Source of the DNA: Bythopirellula sp.
Lineage (GTDB): Bacteria > Planctomycetota > Planctomycetia > Pirellulales > Lacipirellulaceae
NCBI GenBank assembly: GCA_965216565.1
Contig: OZ244170.1
Location: 3,968,001 to 4,032,000 of the forward strand
DNA length: 64,000 bases
Direction of reading: 5' to 3'
Part shown: one piece after another, positions 1-64,000 of the stretch
How the letters are laid out: each line of letters starts with the position of its first letter
How positions within the stretch are numbered: position 1 is the stretch's first letter
The notes under the pieces: model-generated
What the model saw: the letters and a program-made list of their open reading frames with translations, nothing else
The model's database searches: none
What the model was told of the DNA's origin: nothing
Program-made: the position numbers and the translations under genes

Positions 1-7
1 CGGTAGC

Positions 8-979
8 CTACCGAATCAATTCGTGGCTTTTCAGCCAGGCCTCAAGCACCAGGGGCCAGTTGTCGACTGGCAATCCGCGTTGAAGCATGCCGAATCCGTG
101 GCCCCCCTGCTCGTAAGCGTGGAATTCTGCTGAAACGCCGTGATTCCGTAAAGCTCTGTAGTAGCGGAGGCTGTTCTCGATATTCACCACGCCATCGTCC
201 GCCGCATGGATCAGAAACGTGGGGGGTGTGTTATCCGATGCCCGCCGATCAGGTGACAAGTGTTCAATCAATTCCTTCTCCTGACGATCCCCCAATAGGT
301 TGCCGCGAGACCCGCCGTGTGTCACCTCCGACTCCATCGAAATCACAGGATAAGCCAAAATTGCGAAATCGGGGCGACTGCTTTGTTTAGCGATCGCGTC
401 TGTGGAGTCGGCATTTCCCTCGTCAGCAAGGGTCGCGGCGCATGCCGCTAAATGCCCACCTGCAGAAAAACCGAAGACACCGATGCGGTTGGTTTCCAAC
501 TGCCACTCGTCGGCGCGGGAGCGGACGATGCGTATTGCCCGTTGAACATCCATCAATGGCACGGGATGCTCGTGAGCTCCACCGCCCTGCCGATATTTCA
601 AAGTGAATGATGCCATGCCACGCTCGGCACACCACTTCCCGACGTCGATTCCCTCCTTGTCGAAGGAAACTCCTCCATACCCGCCGCCAGGACAGATCAC
701 CACTGCCGAACCAATTCGGTTTCCCTCGGCAGGCAAATTCACGGTGAGTGTGGGTACGCGAGTGCCGGTGATCCAACGATTGGTAGTCCCTTCCGCCTCT
801 CGGACTTCCACTTTCTCTGGACCCGGTATTTTGCCCTCTGAGTTTTCCTCAGGAATGGGCACCTCGCCCTCCGACCACAAGGGAATTTCCTCTGCGGCAG
901 TAGAAGCTGCGAAAGTCATTGAATAAGCAAGAAGCAATAAGACCGCTAAACGGCAAACTGCGCCTTTTGAAAAATCCAT
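8..979 (-). CDS. Secreted alpha/beta hydrolase (acetylxylan esterase/BD-FAE-like)
   Basis: Signal peptide; CPGGGY oxyanion motif; GFSAGG nucleophile elbow; DDGVV and GGHGFG catalytic Asp/His regions. Confidence 0.88.
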   Translation of the reverse strand: MDFSKGAVCRLAVLLLLAYSMTFAASTAAEEIPLWSEGEVPIPEENSEGKIPGPEKVEVREAEGTTNRWITGTRVPTLTVNLPAEGNRIGSAVVICPGGGYGGVSFDKEGIDVGKWCAERGMASFTLKYRQGGGAHEHPVPLMDVQRAIRIVRSRADEWQLETNRIGVFGFSAGGHLAACAATLADEGNADSTDAIAKQSSRPDFAILAYPVISMESEVTHGGSRGNLLGDRQEKELIEHLSPDRRASDNTPPTFLIHAADDGVVNIENSLRYYRALRNHGVSAEFHAYEQGGHGFGMLQRGLPVDNWPLVLEAWLKSHELIR

Positions 980-1051
980 GGAAATACTCCAGCCTGAGTT
1001 TGAACATCAGCTAATAGAATACCTAGCTCAATCGTTCATTCAAGCAGGAGT

Positions 1052-3193
1052 TCATTTCTTACGGATTCTGCCGCAACAACTTAATGCCGTGCTTAGTAAG
1101 ATCAGCAAGGTTGTCGGTTCGGGCACTGCGGTCGCCAAGGTAGGTGGAGTGCCTGCGCCTAAGTTTTGCTGCCAGACGAGAAAATCGAGGCCCGTGTAAC
1201 CGCCTGGGCCATAGCCAGCTTCCCAGGTTGCAAGGTCTTGGTGATCGACAAATCCATTGGCGTCGAAATCGCCTGGAATCGTCGCGATGGAAGCAGCCTC
1301 TAGAATGATTGAATCTGTGACTCCATCGATAAATAAATTCCAATTGAATCCCAAAGGCAGGATGGTGTTTGCAAAGTCTAAACTGGCAAAGTCGCCGAAG
1401 GTGAACAATGTGAATTGCTGCCCCACGATCGGCGTGAAATTGGGATCCAGCGAAACTTCGAGCGTGCCATCGAGGAAGATGTTACGCGAAACATCGATCA
1501 AGTCGTTGCCGCCGTCGAACAGATCGATCGCAATCGTGGCGTCTTCCAGATTAGAAAGGTCTCCCGTAACTGTGAGGAGCCCGTCAGGTTCGATCCGGCC
1601 ACCTAGATTGCGCACCACACCACTAATAGGGCCGGTGCCAACAAAGATAGTGCCATTGCCCGCGAGAGTACCTCCTTCGATGTTCACCACTTGCGAATCG
1701 AGCGTACCGTTGTTGAGCCAAACTTCGCCGTCTGCTTCAATCAAAGTTTCGCCAAATGTGGTAAGTGTGGCTCCGGCAGTCACTTCGACTGTCATTCGTG
1801 CCCCGGGATCGCCAGAGACTGCAAGTTGAAATATCGTGGAATTAATGACCACCGTAGCATTTTGGTCGCTACCCGATACGTTCCGAGCTTCTGCAATCCA
1901 AAGAGAACCGGGTGACCCGGGCGTAGTCCAGTTGACGCCCGTTGCCCAGTTGCCAATTGCCGAAGTGGTCGACCACTGATGCTTTTCCGTCACTGGATCG
2001 CTGATGTAGAGTGCCGGGCCGTTGGAGCTGGGGACTGTTGCCGCCGGAGCCGCGTCGATCACAATGTCTCGCCCCGCAAACACGTGCATACCGATGATGG
2101 CGTCGATGATATTGGCGGGACTAATAGGGTCGGGGACATTCAGTACCACCACGGGCACGTTTTCTAAAGTAAGCGAACCGCCGACGGCATCGATTTCCAT
2201 TTCCTCGACATAGTATCCCGGTACACCACCGGCCACGCCGCCCGCTCCTTCGACCTCGACCAGAAAATCTGGCTCATCCAGTCCCACATCGATTCCCATA
2301 TCGAGAGCTGTGAACTCAGAGACGACAGTCACATCGGCACCCGTATCGAAAAGAAACTCGATATTTTGAGTCGATGTGCCGTTGTTTTCGACGTCCACTT
2401 CTAAAAAGAGTCCGCCATTGGCAATCACGGTGGGAGTGGAAGGATTCTCATGCAGAGGCTCTCCGGCGAGCACATTCGCTATGTCAAACACATAAAAGGG
2501 GCCTTGCAGAAAAGAGTCGGAAGGCTCGAGGTTCAGATTCGTGTATCGGTTGATTCCCTGTTGATCTCCTTGACCAAGATCGAAGAACTCGACCTGGGGA
2601 GTGCGCATCGTACGACCCTGGTGCTGAAAAATCTGTGGCTGACTATTAAGAATCTTGACTCCATGCTGGGCAACTAGGGGAAGCCCGACAATATTTGGTA
2701 ATTCCCAATCGGAACCTGCCTCTAAGATCGAAACACTCGACTGCCCACGAAAGTCGTTGGGATCCATTTCCAAACTGGCGCCAGCGCTAACTCGGTCTCC
2801 TAAGCCAGCAGCGTAGATCCCTAGGGGATCGTCAATAGTCATGAAGATCGAACCGCCGGTGGCTCCGAAAATCTCTTGCTGATTGATACCACCAAAGCCT
2901 TCTGCCGCGACATCAAACCCGCTATTGCTGGCAGCAGACTGGGTAATAATGTGAACCGCAGCGCCTGAGTCGAGCAAAGCAATATCGTGGAAACCTGAAC
3001 CCAAGGGAGTTCCAACCTGCGTGGTTTGTGGGTCGGCAACAAAAAACTGCAGATCGTCATCTTGAGATTCGAATTCATCGGTCAAACCGATGCCTACGAA
3101 GGGAATAAAACCACCAAGCGGCACTTCATCGGCACTGCCCATGCTAGCAAAACATGCGCAGAGCATGGCTGCAACCAAAATCTTTTGGAACAT
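1052..3193 (-). CDS. PEP-CTERM surface protein with two retropepsin-like aspartic protease lobes and a dockerin-like tail
   Basis: LLDSGA...IVGLP and LFDTGA...IIGMH motifs; GDFDANGFVD...DFLVWQQ; VPEP + TM + RIRKK. Start moved to ATG 3193 (MFQKILVAAML signal peptide); the ORF track opens at 3226. Confidence 0.85.
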   Translation of the reverse strand: MFQKILVAAMLCACFASMGSADEVPLGGFIPFVGIGLTDEFESQDDDLQFFVADPQTTQVGTPLGSGFHDIALLDSGAAVHIITQSAASNSGFDVAAEGFGGINQQEIFGATGGSIFMTIDDPLGIYAAGLGDRVSAGASLEMDPNDFRGQSSVSILEAGSDWELPNIVGLPLVAQHGVKILNSQPQIFQHQGRTMRTPQVEFFDLGQGDQQGINRYTNLNLEPSDSFLQGPFYVFDIANVLAGEPLHENPSTPTVIANGGLFLEVDVENNGTSTQNIEFLFDTGADVTVVSEFTALDMGIDVGLDEPDFLVEVEGAGGVAGGVPGYYVEEMEIDAVGGSLTLENVPVVVLNVPDPISPANIIDAIIGMHVFAGRDIVIDAAPAATVPSSNGPALYISDPVTEKHQWSTTSAIGNWATGVNWTTPGSPGSLWIAEARNVSGSDQNATVVINSTIFQLAVSGDPGARMTVEVTAGATLTTFGETLIEADGEVWLNNGTLDSQVVNIEGGTLAGNGTIFVGTGPISGVVRNLGGRIEPDGLLTVTGDLSNLEDATIAIDLFDGGNDLIDVSRNIFLDGTLEVSLDPNFTPIVGQQFTLFTFGDFASLDFANTILPLGFNWNLFIDGVTDSIILEAASIATIPGDFDANGFVDHQDLATWEAGYGPGGYTGLDFLVWQQNLGAGTPPTLATAVPEPTTLLILLSTALSCCGRIRKK

Positions 3194-3517
3194 ATAGTTA
3201 GTCCTAGTACAAAGTGAGTGCCGCAATCACGGCCTATGAAATAGAAAGGTATACAAGTATTAATTCACGCACCTGATGTGCGCTAGGGTATCGAAACTAA
3301 TCGCGCCGCTCTCAGAGGACGCACACAGCAACTTTTAGTAAGCCACTGCCACACGGACCACAGAGCGTGGTCCAGAGAAGCCCTTCTATATTCCAAGGAG
3401 CCTAAAACCCCATGCTCCTAGGGTCTAAGCTACGCCGACGCTCAGTTCATGTCAAGTTGGGCAAGTTTTCCATCGCACCACCAGAGCTACAAAACCCTAG
3501 TTTGTGAAAGATCGGAA

Positions 3518-3757
3518 TCACTTTGTGCGGGAAATACTTTCGATCATTCCTTGCCACAGCACTACCGCCGTCACCAGGCTCGGCAACAAGAAGGGGAACA
3601 TCACCAGCAGAGTGGTCAATGTCCAACTTGGATTGTGCCAAGCATCAGCGCAAATCGCGGCGACAATCGGCACACTGAAAGAGGCGTAGGCCATCACCCC
3701 TAGCAGAGTTGCTAGCGAGAAGCGCGGGCGGTGCTGCGTTTTGTTGCGAATCTCCAT
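3518..3757 (-). CDS. Small membrane protein
   Basis: 79 aa with RFSLATLL N-terminal motif (common in planctomycete small membrane proteins) and two hydrophobic segments. Confidence 0.45.
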   Translation of the reverse strand: MEIRNKTQHRPRFSLATLLGVMAYASFSVPIVAAICADAWHNPSWTLTTLLVMFPFLLPSLVTAVVLWQGMIESISRTK

Positions 3758-3951
3758 ACGACTCTTTCAAGAGAGTGAGTGCCCTATCTTCTTTATAGGA
3801 CCAATCTTACATGTTCTTGTTAAAAACGTTCGCCAAAGTGTTGGATGCCCCAGATTATCAAAACGTTCTGTGTAGGTTGCAATTCCCAGCTATTTGAGCC
3901 AAGATACGCGACTCTTCCACGGAATCCGGAACATTCTCAGGAGACAAGGTT

Positions 3952-5217
3952 ATGATTCGCTCCGCACATGCTATAGCTGTATCGTTAATTGGAATCGCTT
4001 TCAGCTTTTCCGTCTGCCATCAATTGGCTACAGCCATTGATATTACTGTTGACTATCGCTACGACAGCAACGACTTTTTTGATCCAGCAACCACCGATGG
4101 CCAGCAAGCCAGGGCTGCGTTAGAAGCAGCGGCCGCGCGCTTTAGCTCCATCATCACGACATCTCTTCTACCAGCAAACTTTAACGATGACTTTACCGAT
4201 GCACGAATTGGATTCACTCATCCTGGAGATGGAGGCGGTTGGCAAGTAAGTGGGGCCAATGGTCAAGCCTCTGATTCACTCGCAGGTGATCCCAATAACG
4301 CAGCTGACGAATATCGTGGGCCTTGGTCGCTGGCTGCAGACGAGTGGGTTCTTTATGCTGCAGGTCGCTCGTTAAGCTCTTCGGGAGTTGGTGGTACTGG
4401 AACCGGCTTGAACTTTACAAGCGTCTTTAATGATGACAGCTCTGTCCTCAATCGCGGATTCCGCACAGGTAGCAGCTTCGGCGATTTGCCTGTGTGGGGT
4501 GGAGCTATTACGTTCGATAACGATGGTGGCGTGAATTGGCACTTTGATCACACGGTTGCATCGAGTTCAGGAACGACCGATTTCTATTCTATTGCGCTGC
4601 ATGAGATTGGTCACGTATTGGGTTTGAGTACCAGTTGGAACGATTGGGAAGCCCAGATGTCAGGCAGCACCTTTGTTGGACCGAACACTCTAGCTGCCTA
4701 CAATGCGGACAACGGTACCTCGCTCACAAGCTTGAATGTTGAAGGGGGTGGAAATAATCACTGGGATGATGGCGCTTACGATTCGAAGATTTTTTCTGGA
4801 GGTAACCCTATTACGGTCGGTACTGTGGGACTAGGTAATTTGCAGGACTTGCTTATGGAGCCAATTGCCAATTTTAGCTTTCCCAATCGAAGAAGATTTG
4901 AATTAACGAACGTTGATGTCGCGGCACTCGAAGACATTGGTTGGTCAGTGATTTCACAGGCTTTCGATCCGGCTGACTTTGATACCGATGGCGATGTCGA
5001 TGGCGACGATCTGTCCACATGGGAATCGAGCTACGCGTCGAACGCTGGCGGCGACGCGAATGGCGATGGCGTTACTGATGGCGAGGATTTCCTGATCTGG
5101 CAGCAGAATTTCACGGGCAGTTCCCCTACTGGGCCACTTTCGTCAGTACCAGAGCCAGGGACTATTGCACTGGCAACCTTCGGTCTATGTGCCTTTGGCT
5201 GGCGTAGACGCAGATAA
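3952..5217 (+). CDS. PEP-CTERM zinc metalloprotease (matrixin/metzincin-like) with dockerin-like tail
   Basis: Signal peptide; HEIGHVLGL zinc motif; later HW and LMEP (possible Met-turn); ADFDTDGDVDGDDL and GDANGDG repeats; VPEP + TM + RRRR. Confidence 0.88.
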   Translation: MIRSAHAIAVSLIGIAFSFSVCHQLATAIDITVDYRYDSNDFFDPATTDGQQARAALEAAAARFSSIITTSLLPANFNDDFTDARIGFTHPGDGGGWQVSGANGQASDSLAGDPNNAADEYRGPWSLAADEWVLYAAGRSLSSSGVGGTGTGLNFTSVFNDDSSVLNRGFRTGSSFGDLPVWGGAITFDNDGGVNWHFDHTVASSSGTTDFYSIALHEIGHVLGLSTSWNDWEAQMSGSTFVGPNTLAAYNADNGTSLTSLNVEGGGNNHWDDGAYDSKIFSGGNPITVGTVGLGNLQDLLMEPIANFSFPNRRRFELTNVDVAALEDIGWSVISQAFDPADFDTDGDVDGDDLSTWESSYASNAGGDANGDGVTDGEDFLIWQQNFTGSSPTGPLSSVPEPGTIALATFGLCAFGWRRRR

Positions 5218-5616
5218 TCATCGCACCGTTATGCTTGATTCGATGAGATCCCACTTGTTGCCGTAAAGGTCAGCAAAGACGGCTACCGTTCCGTAGGATT
5301 CTTCTCTTGGCTCTTCAAGAAAAGTTACGCCGCGGGCTTTCATGTCTCGGTAGTCGTCCCAGAACGAACTGGTTTCCAGGAAGAGAAATACGCGGCCTCC
5401 TGTTTGATCGCCGACGCAGTTTCGTTGACCGGCCGAATCTGCTTTAGCCAAGAGCAGATTGCATTCTCCAATTTCGGGACCGACCCTCACCCAGCGTTTT
5501 TCGTCATTAAGCGGAGTATCTTCCAGCAGCACGAAGCCGAGCTTCTCGGTGTAGAATTCAATCGCTTCGTCGTAGTCGCGGACTAACAGGCTTAGTTGAG
5601 CAATGTGTTGAGGCAA
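5218..5616 (-). CDS. VOC/glyoxalase family protein
   Basis: LLVRDYDEAIEFY...LGF and FADLYGNKWDL signatures. Confidence 0.9.
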   Translation of the reverse strand: MPQHIAQLSLLVRDYDEAIEFYTEKLGFVLLEDTPLNDEKRWVRVGPEIGECNLLLAKADSAGQRNCVGDQTGGRVFLFLETSSFWDDYRDMKARGVTFLEEPREESYGTVAVFADLYGNKWDLIESSITVR

Positions 5617-5625
5617 GAGCAGCCC

Positions 5626-6900
5626 CTAAACTTCGCCTAGGACCAGCGTGATGTTCTGGCCGCCGAAACCGAAACTATTAGAGAGTACTGTGCTGCACTT
5701 ATGCTCGCGGGCCTCGTTCGGAACGTAGTCGAGGTCGCACGCAGGATCGGGTGTTTCGTAGTTGATCGTTGGGGGCACGATGTTGTGCTTGAGCGTCTTT
5801 AGGCAAACGATGGCTTCGGTCGCCCCTGCCGCGGCGATGAGGTGCCCCGTCATGCTCTTGGTGCTGGAGACGGGGATCGAATCGGCCTGGTCGCCAAACG
5901 CTTTGCGAATGGCAAGCGACTCTACTTTGTCATTGACCGTGGTACTGGTGCCGTGGGCATTGATGTAGTCGATCTGGTCGGTATTCCGCCCCGCGTCAGC
6001 GAGTGCCATTTGCAGGCAACTCGTGGCCCCCCTTCCCTCAGGATGGGTATCGGTAATTCGGAACGCGTCGGCGGTAGTGCCGTAGCCCAAGATTTCACCA
6101 TAGATTTGGGCGCCGCGTGCCTGGGCATGTTCCATGCCTTCTAACACCAACATCGAAGCACCTTCTCCCAGGACGAAACCGTTTCGATTCAAGTCGAAAG
6201 GACGCGAGGCTTTCTCGGGCTCGTCGTTTTCTTCGCTTAGTGCTGTAAGAAGATTGAAGCCAGTAACGCCGAAAGGATGGATCATGCTGTGCGCGCCGCC
6301 GGAAAGCATGACGTCCGCCTCACCGCGACGGACAATTTCGGTGGCCTCGCCAATAGCCTGGCTGCTGGCGGCACAGGCGGTCAAACAATTGACATTGGGT
6401 CCCTGGGCGTCGAACATACCCGCCAAGTACCCGGCTGGCATGTTTGGCTCCTGTTCGAGCTCTGCCTGTGGATCGAGGATCTTCATGCCCGCTTCGACGA
6501 ATGACTTAGTACTGAGCTCGCCGGTTTGGACGGCGGCTGTCATCATTTGCGAAAAGCGGTAGAAATCTTGCCCTCCTTCGCCGGCACCCAAATAAACGCC
6601 AAACTTGGTGGGTTCCACGCTGCCGAGTACGCCGGAATCATCGACGGCTTGCCGAGCAGCACCTGCAGAAAAGCAGGTGTGGCGGCTACGATCTTTCCAC
6701 ACCTCGGCATCTTCGCCAACTTCGGCAATAGACCAATCGCGAACTTCCGCCGCGATATTTGTGGGAAAGCTACTCGCATCAAATAGCGTGATGCGCCCTA
6801 CGCCGCTTTTGGCGGCAAGTAGGTTATCCCACAACTGGTCGACCGTGGTGCCCAGCGGAGTGACACATCCGATACCAGTGACGACTACACGACGTCGCAT
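5626..6900 (-). CDS. fabF: Beta-ketoacyl-ACP synthase II
   Basis: RRVVVTGIG start; TACAAS (Cys), NAHGTST (His), GHLIAAAG (His); SNSFGFGG. Confidence 0.93.
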   Translation of the reverse strand: MRRRVVVTGIGCVTPLGTTVDQLWDNLLAAKSGVGRITLFDASSFPTNIAAEVRDWSIAEVGEDAEVWKDRSRHTCFSAGAARQAVDDSGVLGSVEPTKFGVYLGAGEGGQDFYRFSQMMTAAVQTGELSTKSFVEAGMKILDPQAELEQEPNMPAGYLAGMFDAQGPNVNCLTACAASSQAIGEATEIVRRGEADVMLSGGAHSMIHPFGVTGFNLLTALSEENDEPEKASRPFDLNRNGFVLGEGASMLVLEGMEHAQARGAQIYGEILGYGTTADAFRITDTHPEGRGATSCLQMALADAGRNTDQIDYINAHGTSTTVNDKVESLAIRKAFGDQADSIPVSSTKSMTGHLIAAAGATEAIVCLKTLKHNIVPPTINYETPDPACDLDYVPNEAREHKCSTVLSNSFGFGGQNITLVLGEV

Positions 6901-7015
6901 GGCAATTGCTCCTTCGTGGAATGACCAATGCCCAAGGACCTAACAACCAAAAAGAAGATTTGGCCAAGGACGACTTTTCGCTCTTCACGGGTCATTTGTG
7001 AATTGGTCATCATTT

Positions 7016-7558
7016 CTATGCCGGCTGTCCGTCGGCCGTCTCTACTAAGGGATAATCCTTTTCTTCCAGTGGCGAGCCGTCCTCGTGGACTCCGACTTCG
7101 AAAAGCCGTACAAGCGTAAGCCAATGACGAAGATCACGCGGCCGAAACAGCCGTTGTCCTTGAAGAGCTTCGTTGGCATCGCCCAAACGGGCAAAAAACA
7201 ACAGCGATTCAGCGTGCAGACGCTCGCCGATGTGCGCAGTAGCAGAAACGGCTGCGCCATCGTTGCGGATCGTGTCGACCCGCACCCGATAGGTGAGGGT
7301 GTCGCCCGGCCGAACCTGGCAGTGGAACTTAGCCTTGGAGAGTTTTCCGAGCACAACAAGTTCGCCAAAACCATATTTCTCACTAACCAGCAAGCCACCC
7401 GCCTGGGCCATGCCTTCGGCCACCAACGAATTGGGCATGATCGGATAACCGAGCATGTGATCGTGCATATGCTCTTCAGAGAGCGAGACATTCTTCACGG
7501 CCACGGCATGGGAGCCGCTGACGAATTCTGTGAATTGATCAATCCAGAACCAACGCAT
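7016..7558 (-). CDS. FabA/FabZ-like hotdog dehydratase with C-terminal extension
   Basis: WIDQF, AVKNVSLSEEHMHDH...PIMPNSLVAEGMAQ, VRPGD motifs; ATG at 7558. Confidence 0.85.
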   Translation of the reverse strand: MRWFWIDQFTEFVSGSHAVAVKNVSLSEEHMHDHMLGYPIMPNSLVAEGMAQAGGLLVSEKYGFGELVVLGKLSKAKFHCQVRPGDTLTYRVRVDTIRNDGAAVSATAHIGERLHAESLLFFARLGDANEALQGQRLFRPRDLRHWLTLVRLFEVGVHEDGSPLEEKDYPLVETADGQPA

Positions 7559-7596
7559 ATCTCGCAATCCTCAAAGAATAGGGTTCGTCGAACCGG

Positions 7597-7992
7597 CTAG
7601 GATTGTTGTGCCGCCAACTTGTGAGAGACAAAGCTGCACATGTCTTTCACTGTCAGCTGTTGCCCCAAATTCTGCACGGATCGATCGGACTCAAACTTGC
7701 TGAGATCGGCAAACGGCATCCGCTCTTTGAGTTGTTCAAGGCCGGCATCGTTCACTTTGCCGCCTTCAACATAGTCGGAATTGGTGAGAATATCCTCGGG
7801 AAACAATTCGCCACGTTCGATCTTAATATCAAAAGCCTTCTCCAGACGAAACACGATATCGAGAAAATCAATCGATTCGGCATCGAGATCACCCTGCAAG
7901 GTGGCTTCTGGGGTGACTTCGTCGTCGTCTACGCCGAGAGCATCGACCAAGGCTTCCTGTACTTTCGTAAAAATTTGTTCATCAGTTGGCAT
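7597..7992 (-). CDS. acpP: Acyl carrier protein, long form with internal insertion
   Basis: DLDAESIDFLDIVFRLEKAF phosphopantetheine Ser motif; 131 aa versus about 80 aa for canonical ACP. Confidence 0.9.
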   Translation of the reverse strand: MPTDEQIFTKVQEALVDALGVDDDEVTPEATLQGDLDAESIDFLDIVFRLEKAFDIKIERGELFPEDILTNSDYVEGGKVNDAGLEQLKERMPFADLSKFESDRSVQNLGQQLTVKDMCSFVSHKLAAQQS

Positions 7993-8038
7993 GGTGATTC
8001 AAACCTCCGCTTACTTTTTGTAATTCTGTCAATTATGC

Positions 8039-8533
8039 CTAAGCAACACCGACTGGTGCATCGATGCCATAGGTTAGTAGTTTTGCTTGTTGTTTTTGAA
8101 GTTCGATCATCCGTTGATCAAGTTCGGCTTGCCGTGGGTCGGTATCGCCCAAATTGTAACGTTCCAGAACCAGACGACCGCTCACCGAAATGCGATCTTC
8201 CACCTCGCCAGTAAAGCGAAAGTGGGTCAATCGATCATCACTCTTGGTTTGCTGCACTTTGATGACTAACTGGTGTCCAGGTGTCACAAAGTCGGCATAC
8301 TTGATCGCACGTGCTTCTTGGAGCACGACAATGTTGTGGGCAAAATCTTCACTGAGCCGAATCAGCCAGGCACACGACTGCGTGGCGGCCTCGAGCATGA
8401 ATACTCCAGGTAGCACCGGAAACTCGGGAAAGTGATCCCCCAGATACTCCTCGGCAAGCGAAACATTCTTGACCGCTGTCAATTCAGTGTCGGGCTCATA
8501 GGAGCAAATCCGATCCAGAAGGCAGAATCGCAT
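8039..8533 (-). CDS. fabZ: 3-hydroxyacyl-ACP dehydratase FabZ-like
   Basis: LLDRI, KNVSLAEEYLGDHFPEFPVLPGVFMLEA, FVTPG. Confidence 0.88.
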   Translation of the reverse strand: MRFCLLDRICSYEPDTELTAVKNVSLAEEYLGDHFPEFPVLPGVFMLEAATQSCAWLIRLSEDFAHNIVVLQEARAIKYADFVTPGHQLVIKVQQTKSDDRLTHFRFTGEVEDRISVSGRLVLERYNLGDTDPRQAELDQRMIELQKQQAKLLTYGIDAPVGVA

Positions 8534-8770
8534 AGGCGGTTTCCAAACAGCGGCGAGTAGCTGTGGTAGATTGGGTGGGATGGCAAAATGGCAAACACGC
8601 GATTATAGCCCTCGGCGCCCCCAGCCACAACGGTTCCAATCCTCGAAATATAGTGAATTGAGAGCTAGGGTTATAGTGAAATAGGAGCTAGGACGACGGC
8701 CCAGAGGCTAAGGATTGGGGAAGAGAATCGGACCGCAACAGTCACTCCGTATCGCTCACTTCAGTGGAGC

Positions 8771-10384
8771 TTACTTGACTGAAAGGTCCAGCCGCCGCAG
8801 TTCGTCCTTGGCCCGCAGCACAATCGGGCGAAGCTCCAGGTTCTTGTCGTAAAGCTCGACGAGGCCCTCCAATACGATTCTCGCTTCCATCAGGTTCCCC
8901 GAGTCGATCAAGCCTGTAGCGTGAGCAAGCTTCTCTTCCAAAAATTCTAGCTGCGAACCTTCTTCCCCCTGGCTTTCCTCGATGCGGTCCATCTGACGTC
9001 GGGCCAGTGCTACGAACGCCTGGTCGTACTTGTCGTCGCTAGCCTTAAAAAGGTTGACTAGCGCTTTGTACTTGTCCCAGGCTGAAAACCGATCGCCAAA
9101 ACGCTCTAGGCTCCTCGCCTCGCCAAACTGCCGCTCGGCTTCCGAGTCGGGGGCACGCCGAAGTCGTTCGTTTTTGTTGAGCCGCTTTTCAGCTCGATTG
9201 ATAGCTACTTTGTTGTCAAACTCTTCCAATTCGTCGGCATACTTGCTTTCTGGAAATCGCTCCCGGAACGACTCTAAATAGAGTTCCTCGGCACGCGTCC
9301 AATCGAGGGAACTATCCGACTCCATCAAAGGTTTGGCATAGGAGAACAGTGCGTCTTCCGTTGGCGGCCAAAGGATCCAGGCTCCCACTCCAATTACGGC
9401 TATCAAGCTCAAGGCAAGAAACCAAACACGCTCGTAAAAAGGACTCGTGTCGCGTTTCTTAGTTCGTCGTTTTTTGAGTCGCTTGACTTCGGCACGATCC
9501 TGGGCGACGGCGAGCGTCCCTTTTTGGCCCGAAAACGCCTGCTGCGTGGCCCCTGCCCCGCTGGCAACCTTGCGTTTGGCATTCACGATGGCCCGGTGCG
9601 TTTCTTCTGCCGAGGTGAAGCGATTCTTTCGTTTCACCTGCAACAGTTTTTCCACCAAAACATCAAGCCACACCGGGCAGTCGAGTACGTGGGTCGATAC
9701 GCGTGGGACGGGGGTATCTCGCCGCGTCATGACGAGCTCACTCGGAGAATTGGCGTTCCAAGGCAATTCGCCCGTCAAACACTCATAGAGAATGACACCC
9801 AGGCTAAACAGATCTCCCTGCGGGGACGATGCCGACTGTTTGCCTTTGAAGACCTCCGGAGATATATAGTGAGCAATCTCCATGGGGCAACGCAAACCCA
9901 GGACGTCGTCCCGATCTGCCCATGAGCAGTCAAAGCCAGTCAGTTTGGCTTGATCCGTGTCGGTAAATAGAATCCGCGTGGGCGTGAGTCGCTGGTGAAC
10001 GATCCCCCGTGCATGGGCGTGGTGTAGCGCAACGCAGATTTCATCGGCTAGGTCGACAGTCACTTCCCAGGGCAGACGGCCACGACGGTCGAGCCGCTTG
10101 CGGAGCGATTCTCCCTCGACCAACTCCAGGGCGAGATAGGGTTGGCCATTTTCAATGGCACCACCGTAGTAGCGAACGATGCCAGGGTGTTGCATTTTTT
10201 GCAGTGTCTTAAAGTCGTCTGCAAAAGTGCTACCGCGCATGGGGCGGTTGACTATGTCTTTAGATAGCAATTTGACGGCCATCGTCAGTTGTCGTTCGAC
10301 ATGAATCCCCCGCAGAATATTGCCCTCCGACTCGCCGTCGAGCGTTTCTTCAAGGGCAAATGGGCCGATGCGCGTTAGCTGCAT
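8771..10384 (-). CDS. Membrane-anchored Hanks-type kinase-fold protein, probable pseudokinase
   Basis: AVK, HPGIV, LELVEGESL, YISPE and DLFSLGVILYECLTG are present; HRD...N is replaced by HQRLTPTR and DFG by TGFD; one TM followed by a helical domain. Confidence 0.85.
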   Translation of the reverse strand: MQLTRIGPFALEETLDGESEGNILRGIHVERQLTMAVKLLSKDIVNRPMRGSTFADDFKTLQKMQHPGIVRYYGGAIENGQPYLALELVEGESLRKRLDRRGRLPWEVTVDLADEICVALHHAHARGIVHQRLTPTRILFTDTDQAKLTGFDCSWADRDDVLGLRCPMEIAHYISPEVFKGKQSASSPQGDLFSLGVILYECLTGELPWNANSPSELVMTRRDTPVPRVSTHVLDCPVWLDVLVEKLLQVKRKNRFTSAEETHRAIVNAKRKVASGAGATQQAFSGQKGTLAVAQDRAEVKRLKKRRTKKRDTSPFYERVWFLALSLIAVIGVGAWILWPPTEDALFSYAKPLMESDSSLDWTRAEELYLESFRERFPESKYADELEEFDNKVAINRAEKRLNKNERLRRAPDSEAERQFGEARSLERFGDRFSAWDKYKALVNLFKASDDKYDQAFVALARRQMDRIEESQGEEGSQLEFLEEKLAHATGLIDSGNLMEARIVLEGLVELYDKNLELRPIVLRAKDELRRLDLSVK

Positions 10385-10539
10385 AATCGGAGGCAGGGAG
10401 CATGAGGTAACCGAAGCCGTGGCAAGGCAGTAGCCTTACCCTTTCTATTGTAGTCCGATGGGCTACCGGAGCAATTCGAGTTACACAGTCCTCAGATTTG
10501 GCTAAGGAATGGTTAGATTCAAATCTCACGCCTAGGCAT

Positions 10540-11169
10540 TTAGGCCGTAGGTTGCTCGGCCGGTTGTGCCGGAGCTTGCGGTTTGGGTGATGGCTCGGGC
10601 TTGCCATTGACGATTTTGTCGTGGCCAACGCGTTCCTCGACAAGACGGAGGATTTCGTCAGTAGTAGGCCGCTCGTAGATAAAATCGTCGAGCGTGAATT
10701 TCTTCTCATTGCCATCCGCTTCATAGTGGAGCTTGGCGATTCCCTTCTTGTCCCACTTCTTCTTATCGATCTTGGTGATCTTATCGAGCGGTACTTCCTC
10801 ACCACGACTGCTGCGGAGTTGCTTGTCGTCGAGTTCAATCCAGCGTCCGAGGGAACGGAGCACATTGATCAAGACTAACAGTCCGGGAATGCCAGCGATG
10901 CCAACCATATAGAACTGGACTTGAATGTCAGCGTCGCTTTTGGGCTCGCCGGGATCGTAAGGTTCCCAACCGTTCTCAGCAGCAACCTCGGGCCAACGCT
11001 CCAGTTCTTCCACCACTTCCAGATCTGCATAAGCCTCGGCACGCGCTTGCTGTTCCGGGTAGGCATACTTTCCGTCGTAGTAGGACCAACCGGCGAACCC
11101 GAGCAGGACTAACGCTACGGCTGAGAGCCGCAGAAGATGTTTCTTGCTAATGTCTGTACGCAATGCCAT
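10540..11169 (-). CDS. Hypothetical membrane protein (2 TM)
   Basis: 209 aa ORF with two hydrophobic helices and a Pro-rich tail. Confidence 0.75.
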   Translation of the reverse strand: MALRTDISKKHLLRLSAVALVLLGFAGWSYYDGKYAYPEQQARAEAYADLEVVEELERWPEVAAENGWEPYDPGEPKSDADIQVQFYMVGIAGIPGLLVLINVLRSLGRWIELDDKQLRSSRGEEVPLDKITKIDKKKWDKKGIAKLHYEADGNEKKFTLDDFIYERPTTDEILRLVEERVGHDKIVNGKPEPSPKPQAPAQPAEQPTA

Positions 11170-11521
11170 AAAGTGCCCCCAGCAGATACGAATCCAGCCA
11201 CGAAAGCTTTAGTAGTTTTGGAAGAGCCGCCTTGCTCTGTGGAAACTTGTGCAGAGTTATTCAACCTAGCAAACAAGTCTCTATTATGGAATGAGAAAGC
11301 GAGAATAGAAACTCTCAAACGGTGACGAAACGTGTCACCGGAAGTCATTAGCCTCCATTTAGCCGCATAGCTGCTGTAACCGGGCTAGTCGCTATTAGCG
11401 TGTACTCCGGGCAAACTAAACAGTTTTTCCCTTATATGGAGAACCGCCGGAGCCTTCTGAGACGCTCGCAGAGATGTAATTTGCTGGCAATCGGATTTTC
11501 GGGATGAGAAAATAGGAGTTA

Positions 11522-12409
11522 ATGACTCCTTCAATTCAATACGTGCGAACAGCTCTTCTTGGATGCATGGCGATGCTATTTTCGTCTGCTCATGCCCTTG
11601 CGGAAGTCAGCGTGCAGACCGGTGATGGCCGTGCATTTTCCGGCCAGGTAGATAGCCGTACTTCCGATCAGGCTTTGTGGCTTCGTCACGAAGAGGAAGG
11701 CATCATTCTCACAAGTCGTGTCAGCTGGAACGATATCTCCTCGGCTGAGGTCGATGGCAAGTCAGTTGAGATTGATGAGCTATCCGATGGCGCAAACGAA
11801 TTGATATCGGTGCCAGACGCGGGTCTGCTGGTCGAATTTGGTCCACTCCCGCGTTTGATCCCACCCGCCCCACCGGCTCAGCGACGGGGGCGAATTACCA
11901 GCCTGGAGGTTGATGCAAGATTGGTGAATCTGGATCGCACCGCCGAACCCGATGGCTACGAGATTGTGATCGCTGCGATCGATGCCTACGGCCACGAAGT
12001 TCCCGTGCGTGGCAATTTGTACGTGCGGCTGCAAGGTGAACGCAACGAGCACTATTCCGGCAGAATTCGGTTTGAGAACCTTCAGCAGTGGAGTCAGCCA
12101 GTCTCTGAACACGACTTCGTCGACGGACTGGCGATCTATGCCTTGCGATTCCGTCGCGGCTTTGGACCGGAGTTCGATGACGAGCTCCGACCGGACGCTC
12201 AACTCAATGTGCGGCTGGGTGTTTTTGGCGAGGGCAACTACTCCGCGACCGTCCCTGTGCCACTTTGGGAGTTCAGTCCCTTCAAAGACAGACTCCAGAT
12301 GTTCGAAGGTAGCCGATTCTTCCGAGACGAAATCACGCATCGCACGCGGCACCTAAGTACAGATCCACCGGGAATCTATCGTCGGGTGTGGCGAAATCAG
12401 AGACGTTAG
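11522..12409 (+). CDS. Hypothetical secreted protein
   Basis: 295 aa ORF; AGGAG RBS; signal peptide ending AHALA. Confidence 0.75.
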   Translation: MTPSIQYVRTALLGCMAMLFSSAHALAEVSVQTGDGRAFSGQVDSRTSDQALWLRHEEEGIILTSRVSWNDISSAEVDGKSVEIDELSDGANELISVPDAGLLVEFGPLPRLIPPAPPAQRRGRITSLEVDARLVNLDRTAEPDGYEIVIAAIDAYGHEVPVRGNLYVRLQGERNEHYSGRIRFENLQQWSQPVSEHDFVDGLAIYALRFRRGFGPEFDDELRPDAQLNVRLGVFGEGNYSATVPVPLWEFSPFKDRLQMFEGSRFFRDEITHRTRHLSTDPPGIYRRVWRNQRR

Positions 12410-12597
12410 GTCTCGTCGGTAGAAGCTTGCTCGCCGTCGGGAGCTCGACGATCCTCGCCACTGCGGCGTTCTGTCTGAGGCGGCGTAGAATCCGCTTGCT
12501 GCGATTCTTGTCGACGCTCTTTCTCACGCTTCTCGAGAAGGGAGTTCAAATCATCCGGTACATTCAATCGATCTACCATGGTATCAACTGCTCAGAT

Positions 12598-14373
12598 TTA
12601 GTTGGTGGGGTTCGGAGCAACTACGGAATGCTCGTGACTTGGCGTGGCTTCGAAGGGAAATCCATAGGGTGAGTAGGAGGCTGGATAACAGCCGGTGTCC
12701 TCGGCCGTTGGCGGCAGACGGTGCAATAATCCATATCTGGGGCGGCGTGGATTACGAAAGGTATCTGGCAAACGTGCTTCGTAGGGACGGGGATTAATAT
12801 CCAAAGCTCCCCTCGTCAGTGGTTCCAATGTACGCATTAGCTTGTGCGATTCGCGTTCGTTGATAATCGGTGTATAAGGCTGAATATGAGGTACGAGTGT
12901 GACAATGATTTCAGAGCGTTTCTTCTCGATGACACGTCGTTGGAAAATAACACCTACATAAGGCAGGTCGCCCAGCCAGGGGATCTTGGTTTGGATGTTA
13001 CTGTCTTGCTCTTGGATCAAACCACCAATCACCATGCCCTGGCCGTCGGAGAGGATAATATCGGTCTCCACTTCGGTCGTTTCTTCGGAGGGCAAACCTG
13101 TCTCGGGACTCACCTGGCCGGTGGACACTTCTGGCTTGATCCGCATCAATACGCGACCGTCGCGCGTGATGCGTGGAGTAACAGTTAGTACAACACCAAC
13201 ATCTAGAAACTGTATTTCCTCAAGTGTGCTTGTCTGTGTTGTGGTAACCACACGAAAGCCAAGTTGTTCGCCCACTTGCATGCGTGCTTGCTGACCACTA
13301 ACAGCGAGAACTTTGGGTGAAGCGAGCGTCTTGGCATCGGTTGTGTTTTGGAGGAGTTCTACCAAGCTTTGGATCGCACCACCGGTCGCTTCCAGAAAGA
13401 AAGCGGAAGTATTGGCTGAATTGGCGAGACCCACTGTGCGGAGGTTGAAGTCGTTTCCAGAAGCCGAGACACTGAGGGCATCGAGGTTCACGCCGCTGCG
13501 GCAATCGCTATCTAGTTCGATCTGCAGGATGTTGGCTTCGATCAGCACCTGCCGCGGCGGTTGATCGGCTTGGCAAACGTAGTCTTGAATTTGGGCCATG
13601 TTGCCCGGATAGTCGACGACGACGACTGCTTCGCGTGTGCGTCGGTTATCGCTGGAAGAGGTTTCTAATACCCATGATTTGCCACCTGGGGATAGCAACC
13701 CTTTGACTGCTTGATCGATGTCTGCGGCCGATGCAAAGTCGAGTTCTAGGACTTCAACGTGACGACCCCCTGCACTTGGCGAAAACGAATCGGCATTTTC
13801 CATGCTGGTGATCATGATAACGCCATTGGTGCTCGTCCAAGTGTGACCGGACGCCGAGAGTAATGCGTCAAGCACCTGTTGCCAGGGAACACGATCGAAA
13901 GACGCCGTAACAGGCGTTTCCGCAGTCGCGGCAAAGACGAGGTTTAGGTTCTGTGTCTCGGCTATCAGGCCGACAACTTGCCGGAGCGAAGCATCACGTA
14001 CCATCAAAGAAATGTCTCCCTCGTGGTGTTCGATGACCGCATCCCCCAACTGCTCGGGAGTTACCAGTGGAATGACTTGTTGATCAGCTGGTTTTGGTGG
14101 TTGCACCTGCACTGGCAGCGCTTCACCGACGGCATTTCCTAAGGTGTTTCTCAGCGTGTCGACGACCGAACTGGGCGAGAATCCCGAAGATCCCGCGGTA
14201 TTTGTCGCAACCGGAGAAGATTGTGCCTGAGAGTTTGGCGGCGGTAACACAGGTTGAGCGGTGGCTGGAGAAACGCACGAAAGCTCGAGGCATAGTAAGA
14301 GCGCCAACCAAACTCGGCATCGTGCCGATGGTTCCCGCCTCATGCTTCCTTGCACTGAGTTTACTTGCCGCAT
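12598..14373 (-). CDS. gspD: Secretin (GspD/PilQ family)
   Basis: PRQVLIEANI, LASPKV, VGVVLTVTPRI, DGQGMVIGGLI, KIPWLGDLPYVG motifs. Confidence 0.92.
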   Translation of the reverse strand: MRQVNSVQGSMRREPSARCRVWLALLLCLELSCVSPATAQPVLPPPNSQAQSSPVATNTAGSSGFSPSSVVDTLRNTLGNAVGEALPVQVQPPKPADQQVIPLVTPEQLGDAVIEHHEGDISLMVRDASLRQVVGLIAETQNLNLVFAATAETPVTASFDRVPWQQVLDALLSASGHTWTSTNGVIMITSMENADSFSPSAGGRHVEVLELDFASAADIDQAVKGLLSPGGKSWVLETSSSDNRRTREAVVVVDYPGNMAQIQDYVCQADQPPRQVLIEANILQIELDSDCRSGVNLDALSVSASGNDFNLRTVGLANSANTSAFFLEATGGAIQSLVELLQNTTDAKTLASPKVLAVSGQQARMQVGEQLGFRVVTTTQTSTLEEIQFLDVGVVLTVTPRITRDGRVLMRIKPEVSTGQVSPETGLPSEETTEVETDIILSDGQGMVIGGLIQEQDSNIQTKIPWLGDLPYVGVIFQRRVIEKKRSEIIVTLVPHIQPYTPIINERESHKLMRTLEPLTRGALDINPRPYEARLPDTFRNPRRPRYGLLHRLPPTAEDTGCYPASYSPYGFPFEATPSHEHSVVAPNPTN

Positions 14374-14393
14374 GTATTGCTCACGAACCTCGT

Positions 14394-14936
14394 TTAGCGT
14401 GATTTCGATTTAGTTAAAATCACACCTTGCGAAGTAATGTTGCTCACTTCATAGCCATCAATCTTGTCTCCAACTCGAACATGAGTGTCGCCGACTTTGG
14501 CAATTCGCTCTGAACCTGTAATCAAAACAATGCCGGTGCCCTCGTCTTGCATCTCATCTAATTGCAGATCGTGCTCAGTTTCTGCGACGATGTTCGAGTT
14601 CTCTCTTTGCACTTCCACTTCTAAAATGTTCTTGTACCAATCCGGCGTCGAAAGAGGATCAAGGCGAACGATTTGCTCGGTACTGAATTGAGGCCACTCA
14701 CGTTCAGCCCGCTTATCAGCCTCTTCCTTGAGTCTTCCTTCTTGTGTTTGGATACTTACATCTAGGTCTGAGCTTGACGTGCCGTTAGGCTCACTTGCTG
14801 CCACAGGTGATGGCCCATGCTGCGAGTCTGGTAGCTGCACGACGATCACAATGGCCAACACAGCCACCAGCACGCCAATAAGTGCTAGCTGCGAGCGCGT
14901 AACTCCAGCCTTATTCTGCTTCTTCTTGATCGTCAT
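14394..14936 (-). CDS. PilP/GspC-like inner-membrane accessory protein
   Basis: Single N-terminal TM; C-terminal VRVGDKIDGYEVSNITSQGVIL beta motif; lies between pilO-like and secretin genes. Confidence 0.6.
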   Translation of the reverse strand: MTIKKKQNKAGVTRSQLALIGVLVAVLAIVIVVQLPDSQHGPSPVAASEPNGTSSSDLDVSIQTQEGRLKEEADKRAEREWPQFSTEQIVRLDPLSTPDWYKNILEVEVQRENSNIVAETEHDLQLDEMQDEGTGIVLITGSERIAKVGDTHVRVGDKIDGYEVSNITSQGVILTKSKSR

Positions 14937-14953
14937 TTTTATCGCTCTAACTG

Positions 14954-15535
14954 TTACGTCTTATTGGAATCGGTCAGGATGCGGTCATAATATACCGTCA
15001 ATGTTGCTAGCATCTTGTGTTCTTGGCCTTCTTCACTGTTGCTCACGGTCAATTGGGTAACGTCGGCAATCCATCTAGACTCGGAGAGGCCCTCTAAGAA
15101 CAAACACATGCTTGCATAACTGCCGGTGCAGTGTAGCTGCACATCGCTTTGACGATGGGTCGCTACCAAGGTTGGCTTTTCCATGGTGAGCTGTGAAATT
15201 TCCAGTCCACTGACCGCCGCAATGCTGTGAAGCGTTTTTGTAAGTTCCTCACCGTTCAATGGTTGGGAAAGTCGAGTGCGAATCTTCTCGCCTTTGGCAT
15301 CTAGTTTTGCTACATCTTTTTGTAGTTGGTGATGCAGTATGCTAACGGGTCCCGAACGTTGCAGAAAATTTGCCAACTGTTCGATGCGCTGCAAATCAGA
15401 AGCTTGCTGGTCCTGCACCGTGCCATATGCGAAGTAGTAGTAGGAACCAACGGCAATTGCCAAAAGAGCAAGACCGATGCCATGCAACACCAGCCCCAGC
15501 GAGACAGGTCGATTGTTGTGTGTGCTGTTCTTCAT
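14954..15535 (-). CDS. PilO/GspM-like protein
   Basis: N-terminal TM, coiled coil, TGSYASMCLFLEGL motif; follows the PilN-like gene. Confidence 0.75.
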   Translation of the reverse strand: MKNSTHNNRPVSLGLVLHGIGLALLAIAVGSYYYFAYGTVQDQQASDLQRIEQLANFLQRSGPVSILHHQLQKDVAKLDAKGEKIRTRLSQPLNGEELTKTLHSIAAVSGLEISQLTMEKPTLVATHRQSDVQLHCTGSYASMCLFLEGLSESRWIADVTQLTVSNSEEGQEHKMLATLTVYYDRILTDSNKT

Positions 15536-15551
15536 TTCCGTTTACTTGGTG

Positions 15552-16121
15552 TTACAGGACGCAATCGATGCGAAAGGACTGCATCGGTTGCCGATTGACG
15601 ACGATCGTCTCGGTGTTGCGAACTTGGATATCTGCAAATGGCATCGAAGATCGGAGCTGTTGTACGAATAGCCCGACGGCGCTGGTGTCGATGCCAATTC
15701 CTGACACAGACATCTGCTCTTCCGGGGGATTGGAGGCCAGCGGACCTTGCTGGCGATAGGTAATGTCTTCGAGAAATACCCGGCCATGAGTCGCCTCAGC
15801 GGCACTGCCTACGATAGCCAAGAGAGTAGATGCCGGCGTATCTGTCGAAATCGCAAGCTCAAGCTCGTAATCTGTTCGGGTGGTAGAGATCCGACTGGTG
15901 AGTTTTGTGATCTCCGCCTTGGCTGCTCGGACAGGAGTGTATTGTGCTTCGAGCGCTTCCAGTTGGATTCTGTCGTTGCGGGCTGGCCACCAAATAGTAG
16001 CACCATGCACTGCAAGTGCGATAATCGTAAGGGCAAGGATCTTTGACCACTGGCCGAGCCGAGTGTGATAACACTGCCGATCGAGTGCCCGTTGACTCAT
16101 TAAATTGACGTAGGTATTCAT
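15552..16121 (-). CDS. PilN-like protein
   Basis: Start at 16121 (MNTYVNLMS, the PilM-binding xNLL-like motif) overlaps the pilM stop; TM and coiled coil. Confidence 0.75.
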   Translation of the reverse strand: MNTYVNLMSQRALDRQCYHTRLGQWSKILALTIIALAVHGATIWWPARNDRIQLEALEAQYTPVRAAKAEITKLTSRISTTRTDYELELAISTDTPASTLLAIVGSAAEATHGRVFLEDITYRQQGPLASNPPEEQMSVSGIGIDTSAVGLFVQQLRSSMPFADIQVRNTETIVVNRQPMQSFRIDCVL

Positions 16122-17188
16122 CGTTTCTCCCACGCTAGAGCGGAAAGAGCAATTGCCGGGCCCAGTAAATGGGTCCAGTTGGCATCCACCAAGTTGTCGG
16201 TCTGTTGCCCGTTGCCGAACTGCCAACGTCGATGTTCCAGACCAAGTCTTTCGGTTAGCAGCGGCGCGATTCCATTGACGGCCGATCCGCCCCCAAACAT
16301 AAAGACGCCTTGGGGAATAATCTGGCGTCGCTGGGTTTGCAGATGCGACATAGTCCGCTGGATTTCGAATTCCAGCTTTTCGATTGGGCCAGAAATCGAA
16401 TCCAAGATCACTTGAGCTCGTTGGTCGCGGTTCGCTGTCGAGAGATCATGTTCTTCTAGTAGTTGCACTGCTTGTTTCTCATCGATGTCGAGTTCCGAGG
16501 TGATCGACTGTAGAACCTGCTTGAATCCACAATTCTTGAGAGGCCGAACATAAACGGGACGTCGGTTATGCACGATACAAACAGTTGCCTGGGTGTATCC
16601 CCAGTCGAGAGCGGCCCAGGTTTCCTTGCTCTTGCGAGGCAGTACCATCGATACTGCTCTGGCGAGAGCCAGTGGAGCACCGTCGATCGTTCGGCAATTC
16701 CAGCCCAGGCTCGATATTTCTTGGGCCAGATTGTCTGTCCATATTTGGGGTGCAGAGATGATGTTCGTCTTTAAGGGCGATGTGCCTTTCTCGGGTGTCT
16801 CCGCATGCCAAGCGGCACATTGCAAGTGCGCCGCTGGTTGGCAGGTTGCTGCTTCGACCAATTGTCGAAGTTTGCCTTGGCGGTTGGCTGCAGTGTCTAA
16901 TGCCCCGTCGACTTGATGTGTTCGACAGATACTCATTGGGAGAGCCGCAGCAACGTTCTTTCCCAGGAGATCGCGGCGTAAATCTGCGGCGGTGGCCATT
17001 TCTTCACTCGATCCGATGTACTTGCCCGAATCTGCTGATGTGAAGTCCCAGCCCATAGTGCGGGGAACAATGGCCGCTGCTGCAAGTTCCCAGCGCTTGT
17101 TCGACTGAACCACCTGCGCAACCTTCACGTGCGACGTGCCAACGTCGATACCGATCCAACCAGTTTTTTTTCGCTGAATTCCTAGCAT
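16118..17188 (-). CDS. pilM: PilM actin-like pilus assembly protein
   Basis: IGIDVGTSHVKVAQ, LDWG, MFGGGS actin-fold motifs. Confidence 0.85.
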   Translation of the reverse strand: MLGIQRKKTGWIGIDVGTSHVKVAQVVQSNKRWELAAAAIVPRTMGWDFTSADSGKYIGSSEEMATAADLRRDLLGKNVAAALPMSICRTHQVDGALDTAANRQGKLRQLVEAATCQPAAHLQCAAWHAETPEKGTSPLKTNIISAPQIWTDNLAQEISSLGWNCRTIDGAPLALARAVSMVLPRKSKETWAALDWGYTQATVCIVHNRRPVYVRPLKNCGFKQVLQSITSELDIDEKQAVQLLEEHDLSTANRDQRAQVILDSISGPIEKLEFEIQRTMSHLQTQRRQIIPQGVFMFGGGSAVNGIAPLLTERLGLEHRRWQFGNGQQTDNLVDANWTHLLGPAIALSALAWEKR

Positions 17189-17210
17189 GACAATCTCGTT
17201 GGTAGGTCCC

Positions 17211-18398
17211 TCATCGGTTAGCCAAAGTGGAGAGGTCGAACACAGGCAACATCACAGCCAGTACAACGATGGCCACCAGGGCGCCCATTCCGATTGTGAT
17301 CAACGGTTCGAGCAATCCGACGACCTGCCGCATCCGCGCCTCGGTGTCTTCCTCGTAGTAGGCTCCCAGCAGGTAGGTGACTTCACCCAAGTTTCCTGTG
17401 TTTTCGGCCGTCATCAGCATCTCGCGGGCCGATTCAGGGACAATCTCCGAGGTCTCAAGAATACTGCCCAGGCTGCGACCATTGAGTACAGCCTCTTCCA
17501 TTTCTTCCACAAGTTCGTGGTAATGGACGTTCTGCATGGCGACTTTTGTGAGCCGCAAGACATCGAGAAGCGGGACACCGCTTTCGAGCATCATGCCAAA
17601 CATTCGGCATACTCGACCAATGAGCTGCGAGCGATAGACCTTGCTAACAACTGGCATCTTGAGCCATAGCAAATCGAGTGAGCGGCGCCCGCCGTCTGTT
17701 TTTCGCCAGACTAACATTCCAGTTAACAGCGACCCAGCCAGAGGAAGCCACAACCACCAACGGCTGCGTAATTCGCTCGCGAGCATGAGAAGCACTTCAG
17801 TAACAAATGGCAGAACTAGTTCGTATTCTTCAAATATCTGCGAGAATCGGGGTAGGACGAACAGAACCAAGGCGACCAATACCGAAGAGGAAACGGCGAA
17901 CAACAGGATTGGATAGGTCATTAGCGCGCGGAGAGTACGCCGCGAGCGAATTTCTCCTCGTTGTACAGCCGCCAGTTGCTTGAGCACATCCGACATCTTT
18001 CCGGAGGCCTCGCCCGCAGCCACTGTTGCCACAAAAGTTGCTTCAAAGACTTCTGGGTGTTCGCGTAAAGCGTTGGAAAGCGGGTTCCCCGCCATCACGG
18101 AATCGTGGACTTCAGTCAGCACGTTTGCCAGGGCCGGTCTTTTGCATTGTCTGGCTAAGGAACCCAAGGCGGTAGCCACATCGACGCCAGAACGGGTCAT
18201 GATCGCGAGCTGCGAAGTAATCTCGGCAAGGGCATCTTTGGGAATCGAGTTGCCACCGAAACCCCAGCCCGCCGTCTCCTGATCGGACGAATCCCAGTTA
18301 GAATCGTCGGCCGAGGAAATTAGATCGCTAGCAGACATTTCCTGTTCGGAAATGCTGCCTTCGATCCACGGCATTGTGTCAGTTTCAGTAGCGTTCAT
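17211..18398 (-). CDS. gspF: GspF/PilC platform protein
   Basis: QLAIMTRSGV, AGEASG, TYP, LESGVPL, AENTG, LLEP repeat motifs. Confidence 0.93.
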   Translation of the reverse strand: MNATETDTMPWIEGSISEQEMSASDLISSADDSNWDSSDQETAGWGFGGNSIPKDALAEITSQLAIMTRSGVDVATALGSLARQCKRPALANVLTEVHDSVMAGNPLSNALREHPEVFEATFVATVAAGEASGKMSDVLKQLAAVQRGEIRSRRTLRALMTYPILLFAVSSSVLVALVLFVLPRFSQIFEEYELVLPFVTEVLLMLASELRSRWWLWLPLAGSLLTGMLVWRKTDGGRRSLDLLWLKMPVVSKVYRSQLIGRVCRMFGMMLESGVPLLDVLRLTKVAMQNVHYHELVEEMEEAVLNGRSLGSILETSEIVPESAREMLMTAENTGNLGEVTYLLGAYYEEDTEARMRQVVGLLEPLITIGMGALVAIVVLAVMLPVFDLSTLANR

Positions 18399-18458
18399 CT
18401 TTTTGTTCTATTGTTCGCTTTCATTGCGAAGGAGTGCTACGCAATTTGTCGGCCTTGG

Positions 18459-20237
18459 TTACTCCACGAATGCGATGCGAGCAACTTCTTCTAAACTCGA
18501 CTTTTCCTGCTCAGCCAAACGCAATCCACCCTCGAGCAAAGTGGGTAGGCCTTGTTCTGCGTACCAATCTCTGATTGATTCCAAGGGTGTGTTTTTTGCA
18601 ATCATGCGACGCAATTCGGCATCGGCGGGTAGCACTTCGTAAATACCCGTCCGTCCTTTAAACCCTGTATCGAAACACTCACGACACCCCTCTCCGCGTG
18701 AAAAACTGCGACGCAAGTCTCCTTGATAGTGGAGGGCTTGGAGGTATTCGGCAGGCGGATAGTAGTTCGTCTGACAGTTCGGGCATATCGTCCTGACCAG
18801 TCGCTGAGCTACGACCCCTACTAGTGCGGCGGCCAGCTTGTAGCTTTCCACCTCCATATCCAACATGCGAGTAATGGCGCTAATGCTGTCGTTGGTGTGC
18901 AACGTGCTGAGTACGAGATGACCAGTTAGCGCGGCCTGTACTGCCACCTGCGCAGTCTCGGCATCGCGGATTTCACCAACCATAATCACGTCGGGGTCTT
19001 GCCGAAGGATAGATCGTAAGGCCGAGGCGAACTTCATACCTCGTGTTCCATCGGCTTGCACTTGGTTGACAAGGTCAATCTGGTATTCCACCGGGTCTTC
19101 GACCGTCACGATATTTCGGCTTGGAGACTTGATGAGCTCCAAAGCGGAATAGAGAGTCGTCGTTTTTCCGCTGCCGGTCGGCCCAGTGACCAATACCAAG
19201 CCGTAAGGCTTCTTGAGCAATTGCTTAATGATGCCTAGCGTATCTGGAAGGATCCCCAACTCGTCGAGATTAAAGGTTAGCCGCTGCTTGTCGAGCACAC
19301 GAATCACCACCTTCTCGCCCATGACGGTCGGCAATGTGGAGACTCGCAAGTCGACTTCCTTGCCGTCGGCAATCACTTGGCACCGACCATCTTGCGGCAA
19401 TCGTTGTTCGGCAATATCGAGTCTGGCCATTACCTTGATACGGGAGATAATAGCCGGATAAATGTCGCGCCGCGGACGTAGCATTTCTACCAGTTGGCCA
19501 TCGATACGAAACCGCACGGTGCCAAACTTTCGACTAGGCTCGATGTGAATATCGCTGGCGTTCTTGCGGATCGCCTGCAACACCAGGTAGTTCACAAGAT
19601 TGATGACTGGGCTGCCGTCGACAAGTTCGTGGACGGACGAAATGTCCATTTCCGAACTGTCCATCTGCAATTCAACAGCCGACTCGTCCAAATCTGCGGT
19701 TACGGCATCTACACGAAAATCTTCTTCGTAAGCCCGCCTGAGCATTCGGTTGATTGACACCGAAAAGGCAAAGACCGGTTTCACTGTCAGCCCGGTGACA
19801 TGCTCGATTCGATCGATGGTGTCTAGATCTTGTGGCTCATCTGTTGCAATGATCAGAGAGTCGCGAACACGAAAGAGTGCCAACGACTGCAACTCTTCAG
19901 CCAGCTTATGTGGAATCAGCTTTACCGCTGCAGGGTCGAGCATTCCTTCACGAAGCCGGACCGCAGGGACGCCCAATTGCGCTTCCATGAATGGCAGCAA
20001 TTGGTCTTCGTTCGCAAAACCAAGTTCCAGCAACGACTCCCCAAGCTTCTGACCCTTTTGAGACTGATGGTTCAGCGCGGCTTCTAACTCTTCGGAGTCA
20101 ATAAGGTCGGCACCTAACAATCGCTGGCCTAGAGGCCCACGTGGAGTGTTAGTTTCGGAGGCAGCAAACATCGAGGATCGAATCGGAGATTCGGACCCTT
20201 CTGCGTTAGAAGTTGTGGGATTAGTGATGGTGCTCAT
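18459..20237 (-). CDS. gspE: GspE/PilB assembly ATPase
   Basis: ASDIHIEP, GPTGSGKTTT, TVEDPVE, LRQDPDVIMVGEIRD, CPNC...CREC zinc motif. Confidence 0.95.
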   Translation of the reverse strand: MSTITNPTTSNAEGSESPIRSSMFAASETNTPRGPLGQRLLGADLIDSEELEAALNHQSQKGQKLGESLLELGFANEDQLLPFMEAQLGVPAVRLREGMLDPAAVKLIPHKLAEELQSLALFRVRDSLIIATDEPQDLDTIDRIEHVTGLTVKPVFAFSVSINRMLRRAYEEDFRVDAVTADLDESAVELQMDSSEMDISSVHELVDGSPVINLVNYLVLQAIRKNASDIHIEPSRKFGTVRFRIDGQLVEMLRPRRDIYPAIISRIKVMARLDIAEQRLPQDGRCQVIADGKEVDLRVSTLPTVMGEKVVIRVLDKQRLTFNLDELGILPDTLGIIKQLLKKPYGLVLVTGPTGSGKTTTLYSALELIKSPSRNIVTVEDPVEYQIDLVNQVQADGTRGMKFASALRSILRQDPDVIMVGEIRDAETAQVAVQAALTGHLVLSTLHTNDSISAITRMLDMEVESYKLAAALVGVVAQRLVRTICPNCQTNYYPPAEYLQALHYQGDLRRSFSRGEGCRECFDTGFKGRTGIYEVLPADAELRRMIAKNTPLESIRDWYAEQGLPTLLEGGLRLAEQEKSSLEEVARIAFVE

Positions 20238-20569
20238 TGAATGAAGCTCCCGACGGCTGATTTTGTACCGTCATGGCACTCAAAATGACTTCCGACCCTA
20301 GTCACACGCAAGACTTCTTCACACAAAGGCGTAAGCCCAGAGAGTTTCACGGTTCCGCCGAGGTGATTGATGCGATCCCGCGCATCGAGCAAGGCATCGA
20401 GACCAGCACTATCCAACAAAGGAACACCGGTAAGATTTAGAACAACCATTGGCTGTCCACCGCTCAGGTTCGAGTCCAGAGTCTTTTCTAGGTCTTCAAC
20501 CGAATCGCTAATTAGAGGTCCCTGTAGATTTACTACGTCTACAGCACCTTGAGATTCCACTTGAAACAT
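20234..20569 (-). CDS. STAS domain protein (anti-anti-sigma-like)
   Basis: VVLNLTGVPLLDSAGLDAL with the conserved DSxG serine. Confidence 0.88.
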   Translation of the reverse strand: MFQVESQGAVDVVNLQGPLISDSVEDLEKTLDSNLSGGQPMVVLNLTGVPLLDSAGLDALLDARDRINHLGGTVKLSGLTPLCEEVLRVTRVGSHFECHDGTKSAVGSFIQ

Positions 20570-20574
20570 TGCCG

Positions 20575-22398
20575 TTACTCCAAGGGAATGGTGACTAAGA
20601 AAGTGCTGCCTTTGTCGAGGGTGCTTTCGACAGTGATATCTCCACCGTGCATGCGAACCACTTCTCTGGCAAGCGAGAGTCCCAAGCCGGTGCCAACTTC
20701 GTCTTGCACACGGCTGTCAGACGAACGGAAGAACTTGTCGAACACATGCGGTAACTCTTCTTCAGAGATGCCAACACCTGTATCTTCGATGGCGATCTCA
20801 AGCGATTCGTCGTCCAGTTTCACCTTCATCGCCACGTGGCCCGATTCGGGCGTGTACTTTGCGGCGTTGCCTAGCAGGTTCACTAGCACCGCTACCATTT
20901 TCTCTTTGTCGAGATTCAAGACACGCATTTTTTCTGGCAATCGAACTTCGAACTGCTGATCTTTTTGATCCATCAGGGGTTGGACCTTGGCCAGGACTTC
21001 CTCAAACAATCGGGCAGTATCTGTCTTTTGACGATCGGCAGACAGCGAGCCCACTTCCATGCTGCTAATGCTCAGCAGATCGTCGACAAAGCGGGCCAGA
21101 CGGGTCACCTCGCTATTGATCGTGTTACAGAATTCCTTCTGCTGCTCGACTTCGATGTTCTTGCTTGTGGCCAGCATCTCTGCGTAGGCCTTGATATTCG
21201 AAAGTGGTGTCCGTAGCTCGTGGGTCGCGGTGTCGATAAATTGATCTCGCATTTGGTCAGCGAGTTTTTGCTGAGTAACATCTCGAAGCGACCACACCAG
21301 CCCCTTGAAGGACTCGCCTACCAGGGGTTGTCGCGAAACGCGTAAGACACGCTGCGAATCCCCCTCCTGCCGCTGCGCCTCGGAGACAACCTGACGATTT
21401 TGGCATTGCGGGTCGAACAAGGGGCAAGCATCTAGTTCTGGCAGTTCGTCCAGTAGCCTTTCGCCAAGCATTGTCCCCTGCAAGGAGTGTTCGTCGTCCG
21501 TGCCGAGCAAAGCACTTATGGCGCGGTTCGCAAAAGTAATCTTTCCTTCAGGGTCAGTCAGCACGATGCCGTCGGAGAGATTTTGTAGAACCTCGGCCAT
21601 TTCATTTTCATTACGGGAGGCTGCCGCGTCTGCCAGTCGTTTTTCGATCTCGCTGCCAGAGGTTTTGTTCTCGCTATCCGCGAGAGCGGCGATAAGGCGA
21701 TTCCATCCTAATGCCGAGGCACTACGCGTCTTCAGCTTTTGTGGAGTTAACTTTGCGTGTGGAGATTGCAATGCTAGGGACCGCAATTGAGCATCGATTT
21801 GGGCATGACTGCTGGTGATCGTCCAGAGGATCTTGCCACCAATTGCCACGAATACTAGCGGAATAAGAAGCACGAGTGGTGCGTACTTGTCCAACTTGTG
21901 CAAAGTAGCCAGCAAGCTGGACTCACCGAAGGCAATTTTCAAGGTGCCAATCTGCTTCGAGTTCACCATGAGAGGGACATGGTATTCCTGTATCTGGCGT
22001 CCTTCGGACCCAGTGAACCGGATGCCCTGAACATTTTCCCAGGTTAGCAGACTGCCCTGAGGCTTAACTTCAGGGGAACCGACTAAGGAAACGTCGCTAT
22101 GCGCTAGAACGACTCCATCGATGCCAATCACGGTGGCATATTCGACGAAGGGTTGGTTATGCGCCGAGATTACCTGCTGTTGCAAGTTTTGCTGACCATG
22201 TCGCAAGTACGACATCTCGATAGCCGAAGCGGTCTTTCTCAGGCTCGCAAGACTAGAGTCGCAGGATTGTTTGTTGACAATTTCGTGCGAAATCATCAAC
22301 ACCGCCCCACCTAGCCAACAGAGCATGGCTAGAGAGAACATGAGGTAGCAGGCGACTACTTTCCTCGGGAATCCCAGATTGGTTGGAGAGGCGGACAT
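20575..22398 (-). CDS. Membrane PAS sensor histidine kinase
   Basis: Two TMs; PAS (DGIVLTDPEGKITFAN); HELRTPL; NLLGNAAKY; DTGVGI; GTGLGL. Confidence 0.94.
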   Translation of the reverse strand: MSASPTNLGFPRKVVACYLMFSLAMLCWLGGAVLMISHEIVNKQSCDSSLASLRKTASAIEMSYLRHGQQNLQQQVISAHNQPFVEYATVIGIDGVVLAHSDVSLVGSPEVKPQGSLLTWENVQGIRFTGSEGRQIQEYHVPLMVNSKQIGTLKIAFGESSLLATLHKLDKYAPLVLLIPLVFVAIGGKILWTITSSHAQIDAQLRSLALQSPHAKLTPQKLKTRSASALGWNRLIAALADSENKTSGSEIEKRLADAAASRNENEMAEVLQNLSDGIVLTDPEGKITFANRAISALLGTDDEHSLQGTMLGERLLDELPELDACPLFDPQCQNRQVVSEAQRQEGDSQRVLRVSRQPLVGESFKGLVWSLRDVTQQKLADQMRDQFIDTATHELRTPLSNIKAYAEMLATSKNIEVEQQKEFCNTINSEVTRLARFVDDLLSISSMEVGSLSADRQKTDTARLFEEVLAKVQPLMDQKDQQFEVRLPEKMRVLNLDKEKMVAVLVNLLGNAAKYTPESGHVAMKVKLDDESLEIAIEDTGVGISEEELPHVFDKFFRSSDSRVQDEVGTGLGLSLAREVVRMHGGDITVESTLDKGSTFLVTIPLE

Positions 22399-22439
22399 TT
22401 TGTTTTGCGTTGGTGGTCACGGCAGTGAAATCGACTCGA

Positions 22440-22832
22440 CTAGGAAACGGGAGTTGCCATTTGGTCAAGAACTGTTTTCACAAGTGCCGAGGGGCTAAAC
22501 GGCTTGGAAAAGACTGCATTTATTCCGAGTTCTTTCTGCAGTCGGGGTAGTTCCAATTCCAATCCTTTGGCAGTCAGCAAATTGATGGGACAGTCGACGT
22601 ACTCGGGCATTGATCGCAAATGCCCACAAAGTTCCAAGCCAGTCATCTCGGGCATCTGCTGGTCCGTAATCACCAGATCGAACTTCGTTTCTTGTGCCAA
22701 TTCGTACGCAATCCTGGCGTTCTTGGCTGTGACAGTTTCAAAGCCAGCCTCTTCCATGGCAAACTGGATGACCCTCGCCAGGGCAAGATTGTCATCTACT
22801 ATCAACACTTTTTTCAGTTCGTCGTTCATCAA
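22440..22832 (-). CDS. Single-domain response regulator
   Basis: VLIVDD, ITDQQMP, LLTAK, SKPF. Confidence 0.93.
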   Translation of the reverse strand: MMNDELKKVLIVDDNLALARVIQFAMEEAGFETVTAKNARIAYELAQETKFDLVITDQQMPEMTGLELCGHLRSMPEYVDCPINLLTAKGLELELPRLQKELGINAVFSKPFSPSALVKTVLDQMATPVS

Positions 22833-22884
22833 TACTGCCTAATTGCCTTTCAAGTCAGTGATCGACAGCTTCCAAGTCTGTGGC

Positions 22885-23319
22885 CTAGAAGTCGTCGTAA
22901 GTGGTAGCTCCGTCGCCCGAAGTTGCGCCAGTATTCGCAATGAATTCACCTGTGTCGGTATTGTACTTCCAACCGTGAGTCGGGGTTCCCGAAGCAACAA
23001 TCGGAGTGACGGTTGTTGCCTCGACGGTGTTTGTCATTGGAGCCACAGGGCTAGTTGGGAACTGTCCGCGGATGTAAGGGGCCAACGCAGTCTGCAGACT
23101 AGTAGCGGCATTCGCACAGGGTGGCAGTGTTCCACCGTTGTCCGCAGTGTAAAGCTCAATGGCATCACGGACGATCGTAAGTGTTTGCTTCAGACCGTTG
23201 TCGGTCGCAGTTTGCGAAGTGCTGAGGAACTTGGGAGCTGCAACACCGGCCAAGATTCCTAGAATCAGGACCACAACGACGAGTTCAACCAGGGTGAACG
23301 CAGAATTCTTCTTGTTCAT
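22885..23319 (-). CDS. Major (pseudo)pilin
   Basis: Class III signal MNKKNSA/FTLVELVVVVLILGILAGVAAP. Confidence 0.9.
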   Translation of the reverse strand: MNKKNSAFTLVELVVVVLILGILAGVAAPKFLSTSQTATDNGLKQTLTIVRDAIELYTADNGGTLPPCANAATSLQTALAPYIRGQFPTSPVAPMTNTVEATTVTPIVASGTPTHGWKYNTDTGEFIANTGATSGDGATTYDDF

Positions 23320-23729
23320 TGTTTTAGTACCTCAGATAAATTTCAAATTTGTGTAAGCCCTTGCAGGCCAACTTCTGTTTGACGTGACTCTAAAGGCAAC
23401 AATAGCTCTCAAATGCGTCAGAGAGCCCTACTGCCGTTAATGGGACCCACCTAGGTAGATCAATTAGTTCTTGAAAAAGTAGCTTGTACTATTTGACAAG
23501 AGTCAAACAACTCTGCTCAGGAGTCGCCAGAAATCTGTCTCTAAGCTGCACGATCGCACTAGGCGGCACAATCGGACTCTCATTGCCAACAGCTGCAACT
23601 TGTAAGCTATTATTTTCTGGTGGGAAAACGTCCTGCTGCGGAGAAAGCTCGCTTTTACGAGTAATTAAGTTTTCTGGGGTAATCCGCTTGAGGTTGTCTC
23701 GCAGTAAAGACTTAGTAGTGAAATTCGAT

Positions 23730-25379
23730 ATGGCATTAGAAATCGCATCACAAACCGAATCAGCCATCCAAGGCGCGAAGAAGAGCCTTAGCTCTTTGGA
23801 ACAAGCACTCGGTGCCCGTTTTGGAATTTGGAATTTAGCACCCGGTGGCGAATTTGAGCCCTTGGACGTTCCAGACAACAGCTCAACCGATATCTCGGTG
23901 GTTCTGGCCAGTCTGGAGCAGGCAAGCCAACAGCAAAAGACTGTATTGCAGTCGTTCGCCGGGGACCAATGTCAATTGACGGCCCCATGGCCTGCAGGCC
24001 ACACAACTCGTCTGTTTGTTACGACTACGGTTGACGATTCGCAGGCAAGTCTCGCAGCAGAGCTATTGCAGGTCACCATCCAGGGAATCAAGCAGCAATC
24101 CGAGATCCAAGACCTGAAGGAAGAGAATGCCGCCTACTTAATGCAACTCAATGAGGATATGGAAGAACTCGTCTTTCTCCGCTCAATTGCTGATAAATTG
24201 GCACTGGGTGATCTGTCGCTTAATTCCGAAAAGCTGCTGCAATACATCTTGCCCGCCCTGGGTGAGTCGACCGGAGTAGAAGCCGTTCACTTTGTTGATG
24301 GACGACGGGGGACTACGCCGGAAATTGTCGAATCCTGGTTCTGTGGCAATTGCCCGCAGCGTGTGGATATAGACATAGTCAACCTGCTTGCGGAAGACTA
24401 TTGCCCGAACGTGCAAGAGTCACCCATAGTCGAAAACAACGTACAAGACAGAGAATACGGTGCTAAGTACGAAGGCGTTGAGGGCTTCGCTATTGTGCCA
24501 GTCTCCACTCACTTGATCACATTTGGCTGGATAGTGGCTATCAATCGGAAAACAGAACAATCCAATAAGCACCAGCATCCAGTGTGGCAACTTGGCAACG
24601 ACGAGCTTGGGACTTGTGAGGTTTCACTCATGAGTACCACCGCAGCAATGGTGGCCTCCTACTCTCACAATGTTACGTTATTTGACGAACGTGAAGCACT
24701 TATGCTAAGTGTCGTGCGGACTTTAGTTTCTGCGATCGAATCTCGCGACCAATACACTTGCGGCCATAGCGAACGTGTTGCCAGATATGCCAAGAGGCTA
24801 GCCAAGGAATTGGGGTACGATCAAGAAGGCTGCAAACAGATTTACCTCACAGGTCTGCTGCACGACATTGGGAAGATTGGGTTACCCGACTCCGTCCTGA
24901 AGAAGCCTGGCTCGCTCACTAAGGAAGAATTCGCCGAGATCATGAAGCATCCCGACCTGGGTTGGGCAATTCTTCGTGAGTTGGAGCCCATGGAGTACGT
25001 GCTACCGGGAGTGTTGCATCACCACGAACGTGCCGATGGCAAAGGCTATCCCGACGGTTTGATGAGAGACAATACTCCTTTGGAGGGCCGATTGTTGGCC
25101 GTTGTCGATGCGTTCGACGCCATGACCTCCGACCGTCCCTATCGTAAAGGAATGCCCTGGGAGCAAGCGGTCAGCATTCTGCTGGACGGCGCCGATTCCC
25201 AGTGGGATGCCGAAGTCGTCGACAAATTCGTCGCTATTATGCCAGACATGCTTAGTATCCGCGATAACTATCGTCGTCCGCCGCTTCCGGTCAGAAAACC
25301 TGAAGAAGAACAAGCAGAAAGTCAGGCGCTCCCGAAGGACGAGAACTTCGACGTCAGCGAACTACTCAGCGCTCACTAA
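23730..25379 (+). CDS. HD-GYP cyclic-dinucleotide phosphodiesterase with GAF-like N-terminal region
   Basis: HSERV, LHDIGK, HHERADGKGYPDG, DAFDAMTSDRPYR; likely ATG at 23730 (ORF track opens at 23484). Confidence 0.92.
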   Translation: MALEIASQTESAIQGAKKSLSSLEQALGARFGIWNLAPGGEFEPLDVPDNSSTDISVVLASLEQASQQQKTVLQSFAGDQCQLTAPWPAGHTTRLFVTTTVDDSQASLAAELLQVTIQGIKQQSEIQDLKEENAAYLMQLNEDMEELVFLRSIADKLALGDLSLNSEKLLQYILPALGESTGVEAVHFVDGRRGTTPEIVESWFCGNCPQRVDIDIVNLLAEDYCPNVQESPIVENNVQDREYGAKYEGVEGFAIVPVSTHLITFGWIVAINRKTEQSNKHQHPVWQLGNDELGTCEVSLMSTTAAMVASYSHNVTLFDEREALMLSVVRTLVSAIESRDQYTCGHSERVARYAKRLAKELGYDQEGCKQIYLTGLLHDIGKIGLPDSVLKKPGSLTKEEFAEIMKHPDLGWAILRELEPMEYVLPGVLHHHERADGKGYPDGLMRDNTPLEGRLLAVVDAFDAMTSDRPYRKGMPWEQAVSILLDGADSQWDAEVVDKFVAIMPDMLSIRDNYRRPPLPVRKPEEEQAESQALPKDENFDVSELLSAH

Positions 25380-25425
25380 GGACCAAGTTTCTCCCGCGAA
25401 ATTGGACCATTCAAGGACACCTCTC

Positions 25426-25896
25426 GTGAAAACTCCCCGCCCAGCGCTCACGATGGTTGAACTGGTTGTCGTTGTCTTGATTGTAGGCATCATGGCTGCT
25501 GCTATCTCGCCGAGAGTGGCTAGCACGATGACTACCTCACGGGTGCGTGCGGCTGCTCAAATTATTGCCTCCGATATCGAAATGGCCGGTCATCGTGCGA
25601 AGGTCCGCGGCACCCCGCAAGAGGTTAAGTTCTCGCTCGGCAATAGTTCCTATGAATTATTGAACATGAAGCACCTTGACCATCCAGGACAAAACTACAT
25701 GGTCGATCTGACTGCCTCTCCTTACGACGCATTGTTGGATAGTGTTTCGTTTGGCTCTGACGGTACTTCGAAGTCGCTATGGTTCAACCGCTTCGGACGA
25801 CCGGACTTCGGAGGTTCGATTGTCGTAAGCGCAGGAAACAAACAGCGTACAGTGCTGGTAGACGGAGTCACCGGAAAGGCAACTGTGCAGCCATGA
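25426..25896 (+). CDS. Minor pseudopilin (GspH/FimT-like)
   Basis: GTG start at 25426; RPA/LTMVELVVVVLIVGI; C-terminal FNRFGRP...VTGK. Confidence 0.85.
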   Translation: MKTPRPALTMVELVVVVLIVGIMAAAISPRVASTMTTSRVRAAAQIIASDIEMAGHRAKVRGTPQEVKFSLGNSSYELLNMKHLDHPGQNYMVDLTASPYDALLDSVSFGSDGTSKSLWFNRFGRPDFGGSIVVSAGNKQRTVLVDGVTGKATVQP

Positions 25897-26981
25897 CTCG
25901 ACGAGCCGGATACACCTTAATCGAATTAGTCGTGAGTATGGCAGCAGCTGCCACGTTGATGGTGGGGCTGGCATCATGTCTTCACATTGCTTTTCGAGTC
26001 TTCGATGCCCAACTGGCATCCATTCGAGCATCGAAAGCTGCTGAAGTCCAAGCCGATATCATGCGAGATTTGGGTCGCGCTACGATTTTCACTAGCAGAT
26101 CCAGCGATGCGGTGACTTTCAAAGTTCCCGATGAAAACGGCGACAACGTTGAGGAGACTATCAGCTACTCGTTCGACCCCAATGGCGAGTTATCGATGAC
26201 GTTCAACGGCACGTCGAGCATTCTCCTTAGAGACCTAAGTTCTTCCCAGTTCAGTTATCTTGCACGATCGCAAGCTGGCAGTGCGCCGGTACCTGCGATG
26301 TTTGACGTCAGCAAGTGGGGAACCAGGTGGGACGGAAGCTCTACCGGGTCGGTCGTCTATGAAGAATTTACCGAGGAGAAGGAATCCTCGGATGTCAATC
26401 TGATCTCAGTTGATCTACCTGGAGGAACCGTCGCCGGAGACCTGCTGATTCTGGCGGTAGCATTTAATGGCCAAGAGTCCTTCGTCGATCCGTCGGGTTG
26501 GACACGGATTCATGCATCGGAAGATAACCAAGGCAGAGTATCACTCGGCGTGTGGTGGAAGATTGCTGATTCTCCAGAAGCCTTTAGTCACTCGGTGGCG
26601 TGGTCCGATAGCGACGAGGCCTACGGCTGGATGATGCGATTTACGGGCCACAATACGAGCAATCCGATCGAGGCTTCGGCGAATGCAAAAGGAAATTCCA
26701 TCTCACCCACCTCACCCGCCGTGAGCACGAGCGTAGACAACTGTTTGATTCTCCGACTAGGCGCTTTTGATCGCAATTATATTACGACGGACGACGCAGG
26801 AGTTACTGACCATACAACGATAACTATGGATAGTAGCAGCTCAAACGGTTCTTCGACTTCCGGTGGAGCGGCTTACGCAACACTAACCACGGCAGGCGAC
26901 AGCGGGTCAGAGACTTTCCAGCTTAGCCAGCAGGAACAGTTTGTCACCGTCACAATCGCAATTGCACCGGAGGCAAATTAA
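25893..26981 (+). CDS. Minor pseudopilin (GspJ/PilW-like) with extra C-terminal beta domain
   Basis: ATGA overlap with the upstream stop; MTRRAG/YTLIELVVSM. Confidence 0.82.
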   Translation: MTRRAGYTLIELVVSMAAAATLMVGLASCLHIAFRVFDAQLASIRASKAAEVQADIMRDLGRATIFTSRSSDAVTFKVPDENGDNVEETISYSFDPNGELSMTFNGTSSILLRDLSSSQFSYLARSQAGSAPVPAMFDVSKWGTRWDGSSTGSVVYEEFTEEKESSDVNLISVDLPGGTVAGDLLILAVAFNGQESFVDPSGWTRIHASEDNQGRVSLGVWWKIADSPEAFSHSVAWSDSDEAYGWMMRFTGHNTSNPIEASANAKGNSISPTSPAVSTSVDNCLILRLGAFDRNYITTDDAGVTDHTTITMDSSSSNGSSTSGGAAYATLTTAGDSGSETFQLSQQEQFVTVTIAIAPEAN

Positions 26982-27634
26982 TGCTTTGCAGAGTACCAGA
27001 GTTGTGCAAGCTTTTTGGCAGTCGGCGGACGTGCCGCACGGGCATCTCGCACGTGGAAGTGCTTGTTTGCATCCCGCTAGTGGGTGTCATGCTGGTCAGT
27101 GCGATGAACTCTACAGGTAGTATCGTACGCACTTGGAATTTTGCTCACGATCAGCACCGCGCTCGCGCAATCGCAGAGAATTTGATGGCGGAAATTCTGC
27201 AACAACAGTACGAAGAACCTGACGATACGCCCACCAATGGGAGGGAATCGGGCGAGTCGGCCGCTACTCGACTAAACTGGGATGACGTGGACGACTACAA
27301 CGGCTGGAGCCAATCGCCACCTGCTGATAAATCGGACACGGTGCTCAGCGGCTATGTCGGTTGGTCGCGAGCTGTGAGCATAGCATATGTTGAGCTTAAC
27401 GATCCTACCCAAACCACCGCTGATGACGAGGGTGTAAAACGAATCACAGTAACAGTCACAAATCCTACTGCAGAAACAATCGTACTGGTTGCCTACCGAT
27501 CCAAATGGGGTGCGCTCGAGGAACGACCTCTACTTAACACCAACATTCAGGGATTCGTGTCGCACGAATTGGAAGCTAGTGGTAGCACGTTTCACGATGG
27601 GGTGCAGTTGCCAAACCATTCGGAGGACGAGTGA
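26981..27634 (+). CDS. Minor pseudopilin (PilV/MshD-like)
   Basis: RTG/ISHVEVLV prepilin-like N-terminus; DDVDDYNG motif; KRITVTV. Confidence 0.8.
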   Translation: MLCRVPELCKLFGSRRTCRTGISHVEVLVCIPLVGVMLVSAMNSTGSIVRTWNFAHDQHRARAIAENLMAEILQQQYEEPDDTPTNGRESGESAATRLNWDDVDDYNGWSQSPPADKSDTVLSGYVGWSRAVSIAYVELNDPTQTTADDEGVKRITVTVTNPTAETIVLVAYRSKWGALEERPLLNTNIQGFVSHELEASGSTFHDGVQLPNHSEDE

Positions 27635-29463
27635 TGTATCGCAACCGGTCAAAGATAAAGTCTGGCCAGCGAGTTTACCGTCTTGCAAGCCTAAGTTCTC
27701 TGCGGTCAACTCGCATAGGCTCGCTGTATCTTTCTGTGTTGGTTACCTGTACCGTCGTAAGCGTCTTGGCATTGGCAGGGATGCGTGCGGCGCGTGTGCA
27801 CTTGAAATCCACCACTACCGGAGTTTATGCAAGCCAGGCACGCTTGCTTGCCAAATCGGCCATCGAATTGGGGATCGCACAACTGAGAGCGAATTCCGAT
27901 TGGCGGACGTTCTATGCTGTCGATACGCCCTACCCTTCGCCGGCGGTCGCCAGTGCGGGAGGAACCTTCTTTTGGCGACTCAAAACCAATGGAGGTTCAA
28001 ACCGATCTCTGCAAGGAATCGGCACGGTGGGCGATGCTGTTTGCACTTTGGAAGTCAAACTGTGGCAGCAACCAGACCTCGATTGTACCCTACTCGCTGG
28101 CGGCGATATCACCGTGAACACCGGTTGTTCGCTCACTTGCGAAGACGGACCGATCTGTGCCAACGGTGACTATAACAATTTAGGTTCCACTACGGCGGAT
28201 GTTGAGGCTCAGTCGATTACTGGCAATACCGTTGTAGGTACCGAAACTGTTCCAGGCAATCAACGTATCTTGCCGAGCCCAGATCCAATCTTCGAATATT
28301 ACGAGAGTCAAGGCACTCCGCTCACTCCAGCAAACATGATGGGCACGCTGATAGTTGCCCAAACGGTACTCAGTCCAAATTCCAGCTGGGGCGCCACAAA
28401 TCCGAATGGGATTTACGTAATCGATGCCGGAAATAGCAACGTCTCAATTTCTGACAGTCGGATTGTCGGCACGATTGTCGTAACAAACTTGGATCCCGGA
28501 AAAAAAGTGATTGTCGCTCAACACGTGAACTGGGAGCCAGCCCACCCAAACTATCCATCGCTATTAGTGGAAGGCGACCTTGCCATCGAGCTCAGAGATG
28601 GAGAACTAACCGAATACGTGATCTTTCCGCCTTCGTTTAACCCGTTGGGCACGCCTTATCAGGGAGACGAAGACAGCGATTGGAATGACAGCTTTGCCTC
28701 ATCACTGGCAGGCGTCGTTTATTGTACTGGTAACTTAGAAATCGACGGCAGTACCTCTGCAGATAGATCCCCTGATCTACGGGGTGTATTTATCGCCGAT
28801 GGTAATTGCATAATTCGAGACCGCATGTTCCCAACAATAAAACACGATCCAATTCCAGCGATGGACCCACCTCCCGGGTTTGGTGCCTTTGAAACCATGG
28901 AATCTGAGTCGGCCGTATCGATGTTGAGAAGCTATTCAGGCAGCGGTTTAACCGATGAACTACTAGACGACAAGCAATGGGCTCAATACTTTAAACCCAA
29001 TCTGCCAGCCGAGGCAACCGGCTGGCGAATCACCCGAGCCGAATTCTATTGCGTCAAGGAATCTAACAATAGAAATTTTGAGGTAACTCTCTATACTCCA
29101 GACGGGGGTAATATGCCCTCGAGCACGGTGATCGATTCAGTCTCGGCCAACAGCAACGATTTAAGTTCCTCGCTGAGCTGGCAAGGATTCGACTTCAGCG
29201 GGACAGCCACAATTCCGGTCGGCGATGGCGTATGCCTGGCACTGACAACTGCCGTAAGTCAAGCTCCACTGAAGCTTGAGTATTTAAGCGGCGGAGTGTC
29301 TCAACCCGACTCGGCACTAATCACGGGGGATCCCTCTTGGAACAGCTTTGAAACCGACCAAGCACTCCTTTGCCGAGTTTACGGAGTGTATTACACAGAA
29401 TCTGGAGCGTCCAAACCGGTCGTCATCGAACCGGGTAGCTGGCGTCAAATAGATAGTGACTAG
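27631..29463 (+). CDS. PilX/GspK-like large minor pilin, possible tip adhesin
   Basis: RIG/SLYLSVLV hydrophobic helix lacking Glu5; ARLLAKSAIE motif; large beta-rich C-terminal region. Confidence 0.72.
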   Translation: MMYRNRSKIKSGQRVYRLASLSSLRSTRIGSLYLSVLVTCTVVSVLALAGMRAARVHLKSTTTGVYASQARLLAKSAIELGIAQLRANSDWRTFYAVDTPYPSPAVASAGGTFFWRLKTNGGSNRSLQGIGTVGDAVCTLEVKLWQQPDLDCTLLAGGDITVNTGCSLTCEDGPICANGDYNNLGSTTADVEAQSITGNTVVGTETVPGNQRILPSPDPIFEYYESQGTPLTPANMMGTLIVAQTVLSPNSSWGATNPNGIYVIDAGNSNVSISDSRIVGTIVVTNLDPGKKVIVAQHVNWEPAHPNYPSLLVEGDLAIELRDGELTEYVIFPPSFNPLGTPYQGDEDSDWNDSFASSLAGVVYCTGNLEIDGSTSADRSPDLRGVFIADGNCIIRDRMFPTIKHDPIPAMDPPPGFGAFETMESESAVSMLRSYSGSGLTDELLDDKQWAQYFKPNLPAEATGWRITRAEFYCVKESNNRNFEVTLYTPDGGNMPSSTVIDSVSANSNDLSSSLSWQGFDFSGTATIPVGDGVCLALTTAVSQAPLKLEYLSGGVSQPDSALITGDPSWNSFETDQALLCRVYGVYYTESGASKPVVIEPGSWRQIDSD

Positions 29464-29535
29464 AACTGCCGGCTCCGTCATGTCAGTTAGAGAACAGTTC
29501 CCGGGGGTGAGGCCGATCTTTTCACACAGCGCAGC

Positions 29536-29585
29536 AAAAAAGCCAGTCGCCTGACGTGCTTCCTTGCACCTGGGACGACTGGCTT
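29536..29585 (-). terminator. Intrinsic terminator downstream of the Cys-rich lipoprotein gene
   Basis: AAGCCAGTCG/CGACTGGCTT inverted repeat followed by a T run on the minus strand. Confidence 0.7.
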
Positions 29586-29674
29586 ATGGCGCGAATCCTT
29601 TCACGCTTGACTAGTTGCTAGGGGCTAGGAGCTAGAGACTCGGGTCTCGGAACTCTATGCTCCCTGCTCTTTGC

Positions 29675-30373
29675 TTAATAAGGTCCCAACGGTTGGGGGT
29701 TGCACATCAAGAAGTCGCGCGGTCCCCGAGTGGTATAGTACGGATAAGCCGTTTGCCCGGACTGAGGACCTGGTGCGAAGTTGTAGTTGGCGGGGTACCC
29801 ACCCGAGTGCGGGCAACAACCTCCGCTGGCGAGACGGCCGGCAATACGTTGGCAAGGACCACAACCGTCGTTGCAACCCCCACACTCATCGCTACAGCCG
29901 CCACCCATCCGGCAACGCATTCGATCCATCGCGTTGCAAATACAGCAGCCGGAGCCACCATCGGAGCAGTCACCGCAGCAAGTGTCGCCACAACAACAGT
30001 CCCCACAGCACTCGTCGGCACAGCCGCAGCTGCAATCGCAGCAGCAATCCTGAGGACATCCACAGGAGCATTCGCCACAGCAACCTCCGTCACAGCAAGA
30101 GCCTTCGCTGCAACAGTCGCAGCCACATTGGCACTGGCAAGTTTGACAGCCAGACTGGGGCTGCAGGCCATACAGCAGTCCGCCCGTCATGTTCATGTCA
30201 TACCCACTCGGGCCTTCATGGTAAGCGGTCCGCATCACATTGGGACGCGACGCATTTTGGCTACGCGCAATATGGCTAGCCGGTCCGTTGTCCTTTTTCA
30301 CGAATTGGCTGCTACCAACGCAGCCAGAGGCAGCCATCGAAACGACGGCAGCCAGCACTAGAAGCTGTTTCAT
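29675..30373 (-). CDS. Cysteine-rich lipoprotein
   Basis: Lipobox ASGC; about 40 Cys in CC/CxC clusters; C-terminal YPYYTTRGPRDF motif. Confidence 0.8.
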   Translation of the reverse strand: MKQLLVLAAVVSMAASGCVGSSQFVKKDNGPASHIARSQNASRPNVMRTAYHEGPSGYDMNMTGGLLYGLQPQSGCQTCQCQCGCDCCSEGSCCDGGCCGECSCGCPQDCCCDCSCGCADECCGDCCCGDTCCGDCSDGGSGCCICNAMDRMRCRMGGGCSDECGGCNDGCGPCQRIAGRLASGGCCPHSGGYPANYNFAPGPQSGQTAYPYYTTRGPRDFLMCNPQPLGPY

Positions 30374-30576
30374 CAGATTTCCCCCTGAGTCGAATAGAGA
30401 GGAGACGCGTGAGATATGCGGGTCGGCGCGCTGCGGGCGTGCCGGTACGAGTCATCCTGTAGAACTGGTATCGGCGGTAGAATCGTCAGAATCCAACAAA
30501 TCGGAAACGACTCTCTCTTGCTAGCACTACTGTGCGTTGAGGCGATACCCTCCTAAGAACTAATCGACTTGCAACT

Positions 30577-30650
30577 TAGCCGGACCGCCACTGTCTACCC
30601 GCCGTGGTGGGCGGTCCAAGGCCCTCCGGAGGCAGGTGTGCCTCCGGCTA
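30577..30650. repeat. Palindromic dispersed repeat, copy 1
   Basis: 30 bp core CCACTGTCTACCCGCCGTGGTGGGCGGTCC (30588-30617) is identical to 56517-56546; nested inverted repeats. Confidence 0.8.
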
Positions 30651-30803
30651 GGAGGGGCGAGCTTTGACATCGCCCTCCACGCACCGCTATTGGATTTTAG
30701 CGGCGGTTTTGCTACAAATCTGCACCCGCATAGGGTGCGCGATCTTGCAGCCTACGCTAGCGTCGCCCCCCTCTCCCGCATGCCCAGAGATCAAGGACGA
30801 TCC

Positions 30804-32780
30804 ATGAGCAACTTTGCTCGCGCGCTCCGGCTCGCACTTCGACAACGGTTCACCATTTGCGCTGCGCTTTTTTGCTCGCTCGTGGTTGCTTTGCTCTGGG
30901 CCGGGAATATTACAGCGGTCTTGCCTGTTGTGGATGGTGTCATGCACGGCAAGTCGATTCCTGACATGATCGACGAGGAACTAGCGGCGTCGCAAGACAA
31001 GATTGATGGTCTCCAGCAGAAGTTAGCGGAACTGGATGCCGTCGATACCAAGAAGTCATCGTCCCAGATGAGACAACTGCGGCTCGAACTCACTGCTCAA
31101 ACAGCCTGGCGGGAGACCCTCAACACAGCGGATGAGACAGCCAATCGCTGGTTACCCACCACGGCCTTTGGCACCTTGGTGGCTATCTGCCTCGCCCTCT
31201 TTGCCGGCACGGTCTTGAAGAACATCTTCCGCGTTGCCGGTCTGTATCTCACCTCTCGCTTGGGTAAGGTCGTCGACTTTGAACTGCGGAAAGAATTCTA
31301 CCGCCGTAGTTTGCGGCTCGACTTGGTGACTTTTCGAGCGACTAGCACCGGGGATCTAATCAATCGATTCACTACCGAGGTAAATTGGATCGCTCATGGA
31401 GTGATGACCGTCTTTGGCACTGCGGTACGTGAGCCGTTGAAAATGATGGCCTGCTTGATTGGCGCTGCCTGCATAAGTTGGCAACTGTTGCTACTGACGC
31501 TCATCTCCGCACCAGTTGCTGGTTATGCGATTCACTGGTTGGCCAAAGCCTTAAAGCGAGCAAATCGTCGTGCCTCCGAAGAATTTTCCACCGTTTTCGA
31601 TCATTTGGAGGAAAGCTTCGAGTCGATCAAGCTCATCAAGGCCTTCACGATGGAATCGCACGAACGGGGTCGGTTCCATCAGATTTCTAAGCAATACTAC
31701 AAGCGATCGATGCGAATCGCCTTTTACGATTCTCTAGCTAGTCCTGTCGTGGAGGTGATGGGCATTGGCATCATCTTGGCGGTCGTGATGGCCGGTGGCT
31801 ATTTGGTACTTAATGGTGAAACGCACATTCTGGGGATTCGCGTCAGCGACGAGCCACTGACCAACGGCATGCTGACCTTGTTCTATGCCATGCTCGCTGG
31901 GGCAAGCGATCCAGTTCGACGTCTGGCTGGCGTATTCAACCACTTACAACGGGCTGCTGCCGCGAGTGATCGGGTATTTGAGTTGTTCGACCGGACTACA
32001 CGTCTGCACGAACCGGCAGTGCCGATGATGCTGCCCGACAAAGTAGGCAGATTGCAGTTTCAAAACGCCTCGTTCAATTACCAGGAAAACGAACCAGTAT
32101 TGGATCGTGTGACACTCGATGTAATGGCCGGCGAAACGGTGGCTATCGTTGGGCCCAACGGCTGTGGCAAGTCGACATTGATGAACCTCGTGGCTCGTTT
32201 CTACGATCCTGCTGCAGGCTCGGTTATGCTAGACGGAATCGATTTGCGGAATTTGAGACTACGCGAGTTGCGCGGCCGATTGGGGATGGTTACGCAAGAG
32301 ACGCTGCTGTTCAATGACACGGTGGCCAGCAACATTCTTTACGGTTCCCCTGGGGCGAGTCGCCAGGAGGTGATCGCCGCCGCAAACAAAGCCCACGCTC
32401 ACCAGTTCATTACTGAAAAGCTTGCCGATGGGTACGACACCATTTGCGGCAACAAGGGGAACCGGCTCTCCGGTGGGCAGCGACAGCGAATCGTGCTTGC
32501 CAGGGCGATTTTGCGCGATCCCGATATCTTAATTCTTGACGAGGCAACTAGCCAAATCGATGTCGAGAGTGAGCGATTAATCCACGAAGTGCTGGAAAAA
32601 TTCGTCCGCGATCGAACCGTATTCATGATTACCCACCGACCAAGTACTCTGGCACTGGCCGACCGCATCGTTGTGATGGATCGGGGCCGCATCGCCGATG
32701 TCGGTAGCTTCGACGAACTTTCAAATCGCTGCGAACTCTTCCGCCGTTTAGCGCATCTTGACTATCGAGAGAGTGCGTAA
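30804..32780 (+). CDS. MsbA-like ABC exporter (fused TMD and NBD)
   Basis: Multiple TMs; GPNGCGKS; LSGGQRQR; ILDEATS; ITHR; likely ATG at 30804. Confidence 0.92.
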   Translation: MSNFARALRLALRQRFTICAALFCSLVVALLWAGNITAVLPVVDGVMHGKSIPDMIDEELAASQDKIDGLQQKLAELDAVDTKKSSSQMRQLRLELTAQTAWRETLNTADETANRWLPTTAFGTLVAICLALFAGTVLKNIFRVAGLYLTSRLGKVVDFELRKEFYRRSLRLDLVTFRATSTGDLINRFTTEVNWIAHGVMTVFGTAVREPLKMMACLIGAACISWQLLLLTLISAPVAGYAIHWLAKALKRANRRASEEFSTVFDHLEESFESIKLIKAFTMESHERGRFHQISKQYYKRSMRIAFYDSLASPVVEVMGIGIILAVVMAGGYLVLNGETHILGIRVSDEPLTNGMLTLFYAMLAGASDPVRRLAGVFNHLQRAAAASDRVFELFDRTTRLHEPAVPMMLPDKVGRLQFQNASFNYQENEPVLDRVTLDVMAGETVAIVGPNGCGKSTLMNLVARFYDPAAGSVMLDGIDLRNLRLRELRGRLGMVTQETLLFNDTVASNILYGSPGASRQEVIAAANKAHAHQFITEKLADGYDTICGNKGNRLSGGQRQRIVLARAILRDPDILILDEATSQIDVESERLIHEVLEKFVRDRTVFMITHRPSTLALADRIVVMDRGRIADVGSFDELSNRCELFRRLAHLDYRESA

Positions 32781-32931
32781 TAGTAGCTGCCATCCGTTTG
32801 CAGCTTGCCGCGGCTCAATATATCGCAAGGCAGGCGAGAGTCCTCTATGATACTACATAGAGGATACTACATAGAGAGATTTGCCTACGAGACTCCCTCA
32901 CCCCTGCCCCCTCCATCCTAAACCCGTTCCA

Positions 32932-33795
32932 ATGTCGACCCACGAACTCCATACCTTGCACGAACGATCGTTCGAAGGCAACCGATTCGTCTACCCGGTA
33001 TTGAGTCGACGATCGCATGGCATCTCGATCGGAGTGAACCTCAATCCCGACAAGGTGTGCAATTTCGACTGTATCTATTGCCAAGTCGACCGCACCCGTC
33101 AAAGCGAAACACAATTTGTCGAGATGGACGGACTGCTCACCGAGTTGCGTGACGTTTTGCAGTTGGTCGCCTCGGGCGAGATTTTCCGAACCAACAAGTT
33201 CAAAGACACTCCCGTGGAGCTGCGGCGACTCAATGACATTGCCTTCTCGGGCGATGGTGAACCGACTACCTACAAAAACTTCGACGAGATCATTGCTGCT
33301 TGCGCCGAGGTGAAAGTCTCCGCACGACTCGATGAGGTAAAGATGGTGTTGATCACCAATGCCAGTATGTTCCACCGCGACCACGTCAAGCGTGGGCTTG
33401 CAATTCTCGACGCCAATCAGGGTGAAATCTGGGCCAAGCTCGAAGCGGGAACAGAGGAGTACTATCACCTTATAGAACGGACTCCCATTCCGTTTACTCA
33501 GATTCTGGACAACATCAAAGACGCTGCCCAGGTGCGACCGCTTGTTATCCAGTCCTTATTCATGCGAGTGAAAGACGAACCTCCCTCGGAAGCCGAGTTA
33601 TTGGCCTTCTGCGACCGGCTCAAAGAAATTACTGCCGCAGGGGGCAAACTCAGCCTGGTGCAAGTTTACACCGTTGCCCGACAACCTGCCGAAAGCTTTG
33701 TCACTCCGCTGGACGACTCCCAGGTCGACGCGATTGCCGAGTTGGTACGCACTCGCACCGGCATCCCTTCTGCTGCTTTCTATGGTGCCAGCTAA
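32932..33795 (+). CDS. Radical SAM protein
   Basis: CNFDCIYC CxxxCxxC motif; FSGDGEPT; likely ATG at 32932. Confidence 0.9.
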   Translation: MSTHELHTLHERSFEGNRFVYPVLSRRSHGISIGVNLNPDKVCNFDCIYCQVDRTRQSETQFVEMDGLLTELRDVLQLVASGEIFRTNKFKDTPVELRRLNDIAFSGDGEPTTYKNFDEIIAACAEVKVSARLDEVKMVLITNASMFHRDHVKRGLAILDANQGEIWAKLEAGTEEYYHLIERTPIPFTQILDNIKDAAQVRPLVIQSLFMRVKDEPPSEAELLAFCDRLKEITAAGGKLSLVQVYTVARQPAESFVTPLDDSQVDAIAELVRTRTGIPSAAFYGAS

Positions 33796-33880
33796 ACGAT
33801 CTGTCTTTGCGTTGCCGCTAGCTCCAATTATGCTGGTAGCTTAGTCAATCGCTTCTCCGCTGCAAACTTGAAGGAATAAC

Positions 33881-35188
33881 ATGAAGATTGCCGTAGTAGG
33901 CACTGGTTATGTGGGACTAGTGACGGGTACTTGCTTTGCCGACAGTGGCAACGACGTGGTTTGCGTTGATATCGATGAGGCCAAAGTCAAAGCGCTACAG
34001 GATGGAAAGGTTCCCATCTACGAGCCAGGGCTGGAAGAAATGGTGGGCAATAATATCGCGGCGGGGCGGTTGAGCTTCTCGACCGATCTGGCTGAAGCTG
34101 TTAAGCCCGCTGAGATAGTCTACTTGGCAGTGGGCACTCCTCAGGGCGACGATGGCTCGGCCGACCTCTCGGCGCTGTGGGCCGTTGTCGAAGGTCTGGC
34201 ATCCCACCTACGTGAAGATGCAGTGGTTGTCACCAAGAGTACTGTTCCTGTAGGCACCAATGCACAAATCGATGCCCAACTGAAAGCACTCACGGGTCGG
34301 CAGTGCGAAGTCGCCAGCAATCCCGAGTTTCTAAAAGAAGGCGCGGCAATCGACGATTTCGAGAAGCCCGACCGAGTGGTTGTAGGCGTGCGTAGCGATC
34401 GTGCAGCCGAAGTGTTGCGACAACTTTACGCACCATTCTTGCGGACAGAGCATCCTTTTCTCGTCATGACGCCCGAAAGTGCCGAGATGACCAAATACGT
34501 GGCCAATGCGATGTTGGCAACCAAGATCAGTTTTATCAACGAAATGGCTAATCTTTGTGAACGGATGGGCGGCGACATCAACGACGTACGACGTGGCATC
34601 GGCCACGACAGCCGAATCGGTTTTGCCTTTCTCTTTCCCGGCGTGGGATATGGAGGAAGTTGTTTCCCCAAAGATGTACGCGCTCTTACTGCCATGACGG
34701 AGGAGCATGGTCTGGTGCCCAACATGTTGCGAGCGGTCGACCAAGTCAACGATCAACAAAAGCAGGTGATGATCGACAAGATCAAGCAGCACTTTGAGGG
34801 CAATCTATCTGAAAAGACCTTCGGCATCTGGGGCTTGGCATTCAAGCCACGCACCGACGATATCCGCGAAGCCCCGGCACTGGTGCTCATTGATTTTCTG
34901 CTTGAGCAAGGTGCCAAGGTGCAGGTGCACGATCCAGAAGCAATTGGTAATGTGCGCAGCGAATATGGTGATAAGCTTAGTTACTGCGAGCGTCGAGTCG
35001 ATGCAGTACGTGATGCCGATGCATTAGTCATCATGACGGAGTGGAAGAATTATCATCGGCCGAATTGGGATGAAGTGCTGTCCGCGATGCGATCGCCTAC
35101 CGTTTTCGATGGCCGCAATATCTACGAACCCGAGCGCATGAGCCAGCGTGGTATCCGCTACTATAGCATTGGCCGGCCCACGGTTTAG
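33881..35188 (+). CDS. ugd: UDP-glucose 6-dehydrogenase
   Basis: [43 protein letters not shown]. Confidence 0.96.
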
Positions 35189-35398
35189 CTGGCCAATCTC
35201 AAGATCCCTCGACCGCTTGTGCCAGCATGTCGCGATACGATGCCTATTAATTGCAGCTGAGTGCAATGTATGCTTCATTACACTCTGTAAGGATGGCGTC
35301 CGACGGTCGTACTAATGGTATCGGAAAGTGGTTGCCTGCGCAGATCGGAACATGATTCTCCTCAGCTAGACCCTTTCAACACCCCAAGAGTTGATTGA

Positions 35399-36181
35399 AT
35401 GATGATTCATTCCCCTGATCGAATGCTGGCGGCAATAGGACTAGGCATACTGTGCCTGTCGACTATGGTGGCTGCCGCGGAAGATGAGCAGTCCCAGCCA
35501 TCCACAATGGTCGTTCTAGAACTCTTCACATCCCAGGGCTGCAGTAGCTGCCCCCCCGCCGATGAATTGCTGGCTCAAATTAGTAAGCTGAATGACGAAC
35601 ACAAATTGCCCGTGGTGTGCTTGTCGTTTCACGTTGACTACTGGAATTCCCTAGGCTGGAAGGATCCTTACAGCAAGGCCGAGTTCACTGAACGGCAACG
35701 CGACTACGCCCGGGTATTTCGAAATCGCTCGGTCTACACACCGCAGCTAATCGTGAATGGAAAGACGGAGTTCGTCGGTTCCAAAGCTTCCGCCGCTAGG
35801 AAGGCAATTCGCAATGCGCTCAAGGAGAAGCCGCGAGTACAAATCGAGATAACAACTGTGTGGGAGGAAGAAAAGAATCAGTGTGCAATTGAATATTCGT
35901 TGCAAGGTGTCTCCCCAAAAGAGCTTTTGAACATAGCGATTGTTCAGAAGCAGGGGACGAACAAAGTTCCACGTGGTGAAAATGCAGGTCGGGCACTAGC
36001 TCATGCAAATATTGTGCGAAATTTCGAGTCAATCGCGGTCGAGAATCCAACAGGGAAAGTTGCCATTAAGCTGCCAGAAGACTTGTTGAAGCCGCAAGAT
36101 GCCAGAGTCGTCGTTTATGTGCAGAATTCAGAATCAAAAGCAATCTCCGGCGCCATAGCGACGGATGTTCCCTCTAAGTAA
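35399..36181 (+). CDS. Secreted DUF1223-type thioredoxin-fold protein
   Basis: VLELFTSQGCSSCPPAD, FHVDYW, YTPQ, RGENAG motifs. Confidence 0.88.
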   Translation: MMIHSPDRMLAAIGLGILCLSTMVAAAEDEQSQPSTMVVLELFTSQGCSSCPPADELLAQISKLNDEHKLPVVCLSFHVDYWNSLGWKDPYSKAEFTERQRDYARVFRNRSVYTPQLIVNGKTEFVGSKASAARKAIRNALKEKPRVQIEITTVWEEEKNQCAIEYSLQGVSPKELLNIAIVQKQGTNKVPRGENAGRALAHANIVRNFESIAVENPTGKVAIKLPEDLLKPQDARVVVYVQNSESKAISGAIATDVPSK

Positions 36182-36196
36182 GCCAGGAAGATAATT

Positions 36197-36925
36197 ATGC
36201 TCTCTTTCCCCATCACCATCCCAGTACGCTGGCTCATTGGCTGTGGTCTTCTGATTTCGATTGGATGCAGTAAGCAGGCGTCCGAACCTAGCCCCCCTTC
36301 CACACAGGAAACTGCACCAGTGGCGAAAACTCGTGCTCCTTCAGCATCGAGCGATCAGAACCCTGCTTCGGACATGTCTGGCATGGCGAAAATGGCTCCC
36401 GATCCTGAAGCCATCGTCTTCAAAGACAACGTCGTCAGCAACGCCGAGGCTCCCAAAGGTTTAGACGGCCTCGTGTTTTTCGATACGCAGGAAAACCGCG
36501 TGAAGCTGAGCGATTACGTCGGCAATAAGAACGTAGTGCTTGTGTTTACTGAAGGTTTTGCTGGAATGCTCTGTCCGTTTTGCAAGACACAAACCTCTCG
36601 ACTAGTTGCCAATTACGATAAATTTAGGGAGCTCGATACGGAGATTCTCGTAGTCTACCCAGGTACTCGGAACAAATTGGACGAATTTATCGAAGCTGCT
36701 AAAAAGACTAGCAAGTCACAGGTCGATCGTGTGCCGTTTCCCTTGTTGCTGGATGAGAACTTTAGAGCTGTTGACTATTTTCAAATTCGGTCGAACCTCG
36801 CCCATCCCTCAACTTACGTCATCGATAAGACAGGCACAGTTCGCTTGGCCTACGTTGGCAATGACATGAGTGCAGACCGGCCCTCAGTGAGTGCACTGCT
36901 CGAGCAAGTTCGACTGGCAAACTGA
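36197..36925 (+). CDS. AhpC/TSA peroxiredoxin-like lipoprotein
   Basis: Lipobox ISIGC; VKLSDY...VVLVF; LCPFC; PSTYVIDKTG. Confidence 0.82.
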   Translation: MLSFPITIPVRWLIGCGLLISIGCSKQASEPSPPSTQETAPVAKTRAPSASSDQNPASDMSGMAKMAPDPEAIVFKDNVVSNAEAPKGLDGLVFFDTQENRVKLSDYVGNKNVVLVFTEGFAGMLCPFCKTQTSRLVANYDKFRELDTEILVVYPGTRNKLDEFIEAAKKTSKSQVDRVPFPLLLDENFRAVDYFQIRSNLAHPSTYVIDKTGTVRLAYVGNDMSADRPSVSALLEQVRLAN

Positions 36926-37023
36926 ATACCTGAATCAATATAGAGCTGCCAGTGGGTTGGCCGACAAGCTAGAATAGGGTTGGAATCAGATAGTTCTATC
37001 TAGCACAAACTTTTGGCACGGCG

Positions 37024-38919
37024 ATGGTTCAAGACTCGGCAGCGAATCCGCCAGACGGTGCCCCAGCGCAGCGGGCCCCTACGCAAGAAGCACTTTTGTG
37101 GTTGGCGGTGGAGCGCGGGCTGCTCAGCCAGGATGATGCCACCCGGCTAGTTAAGGAGTCGACGCACAGTAGTCGCACCCCTCTGGAAAGCGCGGTCGAC
37201 GAAGGGCTCCTCAACCCTGCCCAGGCGGAGTTTCTTTCGGCTATTGCCGAACCTCAGCGATTCATCAATGGCTACGAAGTTCTCGATTTGATCGGCTTTG
37301 GGGGGATGGGCGTCGTCTATCGGGCGAAGCAGGAAAACTTAGATCGCGAAGTGGCACTCAAAACGTTGCGTCTTAGCTCGCTCGACAACCCAACGTTGTT
37401 GGGACGCACTGAGGTGGAAGCGCAAGTAATTGCCAATTTGCGACATCCCAATATTGTGGCGGCCTACGACTATGGAACTCATGACGGCAAGGTATATCTC
37501 GCCTTGGAACTGGTCGAAGGGGAAGATCTCTGCACGAGGCTCGATCGAGAAGGCGCTCTGGATGAATCTCTGGTTTGGGCAATGGCACACCAGGTGGCTG
37601 CAGCACTAGCCTATGCAAACGAATTAGATGTTGTGCATCGCGATATTAAGCCCGCCAATCTCTTGCTCACCGACCCACTTCCCGGCTTTGGGCTCCGTCC
37701 TGGTGTACCGATGGTCAAGGTTACCGACTTTGGCTTGGCTCTGCGCGCAAATACTTCAGTCGACCAAACGCGCCTTACCTTAGCCGGCGCTGCACTCGGC
37801 ACCTTGGCTTACGTTGCTCCCGAGCAGTTGCAGGAGTCGACCGTTGACCTGCGAGCTGACGTTTTTGCGCTTGGTGCTTCCGTATTTCATATGCTTGCTG
37901 GAGATGCTCCTTTTGCAGGCACTACACCAATGAAAGTGTTAATTGCGAAAACCACCGGCGATGCGAGCTGGCGAGAGTTGCTGCCCAAATCGATTTCACC
38001 GGAGTCGAGGCAGTTGTTTCGCGACATGACGGAGAGCGAACCCGAGGCGCGACTTGGCGGTTACGGCGAATTACTAGAACGTATCGAACGGTTACTTGAT
38101 AGAAAAGATTCTGAGGGCCTCCTGCAAACTACGGCCTTTCTCCAACCGAGAGACGGAGCTTCGCAAGAAAAGCGCAGGCCTGTGAATAAAGCGACGAAGA
38201 CCGAATCGCCCGTGCAGACGCGGCGAATTTCCATCCTAGCCGCTAGTTTTGCGATACTACTCGGTGTATCAGCTCTTCTACTTTATTTGGGCCAGCCAAA
38301 GTCTCGCGCCCTGGTAGATGCCGACCTACCAAACTGGACCACACGAAACAGTGAGCGAATCTATTTTTTTACCGGCAAGCTCCCAACGAATGGACGCCCC
38401 CAGGGGCTATGGAACGATGCCCAAGGCGACGAGGGGGAACTGGTCATGGCCGGTTCGAGTGGTTCTTACACGCTGCCTCTCCGCACAGCGGAGGGTAGAT
38501 TCTTAACGGAACAGTACCTGTTCCGAGTGAATATCAAGCCCCGACAAGCAAGTCGAGTGGAAGTTCACTTTGGTCGTCTTGAGCCGGAGGAGTCAGCAAC
38601 CCGGCTGGTGGTTCAAATTTCAGGGGGTCAAGCTCAACTTGGTTTACGCCCCGGAGCCGATGCAACCTTCAAGCCTTTTTCAGAATTCGAGCCGGTTCGA
38701 TTAGAGACAACTAACCCACTGGCCTATCAAACTCTAAGTATTCGACGCTGGCCAGAAGGTTGGGCTGTAAGCGTGAACGGCACTAGCCTGGGAACCATTG
38801 CCGCAGTGGAAGGCGAGGAGTTCGACCGTATTCAGTTCTTCGTCAACGGCGGTGAAGCCCACTTTGCCGATATCGAAGGACTTCCGTTAATAGAAGCCAA
38901 CAGCGAAGTTGGAAGCTAA
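37024..38919 (+). CDS. Membrane Ser/Thr protein kinase
   Basis: GFGGMGVV, VALK, HRDIKPAN, DFG and APE are all intact; TM; C-terminal beta-rich domain. Confidence 0.93.
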   Translation: MVQDSAANPPDGAPAQRAPTQEALLWLAVERGLLSQDDATRLVKESTHSSRTPLESAVDEGLLNPAQAEFLSAIAEPQRFINGYEVLDLIGFGGMGVVYRAKQENLDREVALKTLRLSSLDNPTLLGRTEVEAQVIANLRHPNIVAAYDYGTHDGKVYLALELVEGEDLCTRLDREGALDESLVWAMAHQVAAALAYANELDVVHRDIKPANLLLTDPLPGFGLRPGVPMVKVTDFGLALRANTSVDQTRLTLAGAALGTLAYVAPEQLQESTVDLRADVFALGASVFHMLAGDAPFAGTTPMKVLIAKTTGDASWRELLPKSISPESRQLFRDMTESEPEARLGGYGELLERIERLLDRKDSEGLLQTTAFLQPRDGASQEKRRPVNKATKTESPVQTRRISILAASFAILLGVSALLLYLGQPKSRALVDADLPNWTTRNSERIYFFTGKLPTNGRPQGLWNDAQGDEGELVMAGSSGSYTLPLRTAEGRFLTEQYLFRVNIKPRQASRVEVHFGRLEPEESATRLVVQISGGQAQLGLRPGADATFKPFSEFEPVRLETTNPLAYQTLSIRRWPEGWAVSVNGTSLGTIAAVEGEEFDRIQFFVNGGEAHFADIEGLPLIEANSEVGS

Positions 38920-38979
38920 CTATCAGAGTCGCAGAAGACCTACCTGCCCCGCTCGCAGACAATTGTCTAGACGATTCAC

Positions 38980-41841
38980 CTAGGACGAAGATCTCTGGCG
39001 ATATAGCGTGTGGTCCACCGCACCTGCCATGGCTGAGAGGTTGAGATCGTGATTGAGAAAATTCGCTAGTTGCTCCGCAGCGTCCTGGGCATTGTCTAAG
39101 ACGTCGCGGTATCCGATTACAAGCCTAGGAATCTTGTACTGATTTAGCCAAGCGTCTACTTGAGAGAGTTGACGCGAAAAGCTCTTAGCAAGTCGTTGCT
39201 CATCCAAGTCGGCCCCACGACGGCCAAGGCGGTCGAGCATGGTCCGTTGCGAACGCAGTACCTCATCGATCTCACGCTTGATGAATACGATGCGGTAACT
39301 GTGCTGGGTTGGCAGGTGGGGTAACAACTGTGCGACGAGTTTGACCACTCGCCCCTTTGCTTCGGGTAGCCATTGCTTGTTCTTGATTAACTGTCTGGCT
39401 GGCTCGTATTCGTAATACCCACGGGGATTGTCCTCATCTGCTGGACGGTTTTCATCAACTAGGGGCGTTATCCCGCCGGCAGAGAGCATCTGCATCATCA
39501 TCGAAGTCCCTGAACGAGGAAGTCCAGAGACAATCGTAACCGTCCGATTCACTGGGACCGCCTCCGACTGTTTCGTAGTGAAGGTCTCAATTGGCCATTG
39601 GAATTCAGAGCTATTCTCTACCTCAATATCTGCAGTATCCTTCCGAAGAGTTTCTTTCTTTTCTACCGGCGCGTTGCGAATTCGCACACGAATCGAACGG
39701 GCCTGCTGCCGATGATGTGTTGCCTGAGGCTGATCACCTAGTCGGTTCTTATAGATTCGAGCCAACCGACTGTGTGCAGCCGCATTGTTCGGATTCTGTG
39801 AAAGGGAAACAAGTAACGCGTCGATGGCTTCGGCCAAACGATTGGTGCGGTGCAGTGCTATTCCGAGCAAATGATGAGCGCGAGGAAAGTGGTAACTCAT
39901 GCCGACTGTCTCGAGAAAGAACTCTATGGCTTCCAAATCGCGACGCTCTGCCAATGCACAACGTCCTAAGCCGAAGAGTGCCCGCGGCTGCTCAGGATCG
40001 ATTTCCAGTACAAATTCAAAAGCTCCACGGGCATCGTCCCATCGCTTTAGCTCGGCAAAGATTTCGCCGATCGTTAGATGCATGTCAACCGACCGAGGTT
40101 TTGCCGTGGCAACTTTCATAAACCGTTTGGCAGCGCCTTCCAAATCTCCCTGAGCTAGTGCGACGAGGCCGCGTAGATAGGGTTCTACAAGTGGCCCTGG
40201 GTTGGAAAGTACTCTACAGCGGCCAAACTCATGTTGTTCTTCTGGCGTTAGGATTGGATTTTCTGTTTGCTCCTCCGCATCTTCTCCTGATTTCTCTGCT
40301 TCTTCTTTGCGACGTTCTTGTTCTTCTTGGATCTTTGTCTGAAACTCCTCGACCTTTACCTGAGCATCTTTGGCGAGTCGCTCTCTTGTCTCGAGCAATT
40401 CGTCGACGATTCGCGCCAGATTCTCGACTTCATCCAGCGATCGATAGCAAAGCATCAGCAAATTGGCAAAGCGAAGTTCATCGGGCCAATCGTGCCACAA
40501 CTCCTCCAGAATCGTCTTGCCCTCGGAAAATCGATCGTCATCCAGATATGCCTGGGCTAGATTGAACTGCAATTCTCGGACGGTCCGCTTGACGGCTAGC
40601 TCGGCATTTTCGCCCGGATCTTCGATGTATCCCAAATCGACGAGTTGCTGCAGCGATTGCCGCGCCTCGTCTGGATCGGTTCGGTAATCTGGCGGCAACA
40701 TTCCGCTATCGCCTTCAACCTTCTCCCAGCTATCGATTGTTTGCACCTCCGGAGTCGAATCAAATATTTCGAGCAGTGGTTTGCCTTGCATATCTTTGCC
40801 AACTGGCAAGTCGAACAGTTGTAAAATCGTAGGTGTGATATCTAAGAGAGATGCCCCGAATACATGTTCGCCCTGCTTGATGCCGGGACCGCGAACCACA
40901 AGGATGCCATAGGGACTATGCTCAATGGCAGGGCCCGCCGGCTCGAAAGGTATGTGGGCCGGGCGCAGATGATCGCTATGAAATCCATGATCAGACATCA
41001 AAATGACAGTCGTTTCGGGACCGGCAAGTTGTAGCAGCACGCCTAGCATCATGTCGTGGTAGCGATAGGCAGCTTCCATGACACCTTGGTACAGATCAAA
41101 ATCTTTCTCAGGAATATGTGGCTGACGTGGTGGATGATACTTCATGAAGCCATGACCAAAGTGGTCGATCGCATCGAAATAGACTCCCATAAAGTCCCAA
41201 GGCTCATTTTGCATAACCGCCGTGGTGGCTGCTTGAATGGTTGTGCAGTCGGCAAGTGTGCGAGCGACCGCTTCCAGCCGCTTGTCAGTCTCTTGGTCGA
41301 TCTCAGCTGCCTTAGGAACAAACGGCAAGAGGTGATCGGCGGTTAGCTCAGCAGGATGCATGCGGAGTCTTCGCAGAGGATCGACCAACCGCTCGGGATG
41401 CACGGTGCCTGGCTGCATAGGCCACGGCTTTCCGGCCGGGGCCATTGCTCGTTGGTAATGATTGGAAATCATGACGCCGTTAATCGGCTCGACGGGGTGC
41501 GACGGCCACCAACCAACGACACACGACCGTAGATCATTTTGATTGAGAATATTCCATATGGCCTTCACTTTGCGACTGGCGCTAGAGATGGGGCGTACGC
41601 GACCCGTATCGGGATCCGGCTCGGTGAACCCGTGCACTCCATGCTTGAATGGTCGGACTCCGGTGGCGATGGTTGTCCAGAGCATGGGCGAGAGAATAGG
41701 CCGCAAGGTGGCAAGGCGCCCCGAAACGCCACTATCGACTAGGCGTGCGAGTGCGGGCATTTTTCCCGCGTCGAGCAGTGGCTGCATGATTTTCCAATCC
41801 GCAGCATCCCAACCGATAAGTAGTACTTTGCGTTTTGCCAT
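38980..41841 (-). CDS. Alkaline phosphatase-superfamily / TPR / sulfotransferase fusion
   Basis: IGWDAAD, PILSPMLWTTIATG, DAIDHFGH and SDHG; central TPRs; SGLPRSGTSMMM PAPS-binding motif; likely ATG at 41841. Confidence 0.88.
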   Translation of the reverse strand: MAKRKVLLIGWDAADWKIMQPLLDAGKMPALARLVDSGVSGRLATLRPILSPMLWTTIATGVRPFKHGVHGFTEPDPDTGRVRPISSASRKVKAIWNILNQNDLRSCVVGWWPSHPVEPINGVMISNHYQRAMAPAGKPWPMQPGTVHPERLVDPLRRLRMHPAELTADHLLPFVPKAAEIDQETDKRLEAVARTLADCTTIQAATTAVMQNEPWDFMGVYFDAIDHFGHGFMKYHPPRQPHIPEKDFDLYQGVMEAAYRYHDMMLGVLLQLAGPETTVILMSDHGFHSDHLRPAHIPFEPAGPAIEHSPYGILVVRGPGIKQGEHVFGASLLDITPTILQLFDLPVGKDMQGKPLLEIFDSTPEVQTIDSWEKVEGDSGMLPPDYRTDPDEARQSLQQLVDLGYIEDPGENAELAVKRTVRELQFNLAQAYLDDDRFSEGKTILEELWHDWPDELRFANLLMLCYRSLDEVENLARIVDELLETRERLAKDAQVKVEEFQTKIQEEQERRKEEAEKSGEDAEEQTENPILTPEEQHEFGRCRVLSNPGPLVEPYLRGLVALAQGDLEGAAKRFMKVATAKPRSVDMHLTIGEIFAELKRWDDARGAFEFVLEIDPEQPRALFGLGRCALAERRDLEAIEFFLETVGMSYHFPRAHHLLGIALHRTNRLAEAIDALLVSLSQNPNNAAAHSRLARIYKNRLGDQPQATHHRQQARSIRVRIRNAPVEKKETLRKDTADIEVENSSEFQWPIETFTTKQSEAVPVNRTVTIVSGLPRSGTSMMMQMLSAGGITPLVDENRPADEDNPRGYYEYEPARQLIKNKQWLPEAKGRVVKLVAQLLPHLPTQHSYRIVFIKREIDEVLRSQRTMLDRLGRRGADLDEQRLAKSFSRQLSQVDAWLNQYKIPRLVIGYRDVLDNAQDAAEQLANFLNHDLNLSAMAGAVDHTLYRQRSSS

Positions 41842-41890
41842 AGTTGTCGGATAGATGTTCGAGGGATGGGTGCTGGCAGTATAGTCCAAC

Positions 41891-41919
41891 AAAAAACGGG
41901 TCGCCCAGGAGACGACCCG
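41891..41919 (-). terminator. Intrinsic terminator between the PEP-CTERM gene and the sulfotransferase fusion
   Basis: Minus strand CGGGTCGTCTCCTGGGCGACCCG followed by TTTTTT. Confidence 0.75.
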
Positions 41920-41952
41920 CAGTGTCTAGATTGGATGCAATGAGGAGGGCAA

Positions 41953-42882
41953 TTAGTTGGATTGTTCCTCGTGCTTCTGTCGGCGTGACCGTCGAGTTGC
42001 CAGTAGCCCCGCGGCACCAGTAGCCAATAGTGCGAGACCAGAAGGTTCGGGAACTGAACCGGCGTGGATTGCAACGCCCGGTTGGGTTTCGAAGGCCCAG
42101 CCGTGAATCGTTAACTTGCTGTAGTCCCCTTCCAGTTCGACATCGACCCAGGCGAAACGCGAGTCGCTATTCACATCGTCGAACTGCACACCCAAGAATC
42201 CCCGCATGCCGGGAAACTGCCCGTACGATGTAAAGAAGGAAGTAGGACCTGTGCTGTAACCACCAAAACGACTATTCAGGGTGGGGTGGGTGTAGCTCGC
42301 TGTCACACCGCCACCGGTAGAAAGAAGCTGCTTGTAGTAGCGAACCGAGGAAGTGTTGACATTAATGCGATAGCTAGAACTCAGAAATCCAAGTGCCGCG
42401 TTACTACTGCCTCCAGTGAAGAGACCTGCGTCGACGTTGGTCGAGCTCTGCAATTTTCGAGCGTAGCCACTCGTAGCAATTTGCCCACCGAAACCGATGT
42501 TCGATGCGTAGGCGTTTCCTCTATTGGTTGTGTTCCTATACGACCGAAAGTAGTTGTAGAATTTTACAGTCGCCATGGTGCCGGCAGAATTTACGTTCGT
42601 ACTCGTGCCCCCCACGTTGAAGCCATCAGTGGTTGAAAAAGAAGTCTTATTCAACCCAAGCCGTAGGTCCGGCGTGCCATCGTTATTGAGGTCCAGATCG
42701 AATGTCTGACCTGGGAGAATCATGATGTTTTGATTTATCTTGCCACTGGTCGCTGCCTCGGCCGCCTGTCCGCCAACGAGTGCTGCGCTTGCCGCCGCGG
42801 AATAGCCAATGAGCTTCTTCTTGAGTTGGCTCTTTTGATTCTTGCGCGCGAGATGTTTCTTCGATGTGCGACGTTTACGCAT
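41953..42882 (-). CDS. PEP-CTERM surface protein, Ser/Thr/Tyr-rich
   Basis: Very basic N-terminus then YSAAASAAL...AEA signal; DLNNDG; VPEPS + TM + RRSRR. Confidence 0.85.
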   Translation of the reverse strand: MRKRRTSKKHLARKNQKSQLKKKLIGYSAAASAALVGGQAAEAATSGKINQNIMILPGQTFDLDLNNDGTPDLRLGLNKTSFSTTDGFNVGGTSTNVNSAGTMATVKFYNYFRSYRNTTNRGNAYASNIGFGGQIATSGYARKLQSSTNVDAGLFTGGSSNAALGFLSSSYRINVNTSSVRYYKQLLSTGGGVTASYTHPTLNSRFGGYSTGPTSFFTSYGQFPGMRGFLGVQFDDVNSDSRFAWVDVELEGDYSKLTIHGWAFETQPGVAIHAGSVPEPSGLALLATGAAGLLATRRSRRQKHEEQSN

Positions 42883-43183
42883 GAGATCTCCCCCTTTGGA
42901 AGCCGGTTCGTCGGAAAAGAATTGAGCAACTAGATGGCAGCCGATGTCTTGGGCTTAATATAGTCGCCGGGAGTAGAATTCACCAGTTTAATCGAGTTAT
43001 TTCAATAGATACTGTTAGAGCTCGGAAAGCTGTATTATTTGCGGATAGCAATTAAACCGAGTCTGATTCAGAATTTACGACGTGGCCTTTCGCACAAGAT
43101 TCACCATGGGCTGATGCCAGCAAATCATACGTGGGGGTTTGGTAGCTAAAGGGTAGTTTTGATTTCAAGTAGCTAGGAAAACC

Positions 43184-43582
43184 ATGGAAGCTGAAGCACG
43201 CAGTGATGATGCGTTGAGAGACTGTCCGTTTTGCGGGGAGAAAATCAAAGCGATTGCTAAAAAGTGCCGGTACTGTCGCGAGTATCTTGACGAAGAGATG
43301 CGAGCGCAAAACTTGAGGGAATCGATGCCCTCGGCAATCGACCGCTTCATCGCGCCGGACTATACGCCCTCCTATGCAATTACCGCTGGATATTTAGGTT
43401 TATTCTCCTTATTGCCTTTGATCGGAGTTCTGGCAATTGCTTTTAGCTGGCATGCCCTACGCCGACTTCGGCAAAATCCTGAACAACTTGGTCGAGGAAG
43501 AGCAATGTTTGGCTTGGTGATGGGGATCATTACCACATGCTTCTGGGGAGGCATAATCATCGCCGCCGCCATCAGTGGGTGA
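43184..43582 (+). CDS. Zinc-ribbon + DUF4190-like membrane protein
   Basis: CPFCGEKIKAIAKKCRYC; hydrophobic segments with GRGRAMFGLVMG. Confidence 0.8.
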   Translation: MEAEARSDDALRDCPFCGEKIKAIAKKCRYCREYLDEEMRAQNLRESMPSAIDRFIAPDYTPSYAITAGYLGLFSLLPLIGVLAIAFSWHALRRLRQNPEQLGRGRAMFGLVMGIITTCFWGGIIIAAAISG

Positions 43583-43603
43583 GGCCGCTATTTGCCAAGT
43601 CAG

Positions 43604-46600
43604 TCAGTCCCTGCGGTAGACAGGTTCCTGGTCATCAATTTGCCAACCGACTACGTCATTCAAATTCAGGCGGAATGGCAGCCCTTGGCGGAGAAGCGGA
43701 AACAATTGCGATTCGCCCACCAACTCTCCTTCAAATTGCAGGCCCCCATAGTCTCGTGAGATTGAGTCAACCGCTAAGCGAAATTCTCCGCTCTTAACCT
43801 GTGGGATACAGTACGCTATCACCTCCAGTTGCGGATTCGCGGCCGACTCGAATCGTCTTGCTACCTCAGACAGGGCGAGTCTATGCTCTCGGTCACCAAC
43901 CACATTGGGCTGCTGTTGCCAGGAGCTTAGTGAAAGTCCCTGTCCAAGGACCAAGGGCACAACACCGCTTTGTATCCAGTGAGAAACCAAATCGTGATGT
44001 GCCGGATGCATTCGAAAACCACGCCAAGAGTCCACATCTTCGATACAGAGAATCCGGGAATGGCCTTTGGATAGTTCGCCTGTGACTCTTCGGGCAACAT
44101 CCTCTGCCTCTCGATGCTCGGTTTCGGAGAGGGCCACAGTCCCCACGACTAGCCAGTATTGGCACTTAGCGGCAGTTTCGAGTAATGGATGCGTTTCGCC
44201 GTCAAATTCCCAACCTCTGTCGAATGGCCCCTTTCCCGTTGCCAACCACACTCCAGATTTATCGAGCTGAATTGCAAAGCATCCGGAAGATTCCTCCCTG
44301 CGAGATCCCAGTGAAAGCAGTTTCTTGTCCGATAGTTTGTTTCTATCTAACGCGCTTTCGATCTGTTCGCTGTCCAAGTGCCAAGGTGTCTCGGAGAGAA
44401 AGACTGCATGAACAGTGTTAAAGTCATAGGGCAGTGCCACGGGGAATTCTCGTTGCAGTTCCCCGTATTCTTTGCCCCAAAAAACAGGCCCAGTTGATTC
44501 GCTGTGATAGAACGCAGTCGCCGACTCATCTTTCCTGGCGACTTCTAGTGCAAGTTGCTGCGCGCGGCGATGATTTTCTGTCGCTGCTGCCACGATTGCA
44601 AGATAGTCGACGTCGTTTGATTTCTGTTCGCGGCGGGACGCAAGCTGCTGAGCTTCTTTAAACATGTCCGTTCTTAGTAAGGCTGCAAAAAGACGAGCCT
44701 GATACAGGTCCCTCGTATAAGAGTACGAGAAGGAATCCTCCTCACCCTCCAGTAACTTCTTGGCGTGCTTGGCAAATGCCGAGTGGTCGCCTTGCTCCCA
44801 GGCAGCATTGGCCAAGTGGCGTGTTACTTGAGAGTCAGAGCGATGTGTGGTTCGATGGGCTAACACCAGTTGTTGCAGTCCATTCCAATCCTGGTCAGCG
44901 ATGAATTCACGTGCCAAGGTATTAAAGGCATCTTCCTTTGAGTTGTCAGACCCATAGTGCTGAGCCCAAGTTCCTGCAGCAATCGACAGTTGCAAAATGT
45001 GAGTATCGAAACCAGCACGACCGTTTGCCTCGGCCAACGATCGACCTTGCTGAAGCGACTCGATAGCCGAGTTCCACAACTGCTTTCCAGCCGCGAGTTC
45101 TGCTTTATAGTAATGCCATTGAGGATCGTCCGACTGATGTGCTTGGTGCAATTCGAGAAACGCTGCGACAGCTTCCCAGTGCCCTACTTGCGATGCCAAA
45201 TGGCACAGTTGTGCAAACCGGTTTCTCTTTTCGTCTGTAAGATTGTAGGCAGCGCTAAATCGTCCTTGCTTGTAGAGGACATTTGCCAGCATATAGTTGA
45301 GGGTCTCTGCATTGTACTGCTGGTTGTCATTTGGGTCCGATTCAGATGGTCGTTCTAACCCTTGACGCAAGAGCGCTTCCGCTTCTGCGTAACGACCATC
45401 CTCCTCTGCTAAGTGAGCAGAAAAATAGTAGCCCGCTAAGGAGTTGGGAAACTCGCGAACGAATTGAGCGCTAATCTGTTCGAGTTCTTCGAGCGAAAAT
45501 TGCGAGCCAATATCCTGGTATTCATAGACAATCGCGGTGAACAGCGCCTGCTTGCCGGGCGATTGATTCCAAGCCTCAACCCCGCGTCCAATGGAGCTCA
45601 TCGCGTCGACATAATTTTCGACGTAGCCATTGCGCGTCTGCTCGTCGTGCTCCGCTTGAAAGGCGAGTCGAAATTCGTCTGCAGCCTCTTGGAGTCTGCC
45701 AGCACTGCGCTGTGCAAGCCCGGCGACGTAATGACTTGCTGGCGACGTTGGGGAATTCCTTTGAAGATAGTCTCGCAGAAACGCAATCGCCTCTGGGTCT
45801 TGCCACGCAACCGATTGGGCCACCAAGGCTGCTGCTTTAGTTGGGTCCTTCTGACGCTCTAAGATGTTCTCAAACTGAGACTTCTGTTCAGCAGGCAACG
45901 CCAATAGCAGGGACTGCAAAGCGTTGGCGTGGTTAGGATCGATGCGGAGTATCTGCTCCCACTCCGCCAGGGCATTTTCATCTTGGCCCGAACGTTGGTA
46001 CAGTCGCGCCATTGTTTCACAAAGCTCAAGTGTCGGTCCCACACATTGCTTGTACTTCTTGGCATACTCGATGGCTCGTGCAGGATCTTTCCAGCGATAC
46101 GAATTCATCAGGCCGAAATAGGTCCCAGGTGTCTCTTGCGGTCGAGAGATTTGCTCGAAACATCGCAGTGCTTCGTCCTGTTCCCCAGCGGATTGCCAAA
46201 GATAACCAGCCGTCAGCCAACAGTACCCAACCATTTCCGGCGGGATCGGCTGGGTCTCGGCTTGCCGGAGTTTGTTTGTCGCATTTTCGTAGTCGCCCTC
46301 AGATATAAGTTGGTTCGATTCCGTGAGCAGATCGCTCCAGCGATTAAATCCTTCGTACAGATTGGTATCGAAGTGCCTTGCGTAAACTCCCCACTCTTCC
46401 GAGTAGTGAATGCCTTGATCCAACCGCTCCCAGTCGTACAGCTTCCACTGATCACCATCCCAACCAAGGATCAGACGCAATTCGGCACGGTCTTCTAGGT
46501 CGGGTAGTTTACCGTAAGCATAGATTATGCGAGTGTCGTGATCGTCCTCCGGAGTGAGTACACGAGCCACAACCAAATTGCTCCAGTAAGTATCTACATA

Positions 46601-47086
46601 AGCGGACTTTTTTAGCTGAGTTCGCAGATACCGCTTCTCCAAGAGATTATAGTTATCGAGATTTCCACCTAGCTCGATTCGCTTGAATAGCTTGTGGTGA
46701 TCAACCAAATTGCGGAATTGCTCGCTATCATTTGCCGCTGCAAATGCTCGCAGGTTGTTTAGTAGGCTTTCGATTGCTTGACGCTCTTCGACGTTTTCAA
46801 GCGGAATGCCAGGCAATACGTCATCAGAGGCCTCGAAGTTGCTAAACGCATCGACGGCTTCCGATTGCAGATGGGAAGTACTGTGCAAGCGGGTGACCGT
46901 CACGTTCTCGTCGGTTAACCGGGTCCGACGAATCACAAACCCAATAAATACGACAGTTGTGATTAGGCTAAGTAGAATTCCTCCCACGATGAGCAGGATT
47001 GGAATAACGCGGCGAGGTTTCTGGCGTTCGTCGATGGAGAGCCACTCGACATCCGAATCGAAAGAAGGATCGTTGCTGTGATTCAT
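43604..47086 (-). CDS. Large membrane-anchored TPR-like protein
   Basis: 1160 aa; N-terminal TM; TPR-like repeats such as ALAEWEQILRIDPNHANA. Confidence 0.78.
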   Translation of the reverse strand: MNHSNDPSFDSDVEWLSIDERQKPRRVIPILLIVGGILLSLITTVVFIGFVIRRTRLTDENVTVTRLHSTSHLQSEAVDAFSNFEASDDVLPGIPLENVEERQAIESLLNNLRAFAAANDSEQFRNLVDHHKLFKRIELGGNLDNYNLLEKRYLRTQLKKSAYVDTYWSNLVVARVLTPEDDHDTRIIYAYGKLPDLEDRAELRLILGWDGDQWKLYDWERLDQGIHYSEEWGVYARHFDTNLYEGFNRWSDLLTESNQLISEGDYENATNKLRQAETQPIPPEMVGYCWLTAGYLWQSAGEQDEALRCFEQISRPQETPGTYFGLMNSYRWKDPARAIEYAKKYKQCVGPTLELCETMARLYQRSGQDENALAEWEQILRIDPNHANALQSLLLALPAEQKSQFENILERQKDPTKAAALVAQSVAWQDPEAIAFLRDYLQRNSPTSPASHYVAGLAQRSAGRLQEAADEFRLAFQAEHDEQTRNGYVENYVDAMSSIGRGVEAWNQSPGKQALFTAIVYEYQDIGSQFSLEELEQISAQFVREFPNSLAGYYFSAHLAEEDGRYAEAEALLRQGLERPSESDPNDNQQYNAETLNYMLANVLYKQGRFSAAYNLTDEKRNRFAQLCHLASQVGHWEAVAAFLELHQAHQSDDPQWHYYKAELAAGKQLWNSAIESLQQGRSLAEANGRAGFDTHILQLSIAAGTWAQHYGSDNSKEDAFNTLAREFIADQDWNGLQQLVLAHRTTHRSDSQVTRHLANAAWEQGDHSAFAKHAKKLLEGEEDSFSYSYTRDLYQARLFAALLRTDMFKEAQQLASRREQKSNDVDYLAIVAAATENHRRAQQLALEVARKDESATAFYHSESTGPVFWGKEYGELQREFPVALPYDFNTVHAVFLSETPWHLDSEQIESALDRNKLSDKKLLSLGSRREESSGCFAIQLDKSGVWLATGKGPFDRGWEFDGETHPLLETAAKCQYWLVVGTVALSETEHREAEDVARRVTGELSKGHSRILCIEDVDSWRGFRMHPAHHDLVSHWIQSGVVPLVLGQGLSLSSWQQQPNVVGDREHRLALSEVARRFESAANPQLEVIAYCIPQVKSGEFRLAVDSISRDYGGLQFEGELVGESQLFPLLRQGLPFRLNLNDVVGWQIDDQEPVYRRD

Positions 47087-47143
47087 TTGCAGGCGGCAGG
47101 CGTTGAGTGACAGTCAAGGCGACCGCACAGTTCTTGGTGGAAA

Positions 47144-47656
47144 CTAGACCCCTATTGTTTTCAGCGTCCAATTCCCGATTAGCACGGCGATCAAACATGA
47201 GCCAATCCAGGTAGGCCACTGTCGCTGCACTATCGTATGACGCATCTCACGGAGGCAAAAGATTCGATAAGGGATCTGCAAAACTACGGCAATCCAAAGC
47301 AGCCAGCCCACACGATGGAACTGGATTGACTTAGTCAAATCACCACTCGACAGTGCAATAAAACTTCTTGTCAAACCGCATCCCGGGCAATCGGTTTCGA
47401 ACCAATAGCGGCTGCCACACATGGGCGGGAGCTCGACGCCACCGATGGTTACCGCCGAGGTCGTTCCGCTATCTTGGACGGAGAGCACAAGTGAAAGACC
47501 AAGTATCACAATGCTTGCTATGAGCATCGTCCAATGTCGATCGCGCAATTGTCGAACAATCTTCGCGGAATTAAGACTGGACCCTGCCTGATGTTCTGCG
47601 ACGGTCGGTTCGAGAACCAATTGGACTTCGTCATTCATGCGGGTCGCAATTCTCAA
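47144..47656 (-). CDS. DUF2752-like membrane protein
   Basis: PPMC...CPGCGLTRSF...H motif between TM helices. Confidence 0.85.
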   Translation of the reverse strand: MRIATRMNDEVQLVLEPTVAEHQAGSSLNSAKIVRQLRDRHWTMLIASIVILGLSLVLSVQDSGTTSAVTIGGVELPPMCGSRYWFETDCPGCGLTRSFIALSSGDLTKSIQFHRVGWLLWIAVVLQIPYRIFCLREMRHTIVQRQWPTWIGSCLIAVLIGNWTLKTIGV

Positions 47657-47661
47657 AAAAA

Positions 47662-48387
47662 TCAGCCCATCGTTTCGTTAGATACAGAAGGAACAAACAC
47701 GGTATCGCACTGGATGCAGCGTAACTTGCGCCCTGCCATTTCGTGGCGAAAGCGATACTTCTTTTTGCAGCTGGGACACGTTACCGAAGCTGTTGATGCG
47801 GGGTTGGCCAGCGCTTCGGAAGATGGACTATTGTTGGCCGTGGGCGATGGGGCGGGAGGCACTGGGGGTTTGAACGGTTCGCTTAGATTTGCTTGAACGG
47901 GGGCTGCTGCGGTGCTGCTTTGCTCTTCCACCAACAGGCTAACCGGATCCAAAGGAAGCTTTTCCTGGTTGAGTTCCACCCACCGTGCCGCGTCTCCATT
48001 CAGTGGACTTTTCACGTTGTAAACCTGATAGGCCAGCAATTCGCCGATGCGCATTACGATGGACGCCAATGGTTCGCCGGAACTCCAGTGGTCGCCCACA
48101 CAAATGGCATGGGGAGCAATATTCGGATGAAATACGGGCGACAACATGCGGCATTGGGGTGGAGTGCGCGGATAATTCCTTGGCAACACAATCTCAACCA
48201 TGTGGCTTTTAACGCCTTGCAACTGGTCATCGACCATGCGAACACTATTAATACGAAACTCAAGTTGGTAGCGCTCGGGAGGATCTCCCTCGGCTTGGAT
48301 CAAACGGACTCGAGGATGAAGCCGCGCGTACTCTTTCAGTTTTGCATGGTCGGCAGTCAACCGTCTCAAACGTACCGTACTCATCAA
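47662..48387 (-). CDS. E2 ubiquitin-conjugating-like enzyme with C-terminal zinc ribbon
   Basis: RLRRL N-helix; LPRNYPRTPP; FHPNIAPHAIC (HPN and catalytic Cys); W; SPLNGDAA; CPSC...CIQC. Confidence 0.9.
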   Translation of the reverse strand: MMSTVRLRRLTADHAKLKEYARLHPRVRLIQAEGDPPERYQLEFRINSVRMVDDQLQGVKSHMVEIVLPRNYPRTPPQCRMLSPVFHPNIAPHAICVGDHWSSGEPLASIVMRIGELLAYQVYNVKSPLNGDAARWVELNQEKLPLDPVSLLVEEQSSTAAAPVQANLSEPFKPPVPPAPSPTANNSPSSEALANPASTASVTCPSCKKKYRFRHEMAGRKLRCIQCDTVFVPSVSNETMG

Positions 48388-49694
48388 TCGCTCTCCTCAG
48401 CTTCTTGATCGGTAACGATATTTTGACTGGTGATGTCAAACCGTTCAGGGATCAAATCGACCAGCGTGCTAAAGTCGATCGCAAATCCCAGCCCTTCGGC
48501 AATCCTCTTTTCAGCAGTCATAGAGTTGATGCCGACTAGGTGTCCCTGAGAGTCGTAGAGTCCCCCGCCACTATTGCCGGGGTTGATTGGTGCGGAGGTC
48601 TGCAAGATCTTAAACTTCATATTCCCGCGCCTTTGACTTCGAATTTGCGAGAGGCTACCTGACGTATGGGTCCAGCCCAACCCGTGGGGATTGCCTACAG
48701 CAAATACTTCATCGCCAATCTTAGCTTTTTCGTTGTTGTCCCAATTTGCCTCTTGGACGTCTCGATTAGAAAGTGGAGCTGATACGATGGCCAGATCGAT
48801 ACCGTGGGGAGCGACCCATTCAACTGCGCCGGGAATCGACACTTGACTAATCGACATCACCATGACACTGGCGAGGTCGGACAGATTTTTTGGAGCACTT
48901 GTCGTCGAATCGGAGTAGTTCTGGTCGATGACATGCCGGTTCGTCACGATGTAGGCCTGTCCATTGTTGACTTTTAGCACAACGCCCGAGCCGATGCCGG
49001 CACGTCCGAACCCGGCATCAATTTGAATTAAGACATTCGCCCGCATGGCACGTGCGATGTACTCAGGCAAGTCGTCCAGTGAACTGGCATCAATGGCGAG
49101 TTCCGACATAGAGACGGCAGCCCGCGGTGTGCCAAAGTAGCTGGACAGCCCAATAGACCAGCCTACGACGTCTAACAGTCCCAACACCATCGCGGCAACG
49201 GCTAGTCCCATACCCCGTCGATTTTCGCGATGGATCACCAGGGCGATGCAACCGATCAGGATTGCGATAAGTCCCGTGATTATACCGAACAGAGGAATGC
49301 CCAGCAGTGCGACGACCATCGCCCAAATGCTCGCCCGATTCCACCTCCTATCAACTTTCCTGGCGTCTTCTGCCTCAAGACTATTGAACGATTTAGGCGT
49401 CGGGAGTGGCTCGGTGCTTTGAAGTTCTTCGCGAGTGATCGTCAGCGGCGTTTTTTCGCTGCTGGCAATCGTAGCTTTGCCCTCGGTACACTCATACGCG
49501 CTGCAGCCGTGGCCCTCTTGCCAACAATTTTCGTGGTGGACCGCTCCGCAAGACGTGCAGACCGCTACGGGGATGCTGAGGCTAATCTCTGCGCTGCATT
49601 TAGCACATAACGCCCCCGCCTCTCTCTCACCGGCATTGCGTATGATGGGGTCGTTGTGTGACACGTGTTTCACCAAGCTCAAAAGACTATGCAT
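48384..49694 (-). CDS. RING finger / TM / trypsin-like serine protease fusion
   Basis: CAKC...CTSCGAVHHENCW...GCSAYEC (prokaryotic RING pattern); DUF4190-like TMs; triad TNRHV, DLA, GNSGG. Confidence 0.88.
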   Translation of the reverse strand: MHSLLSLVKHVSHNDPIIRNAGEREAGALCAKCSAEISLSIPVAVCTSCGAVHHENCWQEGHGCSAYECTEGKATIASSEKTPLTITREELQSTEPLPTPKSFNSLEAEDARKVDRRWNRASIWAMVVALLGIPLFGIITGLIAILIGCIALVIHRENRRGMGLAVAAMVLGLLDVVGWSIGLSSYFGTPRAAVSMSELAIDASSLDDLPEYIARAMRANVLIQIDAGFGRAGIGSGVVLKVNNGQAYIVTNRHVIDQNYSDSTTSAPKNLSDLASVMVMSISQVSIPGAVEWVAPHGIDLAIVSAPLSNRDVQEANWDNNEKAKIGDEVFAVGNPHGLGWTHTSGSLSQIRSQRRGNMKFKILQTSAPINPGNSGGGLYDSQGHLVGINSMTAEKRIAEGLGFAIDFSTLVDLIPERFDITSQNIVTDQEAEESD

Positions 49695-49712
49695 AATTAC
49701 GCCAACATGGCG

Positions 49713-50423
49713 TCATATCTCGGAGACAACCACAAACAGTAGCATCAACGCAGAATAGATCGCAGACAGTACGATGGCCGTCCATCCCATGATACTAAAA
49801 AGTGGCCCGCATCGCTTCAGTTTGTCGCGTCTGGGAAGAATGTAACCAAGGGCGATCAATAGCATCAGAGGAGCACAAAGCCCCAACAGCGAGCAGATAA
49901 AGATTCCTGTCACCCATTGTTTCATGGATTCCAGCTCATCGCTGAGCTTACCTTGACGACGAAGATCTCCCGCCGACATGGGATCGACTGTCTCAAAATC
50001 TGTTTGGCAGTATCTGCACCGCAGAGCAATCGATTTTATTTTCTCCCCGCATGCTGGACAACTCTTCGTGTCTCCCCAGGCGGTGAGAGGTGCTTGCACC
50101 GAGGCTTCCGACTTGTCGATTATCGATGCCTGGTCACAACCATAGGTTCCACAGCCACCCACTTCTGACCAACACTCTCGATGGTGCACTTGATCGCAAC
50201 TTGGACAGGTGACGCAATCTTCGCTGACACCAATGTCACTCTGACAAATGGGGCACAGCGCATCTCGCCCAGCATCCAGGGTCACCGAGTTTAGGAGCTT
50301 CAGGTCGGCGGTAACTGCTAGACCCTGTTCGCAGCTGGGACAGCGGAACGAACGATTGGCGCGGTCCTCGGGCAAACGGATCTTCGCACCGCACTGGCAA
50401 GTAATCGTTGTGCTGCTGTCCAC
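49713..50423 (-). CDS. Zinc ribbon / RING finger / zinc ribbon membrane protein (candidate E3)
   Basis: CQC...CPSC; CPIC...CPSCDQVHHRECW...GCGTYGC; CPACGEKI...CRYC; C-terminal TMs. Confidence 0.87.
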   Translation of the reverse strand: MDSSTTITCQCGAKIRLPEDRANRSFRCPSCEQGLAVTADLKLLNSVTLDAGRDALCPICQSDIGVSEDCVTCPSCDQVHHRECWSEVGGCGTYGCDQASIIDKSEASVQAPLTAWGDTKSCPACGEKIKSIALRCRYCQTDFETVDPMSAGDLRRQGKLSDELESMKQWVTGIFICSLLGLCAPLMLLIALGYILPRRDKLKRCGPLFSIMGWTAIVLSAIYSALMLLFVVVSEI

Positions 50424-50427
50424 TTGT

Positions 50428-50967
50428 TTACGGCGCCTCAGCCACTACGCTTAGCAGGACTCGCACCACCATCCAGAATCCCTGCACGGCAAGTGAAACC
50501 AGAAACATCTTTTTGCCCTTTGGTTTACCCTGAATCATCCAGATGATGCCTACGATACACCCAATTCCGGAACAGAGAATAGCAATCACCCACTCACCGG
50601 TGGACAGGTCGTCGTCTTCGTAACCTCCAGCGGAGCTGGTCTTCTTTACCTTCTTTTGTTCTTGTTTTTTGAGATCGGGATCAAAGATCTCTCCGCAGAA
50701 CCGACACTTGACCGCCTTGCGAAGAATCATTTCGCCACAGGCGGAACAGGGCTTGCGGTCGTCTTCTTGAACCTCGCCGGAAGTCAAATCTGCTTCGCTC
50801 AGTCCAGCCAGCGGCGACGCGAGTGGGTCGAGTGCATCGTCCTCTTGTTGAAGATTCGGGATCTGCAGCACACCACCGCACTTGGGACATTTGGCTTTTT
50901 TCCCGGCGGAACTATCTGGTGTGCTGAGCGTGGCACCACAGCCGTTGCAAGTCACTTTGATAGACAC
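50428..50967 (-). CDS. Double zinc-ribbon membrane protein (paralog A)
   Basis: CNGC...CPKC and CSAC...CRFC; two C-terminal TMs. Confidence 0.85.
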   Translation of the reverse strand: MSIKVTCNGCGATLSTPDSSAGKKAKCPKCGGVLQIPNLQQEDDALDPLASPLAGLSEADLTSGEVQEDDRKPCSACGEMILRKAVKCRFCGEIFDPDLKKQEQKKVKKTSSAGGYEDDDLSTGEWVIAILCSGIGCIVGIIWMIQGKPKGKKMFLVSLAVQGFWMVVRVLLSVVAEAP

Positions 50968-51092
50968 TGGTTAACTCCCCTACAGTTAAGATCCTGTCAT
51001 TACATTCGAAATAGCAGATGCATCGAAAAGTTGGCTTCTATTTTATCGAACCTCCGTCGCCGATTCCTCATTTTTCTCCTGCGGAACAGCCG

Positions 51093-52076
51093 TCATCGGA
51101 GATCACTCCTTAAATCGATAGCGGCCATGAGAGACTTGAGCAACCGAAGGAACCACACAAAGGCAACGATGGCCGCCACAAGTATCGTTATGCCGAGAAT
51201 TCCCAAGACAATCCCAGCTTCCTGATCTCCCAAAACCACACTAAGAATACCAATTCCAACGGTGCCGAAGAATAATACGACACCGAAGATTATGAATCTC
51301 GCCGCACTGCGAGCCAAAACATCGTCATCAAGATGTATTGCCGTGCGGCGAATAAACAGAATGAAGAAAACGTTTCCAATAGTTGAGCAGAGGCTTCCGA
51401 GAGACTTGAGAGCCTCTGACTCCATCCCACTACCAAACATAGAAAGGCCTGCACTTGCCATCGTGCAGAAAAAGGCGGTCAACGCAAAAGCACGGGCTCC
51501 ACTGTTTGCAGGAACCGCGGTGGTCCGCGCTTGTCCAATGAGTATGGTTAGGCCGGCTCCTAGAATGGTCAGTCCGGCAACTCCGAATACTGTTAGAAAC
51601 AAGACTGACGGAGCCTTGTTATCTTCTTCCACAAAGGCACCAGTCACCATCAGTGCCACCATCATCGCAACGAAGCAGACAAAGACAATGACTATGCCGT
51701 AATAGATATTCGCCAATCCTCCTCGGACCTTATACCAACTGGGATCATTCGGATCGAATGCTCCGCCACTCGTCCTGGCCATCGATTTATCGAAAATCGT
51801 GCTGCAAAAACGGCACTTCACGGCCGTGCGAATGATCATCTCGCCACACGCGGGACAAGGCTTACGTTCGTCTTGGTCCTCTTCCCCAGCAGTTGTTTCT
51901 TCCTCACCATAGCCTCCGAGAGGCGATGCGATTGGCTCGAGTGCGTCGTCCTCTTGTTGAGGGCCGGGGATCTGCAACATACCGCCACACTTGGGGCATT
52001 TCGCGCGCTTGCCGGCAGCAGAGTCGGGCGTGCTGAGTTTACTTCCACAGCCGCTGCAAGTCACTTCGATGGGCAC
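51093..52076 (-). CDS. Double zinc-ribbon multi-TM protein (paralog B)
   Basis: CSGC...CPKC and CPAC...CRFC; about 6 hydrophobic segments. Confidence 0.85.
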   Translation of the reverse strand: MPIEVTCSGCGSKLSTPDSAAGKRAKCPKCGGMLQIPGPQQEDDALEPIASPLGGYGEEETTAGEEDQDERKPCPACGEMIIRTAVKCRFCSTIFDKSMARTSGGAFDPNDPSWYKVRGGLANIYYGIVIVFVCFVAMMVALMVTGAFVEEDNKAPSVLFLTVFGVAGLTILGAGLTILIGQARTTAVPANSGARAFALTAFFCTMASAGLSMFGSGMESEALKSLGSLCSTIGNVFFILFIRRTAIHLDDDVLARSAARFIIFGVVLFFGTVGIGILSVVLGDQEAGIVLGILGITILVAAIVAFVWFLRLLKSLMAAIDLRSDLR

Positions 52077-52149
52077 TAGTTAATTCCCCTACGTTGAAAA
52101 GTCAGTCTTCGGAATCAAGAGTACGTCGCTATCCTCAGGGCGTTTCTTC

Positions 52150-52286
52150 CTAGAACCAGTTTCAAAAACCGAAAACAGTTCTATGTAAGCCGACGGCGTT
52201 AGCCGCGGGTGGCGTAAGTCTAGGTGTTGTTCTGATGCTACCCGACGCTAGCGCGGTCGGCTCATTGGTTTTGAAACAGCTTCTAG
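52150..52286. mobile_element. MITE-like element with an internal REP-like palindrome
   Basis: Terminal inverted repeats CTAGAACCAGTTTCAAAA / TTTTGAAACAGCTTCTAG (16/18 match); internal imperfect inverted repeat 52187-52210 / 52240-52263; no ORF. Confidence 0.7.
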
Positions 52287-53350
52287 GCATTCTTAGACTC
52301 CTTTAGGGAGAACTCCAATACAGTTTTCCCAAGGACAATCTGATCTCCATCTTCCAGAATCCGGTTGGTTACGGGAATACCATTCACGTAGGTTCCCTCA
52401 GGCGAATCGCAATCTTCGATCACAAACCGGCCTCCTCGATTGACGATCTGCGCGTGCCGAGGTTCGATGGCGTCGTCTTTGAATAGATAGATATCAGCCT
52501 TGGGCGAACTTCCCAAGAAGGTGGTGTCCTTGAAAAGGATAAACTGCTTGCCGGCCAACGGGCCCTTACGCATCATTAGCCAAGCGGTCTTTGTCCAGCC
52601 CTCGACAAGTCCGACAAACAATCCGACCGACGCACCAATCACGGCAAACCCAACGCCACGGCTATACGTGGCCTGTCCGTCTTCGGTAAGCAGCACCAGG
52701 CTAATGGGATCGAAAAGCAGACCCCCCAGCAATCCACCCAGTACCGCGCCGACTAGGCCATTGATGATTACTTTTTTCTCGCGCAACGCAATGCCTTGGC
52801 CAATCCCGGCAGGAATCGAGACTATAGCCCACGCCGCTCCACGGCCCATCATCAATACCAATAGAGCGAGCCCTGTGGGCATGACATTGGGATCGGGATC
52901 TTCCCATAGACTTTCTGCCAAAACGCTCATGATTCCAAATACAAATCCTGTGGGGATCAGAGCCATGACTCCACCAAGGAACCCAACGCCGAGTCCCACG
53001 AAGCCACAACGAATTGCCCGCAGAGGATTTCGGCAGATGATCCCTTCGGCAGAGCCCAAGAGCAGGCCAATGAAACCAGCAACCGTGGGGAACAGTAGGA
53101 GCTTGGCGGCCAAGCCTTCATCTTCCAGATCGTTGTCGTCGACCCAGGGTTCCAAAATTCCCCACCCGATGAGACCACCCACCATGGCGGCGAGGGAGAG
53201 ATAGAACCAGTTTGCGTAAATCACCTTCACGATCCACGACTGATGTCCCATCTCGCCGAGGTCACGGCTGAGGTATTGCTGCATCTCGACGTATTGCTCA
53301 ACGTCGGGTGAATGCAGATCAGTGGACGTGATACGGATTGGATCCGACAC
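52283..53350 (-). CDS. Multi-TM membrane protein with C-terminal FHA domain
   Basis: About 6 Gly-rich TMs; FHA-like FLGSSPKADI...PRHAQI...GTYVNG...LEDGDQIVLG. Confidence 0.85.
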   Translation of the reverse strand: MSDPIRITSTDLHSPDVEQYVEMQQYLSRDLGEMGHQSWIVKVIYANWFYLSLAAMVGGLIGWGILEPWVDDNDLEDEGLAAKLLLFPTVAGFIGLLLGSAEGIICRNPLRAIRCGFVGLGVGFLGGVMALIPTGFVFGIMSVLAESLWEDPDPNVMPTGLALLVLMMGRGAAWAIVSIPAGIGQGIALREKKVIINGLVGAVLGGLLGGLLFDPISLVLLTEDGQATYSRGVGFAVIGASVGLFVGLVEGWTKTAWLMMRKGPLAGKQFILFKDTTFLGSSPKADIYLFKDDAIEPRHAQIVNRGGRFVIEDCDSPEGTYVNGIPVTNRILEDGDQIVLGKTVLEFSLKESKNA

Positions 53351-53355
53351 AAAGA

Positions 53356-54573
53356 CTACCTTTCGTCCGGTTCTGGCGAATCGGGAACTTCTAGTTCGGG
53401 TTTACGAGGCTCGAGACTTGGTGCCGCGGGAAGTTTATCTGCCAGGGGAATCGGGGTTGTTTGTTTTTTAAGATTCGATTCCGGAACTGTTCCTTTCTCG
53501 TCGCTTTGCGATTTCCTCTCTTTGTCCGCTTGCTCGAGTATCTTTAGCTGCTTGGCTTGGAGACGTCTGGAAAGCTCCGCCAGGGCCCGGCGTTCGCGGT
53601 CGTCGAAGCTGTATCTTGAGCTAACCTCGTCCAGCCGCTTCGATATTCCCAAGAGATTTCCGATCAGCAGTTTGCGATCGTTGGCGAGTTCTTTGAGTTG
53701 CTCCTCGGAGAGTTCGTTGGTCTCGGTCGGCATCGATTTCATCTGCTTGGTGGCAGAGGCCAGAAATTTCTGCACCTCGGCCAGTTCTTCGCGCAAGCCA
53801 AGTTTCGTCAGGCGGAAATCGGTGTAGTTGAACACCACACCGTCGACAATCGCTTGACGCTCCCAGGAAGACTTCATGCCGGCAAGCAGATAGCCCAAAA
53901 GGAACAACGCCAACAGGGCCAGCGGCGTCGCCGCATACGAAAAGAATCCAGGTTCCTCAGCGGGGCCGATTCCATTAGCACCCTGTGCGTTTGCCGAACC
54001 CTCCTTGGCAGCCTCGGCGGCGGGATTGCGGATGCTGGCTTCGACGGTGCGAATGGTATTGCCAATCCAATAGTGACTGATGGGAGTCGGCTTACCATTT
54101 TTCCAGGCAAAGACTCCCTCTAAATCTCTCACTGGATCGACAACATAGGCGACTTGGCCGGGACCCGAGAAAAAATGCTCGTGGATGAAGCAGTCGCGGT
54201 CGGAGAGGAAAATGCCGAAGTCGGGATGCGAATGGTACCAGCCGACAATCCGTTTGTCTTCGAATCGAGAATCCATCTCGCTATTGATCTGGCTCCACGA
54301 TTCGTGCGTGAAGGTGACCTCGGCAAATTTGCTAGTGGCGCTCTCGCAGCGAATGAAATCTTCGGCCACAGCATAGGGACCATCGTCGTCCTGGTACCAC
54401 AATCCGACCAGCACCCCGCAGATTTCAACGGAGGTGTCTTGCTTGGCATGCTTGGATATTCCTTGATGGACCTCAGGCGAAATGTGAAATCGAAAATCCG
54501 ACTTGCCACTGGCAGGAAACTGGCTTTGCTGGAGTTGTTCGTCGGCCAAGCCTCCGACATCAATATCACTCAT
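53356..54573 (-). CDS. JAB/MPN (JAMM) isopeptidase with TM and coiled coil
   Basis: EICGVLVG; WYHSHPDFGIFLSDRD (HxHx7Sx2D); TM ATPLALLALFLLGYLLAG; likely ATG at 54573 overlapping the E1 stop. Confidence 0.92.
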   Translation of the reverse strand: MSDIDVGGLADEQLQQSQFPASGKSDFRFHISPEVHQGISKHAKQDTSVEICGVLVGLWYQDDDGPYAVAEDFIRCESATSKFAEVTFTHESWSQINSEMDSRFEDKRIVGWYHSHPDFGIFLSDRDCFIHEHFFSGPGQVAYVVDPVRDLEGVFAWKNGKPTPISHYWIGNTIRTVEASIRNPAAEAAKEGSANAQGANGIGPAEEPGFFSYAATPLALLALFLLGYLLAGMKSSWERQAIVDGVVFNYTDFRLTKLGLREELAEVQKFLASATKQMKSMPTETNELSEEQLKELANDRKLLIGNLLGISKRLDEVSSRYSFDDRERRALAELSRRLQAKQLKILEQADKERKSQSDEKGTVPESNLKKQTTPIPLADKLPAAPSLEPRKPELEVPDSPEPDER

Positions 54574-55780
54574 GCCTTGCTCCCCCATTTGCTGTCGGAT
54601 CCTGCAACAACGGCCCCAGCAATTCTTGCCGGTCTCCTGCAAATTCGTAGTATCTCGCGTCCATGCCCGCACGTCCTGCTAGGATATCCCATGGTGGGAT
54701 TCCGAGTTCGCCGAGTGTTCGATCAAGCAGAGACGAGTCTTCGCCTAGCGTGTGATAAATATTGGGAGTGCGCGGTTCGTTGCATTTTTTGCAGCGGCCC
54801 TGGTCTTCAGAGACTTTACCTAGCGAGGTATAGATTTCCTCGGTCTCATCACAATTAGTACAGGTAAGTGTGGCCAGGAGGTCTTGATTGGTTTCAATCA
54901 CCGCTGCGGCTCCCAAGTCGGATCGGACGCGCTCCAAGAACTCGCCCACGGTTGTCTTTGCAATCTGCCAGTCTAGTTCTTCCACCGGTTCGTAGGGCTC
55001 ATGCGAGGGGCACTCCTCAAGTCTTGAATAGCTCACCAGATAACTTTGGTGATTGGTGCCATCGAGCACGAATCCTTGTCCGGCAATCGACGGTAGTTGA
55101 TGTAGCATTTTTACTGCTTCTTGCACCTGAATGCCAGCAATTATTGAGGAAGAAGTTGGCGTGGTGGGTACTTTCCCCTGTTGCATCTCTTCGCGAGTGA
55201 GCAGTGCGCAACTCCTACGGGCCTCAAGCATTTGCCAATCGATCTCGCTCATGGTGCATTCGTAACACGGCCCCGAGGCGGCGTCGAATACCCGCGCAAC
55301 CCCGTCGAGCCGTTCGATAGCTCCATCGATCCACGGTTTCCCAACCCTAGCTGCCGATAGATTGATGGCCACGCGAGCCTCGCGATTGTCGAGACCGCCG
55401 AGAATCACATCAGCCCAGCGATAAACTCCCAAACCCAAATCATAAACGATGTTGCCTTGGAACGACTGGGTGCGAAGCTCAGGATAGATGTCCCGTGCGC
55501 GTTCCGTAGCCACTTCCGCTTTGGCCCGGCCACAATCATCGCCGCGGTACAGAACAGAACGAGACAGATTCGAGTTTTCAATGGTATCCAAATCGGCAAC
55601 GAACATCTTGCCCACGCCGAGAAGGGCCAAGTTTTTGATGATTTCGTTTCCCAGTGCCCCCGCACCAATCACCAGAGCTTTCGAGGAAGTTAGAAGCTGT
55701 TGATCCCACCAACCAATCAGATCGAAGCGAGAGAAGCGTCCTTCCTCTAGCGCCGAACCAATCTTAATGGGATCCGTCAT
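54566..55780 (-). CDS. E1/ThiF-family ubiquitin-like activating enzyme
   Basis: IGAGALG, DLDTIENSNLSR, LDNREAR, CYEC, RSC (candidate catalytic Cys), CPSH, extra CTNC...CKKC; GGAG RBS before ATG 55780. Confidence 0.92.
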   Translation of the reverse strand: MTDPIKIGSALEEGRFSRFDLIGWWDQQLLTSSKALVIGAGALGNEIIKNLALLGVGKMFVADLDTIENSNLSRSVLYRGDDCGRAKAEVATERARDIYPELRTQSFQGNIVYDLGLGVYRWADVILGGLDNREARVAINLSAARVGKPWIDGAIERLDGVARVFDAASGPCYECTMSEIDWQMLEARRSCALLTREEMQQGKVPTTPTSSSIIAGIQVQEAVKMLHQLPSIAGQGFVLDGTNHQSYLVSYSRLEECPSHEPYEPVEELDWQIAKTTVGEFLERVRSDLGAAAVIETNQDLLATLTCTNCDETEEIYTSLGKVSEDQGRCKKCNEPRTPNIYHTLGEDSSLLDRTLGELGIPPWDILAGRAGMDARYYEFAGDRQELLGPLLQDPTANGGARHE

Positions 55781-55796
55781 AAGAACTCCGTCCGAT

Positions 55797-56117
55797 TCAG
55801 TCGCACCCGACGCCAAGGATTGTGCATGGAGAATGGAACAGACGCCCCACCCCGGCGGTTATTTCCGGCTGGAGTCTAAGGATATCACCCTCTTCGACGT
55901 GGGCGGATTCCAGCGTGTCTGTATCCAAGAGCTGCCGGCCAGATTTTTTGTGATGAAACTTGTAGCTCATTGCCTGACCATCCGGGCTGTGTCGAGGCAG
56001 ATTCATGCGATCGATCAAGACGGCAATCAGACGATTCACTTCGGCATCGGGAGGAACTTCTACCAATTGACGTTTGTTGCCGGTTGCGTCCCAGACTTCG
56101 ATTTTGATATCACTCAT
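55797..56117 (-). CDS. Ubiquitin-like beta-grasp protein (YukD/EsaB-like) with C-terminal extension
   Basis: Ends its fold with TLESAHVEEGDILRLQPEITAG, then 17 further residues; ATG at 56117; first gene of the E1/E2/JAB operon. Confidence 0.87.
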   Translation of the reverse strand: MSDIKIEVWDATGNKRQLVEVPPDAEVNRLIAVLIDRMNLPRHSPDGQAMSYKFHHKKSGRQLLDTDTLESAHVEEGDILRLQPEITAGVGRLFHSPCTILGVGCD

Positions 56118-56505
56118 ACGCTGCATTCTCGAACGTCTATTGAATTTCTTACTTGGTCCTTGAATCGCCACGAGGCCACTACTTCAACCATTGCAGAGAA
56201 TTAGGCGAAGCATAAGCAATTGCGGTTATGTAGATTTTAACCACATGTTTTGTGTGTACTACAGCAGATTTGCACTACTTTCTTGGGTGATCGTCCGCTG
56301 GGAGGATGCAACAAGGCATTCGCAAGAAGTTCTTCCAGTGATAGAGTTTAGCTGTGCTTGTTGGCGAAGCCACGATCACCATGCCCGTGCCAGAAGTCTA
56401 CTGTGCCACGTTCCTTTAGCATTGCCTTGAAAAGTAATAATCCAAATTGAGTTCGAAAGAGGACCAGTCAGCGATTTGGATGAAAACGAACCGTCGCGAT
56501 GCCAA

Positions 56506-56578
56506 TAGCCGGCCCACCACTGTCTACCCGCCGTGGTGGGCGGTCCGAGGGACAGCGAAGGCAGGTATGCTTCCGACA
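56506..56578. repeat. Palindromic dispersed repeat, copy 2
   Basis: Shares the 30 bp core and flanking similarity with 30577-30650. Confidence 0.8.
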
Positions 56579-56764
56579 GTAAATTGAACTCTAAGTCACG
56601 ATTATGTCGCCCTTGTCTCTTTCATTGGCAAGGTGCTAGCTAGCTCGATTACGCTCTTCACCTAGGCCGAAGTTGTCTTAACGGCTCAGGGCGATTCTGC
56701 TAGTATCCGCCCCGCTCTTTAGAGAGCCAATCAATCTCAAGTATGTTGCTATTCCAGTGAGACT

Positions 56765-57592
56765 ATGATGTCGAATCCATTGACGGTCCTCATTCCTTGT
56801 AAGGATGAACGCCTCAACATTGTGCCCTGCATTGAATCCATTCAATCGTTTGCCGACGAGATTCTGATAGCGGATTCAGGCTCAACCGATGGCACTTTAG
56901 AATTGGTTCACAAGCGTGGTGACTGCCGTGTGATCGAACGCGAGTACATCAACTCGGCCGACTTCAAGAATTGGGCGATTCCGCAGGCGAGTCATCCCTG
57001 GGTTCTTATTCTGGACGCTGATGAACGGATCACAGAGGAACTAGCGGCAGAGATTCGGCAGACACTTGCGAACCCTGCCGTTGAGATCGATGGCTATTGG
57101 ATTGGAAGACAAAATCACTTCGTGGGTCACCGCATCAATCATTGTGGTTGGAATCGAGACGGGGTGATACGGCTTTTTCGGCGCGACGACGTGCGTTATC
57201 AAGAGCGCTGGGTACATGCCAAGATGGAAATTGAGCCGGAAAGGGTAGCTCGCCTCAAGGAAACGATGTTGCATTACACAACGTGGTCGACCGACGACTA
57301 TTGCGAAAAGTTGAATCGCTATGCGAACTGGACGGTCAACAACTACGTGGCCAAGGGACGTCAGCCGAGTGTGCTATCGATGTTTCTGGCGGCACCGCTA
57401 CGATTCTTACAGCTTTACTTGTTGCGAGGCGGGATTCTCGATGGCGCCCCCGGTTTTCAGGTATGCATGTATTCGGCGTTCTACTCGTTTATGAAACAGG
57501 CCAAGCTATGGGAAGTGAGCCACGCCCGATTAGAGCCAGGTGCCGAACCGAGGCTGGCAGTTCACGCGAAAGACACAGCCGACGCCGCGTAG
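56765..57592 (+). CDS. Glycosyltransferase family 2 (KdtX/WaaE-like)
   Basis: LTVLIPCKDE, ADSGSTDGT, WVLILDADE, RLFRR, VH, LHY, ILDGAPG. Confidence 0.92.
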   Translation: MMSNPLTVLIPCKDERLNIVPCIESIQSFADEILIADSGSTDGTLELVHKRGDCRVIEREYINSADFKNWAIPQASHPWVLILDADERITEELAAEIRQTLANPAVEIDGYWIGRQNHFVGHRINHCGWNRDGVIRLFRRDDVRYQERWVHAKMEIEPERVARLKETMLHYTTWSTDDYCEKLNRYANWTVNNYVAKGRQPSVLSMFLAAPLRFLQLYLLRGGILDGAPGFQVCMYSAFYSFMKQAKLWEVSHARLEPGAEPRLAVHAKDTADAA

Positions 57593-57632
57593 AAATGAAG
57601 CGAATTGCTTAGGCCTGCGTTTTCAAGCATGC

Positions 57633-59231
57633 TCAGGCCGCTTGTTGCGACTCTTCGGGAACCGGCACTTCATCGCCCGCCGATCGCTCTAGATAGATGA
57701 GCGTATTCTCGTGGGTGTAAGTCTCCAGCGCAGCCAGCAGGCACGTATGCAGTCCCGCCCATCCATCACGCCAACCAGATCGCAATAGATACGTCTTGAA
57801 GAATGTAGCCACCGTCCTACTCAGCATTCTCGACGGAGTGGACTGCTGCCCTTGTAAGAAGACTCGTCCAGCATTCGTAGTCGCAAGTGCGACACGCTCC
57901 TCAATTCTCTTTGCCGGATTGTCCGACGTTTGCACGGCTAAACGAGAGCGAAGTGCCCCAGTACATTCGCTCGGGATTTTCAGTTCAGGCAAACCATCTA
58001 TTAGGCAATAGCTTCCGACTTCGTGCCGAAAAAGTCGCAAGGAGTCGGACCGTTGAAACCCACCGTAGCGAAGGTGCGTGCCCTGCACGCAAGGTGTCGT
58101 GCCGACTATGTACCCATCCTTGGTGGGATTAAAGATTAAGGTGTGCTGCACCTGCCGACCCAGCTCGGGGTTGAGGTGTTCGTTACCCCTTACCTGCAAG
58201 ATCCATGGATGCTGTGCCTGCTGACGCGCGAACTCGAGCGCCTCGCACTGATTACAAGTTGGGCTCTGAATGATACGGCCTATGCCCTGGCTGCGGACGA
58301 TATCGAGCGTACCGTCGGACGATCCCATATCGACAACTAAGATTTCGTCGGCAAAGTCGCGCACCGATTCCAAACAGCTGGCGATTGTCGATTCGTTATT
58401 AAAACTAGAAATCAGTACTGAGAAGAGTTGTGAGCCGCTGTTTTCTCGTGGGCGAGCCTCGCCTAAAAATTGCCTGGCCTCGTCGGACTGTTCGATTAGT
58501 TTGGCTGCGAAGGGTTTCTTGAGAATGGCTTGCCGTACGATTTCTGCAGCCCCGGGATTGGATCGCCAGTTGCGTGGATGGAGCAAATCGCGGACGTCCC
58601 TGCCCTGCCGTTTCCGGAAGCGATGACAATGTTTTCGATATCGTGCGATGCTTTCCAAATCGATCAGCCAAACCTTGTCTTGCGGATCGACCAGTAGGTT
58701 CTCCGCCTTCAAATCCTTGTGAGCAACTTTCAGCTCGTCGAGTCGCTGGAGAATGTCTGCAATTTGCTCCCCGATCGTTTGCATTCTCGCAGCGCTGGGA
58801 TTTTCGTGACGCAGGAGTCGATAGAGTGTGGTGGACTCCACATGATCGGTAAGAAAGTACGACCGTGTTTTCAACGGTCCCACGGTGGTTTCGATACAGG
58901 CCCGAGGTCGCGGCGTAGGCACTCCGAGATTGTATAGATACGTGCTATTTTGCATCGATCTGCGGGCAGTTGTTTTAGACAAAGCATTCTTGGCACGCGT
59001 GCCGAGATCATTGAGATCTTGGCATTTGTAGACGTACTCTCCCGCGCGATCCCGTATCTGGACGACCTTGCAGCTCAATTTCACATGCAAGGGCTCGCCC
59101 TCGGCCAATTGAGCGTAAGGGTCCTGCCACAGTTTTTCGGCCAATTCCTCTGGTAGTTGGCTGTCCCAGAGCATTGCGCGTTGGAGGGAGCGGCGCTTTA
59201 GGACCTGCAGCTTTTGAAACTGATCTGTCAT
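57633..59231 (-). CDS. LPS/Kdo kinase-like (WaaP/InaA-type) fused to a GT2-like domain
   Basis: GVPTPRP, HKDLKAENLLV, WLIDLE; then FSVLISSFNNE, VDMGSSDGT, GWRDGWAG; start 59231 or 59264. Confidence 0.82.
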   Translation of the reverse strand: MTDQFQKLQVLKRRSLQRAMLWDSQLPEELAEKLWQDPYAQLAEGEPLHVKLSCKVVQIRDRAGEYVYKCQDLNDLGTRAKNALSKTTARRSMQNSTYLYNLGVPTPRPRACIETTVGPLKTRSYFLTDHVESTTLYRLLRHENPSAARMQTIGEQIADILQRLDELKVAHKDLKAENLLVDPQDKVWLIDLESIARYRKHCHRFRKRQGRDVRDLLHPRNWRSNPGAAEIVRQAILKKPFAAKLIEQSDEARQFLGEARPRENSGSQLFSVLISSFNNESTIASCLESVRDFADEILVVDMGSSDGTLDIVRSQGIGRIIQSPTCNQCEALEFARQQAQHPWILQVRGNEHLNPELGRQVQHTLIFNPTKDGYIVGTTPCVQGTHLRYGGFQRSDSLRLFRHEVGSYCLIDGLPELKIPSECTGALRSRLAVQTSDNPAKRIEERVALATTNAGRVFLQGQQSTPSRMLSRTVATFFKTYLLRSGWRDGWAGLHTCLLAALETYTHENTLIYLERSAGDEVPVPEESQQAA

Positions 59232-59475
59232 GCGGCTTTGCTTCAAGCAGTTGCGTGTGCTCACTTGCGAATGCCAGTGCTAGCACGTGAGAGTACGCGA
59301 TTATTTCTTAATATTGCGACCTGTTTGGCCGACGATGTTAACTCTTGCGGCCTGGGCAGCCGATACCAATTCTATCGGTTGGAGGGCCTACTGCCGCCTA
59401 TGCAAAAAGTGCGGCAGGAGACGTTTTGTTGTCAGTAGCGTTCATGTGTCATCCAATAGAAGAGCGACTGCGAGT

Positions 59476-60693
59476 ATGAAATCCATCGAGCAACCGCTAG
59501 CACCGACTCGCTGGTTCCGCGTGGGCAAATATCTATTGCCGGTCGGTGTGAATCACACCAGTTGGCGACGCACAAAGTCTCCCAGCAAACAAGTATCGGC
59601 TGCAGAGCTAGCTGCCGAGCATCCCGAGCAGGTGACTCTCGAAACCCTTGGCTCGGAGGAATTGCTCCCAGAGTTTCCCTATGCATGCATTCAGTCGGGA
59701 GCAGTAACCGAAAAAGCCCTGCCAATTAAGAAATGCCCCGCCGCGTTCGTCGCACGAATACAGAACGGACAATCTTTCGGCCGTCATTGCTGCGCAATCG
59801 GCCCAGCAGGGAAAGCTGTTCGAGAGACCGGGTTCAATCTTGAAGGCAACGTTCGCAACCAGGGCTCGTCAATGAGCTCGTTCCGACCTCGCTATTGGCG
59901 TCGTCGGCTTGAGGGTGACGTCACTTTTCGGCCTTGGCTTCCTCCCAAGCACTATCTTCGCGGGCGGGTTGCGATTCTCAATACACGGACGAGCCACAAC
60001 TATTTTCATTGGCTCATCGATATTCTGCCCCGCTTAATGCCGCTCGAAAAGTTAGGCCTACGAGCAGATTTCTATCTCGTTGAGTGTCTCAGTGAGTTCC
60101 AAAAGCAGGTGTTGGAATTTCTCGGCATCGACCGCAGTCGATTGATCCAGCCACATTGCCGCATGTTGATCGAAGCCGATGAACTGTTGGTTCCATCGAT
60201 GCCGACTCCAACGTGTTTACGAGACTTCGGTAAATTTGTCACTGACAAACTTGGCACTCAGTCTCAGTCCAGTTCTGGAAAAAAGATCTATATCACGCGT
60301 CGCGCGACAGGTAGCCGTGCGATTGCCAACGAAGCTGAACTGATCCGCGTGCTCGCTGCTCGAGGATTCGAGACCCATGCGATGGAAGACTACACACTCC
60401 CCCAGCAGGCGTCACTCTTTCGTCAAGCGGATGTAATCCTGGCGACTCACGGAGCTGCTCTCGCCAATTTGATCTTTGCCCATCGTGGGGCCCGCGTCAT
60501 CGAAATCGTACCCGAAAACCGATACAACGCGACATGCTATCCCAGAAAGAGCCGCATCCTTGGCCTGCACCATCAACACGTGTTAGTTGAAAGTAGCAAG
60601 CACAAACAAGTACTCAATGTTTCGTTAGCAGACATCGAGGCTGCTCTTGTATGTGCTGATGAGGCTACAAGCCACCAGAAACAAGTAGCTTAA
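59476..60693 (+). CDS. Glycosyltransferase family 61 (DUF563-like)
   Basis: NYFHWLIDILPRL, IYITR, NEAEL, QASLF...HGAALANLIF, VIEI; likely ATG at 59476. Confidence 0.88.
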   Translation: MKSIEQPLAPTRWFRVGKYLLPVGVNHTSWRRTKSPSKQVSAAELAAEHPEQVTLETLGSEELLPEFPYACIQSGAVTEKALPIKKCPAAFVARIQNGQSFGRHCCAIGPAGKAVRETGFNLEGNVRNQGSSMSSFRPRYWRRRLEGDVTFRPWLPPKHYLRGRVAILNTRTSHNYFHWLIDILPRLMPLEKLGLRADFYLVECLSEFQKQVLEFLGIDRSRLIQPHCRMLIEADELLVPSMPTPTCLRDFGKFVTDKLGTQSQSSSGKKIYITRRATGSRAIANEAELIRVLAARGFETHAMEDYTLPQQASLFRQADVILATHGAALANLIFAHRGARVIEIVPENRYNATCYPRKSRILGLHHQHVLVESSKHKQVLNVSLADIEAALVCADEATSHQKQVA

Positions 60694-60764
60694 GAAGGCA
60701 CCTCGACGAAATAGTCGTGAACCATACATCGCTCAGAAATTACAAAAACTGGAGTCGTCCTGAT

Positions 60765-62372
60765 ATGCAATCTCCAACCCCTTGGCAAAGTGATCCTGTC
60801 TTCATAGAGATAGGCGTTCAGAGTGCCGATGTTGCGCTTAGTTTGCGCCACGAAGGGTACTCGAAGTACTTGGGAGTTAGTGAAAGTTCCGGGCAGGTGG
60901 CTGCTTTGCAGGCCGCTCACCCCGAGATCGCAGCCGATCTAGTGCACAGCAAACATCGTAAGGTGGTGCGTCGTAACAACGCGCAGGTCTTGATTCTTTC
61001 CGGCCTCTCGGTCTTGCACCTATGGAAGTACCGATCGGTCCGTCACGCAGAGTGTGTTGCCTGGCGAGCAAGTTTTTCGCCTCTAACGCTCTTGGGCATG
61101 CTGGGATGCTTACTGCAGATGCTCACAAAGCGATATTCAAAACCACAAATTGTTTCCCTGAAATCGGCCACAGGAAAACCTCAGCGATTGTTCGTCACCC
61201 GCGTGTTGCGACCGAAACTACCAGGGCAAAAGTCCTTGCACTTTATTCCTCACCGACTAGGAATAAAGGGTTTATTCGATCGATTCGCAGAGCAAGGGTC
61301 AAAGTATGTCGTGTTGCGCTGGTTTGACGAACTGCCCGAGATCAAGCCGAACGAGGATGTCGACCTCCTGGTGGCCGACGAATCACTGGATAGCGTCTTG
61401 GAAACTCTCAGCTCGCAGCCTGGAATTCAACCTTGCGATCTCTACAGTGAACGAGGTTTGCCGCGTTCGGACTACTGCGGTACGCCTTACTACCCAGCCG
61501 CAGTCGCACAGCGGCTTTTAGATAACGCAGTTCGGCACAACGACCTTTGCATGGTGCCTGACGATCAAGACTACTTCCATAGCCTTGCCTATCACGCGGT
61601 TTATCACAAGGGTTTGAAATCCGATCTGCCAGTTAGCGGCAGTGACGAGCAGCGAAGAAGCAAATCGGACCACGACTACGCCGCCATTTTGGAATCGATG
61701 GCGACCCAGTTGGGAATCGACGTCGAGATATCTCTTGAGGGATTACACCGCTATCTGCAGCAAACTGGTTGGGGACCTTCCGACGAAATGCTGGCCCGGT
61801 TGGCAATTGCCTGCTGGCGAAACCCATGGCTGCAAACGCTGGCCAGTCGGCTGGAAGGTCACATCCACGACCAAGGCCTGGCCGTATTTGTAGTTCGCCG
61901 TGAAGCCGTGGATAGAGGTTTGCTAGAGCAAATCACCGACATGGTCGAAGTGGGCGGATTCGAGATTCTTCAAACCAAGAAGCTCAGCGAAGAAATGATT
62001 CGAACCGGTGCATCCCAAACACGGGGAGGCAATTGGAAGTTGGAGGGGCCGTTTGATATCTCAGGCGGACCACCGGCAGCCGTTATCGTCGCCTACGACC
62101 ACCAGCCGTTGCCACTAACCGCGAAGCAAAGCCGCAAGTTTACGACGCGGACCAATGCTCGGCTGTTCGTCAAAGAAAAGATTCGCGATGTCCTGTGCGA
62201 GCAGTTGCCCTCGGGCGAGCGATTCAATGCCCTTCATTCCAGCGACCATGCCGCCGACGCCCTGCATTTGATTGAAACACTCGTGCCAGAGTTGATGGAC
62301 GATATCGTATCTCGTCTGACGGAATCACCACGAACGATCCCCATTCGCAAAGAAATCCGTCGTGCCGCTTAA
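60765..62372 (+). CDS. Nucleotidyltransferase-like / NDK-like fusion protein, paralog 1
   Basis: YVVLRWFDELP...EDVDLLV; C-terminal VFVVRREAVDRGL...GFEI and NALHSSD; GGAG before ATG 60765. Confidence 0.75.
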   Translation: MQSPTPWQSDPVFIEIGVQSADVALSLRHEGYSKYLGVSESSGQVAALQAAHPEIAADLVHSKHRKVVRRNNAQVLILSGLSVLHLWKYRSVRHAECVAWRASFSPLTLLGMLGCLLQMLTKRYSKPQIVSLKSATGKPQRLFVTRVLRPKLPGQKSLHFIPHRLGIKGLFDRFAEQGSKYVVLRWFDELPEIKPNEDVDLLVADESLDSVLETLSSQPGIQPCDLYSERGLPRSDYCGTPYYPAAVAQRLLDNAVRHNDLCMVPDDQDYFHSLAYHAVYHKGLKSDLPVSGSDEQRRSKSDHDYAAILESMATQLGIDVEISLEGLHRYLQQTGWGPSDEMLARLAIACWRNPWLQTLASRLEGHIHDQGLAVFVVRREAVDRGLLEQITDMVEVGGFEILQTKKLSEEMIRTGASQTRGGNWKLEGPFDISGGPPAAVIVAYDHQPLPLTAKQSRKFTTRTNARLFVKEKIRDVLCEQLPSGERFNALHSSDHAADALHLIETLVPELMDDIVSRLTESPRTIPIRKEIRRAA

Positions 62373-62425
62373 GCACTAGCACAGTATCCATTTTGAAAAT
62401 AGAGAGTTCGGAGACAGCAAGAACA

Positions 62426-64000
62426 ATGCGACCTCAAGATTATTGGCAGGACGACCCCACATTCATCGAGATTGGTGTACACGATGCGCATCTTGCATCG
62501 AGCATGGCCCATGAAGGCTTCTCGAACTACCTGGGAGTCTCGACAGACGCCCGCCAACTGGCCAAATTGCAGCAACAGCATCCCGAACTAGCCAACTCTT
62601 TCGTGTTCTCCAATCGCGAGCGACTCGTTCGCAATAATAATGCCAAAGTTCTCGTTCTGTCGGGCACCAAGATGCTCCATCTCTGGAAGTATCGATCCGT
62701 GCGACATTCCGAGAGCGTTGCCTGGCGACCCGGTTTCAACGTCGCAACCGTGGTCGCGTTCATGGGCTGTCTGTGGCACATGCTTAGCAGAAACTATTCC
62801 CGGCCACGCTTGGTAAAGTTCCAAACTCCCAGTCAGCGTACTGTTCGTCTGGTTGTCCATCGCATCCTGCGTCCTCGATTGTGCAACCGAAAGTCGCTGC
62901 ACTTTATTCCCCATGAGTTGGGAATCACCGGCATGTTTCAGGCGTTTGACCAGCAGCAGGTTAACTACGTGGTGCTCCGCTGGTTTGATCGATTGCCGGT
63001 TGTCGAAGAGCACGAAGACGTTGACTTGCTGGTTGCCGACGACAATTTGGGTCAGGTGCTTGAGCTACTTCAGAAGAAGCCGGGCATCGTGCCATGCGAT
63101 ATCTACAGCGAAACCGGATTGGCAAGATCCGACTATCGCGGTACGCCCTACTACCCACATCATGTGGCGGGATGGCTGCTTGAGGGCCGCATTCGCCACA
63201 ACGACTTATTTTATGTCCCAAACCGCTACAACTATTTTCATAGCCTTGCCTACCACGCGGTCTATCACAAAGGAACGCGATCGAATCTCGATCGCGGCAA
63301 CACAGGCTTACGCGCCCGGCGAGGCACACCGGGACACGATTACGTCAGTGTTCTCAGCGAGATGGCCAAGAAGTTGCAGATTGAAGTCGACATTAGCTTG
63401 GAAGGCCTCCACCGATATTTGCAAGACACGGGTTGGGGTCCTGCCCCGGAGTTACTCGCACGCCTATCGCTGGCTTGCAAAGGCAACAAATGGCTGAGGT
63501 TGTTGGCCAGTCGCTTGGCCCCCCACGTCCACGACCAAGGTCTGGCACTCTTCGCAATTCGTCACGAGGCTGTGCAACGCGGCTTCAAAGACAAGATCAT
63601 CAGTAAGATTGAACAAGGCGGTTTTGAAATTTTGGCCGTGAAAGATCTTTCCCCAGCCGAAATTGAATTCAGTGCCCTTCGCACCCGTGGTGGAAACTGG
63701 CGCACCGGGCCATTTGATATCTCGGGGGGACCTCCGGCGGTGGCCGTAGTCGCCTACGACCCGCAACCGCTAAAGCCCAATCGCAAGCAGTATCGCAAGT
63801 TTCCCGAGCGCACTAACGCGAGAATCTTTCTGAAAGAGAAGATTCGCGACGAAGTCATCGAAGAGCTGCCTGCCAACGAGAGTTTCAATGCGGTTCACTC
63901 TAGCGACCATGCTGCCGAAGCGTGGCATCTTCTAGAGCTTTATGCACCAGAACTCATTGAGACTGTACGTGGGCAACTAGCTGGAAAACACCAAGCCCAA
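62426..64000 (+). CDS. Nucleotidyltransferase-like / NDK-like fusion protein, paralog 2 (truncated by the window edge)
   Basis: Absent from the ORF track because it has no stop in the window; starts MRPQDYWQDDPTFIEIG, contains YVVLRWFD...EDVDLLV and NAVHSSDHAAEA, collinear with paralog 1. Confidence 0.8.
   Translation, partial: MRPQDYWQDDPTFIEIGVHDAHLASSMAHEGFSNYLGVSTDARQLAKLQQQHPELANSFVFSNRERLVRNNNAKVLVLSGTKMLHLWKYRSVRHSESVAWRPGFNVATVVAFMGCLWHMLSRNYSRPRLVKFQTPSQRTVRLVVHRILRPRLCNRKSLHFIPHELGITGMFQAFDQQQVNYVVLRWFDRLPVVEEHEDVDLLVADDNLGQVLELLQKKPGIVPCDIYSETGLARSDYRGTPYYPHHVAGWLLEGRIRHNDLFYVPNRYNYFHSLAYHAVYHKGTRSNLDRGNTGLRARRGTPGHDYVSVLSEMAKKLQIEVDISLEGLHRYLQDTGWGPAPELLARLSLACKGNKWLRLLASRLAPHVHDQGLALFAIRHEAVQRGFKDKIISKIEQGGFEILAVKDLSPAEIEFSALRTRGGNWRTGPFDISGGPPAVAVVAYDPQPLKPNRKQYRKFPERTNARIFLKEKIRDEVIEELPANESFNAVHSSDHAAEAWHLLELYAPELIETVRGQLAGKHQAQ

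Follow-up and report, generated by a model that had tools for sequence, protein, structure and literature searches.

Operons that join a YukD-like ubiquitin-like protein (Ubl), an E1, an E2, a RING protein with Prok-RING_1 fingers and a JAB peptidase were reportedly predicted in prokaryotes by Burroughs, Iyer and Aravind in Mol Biosyst in 2011. Where PMC4197634 cites that work, it mentions related operons, termed 'uncharacterized', in Actinobacteria, Planctomycetes and Acidobacteria, and the citing passage of PMC7159879 speaks of a prokaryotic set for Ubl conjugation that is complete and includes a RING-type E3. These two passages agree with the initial annotation of the DNA studied here, according to which RING-containing prokaryotic operons, those of planctomycetes included, had already been noted by comparative genomics. 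The operon class is thus not new, having been predicted from genomes in 2011; a literature search found no experimental study of such a bacterial operon. The ubiquitin operon of Caldiarchaeum subterraneum, as outlined in passages of PMC5654768 and PMC6043591, encodes ubiquitin, an E1-like and an E2-like protein, a small RING finger protein and an Rpn11-like JAMM protein. According to the same passages of PMC5654768, its E1-E2-RING cascade has been reconstituted in vitro and its JAMM peptidase processes the ubiquitin precursor.

Here, we describe an operon found in a window of 64,000 nt from Bythopirellula sp. (GCA_965216565.1, contig OZ244170.1, positions 3,968,001-4,032,000, forward strand). 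We consider it probable, at roughly 70%, that this operon specifies a complete, membrane-organised ubiquitin-like conjugation system.

Layout of the operon

Eleven co-directional genes with intact open reading frames occupy positions 43604-56117 on the minus strand (Table 1). A Pfam family was found for 9 of the 11 products, the two others being zinc-ribbon membrane (ZnR-TM) proteins with sub-threshold matches only. Hydropathy indicates hydrophobic segments in eight products and none in Ubl, E1 and E2. The genes are mostly spaced from an overlap of 1-8 nt up to a gap of 18 nt; larger gaps flank the first ZnR-TM gene (206 and 125 nt) and precede the TPR gene (57 nt). The starts of Ubl (56117), E1 (55780), JAB (54573) and E2 (48384) were refined with orthologues, that of JAB from orthologue N-termini. 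The region upstream of Ubl is common to this gene and a divergent glycosyltransferase gene. It matched no Rfam family. Over 42800-57000, 8 sigma-70-like sites were counted where shuffled sequence gave 10.6 on average, so they do not exceed chance.

Table 1. Features of the operon and its immediate surroundings (positions in the window)
Feature	Position	Strand	Evidence
Ubiquitin-like modifier precursor, 106 aa	55797..56117	-	Pfam YukD 1.6e-7
E1 activating enzyme, 404 aa from ATG	54566..55780	-	Pfam ThiF 3.4e-48
JAB/JAMM metallopeptidase, one TM, coiled-coil-like C-terminal region	53356..54573	-	Pfam JAB 2.1e-13, Prok-JAB 7.5e-7
Six-TM protein with C-terminal FHA domain	52283..53350	-	Pfam FHA 2.1e-14, Yop-YscD_cpl 7.8e-13
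Double zinc-ribbon head and polytopic membrane domain, 327 aa	51093..52076	-	Sub-threshold zinc-ribbon matches
Double zinc-ribbon head, Lys-rich linker, two hydrophobic segments, 179 aa	50428..50967	-	Sub-threshold zinc-ribbon matches, hydropathy
Membrane RING protein: zinc ribbon, C4HC3 RING, zinc ribbon, two C-terminal hydrophobic segments	49713..50423	-	Prok-RING_1 2.7e-9, Zn_ribbon_3 3e-5
RING, DUF4190 membrane segment, trypsin-like serine protease, 436 aa	48384..49694	-	Trypsin_2 9.4e-25, DUF4190 1.1e-8
E2 (UBC fold, HPN...Cys), Pro-rich linker, C-terminal four-Cys zinc ribbon	47662..48384	-	UQ_con 8.4e-11, Zn_ribbon_4 3.9e-7
DUF2752 membrane protein	47144..47656	-	Pfam DUF2752 2.8e-13
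TM-TPR protein, 1160 aa	43604..47086	-	Pfam TPRs at residues 354-690 only
Zinc ribbon-DUF4190 membrane protein, 132 aa	43184..43582	+	Pfam DUF4190 8.8e-11
Intergenic region upstream of Ubl, 647 nt, presumed promoter	56118..56764	.	Position

Most of what the initial annotation had read from the letters held up: the eleven genes and their order, the identities of Ubl, E1, JAB, FHA, RINGs, trypsin, E2 and DUF2752 (by Pfam), the intact catalytic motifs of E1, E2, JAMM and both RINGs (conserved in orthologues), the eight membrane proteins (by hydropathy) and, within the cluster, the absence of sulfur-transfer partner genes.

The proposed cascade and its components

The sequence itself shows which domains are present, that their catalytic residues are intact and conserved, that the Ubl has precursor tails, that gene order is conserved and where membrane segments lie; from these we infer the biochemical steps, the targets, the membrane side of the protease and the physiological role. 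The Ubl would be made as a precursor, from which the JAB/JAMM peptidase would remove the variable tail to leave a C-terminal Ala-Gly. E1 would adenylate the glycine and load the Ubl onto a conserved loop cysteine, and its UFD-like C-terminal domain would present the soluble HPN-Cys E2, to which the Ubl would be passed on as a thioester. Two membrane-anchored C4HC3 RING proteins would then bring in E2~Ubl to form isopeptide bonds on membrane-proximal targets, a modification that the JAB peptidase might also undo. The six-TM FHA protein may act as a phospho-independent scaffold, DUF2752 as a dedicated E2 partner, and the variable ZnR-ZnR-TM and ZnR-DUF4190 proteins as adaptors or preferred substrates, and the serine protease fused to the second RING could link tagging to proteolysis.

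The Ubl consists of a beta-grasp core ending in EITAG and an unconserved 17-residue tail. EITAG is present in 83 of 84 Ubls; seven Ubls stop exactly at AG and the others carry unconserved tails of 1-51 aa. This combination of EITAG with variable, unconserved tails suggests that the tag is a processed modifier, and on these sequence features the Ubl resembles modifiers that are conjugated. No other product of the operon is as well conserved: the Ubl has a mean identity of 67%, and 41% of its columns are at least 95% conserved (n = 84). In an AlphaFold model (pLDDT 77.7) residues 90-106, the tail, are disordered, and Foldseek places Caldiarchaeum ubiquitin (6fnn_C and 6fj7, 31% identity) at the head of the matches listed; ubiquitin and SUMO structures are also matched. 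The C-terminus is Ala-Gly, not Gly-Gly, a point against the conjugation reading.

E1 comprises a ThiF-type adenylation domain, a short loop with a conserved cysteine, CxxC zinc sites and a beta-rich C-terminal domain. Across 78 sequences, conservation of its GxGxxG motif and of Cys203 (ORF numbering) is 95% or higher. In a PDB sequence search the best matches are the eukaryotic UBA1, UBA7, UBA3 and SAE2 (5.9e-23 to 4e-19), with ThiF (9.5e-18) and MoeB (2.8e-14) behind them. VIA alignments of the E1 model (pLDDT 90.1) to SAE2, UBA3, Uba1 and UBA7 reach residue 382-383 and include these chains through their C-terminal end, and those to ThiF and MoeB end at residue 260. The C-terminal domain appears UFD-like, an identity taken from these whole-chain model alignment ranges and not from a domain-level search. 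The adenylation domain superposes on MoeB (Z 28.9) and ThiF (Z 28.1), which would suit an E1 that thiocarboxylates the Ubl for cofactor or thionucleoside synthesis, as in ThiS/ThiF and MoaD/MoeB. We regard such a sulfur carrier as extremely improbable, however: the cluster contains no rhodanese, cysteine desulfurase, thiazole synthase or molybdopterin synthase gene and has E2, RINGs and a JAB peptidase instead, E1 scores better against eukaryotic E1s, and most Ubls have a C-terminal tail as made.

The other catalytic components of the proposed conjugation cascade also keep their key residues. H87-P88-N89 and C96 of E2 are invariant in 37/37 operon-linked E2s, as are the zinc-ribbon cysteines C204, C207, C224 and C227. 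Each of the best 60 of its 182 PDB matches is an annotated E2 conjugating enzyme with a eukaryote-type name; UBE2B/Rad6 tops the list (7.7e-7) and UBE2N is also near. In the JAB peptidase, E83, H147, H149, S157 and D160 are at least 95% conserved (68 sequences), and hydropathy places the TM at residues 242-269 (ORF numbering). Both RINGs keep eight C4HC3 ligands, an order reported for prokaryotic RINGs in a passage of PMC11354881. In the first RING protein they are C57, C60, C73, C76, H81, C84, C91 and C96, each conserved to at least 95% across 53 sequences; searched by sequence against PDB, this protein gave only weak RING/PHD matches, all with E >0.05. The second RING protein scores just below the Pfam cut-off for Prok-RING_1 (1.6e-6, 28.4 bits against 29.1), and its RING shares 41% identity with that of the neighbouring protein (E 2e-10). 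Across 45 sequences, its eight RING ligands and the protease residues H254, D300 and S375 show at least 95% conservation. Since the topology of the DUF4190-type segment is ambiguous, the protease may be periplasmic or cytoplasmic.

The FHA protein has six hydrophobic segments with a charge distribution that fits N-in/C-in (hydropathy), and its FHA domain aligns with that of GarA (1e-16). Among 63 sequences, the arginine of GR is replaced by Ser in 62, the serine of SRxH by Glu in 56 and the Asn by Asp or Glu in 52; judged from this lack of the canonical phosphothreonine-binding residues, a role as phospho-reader is unlikely. YukD/EsaB and FHA domains are structural parts in type VII secretion, and the YukD-like Ubl and the FHA protein might similarly be structural subunits of a membrane machine that works without conjugation. 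YukD is indeed the best Pfam match of the Ubl, the FHA domain has a second match in the cytoplasmic domain of YscD, the phosphopeptide-binding residues are lost as in scaffold FHA domains, and the FHA protein is conserved as much as E1 (mean identity to orthologues 60%). This non-covalent reading is nevertheless very improbable: E1, the HPN-Cys E2, two RINGs and the JAMM peptidase are co-conserved with intact active sites, the EITAG end with its disposable tails is conserved, Pfam finds no FtsK/SpoIIIE ATPase or WXG100 gene in the cluster, and the Ubl model matches ubiquitin and SUMO, with no YukD structure among the best 50 Foldseek matches listed.

The zinc-ribbon membrane proteins form a variable set. 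The 327-aa ZnR-TM protein occurs in a minority of loci; its head and that encoded by the following gene share 59% identity over 120 aa, and at the DNA level the two heads form a 300-nt direct repeat (72%). Eight Cys of the 179-aa ZnR-TM protein are at least 95% conserved (56 sequences), and its family has one copy in 37 loci, two in 9, three in 5, four in 3 and five in 2. In DUF2752, C80, C90, P91, G92, C93, G94 and R97 (motif C...CPGCG) are invariant (n = 37). It is a constant neighbour of E2, adjoining it even where the operon is split (L003 and L048 on one contig) and in the rearranged locus L084.

Distribution in Planctomycetota and likely role

The Ubl is encoded in 222 species genomes, and the order Ubl-E1-JAB-FHA-ZnR/TM-RING-RING/protease-E2-DUF2752 recurs in Planctomycetota. 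Partners were counted in the 45 loci whose sequence extends for 9.4 kb or more downstream of Ubl: E1 is present in 45, JAB in 44, FHA in 43, ZnR-TM in 41, RING and RING-protease in 37 each, E2 in 34 and DUF2752 in 30. All eight classes occur together in 29 loci; in the other 16 at least one is missing from the flanking DNA that was fetched. In several of the 16, long ZnR-TM arrays extend to the end of that DNA, but real absences are found as well, L048 with its split operon being one case. No further family turns up in the flanks of more than 8 of 80 loci. Such conserved synteny in other genomes, the very check that the initial annotation had put forward, rules out a chance assembly of the genes.

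The proposal of an eleven-gene system stood for the co-conserved core genes and failed for TM-TPR. Orthologues of the latter occur in 3/80 loci, upstream of Ubl in L030 and L032, that is, at the operon's opposite end in two of the three, and downstream of DUF2752 in L022. We therefore rejected it as a conserved core member; judged by this occurrence, it is a clade-specific accessory. Its C-terminal 460 aa matched no Pfam family at E up to 1, save one chance-level match, and its Atlas matches, all with scores <0.9, are leads only. The ZnR-DUF4190 gene convergent with the operon's end was not in the eleven-gene list of the initial annotation. It is probably a twelfth, displaced component, as its orthologue lies between Ubl and E1 in 15 of the 80 listed loci, including L025, which was inspected directly (10287-10745, E 2.5e-28). 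Its zinc ribbon and the second zinc ribbon of the RING protein are 75% identical over 53 nt.

The system might serve against phages or in other conflicts, like Bil or type II CBASS, by tagging invader proteins or triggering the fused protease as an effector. Its distribution is patchy, with a close E2 (E at most 6.8e-46) in 28 of 400 other genomes of a phylum sample and in none of three same-order genomes, and flanking genes vary from lineage to lineage. E1 and JAB weakly match PADLOC CBASS E1-E2 and JAB models (with one BilD match at 1.4e-6), the protease weakly matches the RT-protease and LmuA models, and the characterised bacterial Ubl systems in the relevant passages of PMC11601596 are defence systems. 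Even so, we think a defence role unlikely. Overall, PADLOC, the window neighbours, phage records and plasmids gave no pointer to it: PADLOC had no match for E2, Ubl, the RINGs, FHA or DUF2752, the neighbours are glycosyltransferases, kinases and redox enzymes, E2 is missing from 50,697 phage records, and one distant E2 match (25% identity) was found in 72,556 plasmids. Strong Ubl conservation and stable gene order across many families also fit conserved cellular partners better than an arms race. The initial annotation had offered ERAD-like quality control, envelope signalling or an anti-phage/predator response as possible roles. We favour membrane-protein turnover or regulation over defence as the role of the proposed conjugation system; neither an unfoldase nor a proteasome-like partner, by which degradation could be explained, is encoded in the cluster.

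Comparison with known systems

The operons predicted in 2011 reportedly share with the present one a YukD-like Ubl, an E1, a UBC-type E2, JAB and a TM-bearing RING finger of family PF14446, as well as a sporadic distribution that includes Planctomycetes. Some of the features described here may already be included in that prediction, namely the degenerate pocket of the FHA domain, EITAG as the end of the precursor, the arrays of ZnR-TM genes, the pairing of E2 with DUF2752 and the ZnR-DUF4190 component.

Caldiarchaeum, whose ubiquitin is the closest structure to the Ubl model among the matches listed, has the same five-part logic, with a C-terminally extended precursor that is trimmed there by JAMM (as far as covered by the passages of PMC5654768). 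In that account its proteins are soluble and its ubiquitin ends in Gly-Gly, in contrast to the Ala-Gly of the Bythopirellula Ubl. The Bythopirellula operon encodes membrane-bound RINGs, a membrane-bound JAB peptidase and five or six more membrane partners; one of its RINGs carries a fused serine protease, and its core includes DUF2752 and a membrane protein with an FHA domain. Bil, type II CBASS (Cap2/Cap3) and Bub are alike in E1-type adenylation, E2-like transfer and JAB-type deconjugation of a Ubl or Ubl-like C-terminus, but they are soluble defence systems with diverged E2s, and a RING E3 is not among the components described in the passages of PMC11601596 concerned. The operon E2 has no PADLOC match and resembles canonical E2s in the best 60 of its 182 PDB matches.

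Eukaryotic membrane RING ligases include Hrd1 and Doa10 of ERAD, which work with Ubc6 and Ubc7-Cue1, and the MARCH RING-CH ligases. By analogy, the operon would likewise employ membrane-embedded RING E3s, and its soluble E2 may need a membrane partner. Homology is, however, apparent only for the RING, E2, E1 and Ubl folds, and neither a Cdc48-like ATPase nor a proteasome is encoded in the cluster, whose protease is a fused trypsin-like domain.

Gene content and recurrence of the cluster

The cluster consists of 11 intact ORFs on the minus strand, most of which are closely spaced or overlap by a few bases (see table). Its gene identities had been listed accurately in the initial annotation, as judged from ORFs and Pfam: the families named there for profile searches (ThiF, UQ_con, Prok-RING_1, JAB and YukD) all matched, the second RING falling just under the cut-off. 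Membrane segments were found by a hydropathy scan in eight of the 11 products, the number originally stated, and in none of the ubiquitin-like protein (Ubl), E1 and E2. A promoter and terminator scan around the operon gave counts not above those of shuffled controls, and no Rfam family reached its gathering score over positions 42000-58000.

Features in and around the operon and in related loci (L-numbers denote stretches from other genomes around homologues of the window's E2 or Ubl; the last column counts loci with the partner among 45 of the 80 best Ubl loci, those with at least 9.4 kb downstream of Ubl)
Feature	Position	Strand	Domains or remarks	Mean identity to window	Loci of 45
Operon	43604-56117	minus	11 ORFs		29 (all eight partner classes)
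Ubl		minus	Pfam YukD 1.6e-7	67%	
E1		minus	Pfam ThiF family 3.4e-48	60%	45
JAB/MPN peptidase		minus	Pfam JAB 2.1e-13	34%	44
FHA protein		minus	Pfam FHA 2.1e-14	60%	43
Two zinc-ribbon/membrane (ZnR-TM) proteins		minus	Pfam zinc-ribbon matches below threshold only		41
RING protein		minus	Pfam Prok-RING_1 (PF14446) 2.7e-9, above cut-off	46%	37
RING-protease		minus	Prok-RING_1 1.6e-6 (0.7 bit below cut-off), DUF4190, Trypsin_2 9.4e-25	40%	37
E2		minus	Pfam UQ_con 8.4e-11; C-terminal zinc ribbon	50%	34
DUF2752 protein		minus	Pfam DUF2752 2.8e-13	34%	30
TM-TPR protein		minus	1160 residues, TPR		
TM-TPR C-terminal 460 aa	43607-44989	minus	no Pfam family		
ZnR-DUF4190 gene	43184-43582	plus	zinc ribbon-DUF4190		
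Ser/Thr protein kinase	37024-38919	plus	4.7 kb past the operon's end		
Kdo/WaaP-type kinase-GT2 glycosyltransferase fusion	57633-59264	minus	upstream of the operon among other glycosyltransferase genes		
ORF	41953-42882	minus	309 aa; no Pfam family at E<=1e-5		
ORF	60717-62372	plus	551 aa; no Pfam family at E<=1e-5		
ORF	62393-64000	plus	>535 aa; no Pfam family at E<=1e-5		
Extended Ubl ORF	L082:9962-10396		Pfam gives only YukD		
E2s with expanded Cys-rich tail	L006:12025-12936, L007:6578-7489, L012:6578-7480, L016:6263-7528				
Lone E2-like genes	L004:6965-7639, L005:12041-12715, L010:6971-7687, L011:12078-12794				
Crinalium epipsammum plasmid gene	NC_019754.1 40584-41039		annotated ubiquitin-conjugating enzyme E2	25% (to window E2)	

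A search with E2 in 401 genomes of the phylum gave 29 places with E<=6.8e-46, namely the window and 28 genomes from many families; the three genomes of the same order lack an E2 this close. Fourteen loci around close E2s were examined, and in nine of them RING genes stand together with other partners in the same order as in the window. With a Ubl profile, searched against one genome per species, 222 loci were found, and the best 80 of them are all planctomycetal except for one record labelled 'uncultured bacterium'. The carriers include the cultured Lacipirellula limnantheis I41, in which the full gene order is seen, and Aeoliella straminimaris ICT_H6.2, whose contig stops after the JAB gene. 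Since the partners recur across the 45 loci with enough downstream sequence, a lack of co-conservation cannot be held against the conjugation operon proposed in the initial annotation. Several of the 16 incomplete loci have expanded ZnR-TM arrays that reach the end of the sequence examined, and others are genuinely rearranged. No other flanking family recurs in more than eight of the 80 loci.

The 11-gene unit originally described holds for the other gene classes, which recur together, but not for the TM-TPR gene. Orthologues of the latter are present in only three of 80 loci (two upstream of Ubl, one downstream of DUF2752), so that it was rejected as a core component; by its distribution it is a clade-specific accessory travelling with the operon. 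An Atlas search with its C-terminal 460 residues gave weak leads to DUF2314, DUF4261, SUFU and Imm33 clusters, none of which scored 0.9 or more; a permissive Pfam scan did not support them. The plus-strand ZnR-DUF4190 gene, on the other hand, is probably a displaced twelfth component. Its orthologue lies just after Ubl and before E1 in 15 of 80 loci, an arrangement inspected directly in L. limnantheis (L025; E 2.5e-28). At the nucleotide level, the zinc ribbon of the window gene matches the one in the RING gene.

The phylum also has a simpler, second kind of cassette, arranged E1-Ubl-E2-JAB (L014, L015, L019, L020, L021). The E2s encoded there are less closely related (E 1e-15 to 1e-28) and the Ubls have E[IM]VAG or FVAG as their C-terminus; the window RING proteins have no phmmer match at E<=1e-3 in the stretches examined.

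The modifier and its activating and conjugating enzymes

Ubl is the most conserved product of the operon, and 41% of its columns are at least 95% conserved. Its core ends in EITAG in 83 of 84 sequences and in EIPAG in one, the last two residues being Ala-Gly in all 84 and never Gly-Gly. Beyond AG there are 0-51 unconserved residues, and seven Ubl genes stop exactly at AG. In an AlphaFold model (pLDDT 77.7), Ubl has a beta-grasp core, and the 17-residue tail of the window protein is disordered. Because of the EITAG end, the unconserved tails of variable length and the disorder of the tail in the model, the pattern is the signature of a putative modifier whose precursor is cut back to a C-terminal glycine. 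Among the Foldseek matches listed for the model, ubiquitin of Caldiarchaeum subterraneum (6fnn_C, 6fj7; 31% identity) comes first, followed by SUMO and ubiquitin; a search of the PDB by sequence with the Ubl profile gave nothing significant. In one locus (L082) the Ubl ORF runs on for 42 residues beyond EITAG; the extension leads into a zinc-ribbon motif similar to the one in ZnR-DUF4190, and the ORF may be a Ubl-ZnR fusion or a remnant.

The best relatives of E1 by sequence in the PDB are UBA1, UBA7, UBA3 and SAE2 (5.9e-23 to 4e-19), behind which rank ThiF (9.5e-18) and MoeB (2.8e-14). Its model (pLDDT 90.1) has an extra, confidently folded C-terminal domain. Alignment of the whole chain with ThiF and MoeB stops at residue 260, with about 230 residues aligned, while that with SAE2, UBA3, Uba1 and UBA7 extends to residue 382-383, with about 300 aligned, and reaches their C-terminal ends, which are the site of the ubiquitin-fold domain (UFD). 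These ranges, taken from whole-chain alignments, are suggestive of a UFD-like domain. The best 60 of 182 PDB matches of E2 are all E2 conjugating enzymes with eukaryote-type names, UBE2B being the first. By these sequence and model comparisons, E1 and E2 are of a eukaryote-like kind.

The catalytic motifs of E1, E2, JAMM and both RINGs had been described as intact, and this is borne out across the orthologues. Conservation was counted, except for E2, with one sequence per locus, family-specific E-value thresholds and lengths of 0.6-1.6 times that of the window protein. All 37 operon-linked E2s have H87-P88-N89 and Cys96, and none lacks any of the four C-terminal zinc-ribbon cysteines. At least 95% conservation is found for the nucleotide-binding glycines, loop Cys203 (ORF numbering) and three CxxC pairs of E1 (78 sequences) and for the JAMM residues of JAB (68 sequences). 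The eight C4HC3 ligands are kept in the RING protein (53 sequences) and in the RING-protease (45 sequences), as is the His-Asp-Ser triad of the protease in the same number. A YukD-like Ubl might instead have a purely structural role, as in type VII systems, but this is hard to square with its conserved AG end and with the co-conservation of the E1, E2, RING and JAMM active sites.

Some E2 relatives depart from this pattern. In some lineages the single zinc ribbon at the C-terminus of E2 has grown into a long Cys-rich repeat tail, in proteins of up to 421 aa. A lone E2-like gene occurs in four genomes of a single related genus. It is 35-42% identical to the window E2, retains HPN and the C-terminal zinc ribbon, and is UEV-like in that its catalytic Cys is replaced by Tyr or His. 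No Ubl homologue was found in these genomes (99-100% complete), and in one of them (L004) the gene is flanked by unrelated genes for MoaA, a TIM-barrel enzyme, a sulfatase and MMPL. A more distant E2 is annotated on a plasmid of the cyanobacterium Crinalium epipsammum.

Membrane components

Both RINGs sit on proteins with transmembrane segments; in the window they are 41% identical to each other, and a search of the PDB by sequence with the RING domain gave no significant match. The DUF4190-type segment of the RING-protease has hydrophobic stretches of 39 and 26 residues with a very short Arg-rich junction between them, which would suit a hairpin as well as a three-pass topology, and the protease could be on either side of the membrane. 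The heads of the two ZnR-TM proteins are 59% identical over 120 residues, whereas their membrane parts are different; between one and five copies of the family are present per locus. At least three lysines occur in the juxtamembrane linkers of 46 of 55 sequences, a count made without a control that serves as a lead only. The co-encoded ZnR-TM proteins are candidate receptors or substrates.

In one contig the operon is split, with Ubl-E1-JAB-FHA near 31 kb (L048) and E2-DUF2752 near 329 kb (L003); ZnR-TM and RING genes were not found in either stretch examined. In another locus (L084) DUF2752 and E2 are still adjacent in an inverted arrangement, divergent from Ubl-E1. This adjacency, kept when the operon is split or inverted, marks E2 and DUF2752 as a putative functional pair. 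Complex prediction for the two scored 0.00 against a mark of 0.32 and is uninformative on binding either way.

The FHA domain was aligned to the phosphothreonine-binding FHA domain of GarA (1e-16). Phosphothreonine is bound in such domains by an arginine (GR), a serine (SRxH) and an asparagine. Among 63 orthologues these are replaced by Ser in 62, by Glu in 56 and by Asp or Glu in 52, respectively, and the histidine is retained in 61. Because the canonical binding residues are replaced, the domain is more likely a phospho-independent scaffold, in line with its secondary match in Pfam, the cytoplasmic domain of YscD. For the membrane part, an Atlas search gave only clusters of hypothetical proteins, some of them FHA-bearing (scores 0.76-0.83). 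The window also encodes a Ser/Thr kinase and a Kdo/WaaP-GT2 fusion, and in other genomes neither type is a recurrent neighbour of the operon. The former was rejected as a partner of the FHA protein, as no kinase family recurs beside the operon elsewhere and the FHA pocket is degenerate.

A predicted membrane-organised cascade and known systems

Of the possible readings, the observed domains and their conservation best support a conjugation cascade arranged at the cytoplasmic membrane; its chemistry is inferred throughout. The Ubl precursor would be processed by JAB, adenylated by E1 and then linked to it as a thioester, and handed to Cys96 of E2; ligation would be directed by the membrane RINGs and reversed by JAB. 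A more specific and tentative reading, to which we give roughly one chance in four with its component roles included, is that the operon is a bacterial equivalent of ubiquitin ligase pathways that are membrane-bound. The strongly constrained tag would be attached by RING ligases at the cytoplasmic membrane face, with the six-TM glycine-zipper FHA protein as an assembly platform or conduit, DUF2752 as a tether for E2, and the expandable ZnR-TM paralogues as exchangeable receptors for substrates; the serine protease fused to RING, which may lie on the opposite side, would link tagging to trans-membrane cleavage. Alternatively, the operon might be a defence system, in keeping with its patchy distribution and with weak PADLOC matches for E1, JAB and the protease. 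Against this, the system-specific parts have no PADLOC match, the genomic neighbourhood is ordinary, E2 is absent from a phage collection of 50,697 records with a single distant match among 72,556 plasmids, and the tag is very strongly conserved.

Ubiquitination by E1, E2 and RING is characteristic of eukaryotes. The version found in this bacterium is complete and strongly constrained, is represented, as judged by Ubl, in at least 222 planctomycete species genomes, cultured strains among them, and thus offers an experimental route to the function of bacterial RING E3s and to membrane-linked Ubl tagging without a proteasome. If the counterpart of membrane-bound ligase pathways is real, it would be the first bacterial E1-E2-RING cascade with demonstrated activity and a cultivable model for the pre-eukaryotic organisation of ubiquitin signalling. 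Specific experiments, in place of a bare list of genes, become possible with the features proposed here: the AG terminus with its dispensable tails, an FHA scaffold independent of phosphorylation, the pairing of E2 with DUF2752, the varying set of ZnR-TM receptors or substrates, and ZnR-DUF4190 as an additional component; some of these details may already be in Burroughs et al. (2011) or its supplements.

Predicted bacterial E1/E2/E3/DUB operons are credited to Burroughs et al. (2011) in excerpts of three papers (PMC7159879, PMC11601596, PMC11601603). An excerpt of a fourth, citing the same work, places related 'uncharacterized' operons in Actinobacteria, Planctomycetes and Acidobacteria and calls them sporadic and often missing in close relatives (PMC4197634), which confirms the earlier remark that the class was known from comparative genomics, planctomycetes included. 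The full-text literature searched yielded no experimental work on bacterial Ubl operons that contain RINGs, and the sole prokaryotic E1-E2-RING cascade reconstituted there is archaeal and soluble: that of Caldiarchaeum subterraneum, in which, according to the excerpt available, a JAMM peptidase removes a nine-residue extension from ubiquitin (PMC5654768).

The locus differs from Bil, type II CBASS and Bub in that PADLOC has no family for its Ubl or E2 and gives only generic E1 and JAB matches together with BilD (1.4e-6) for E1. A sulfur carrier of the ThiS/MoaD kind would call for partner genes, but sulfurtransferase and biosynthetic domains were not found by Pfam in the cluster or its flanks, as the initial annotation had noted, and E2 and RINGs are present. 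Unlike in type VII secretion, neither an FtsK/SpoIIIE ATPase (EssC/EccC) nor WXG100 occurs among 13 scanned and 12 flanking products. Compared with ubiquitin of the eukaryotic and archaeal type, the modifier of this class ends in Ala-Gly rather than Gly-Gly. With the prokaryotic Ubl-E1-E2-RING-JAB class the window shares a Ubl with a glycine end, an E1 with its Cys, an HPN-Cys E2, a PF14446 RING and an intact JAMM, and it is a complete member of this class.

Follow-up and report, generated by a model that had tools for sequence, protein, structure and literature searches.

The gene at 48384..49694, on the reverse strand of the 64,000-nucleotide stretch of Bythopirellula sp. DNA analysed here (the window), joins a RING-like zinc finger, a three-helix membrane anchor and an HtrA-type protease in one chain, and this fusion is a real and conserved variant within a predicted class of bacterial Ubl-conjugation operons. 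The reading that we tentatively favour is that its product would be an accessory periplasmic protease docked on a membrane-bound Ubl ligase complex, where it would cleave, on their outer side, membrane proteins whose inner part is likely tagged by the other RING protein of the operon.

The open reading frame encodes 436 residues. Its true start is probably the GTG at 49664, ten codons in, as suggested by a 426-residue database protein (P0001) that is 99% identical. Pfam places a Prok-RING_1 match at residues 27-72 (E 1.6e-6; 28.4 bits, slightly below the cut-off of 29.1), DUF4190 at 122-181 (E 1.1e-8) and Trypsin_2 at 235-389 (E 9.4e-25); in the genome search the same gene scored 32.6 bits for Prok-RING_1 (PF14446), above the cut-off. 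The AlphaFold model of the fused protein has a mean pLDDT of 82, and its closest fold match is DegS-deltaPDZ (Foldseek E 1.9e-15). The protease domain (48450..49088, reverse strand) carries the triad H254/D300/S375, invariant in both homologue alignments (33/33 and 80/80 rows), and from this intact triad the enzyme is presumed to be active. A PDZ domain was found neither in the fused protein by the Pfam scan nor among the best 120 homologues listed. Pfam, the alignments and the fold match thus confirm the preliminary description of a finger, a DUF4190-like block and a PDZ-less HtrA-like protease with a full triad. The overlap with the E2 start that it reported is also real and amounts to one base, the stop codon TGA sharing its A with the E2 ATG at 48384 (TGATG), with GAGGAG upstream. 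The protein shares with the HtrA/DegS family, which we take to be MEROPS S1C, its fold, its TNxHV, D and GNSGG motifs and a membrane anchor with an outer protease domain (predicted here), but it differs in having no PDZ domain and in bearing a finger and a short motif on the presumed cytoplasmic side; it also scores far under all NCBIfam HtrA/DegS cut-offs (e.g., 77.5 versus 423 bits). The best 120 homologues listed align over 69-98% of the query; where an organism is named, all come from planctomycetes, with Lacipirellula, Gimesia, Botrimarina and Aeoliella among the named carriers. A weak search for longer proteins with the RING and anchor module found a trypsin domain in all 32, and the Atlas search with the fused protein returned its own Planctomycetota clusters and generic trypsins only.

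The fused gene belongs to a co-oriented run of genes on the reverse strand, which encode in order a Ubl, an E1, a JAB peptidase, an FHA protein, two zinc-ribbon proteins, a RING protein, the fused protein, an E2 and a DUF2752 protein. The YukD-like Ubl (55797..56117) carries 17 further residues after its PEITAG end, which would have to be trimmed off. The PEITAG end is present in 45 of 46 rows, and only five rows stop at glycine, so that trimming would usually be needed. Beyond PEITAG the tail measures from 0 to more than 100 residues, continuing into zinc-ribbon sequence in two loci (L070, L071). The E1 (54566..55780) belongs to the ThiF family and contains a conserved RRSC cysteine (Pfam, alignment). 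The JAB/JAMM peptidase (53356..54573) has an intact HxH...D motif, one transmembrane helix and a tail of about 170 residues predicted to be periplasmic. The next gene (52283..53350) encodes a multi-pass membrane protein with a C-terminal FHA domain, whose N-terminus bears the motif shared with the protease. The usual phosphothreonine-binding FHA motif consists of GR and SxxH; this domain has invariant GS and EPxH (here EPRH) and may bind something other than phosphothreonine. The membrane part of the same protein is an internal repeat (hhalign 80%). Two double zinc ribbon membrane proteins follow (51093..52076 and 50428..50967, the latter assigned by Pfam), the first being 59% identical to its neighbour over the N-terminal 120 residues. 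Next comes a zinc ribbon-RING-zinc ribbon-transmembrane protein (49713..50423), the second Prok-RING_1 protein of the operon and the likely true E3. The E2 (47662..48384), whose start overlaps the protease stop, combines an intact HPN...C active site with a C-terminal zinc ribbon, and the DUF2752 membrane protein (47144..47656) is the last conserved gene of the operon according to Pfam and the comparison of loci.

The gene order is nearly fixed in 80 Planctomycetota genome loci selected for the strength of their match. Where the locus measures at least 20 kb (38 loci), the E2 is found in 37, the E1, JAB and FHA genes in 34 each and the Ubl in 33; the catalytic motifs of E2 and JAB are intact save for one truncated row each. 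One locus (L031) has a split operon, part of which is inverted. The operon is single-copy in this genome (94% complete), and promoter and terminator scans stayed at chance level. It is flanked by a zinc ribbon-DUF4190 gene (43184-43582, forward strand) and by a gene for a 1160-residue membrane TPR protein (43604-47086, reverse strand), which is close to the operon in only 5 of the 80 loci. The rest of the window (1-42882 and 56765-62372) is ordinary, with type II secretion/pilus genes, Ser/Thr kinases, PEP-CTERM proteins, an aspartyl protease and glycosyltransferases, including a Kdo-kinase/GT2 fusion.

Burroughs, Iyer and Aravind reportedly predicted this operon class in 2011, in work that may also show a RING-TM-trypsin fusion. 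Prokaryotic operons with Ubl, E1, E2, JAB and RING genes are described, citing Burroughs 2011, in the available portions of PMC3417536 and PMC7159879, and the C4HC3 pattern of their RINGs is noted in those of PMC11354881. The operon studied here resembles that class in its gene set, its PF14446 C4HC3 finger, its YukD-like Ubl and its membrane anchoring. It stands apart from the accounts of the class, so far as the available portions of PMC3417536 and PMC7159879 go, by the division into an E3-type and an apparently E2-blind RING, by a protease predicted to be periplasmic and by the shared motif. YukD itself is covered without reference to these operons in the accessible part of PMC1779556. The literature search, with the 2011/2012 source papers outside the comparison, found no experimental study of the operon class and no paper on the fusion.

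The location of the protease is central to its possible function. The DUF4190 anchor (49137..49337, reverse strand) contains three membrane helices in the model, at residues 120-132, 137-153 and 162-186, the first two paired as a hairpin and the third, preceded by a basic loop (155-161), spanning the membrane, for a predicted N-in, C-out topology. The segment ahead of the first helix is net positive in 57/79 rows and the loop between helices 2 and 3 in 80/80, and the stretch past the third helix is net negative in 79/80. Under the well-established positive-inside rule, this charge pattern indicates that helices 1 and 2 would turn back to the cytoplasm and that helix 3 would cross the membrane. 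The charge bias and the three-helix model together make it very probable that the finger is cytoplasmic and the protease periplasmic. In three distant orthologues the hairpin is replaced by two full helices separated by a loop of 20 residues, leaving the odd number of helices unchanged, and RING-less proteases of related operons (n=15) mostly have basic residues ahead of the last helix and acidic ones after it. The preliminary description had offered, as a fallback, a transmembrane relay in which finger and protease are separated by the membrane, and this topology prediction supports that placement. The fusion also becomes less startling, since its two halves probably act on different polypeptide segments. 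Homology of the anchor to CD225/IFITM found no support, the hhalign probability against 13 CD225 rows being 0.6%, not above control pairs.

The finger (C30-C69; 49488..49607, reverse strand) is a C4HC3 domain predicted to be cytoplasmic. Seven of its zinc ligands are invariant in 33/33 rows and C30 is present in 32/33; eight ligands kept across most of the family indicate some selective constraint on the finger. In fold it resembles a RING, C1 domains being tied with RINGs among its matches (Z 6.7 for ZNRF1, 6.1 for RNF12 and 5.9 for the C1 of MgcRacGAP), and it superposes on ZNRF1 with an rmsd of 1.7 over 52 aligned residues; the finger alone gave zero Foldseek matches under E 0.001. The spacing C-x2-C...H-x2-C-x6-C presumably resembles that of C1. 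This leaves room for a sensor of lipids or peptides, C1- or PHD-like and no RING of any kind, that tunes the protease to the state of the membrane, and the near-equal scores for C1 and RING, in fold as well as in sequence (E 0.008 versus 0.002), speak in its favour. We nevertheless regard it as quite improbable, because RING-H2 domains head both the fold and the sequence matches (by sequence, those of EL5 and Pirh2) and the finger is clearly paralogous to the upstream RING, in which the E2-contact residues are kept. The paralogy of the two operon proteins extends from the finger through the first helix (hhalign 99.1%).

It is in the E2-contact residues that the two RING proteins differ. Two positions were scored, +2 after the first cysteine (loop 1) and +4 after the sixth ligand (helix), which we take, with alignments as a guide, to be equivalent to the E2-contact sites of known RINGs. 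In the genome loci both are hydrophobic in 67/69 upstream RINGs versus 1/66 fused fingers, rows without the full pattern (3/72 upstream, 14/80 fused) being left out; in protein sets, with 16 rows dropped, the counts are 119/120 versus 0/104. The upstream RING also holds 11 of 32 non-cysteine columns at 90% conservation, versus 3 of 33 in the fused finger. E2 binding by c-Cbl depends centrally on Ile383 and Trp408; some true RING E3s are polar at those positions, namely Rad18 (His55) and PML (Gln59/Ser84), according to the available text of PMC3166285. Of 29 operons selected for having one detected RING, all are nearer to the upstream profile, several by margins of only 1-3 bits, and the loop-1 residue is hydrophobic in all; Asn occupies the helix position in 29/29, so only the loop-1 half of the criterion is general. 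The finger can moreover be lost. Two loci (L055, L060) have intact finger-less orthologues within otherwise full operons, and three others (L098, L099, L102) have fingers with four cysteines only. The 14 of 81 rows without the full finger pattern comprise three contig ends, six apparent frameshifts, two true losses, two partial fingers and one pattern miss. From these sequence comparisons, the fused finger is probably a duplicated, E2-blind copy, in effect a decoy and not an E3, and the upstream RING protein (49713-50423) is the likely E3 candidate. As to the RING proposed in the preliminary description, the Prok-RING_1 C4HC3 pattern bears it out, the fold is RING-like but tied with C1, and the hydrophobic E2-contact residues are lacking.

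The fused protein shares a RING-like fold and predicted membrane anchoring with eukaryotic membrane RING ligases such as RNF13 (Z 4.9) and HRD1 (Z 4.7), a group to which gp78 also belongs. Its finger differs from theirs in the last zinc loop (C-x4-C) and in having no arginine past the last cysteine, and these ligases are not known to have a catalytic protease fused on the outer side. The paralogous pair, one member seemingly E2-blind, recalls RINGs with an inactive partner of the BARD1/MDMX type.

These results weigh against the main proposal of the preliminary description, in which one chain would combine an E3 module with the proteasome-free destruction of tagged substrates, the fused protease degrading the Ubl-tagged protein in the same compartment. 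The genome setting that it presupposed was borne out: no 20S proteasome or Pup ligase was matched in the genome (94% complete), where the sole hit was HslV beside HslU. The fusion itself and the translational coupling to the E2 would also fit. However, finger and protease are predicted on opposite sides of the membrane, so that the fused chain could not digest tagged cytoplasmic proteins, the E2-contact residues are absent from the finger, and the finger is lost in intact orthologues. An E3 finger feeding its own protease is, in our judgement, very improbable indeed.

The comparison of distant operons suggests that the protease is not a core component. Thirty-four complete operons were counted, defined by the presence of Ubl, E1, JAB, FHA and E2 in a sample biased by the query; six carry the fused form, 12 have a membrane protease without a RING, and in 16 no protease was detected, 11 of these 16 having at least 4 kb of sequence beyond the Ubl. 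In an unrooted tree of protease domains (n=42), the 35 operon enzymes separate from seven housekeeping HtrAs with support of 100/98, and the fused and zinc-ribbon protease forms group together at 96/90. The operon protease is thus likely an accessory plug-in unit, and the minimal kit would consist of Ubl, E1, JAB, the FHA membrane protein, one RING and E2. In two loci (L137, L156) the upstream protease reads TSK versus TARH elsewhere and may lack the catalytic histidine. Within one genus, three genomes (L095-L097) have an isolated E2-zinc ribbon gene, and no further gene of the operon was detected in the surrounding 10 kb or so. The JAB tail was also considered as an RseA-like substrate of the protease, an idea prompted by two operons that lack the protease and whose tails are short or dissimilar, and it failed on the 34 operons: the tail does not track the protease, measuring 26-149 residues without a protease and 55-221 with a RING-less one. 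An Atlas search with the JAB tail gave no usable match.

A sample of 300 other genomes of the phylum contained the E2 in 22 and the fused protease in at least 10, the latter count being a lower bound, as one genome with the fused gene was missed (G048, locus L100). Such a patchy spread would suit an anti-phage system, in which the Ubl would be conjugated to phage proteins and the protease would cut phage parts or envelope receptors. The bacterial Ubl pathways that have been tested are antiviral or proposed to be so, according to the available portions of PMC11601596 and PMC11601603. The Bil (types I and II) and Bub systems described there resemble this operon in having Ubl, E1, E2 and JAB and a Ubl with a tail after the glycine, but their gene lists, as given in those portions, include no RING, FHA or trypsin protease. 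By the same partial accounts, Bub forms Tyr/Ser oxyesters and uses a DUF6527 protease; the operon studied here keeps the E1 and E2 cysteines, and DUF6527 is not among its Pfam matches. The surroundings do not resemble a defence island either, a setting rejected because PADLOC matched no more than 6 of the 112 flanking proteins taken from 30 loci (six long proteins of 118 having been omitted for size), all of them generic, namely two Ser/Thr kinases, two cysteine desulfurases and two partial mad3. The GC content is flat across the window, no tRNA occurs in its 64 kb, the E1 is far from BilD (PADLOC, E 1.3e-6), and the E2 and the Ubl have no PADLOC match. None of 12 pattern matches in viral contigs was confirmed. 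On balance, an anti-phage role of this kind appears distinctly unlikely.

The element that may tie the protease to the tagging machinery is a short strand-helix motif at residues 84-91 (49422..49445, reverse strand), with the consensus [ILM]-x-[IV]-[ST]-x-x-[DE]-[LV], common to the N-terminus of the FHA membrane protein and to the RING-less operon proteases. In the RING-less proteases sited upstream of the Ubl gene, it is the sole evident cytoplasmic element, and in the fused protease it is kept after loss of the finger (L055, L060). Scored with the other family's matrix, the motif lies above the 99.9th background percentile in 43/51 and 63/77 cases. In distant loci it occurs in 48 of 50 FHA proteins versus 2.3 expected, in 10 of 17 RING-less proteases versus 0.8 expected (three of the misses being truncated) and in 6 of 46 E1 N-termini versus 0.6 expected; it was found in none of 49 E2 tails of these loci. 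Among seven fused proteases five gave a match, one of which (L110) lies away from the real motif. These patterns point to a putative docking site onto the tagging machinery as the likely role of the motif, for which the Ubl is the most interesting candidate partner. A phosphothreonine site for the FHA domain was rejected: the relevant position is Ser in 39 and Thr in 32 protease rows and Thr, Asp, Ser or Asn in the FHA protein, which fits a helix cap, and the FHA domain itself departs from the usual GR and SxxH. The E1 N-termini (54566-55780) often open with a D-V-L-R-L-like strand, similar to the motif and to the last strand of the Ubl. An additional gene in one protease-less operon (L105:7839-8510) encodes the motif, a single membrane helix and an outer domain that belongs to no Pfam family, and is possibly another plug-in.

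The motif, as we see it, resembles a SUMO-interacting strand, and the Ubl has a weak SUMO-like Pfam match (E 2e-4). A bolder and rather unlikely extension would make the motif a bacterial reader of Ubl tags, the counterpart of the SUMO-interacting motif, assembling the FHA scaffold and the protease on tagged membrane complexes so that a cytoplasmic Ubl signal switches on the periplasmic protease, with the two RINGs forming an active-plus-decoy pair. The main rival to our reading is an inside-out switch in which either the motif or the finger, acting by itself or paired with the upstream RING in a heterodimer, would read the Ubl state in the cytoplasm and cluster or activate the PDZ-less periplasmic protease as the output of the cascade. 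The predicted opposite-side topology and the missing PDZ domain are consistent with such a switch, as are the adjacency of the paralogous RINGs, the gene overlap with the E2 and the SUMO-like features of motif and Ubl. On the other hand, the finger is dispensable in orthologues, and a protease undetected in 16 of 34 operons can hardly be the core output. This switch is possible but doubtful.

In the mechanism that we tentatively favour, that of an accessory protease docked on the ligase complex, JAB would trim the Ubl to ...PEITAG, and E1 would activate it and hand it over to the E2 cysteine. The upstream RING protein (49713-50423) would recruit the E2 and tag the cytoplasmic parts of membrane proteins, a modification that JAB would reverse. 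The protease would be held in the complex by the strand-helix motif also borne by the FHA membrane protein, its own finger being an E2-blind duplicate that serves as a scaffold at most; selectivity would come from docking, with no PDZ gate. Because no 20S proteasome was found, the tagged remainder would presumably pass to ordinary cytoplasmic proteases. By analogy, the process would combine an initial cleavage of the DegS type with a membrane ligase resembling those of ERAD. The result bears on whether a complete E1-E2-RING E3 cascade operates in bacteria and on what purpose it would serve, and the analysis singles out the parts: the upstream RING as the E3 candidate, and a plug-in protease with an eight-residue motif.
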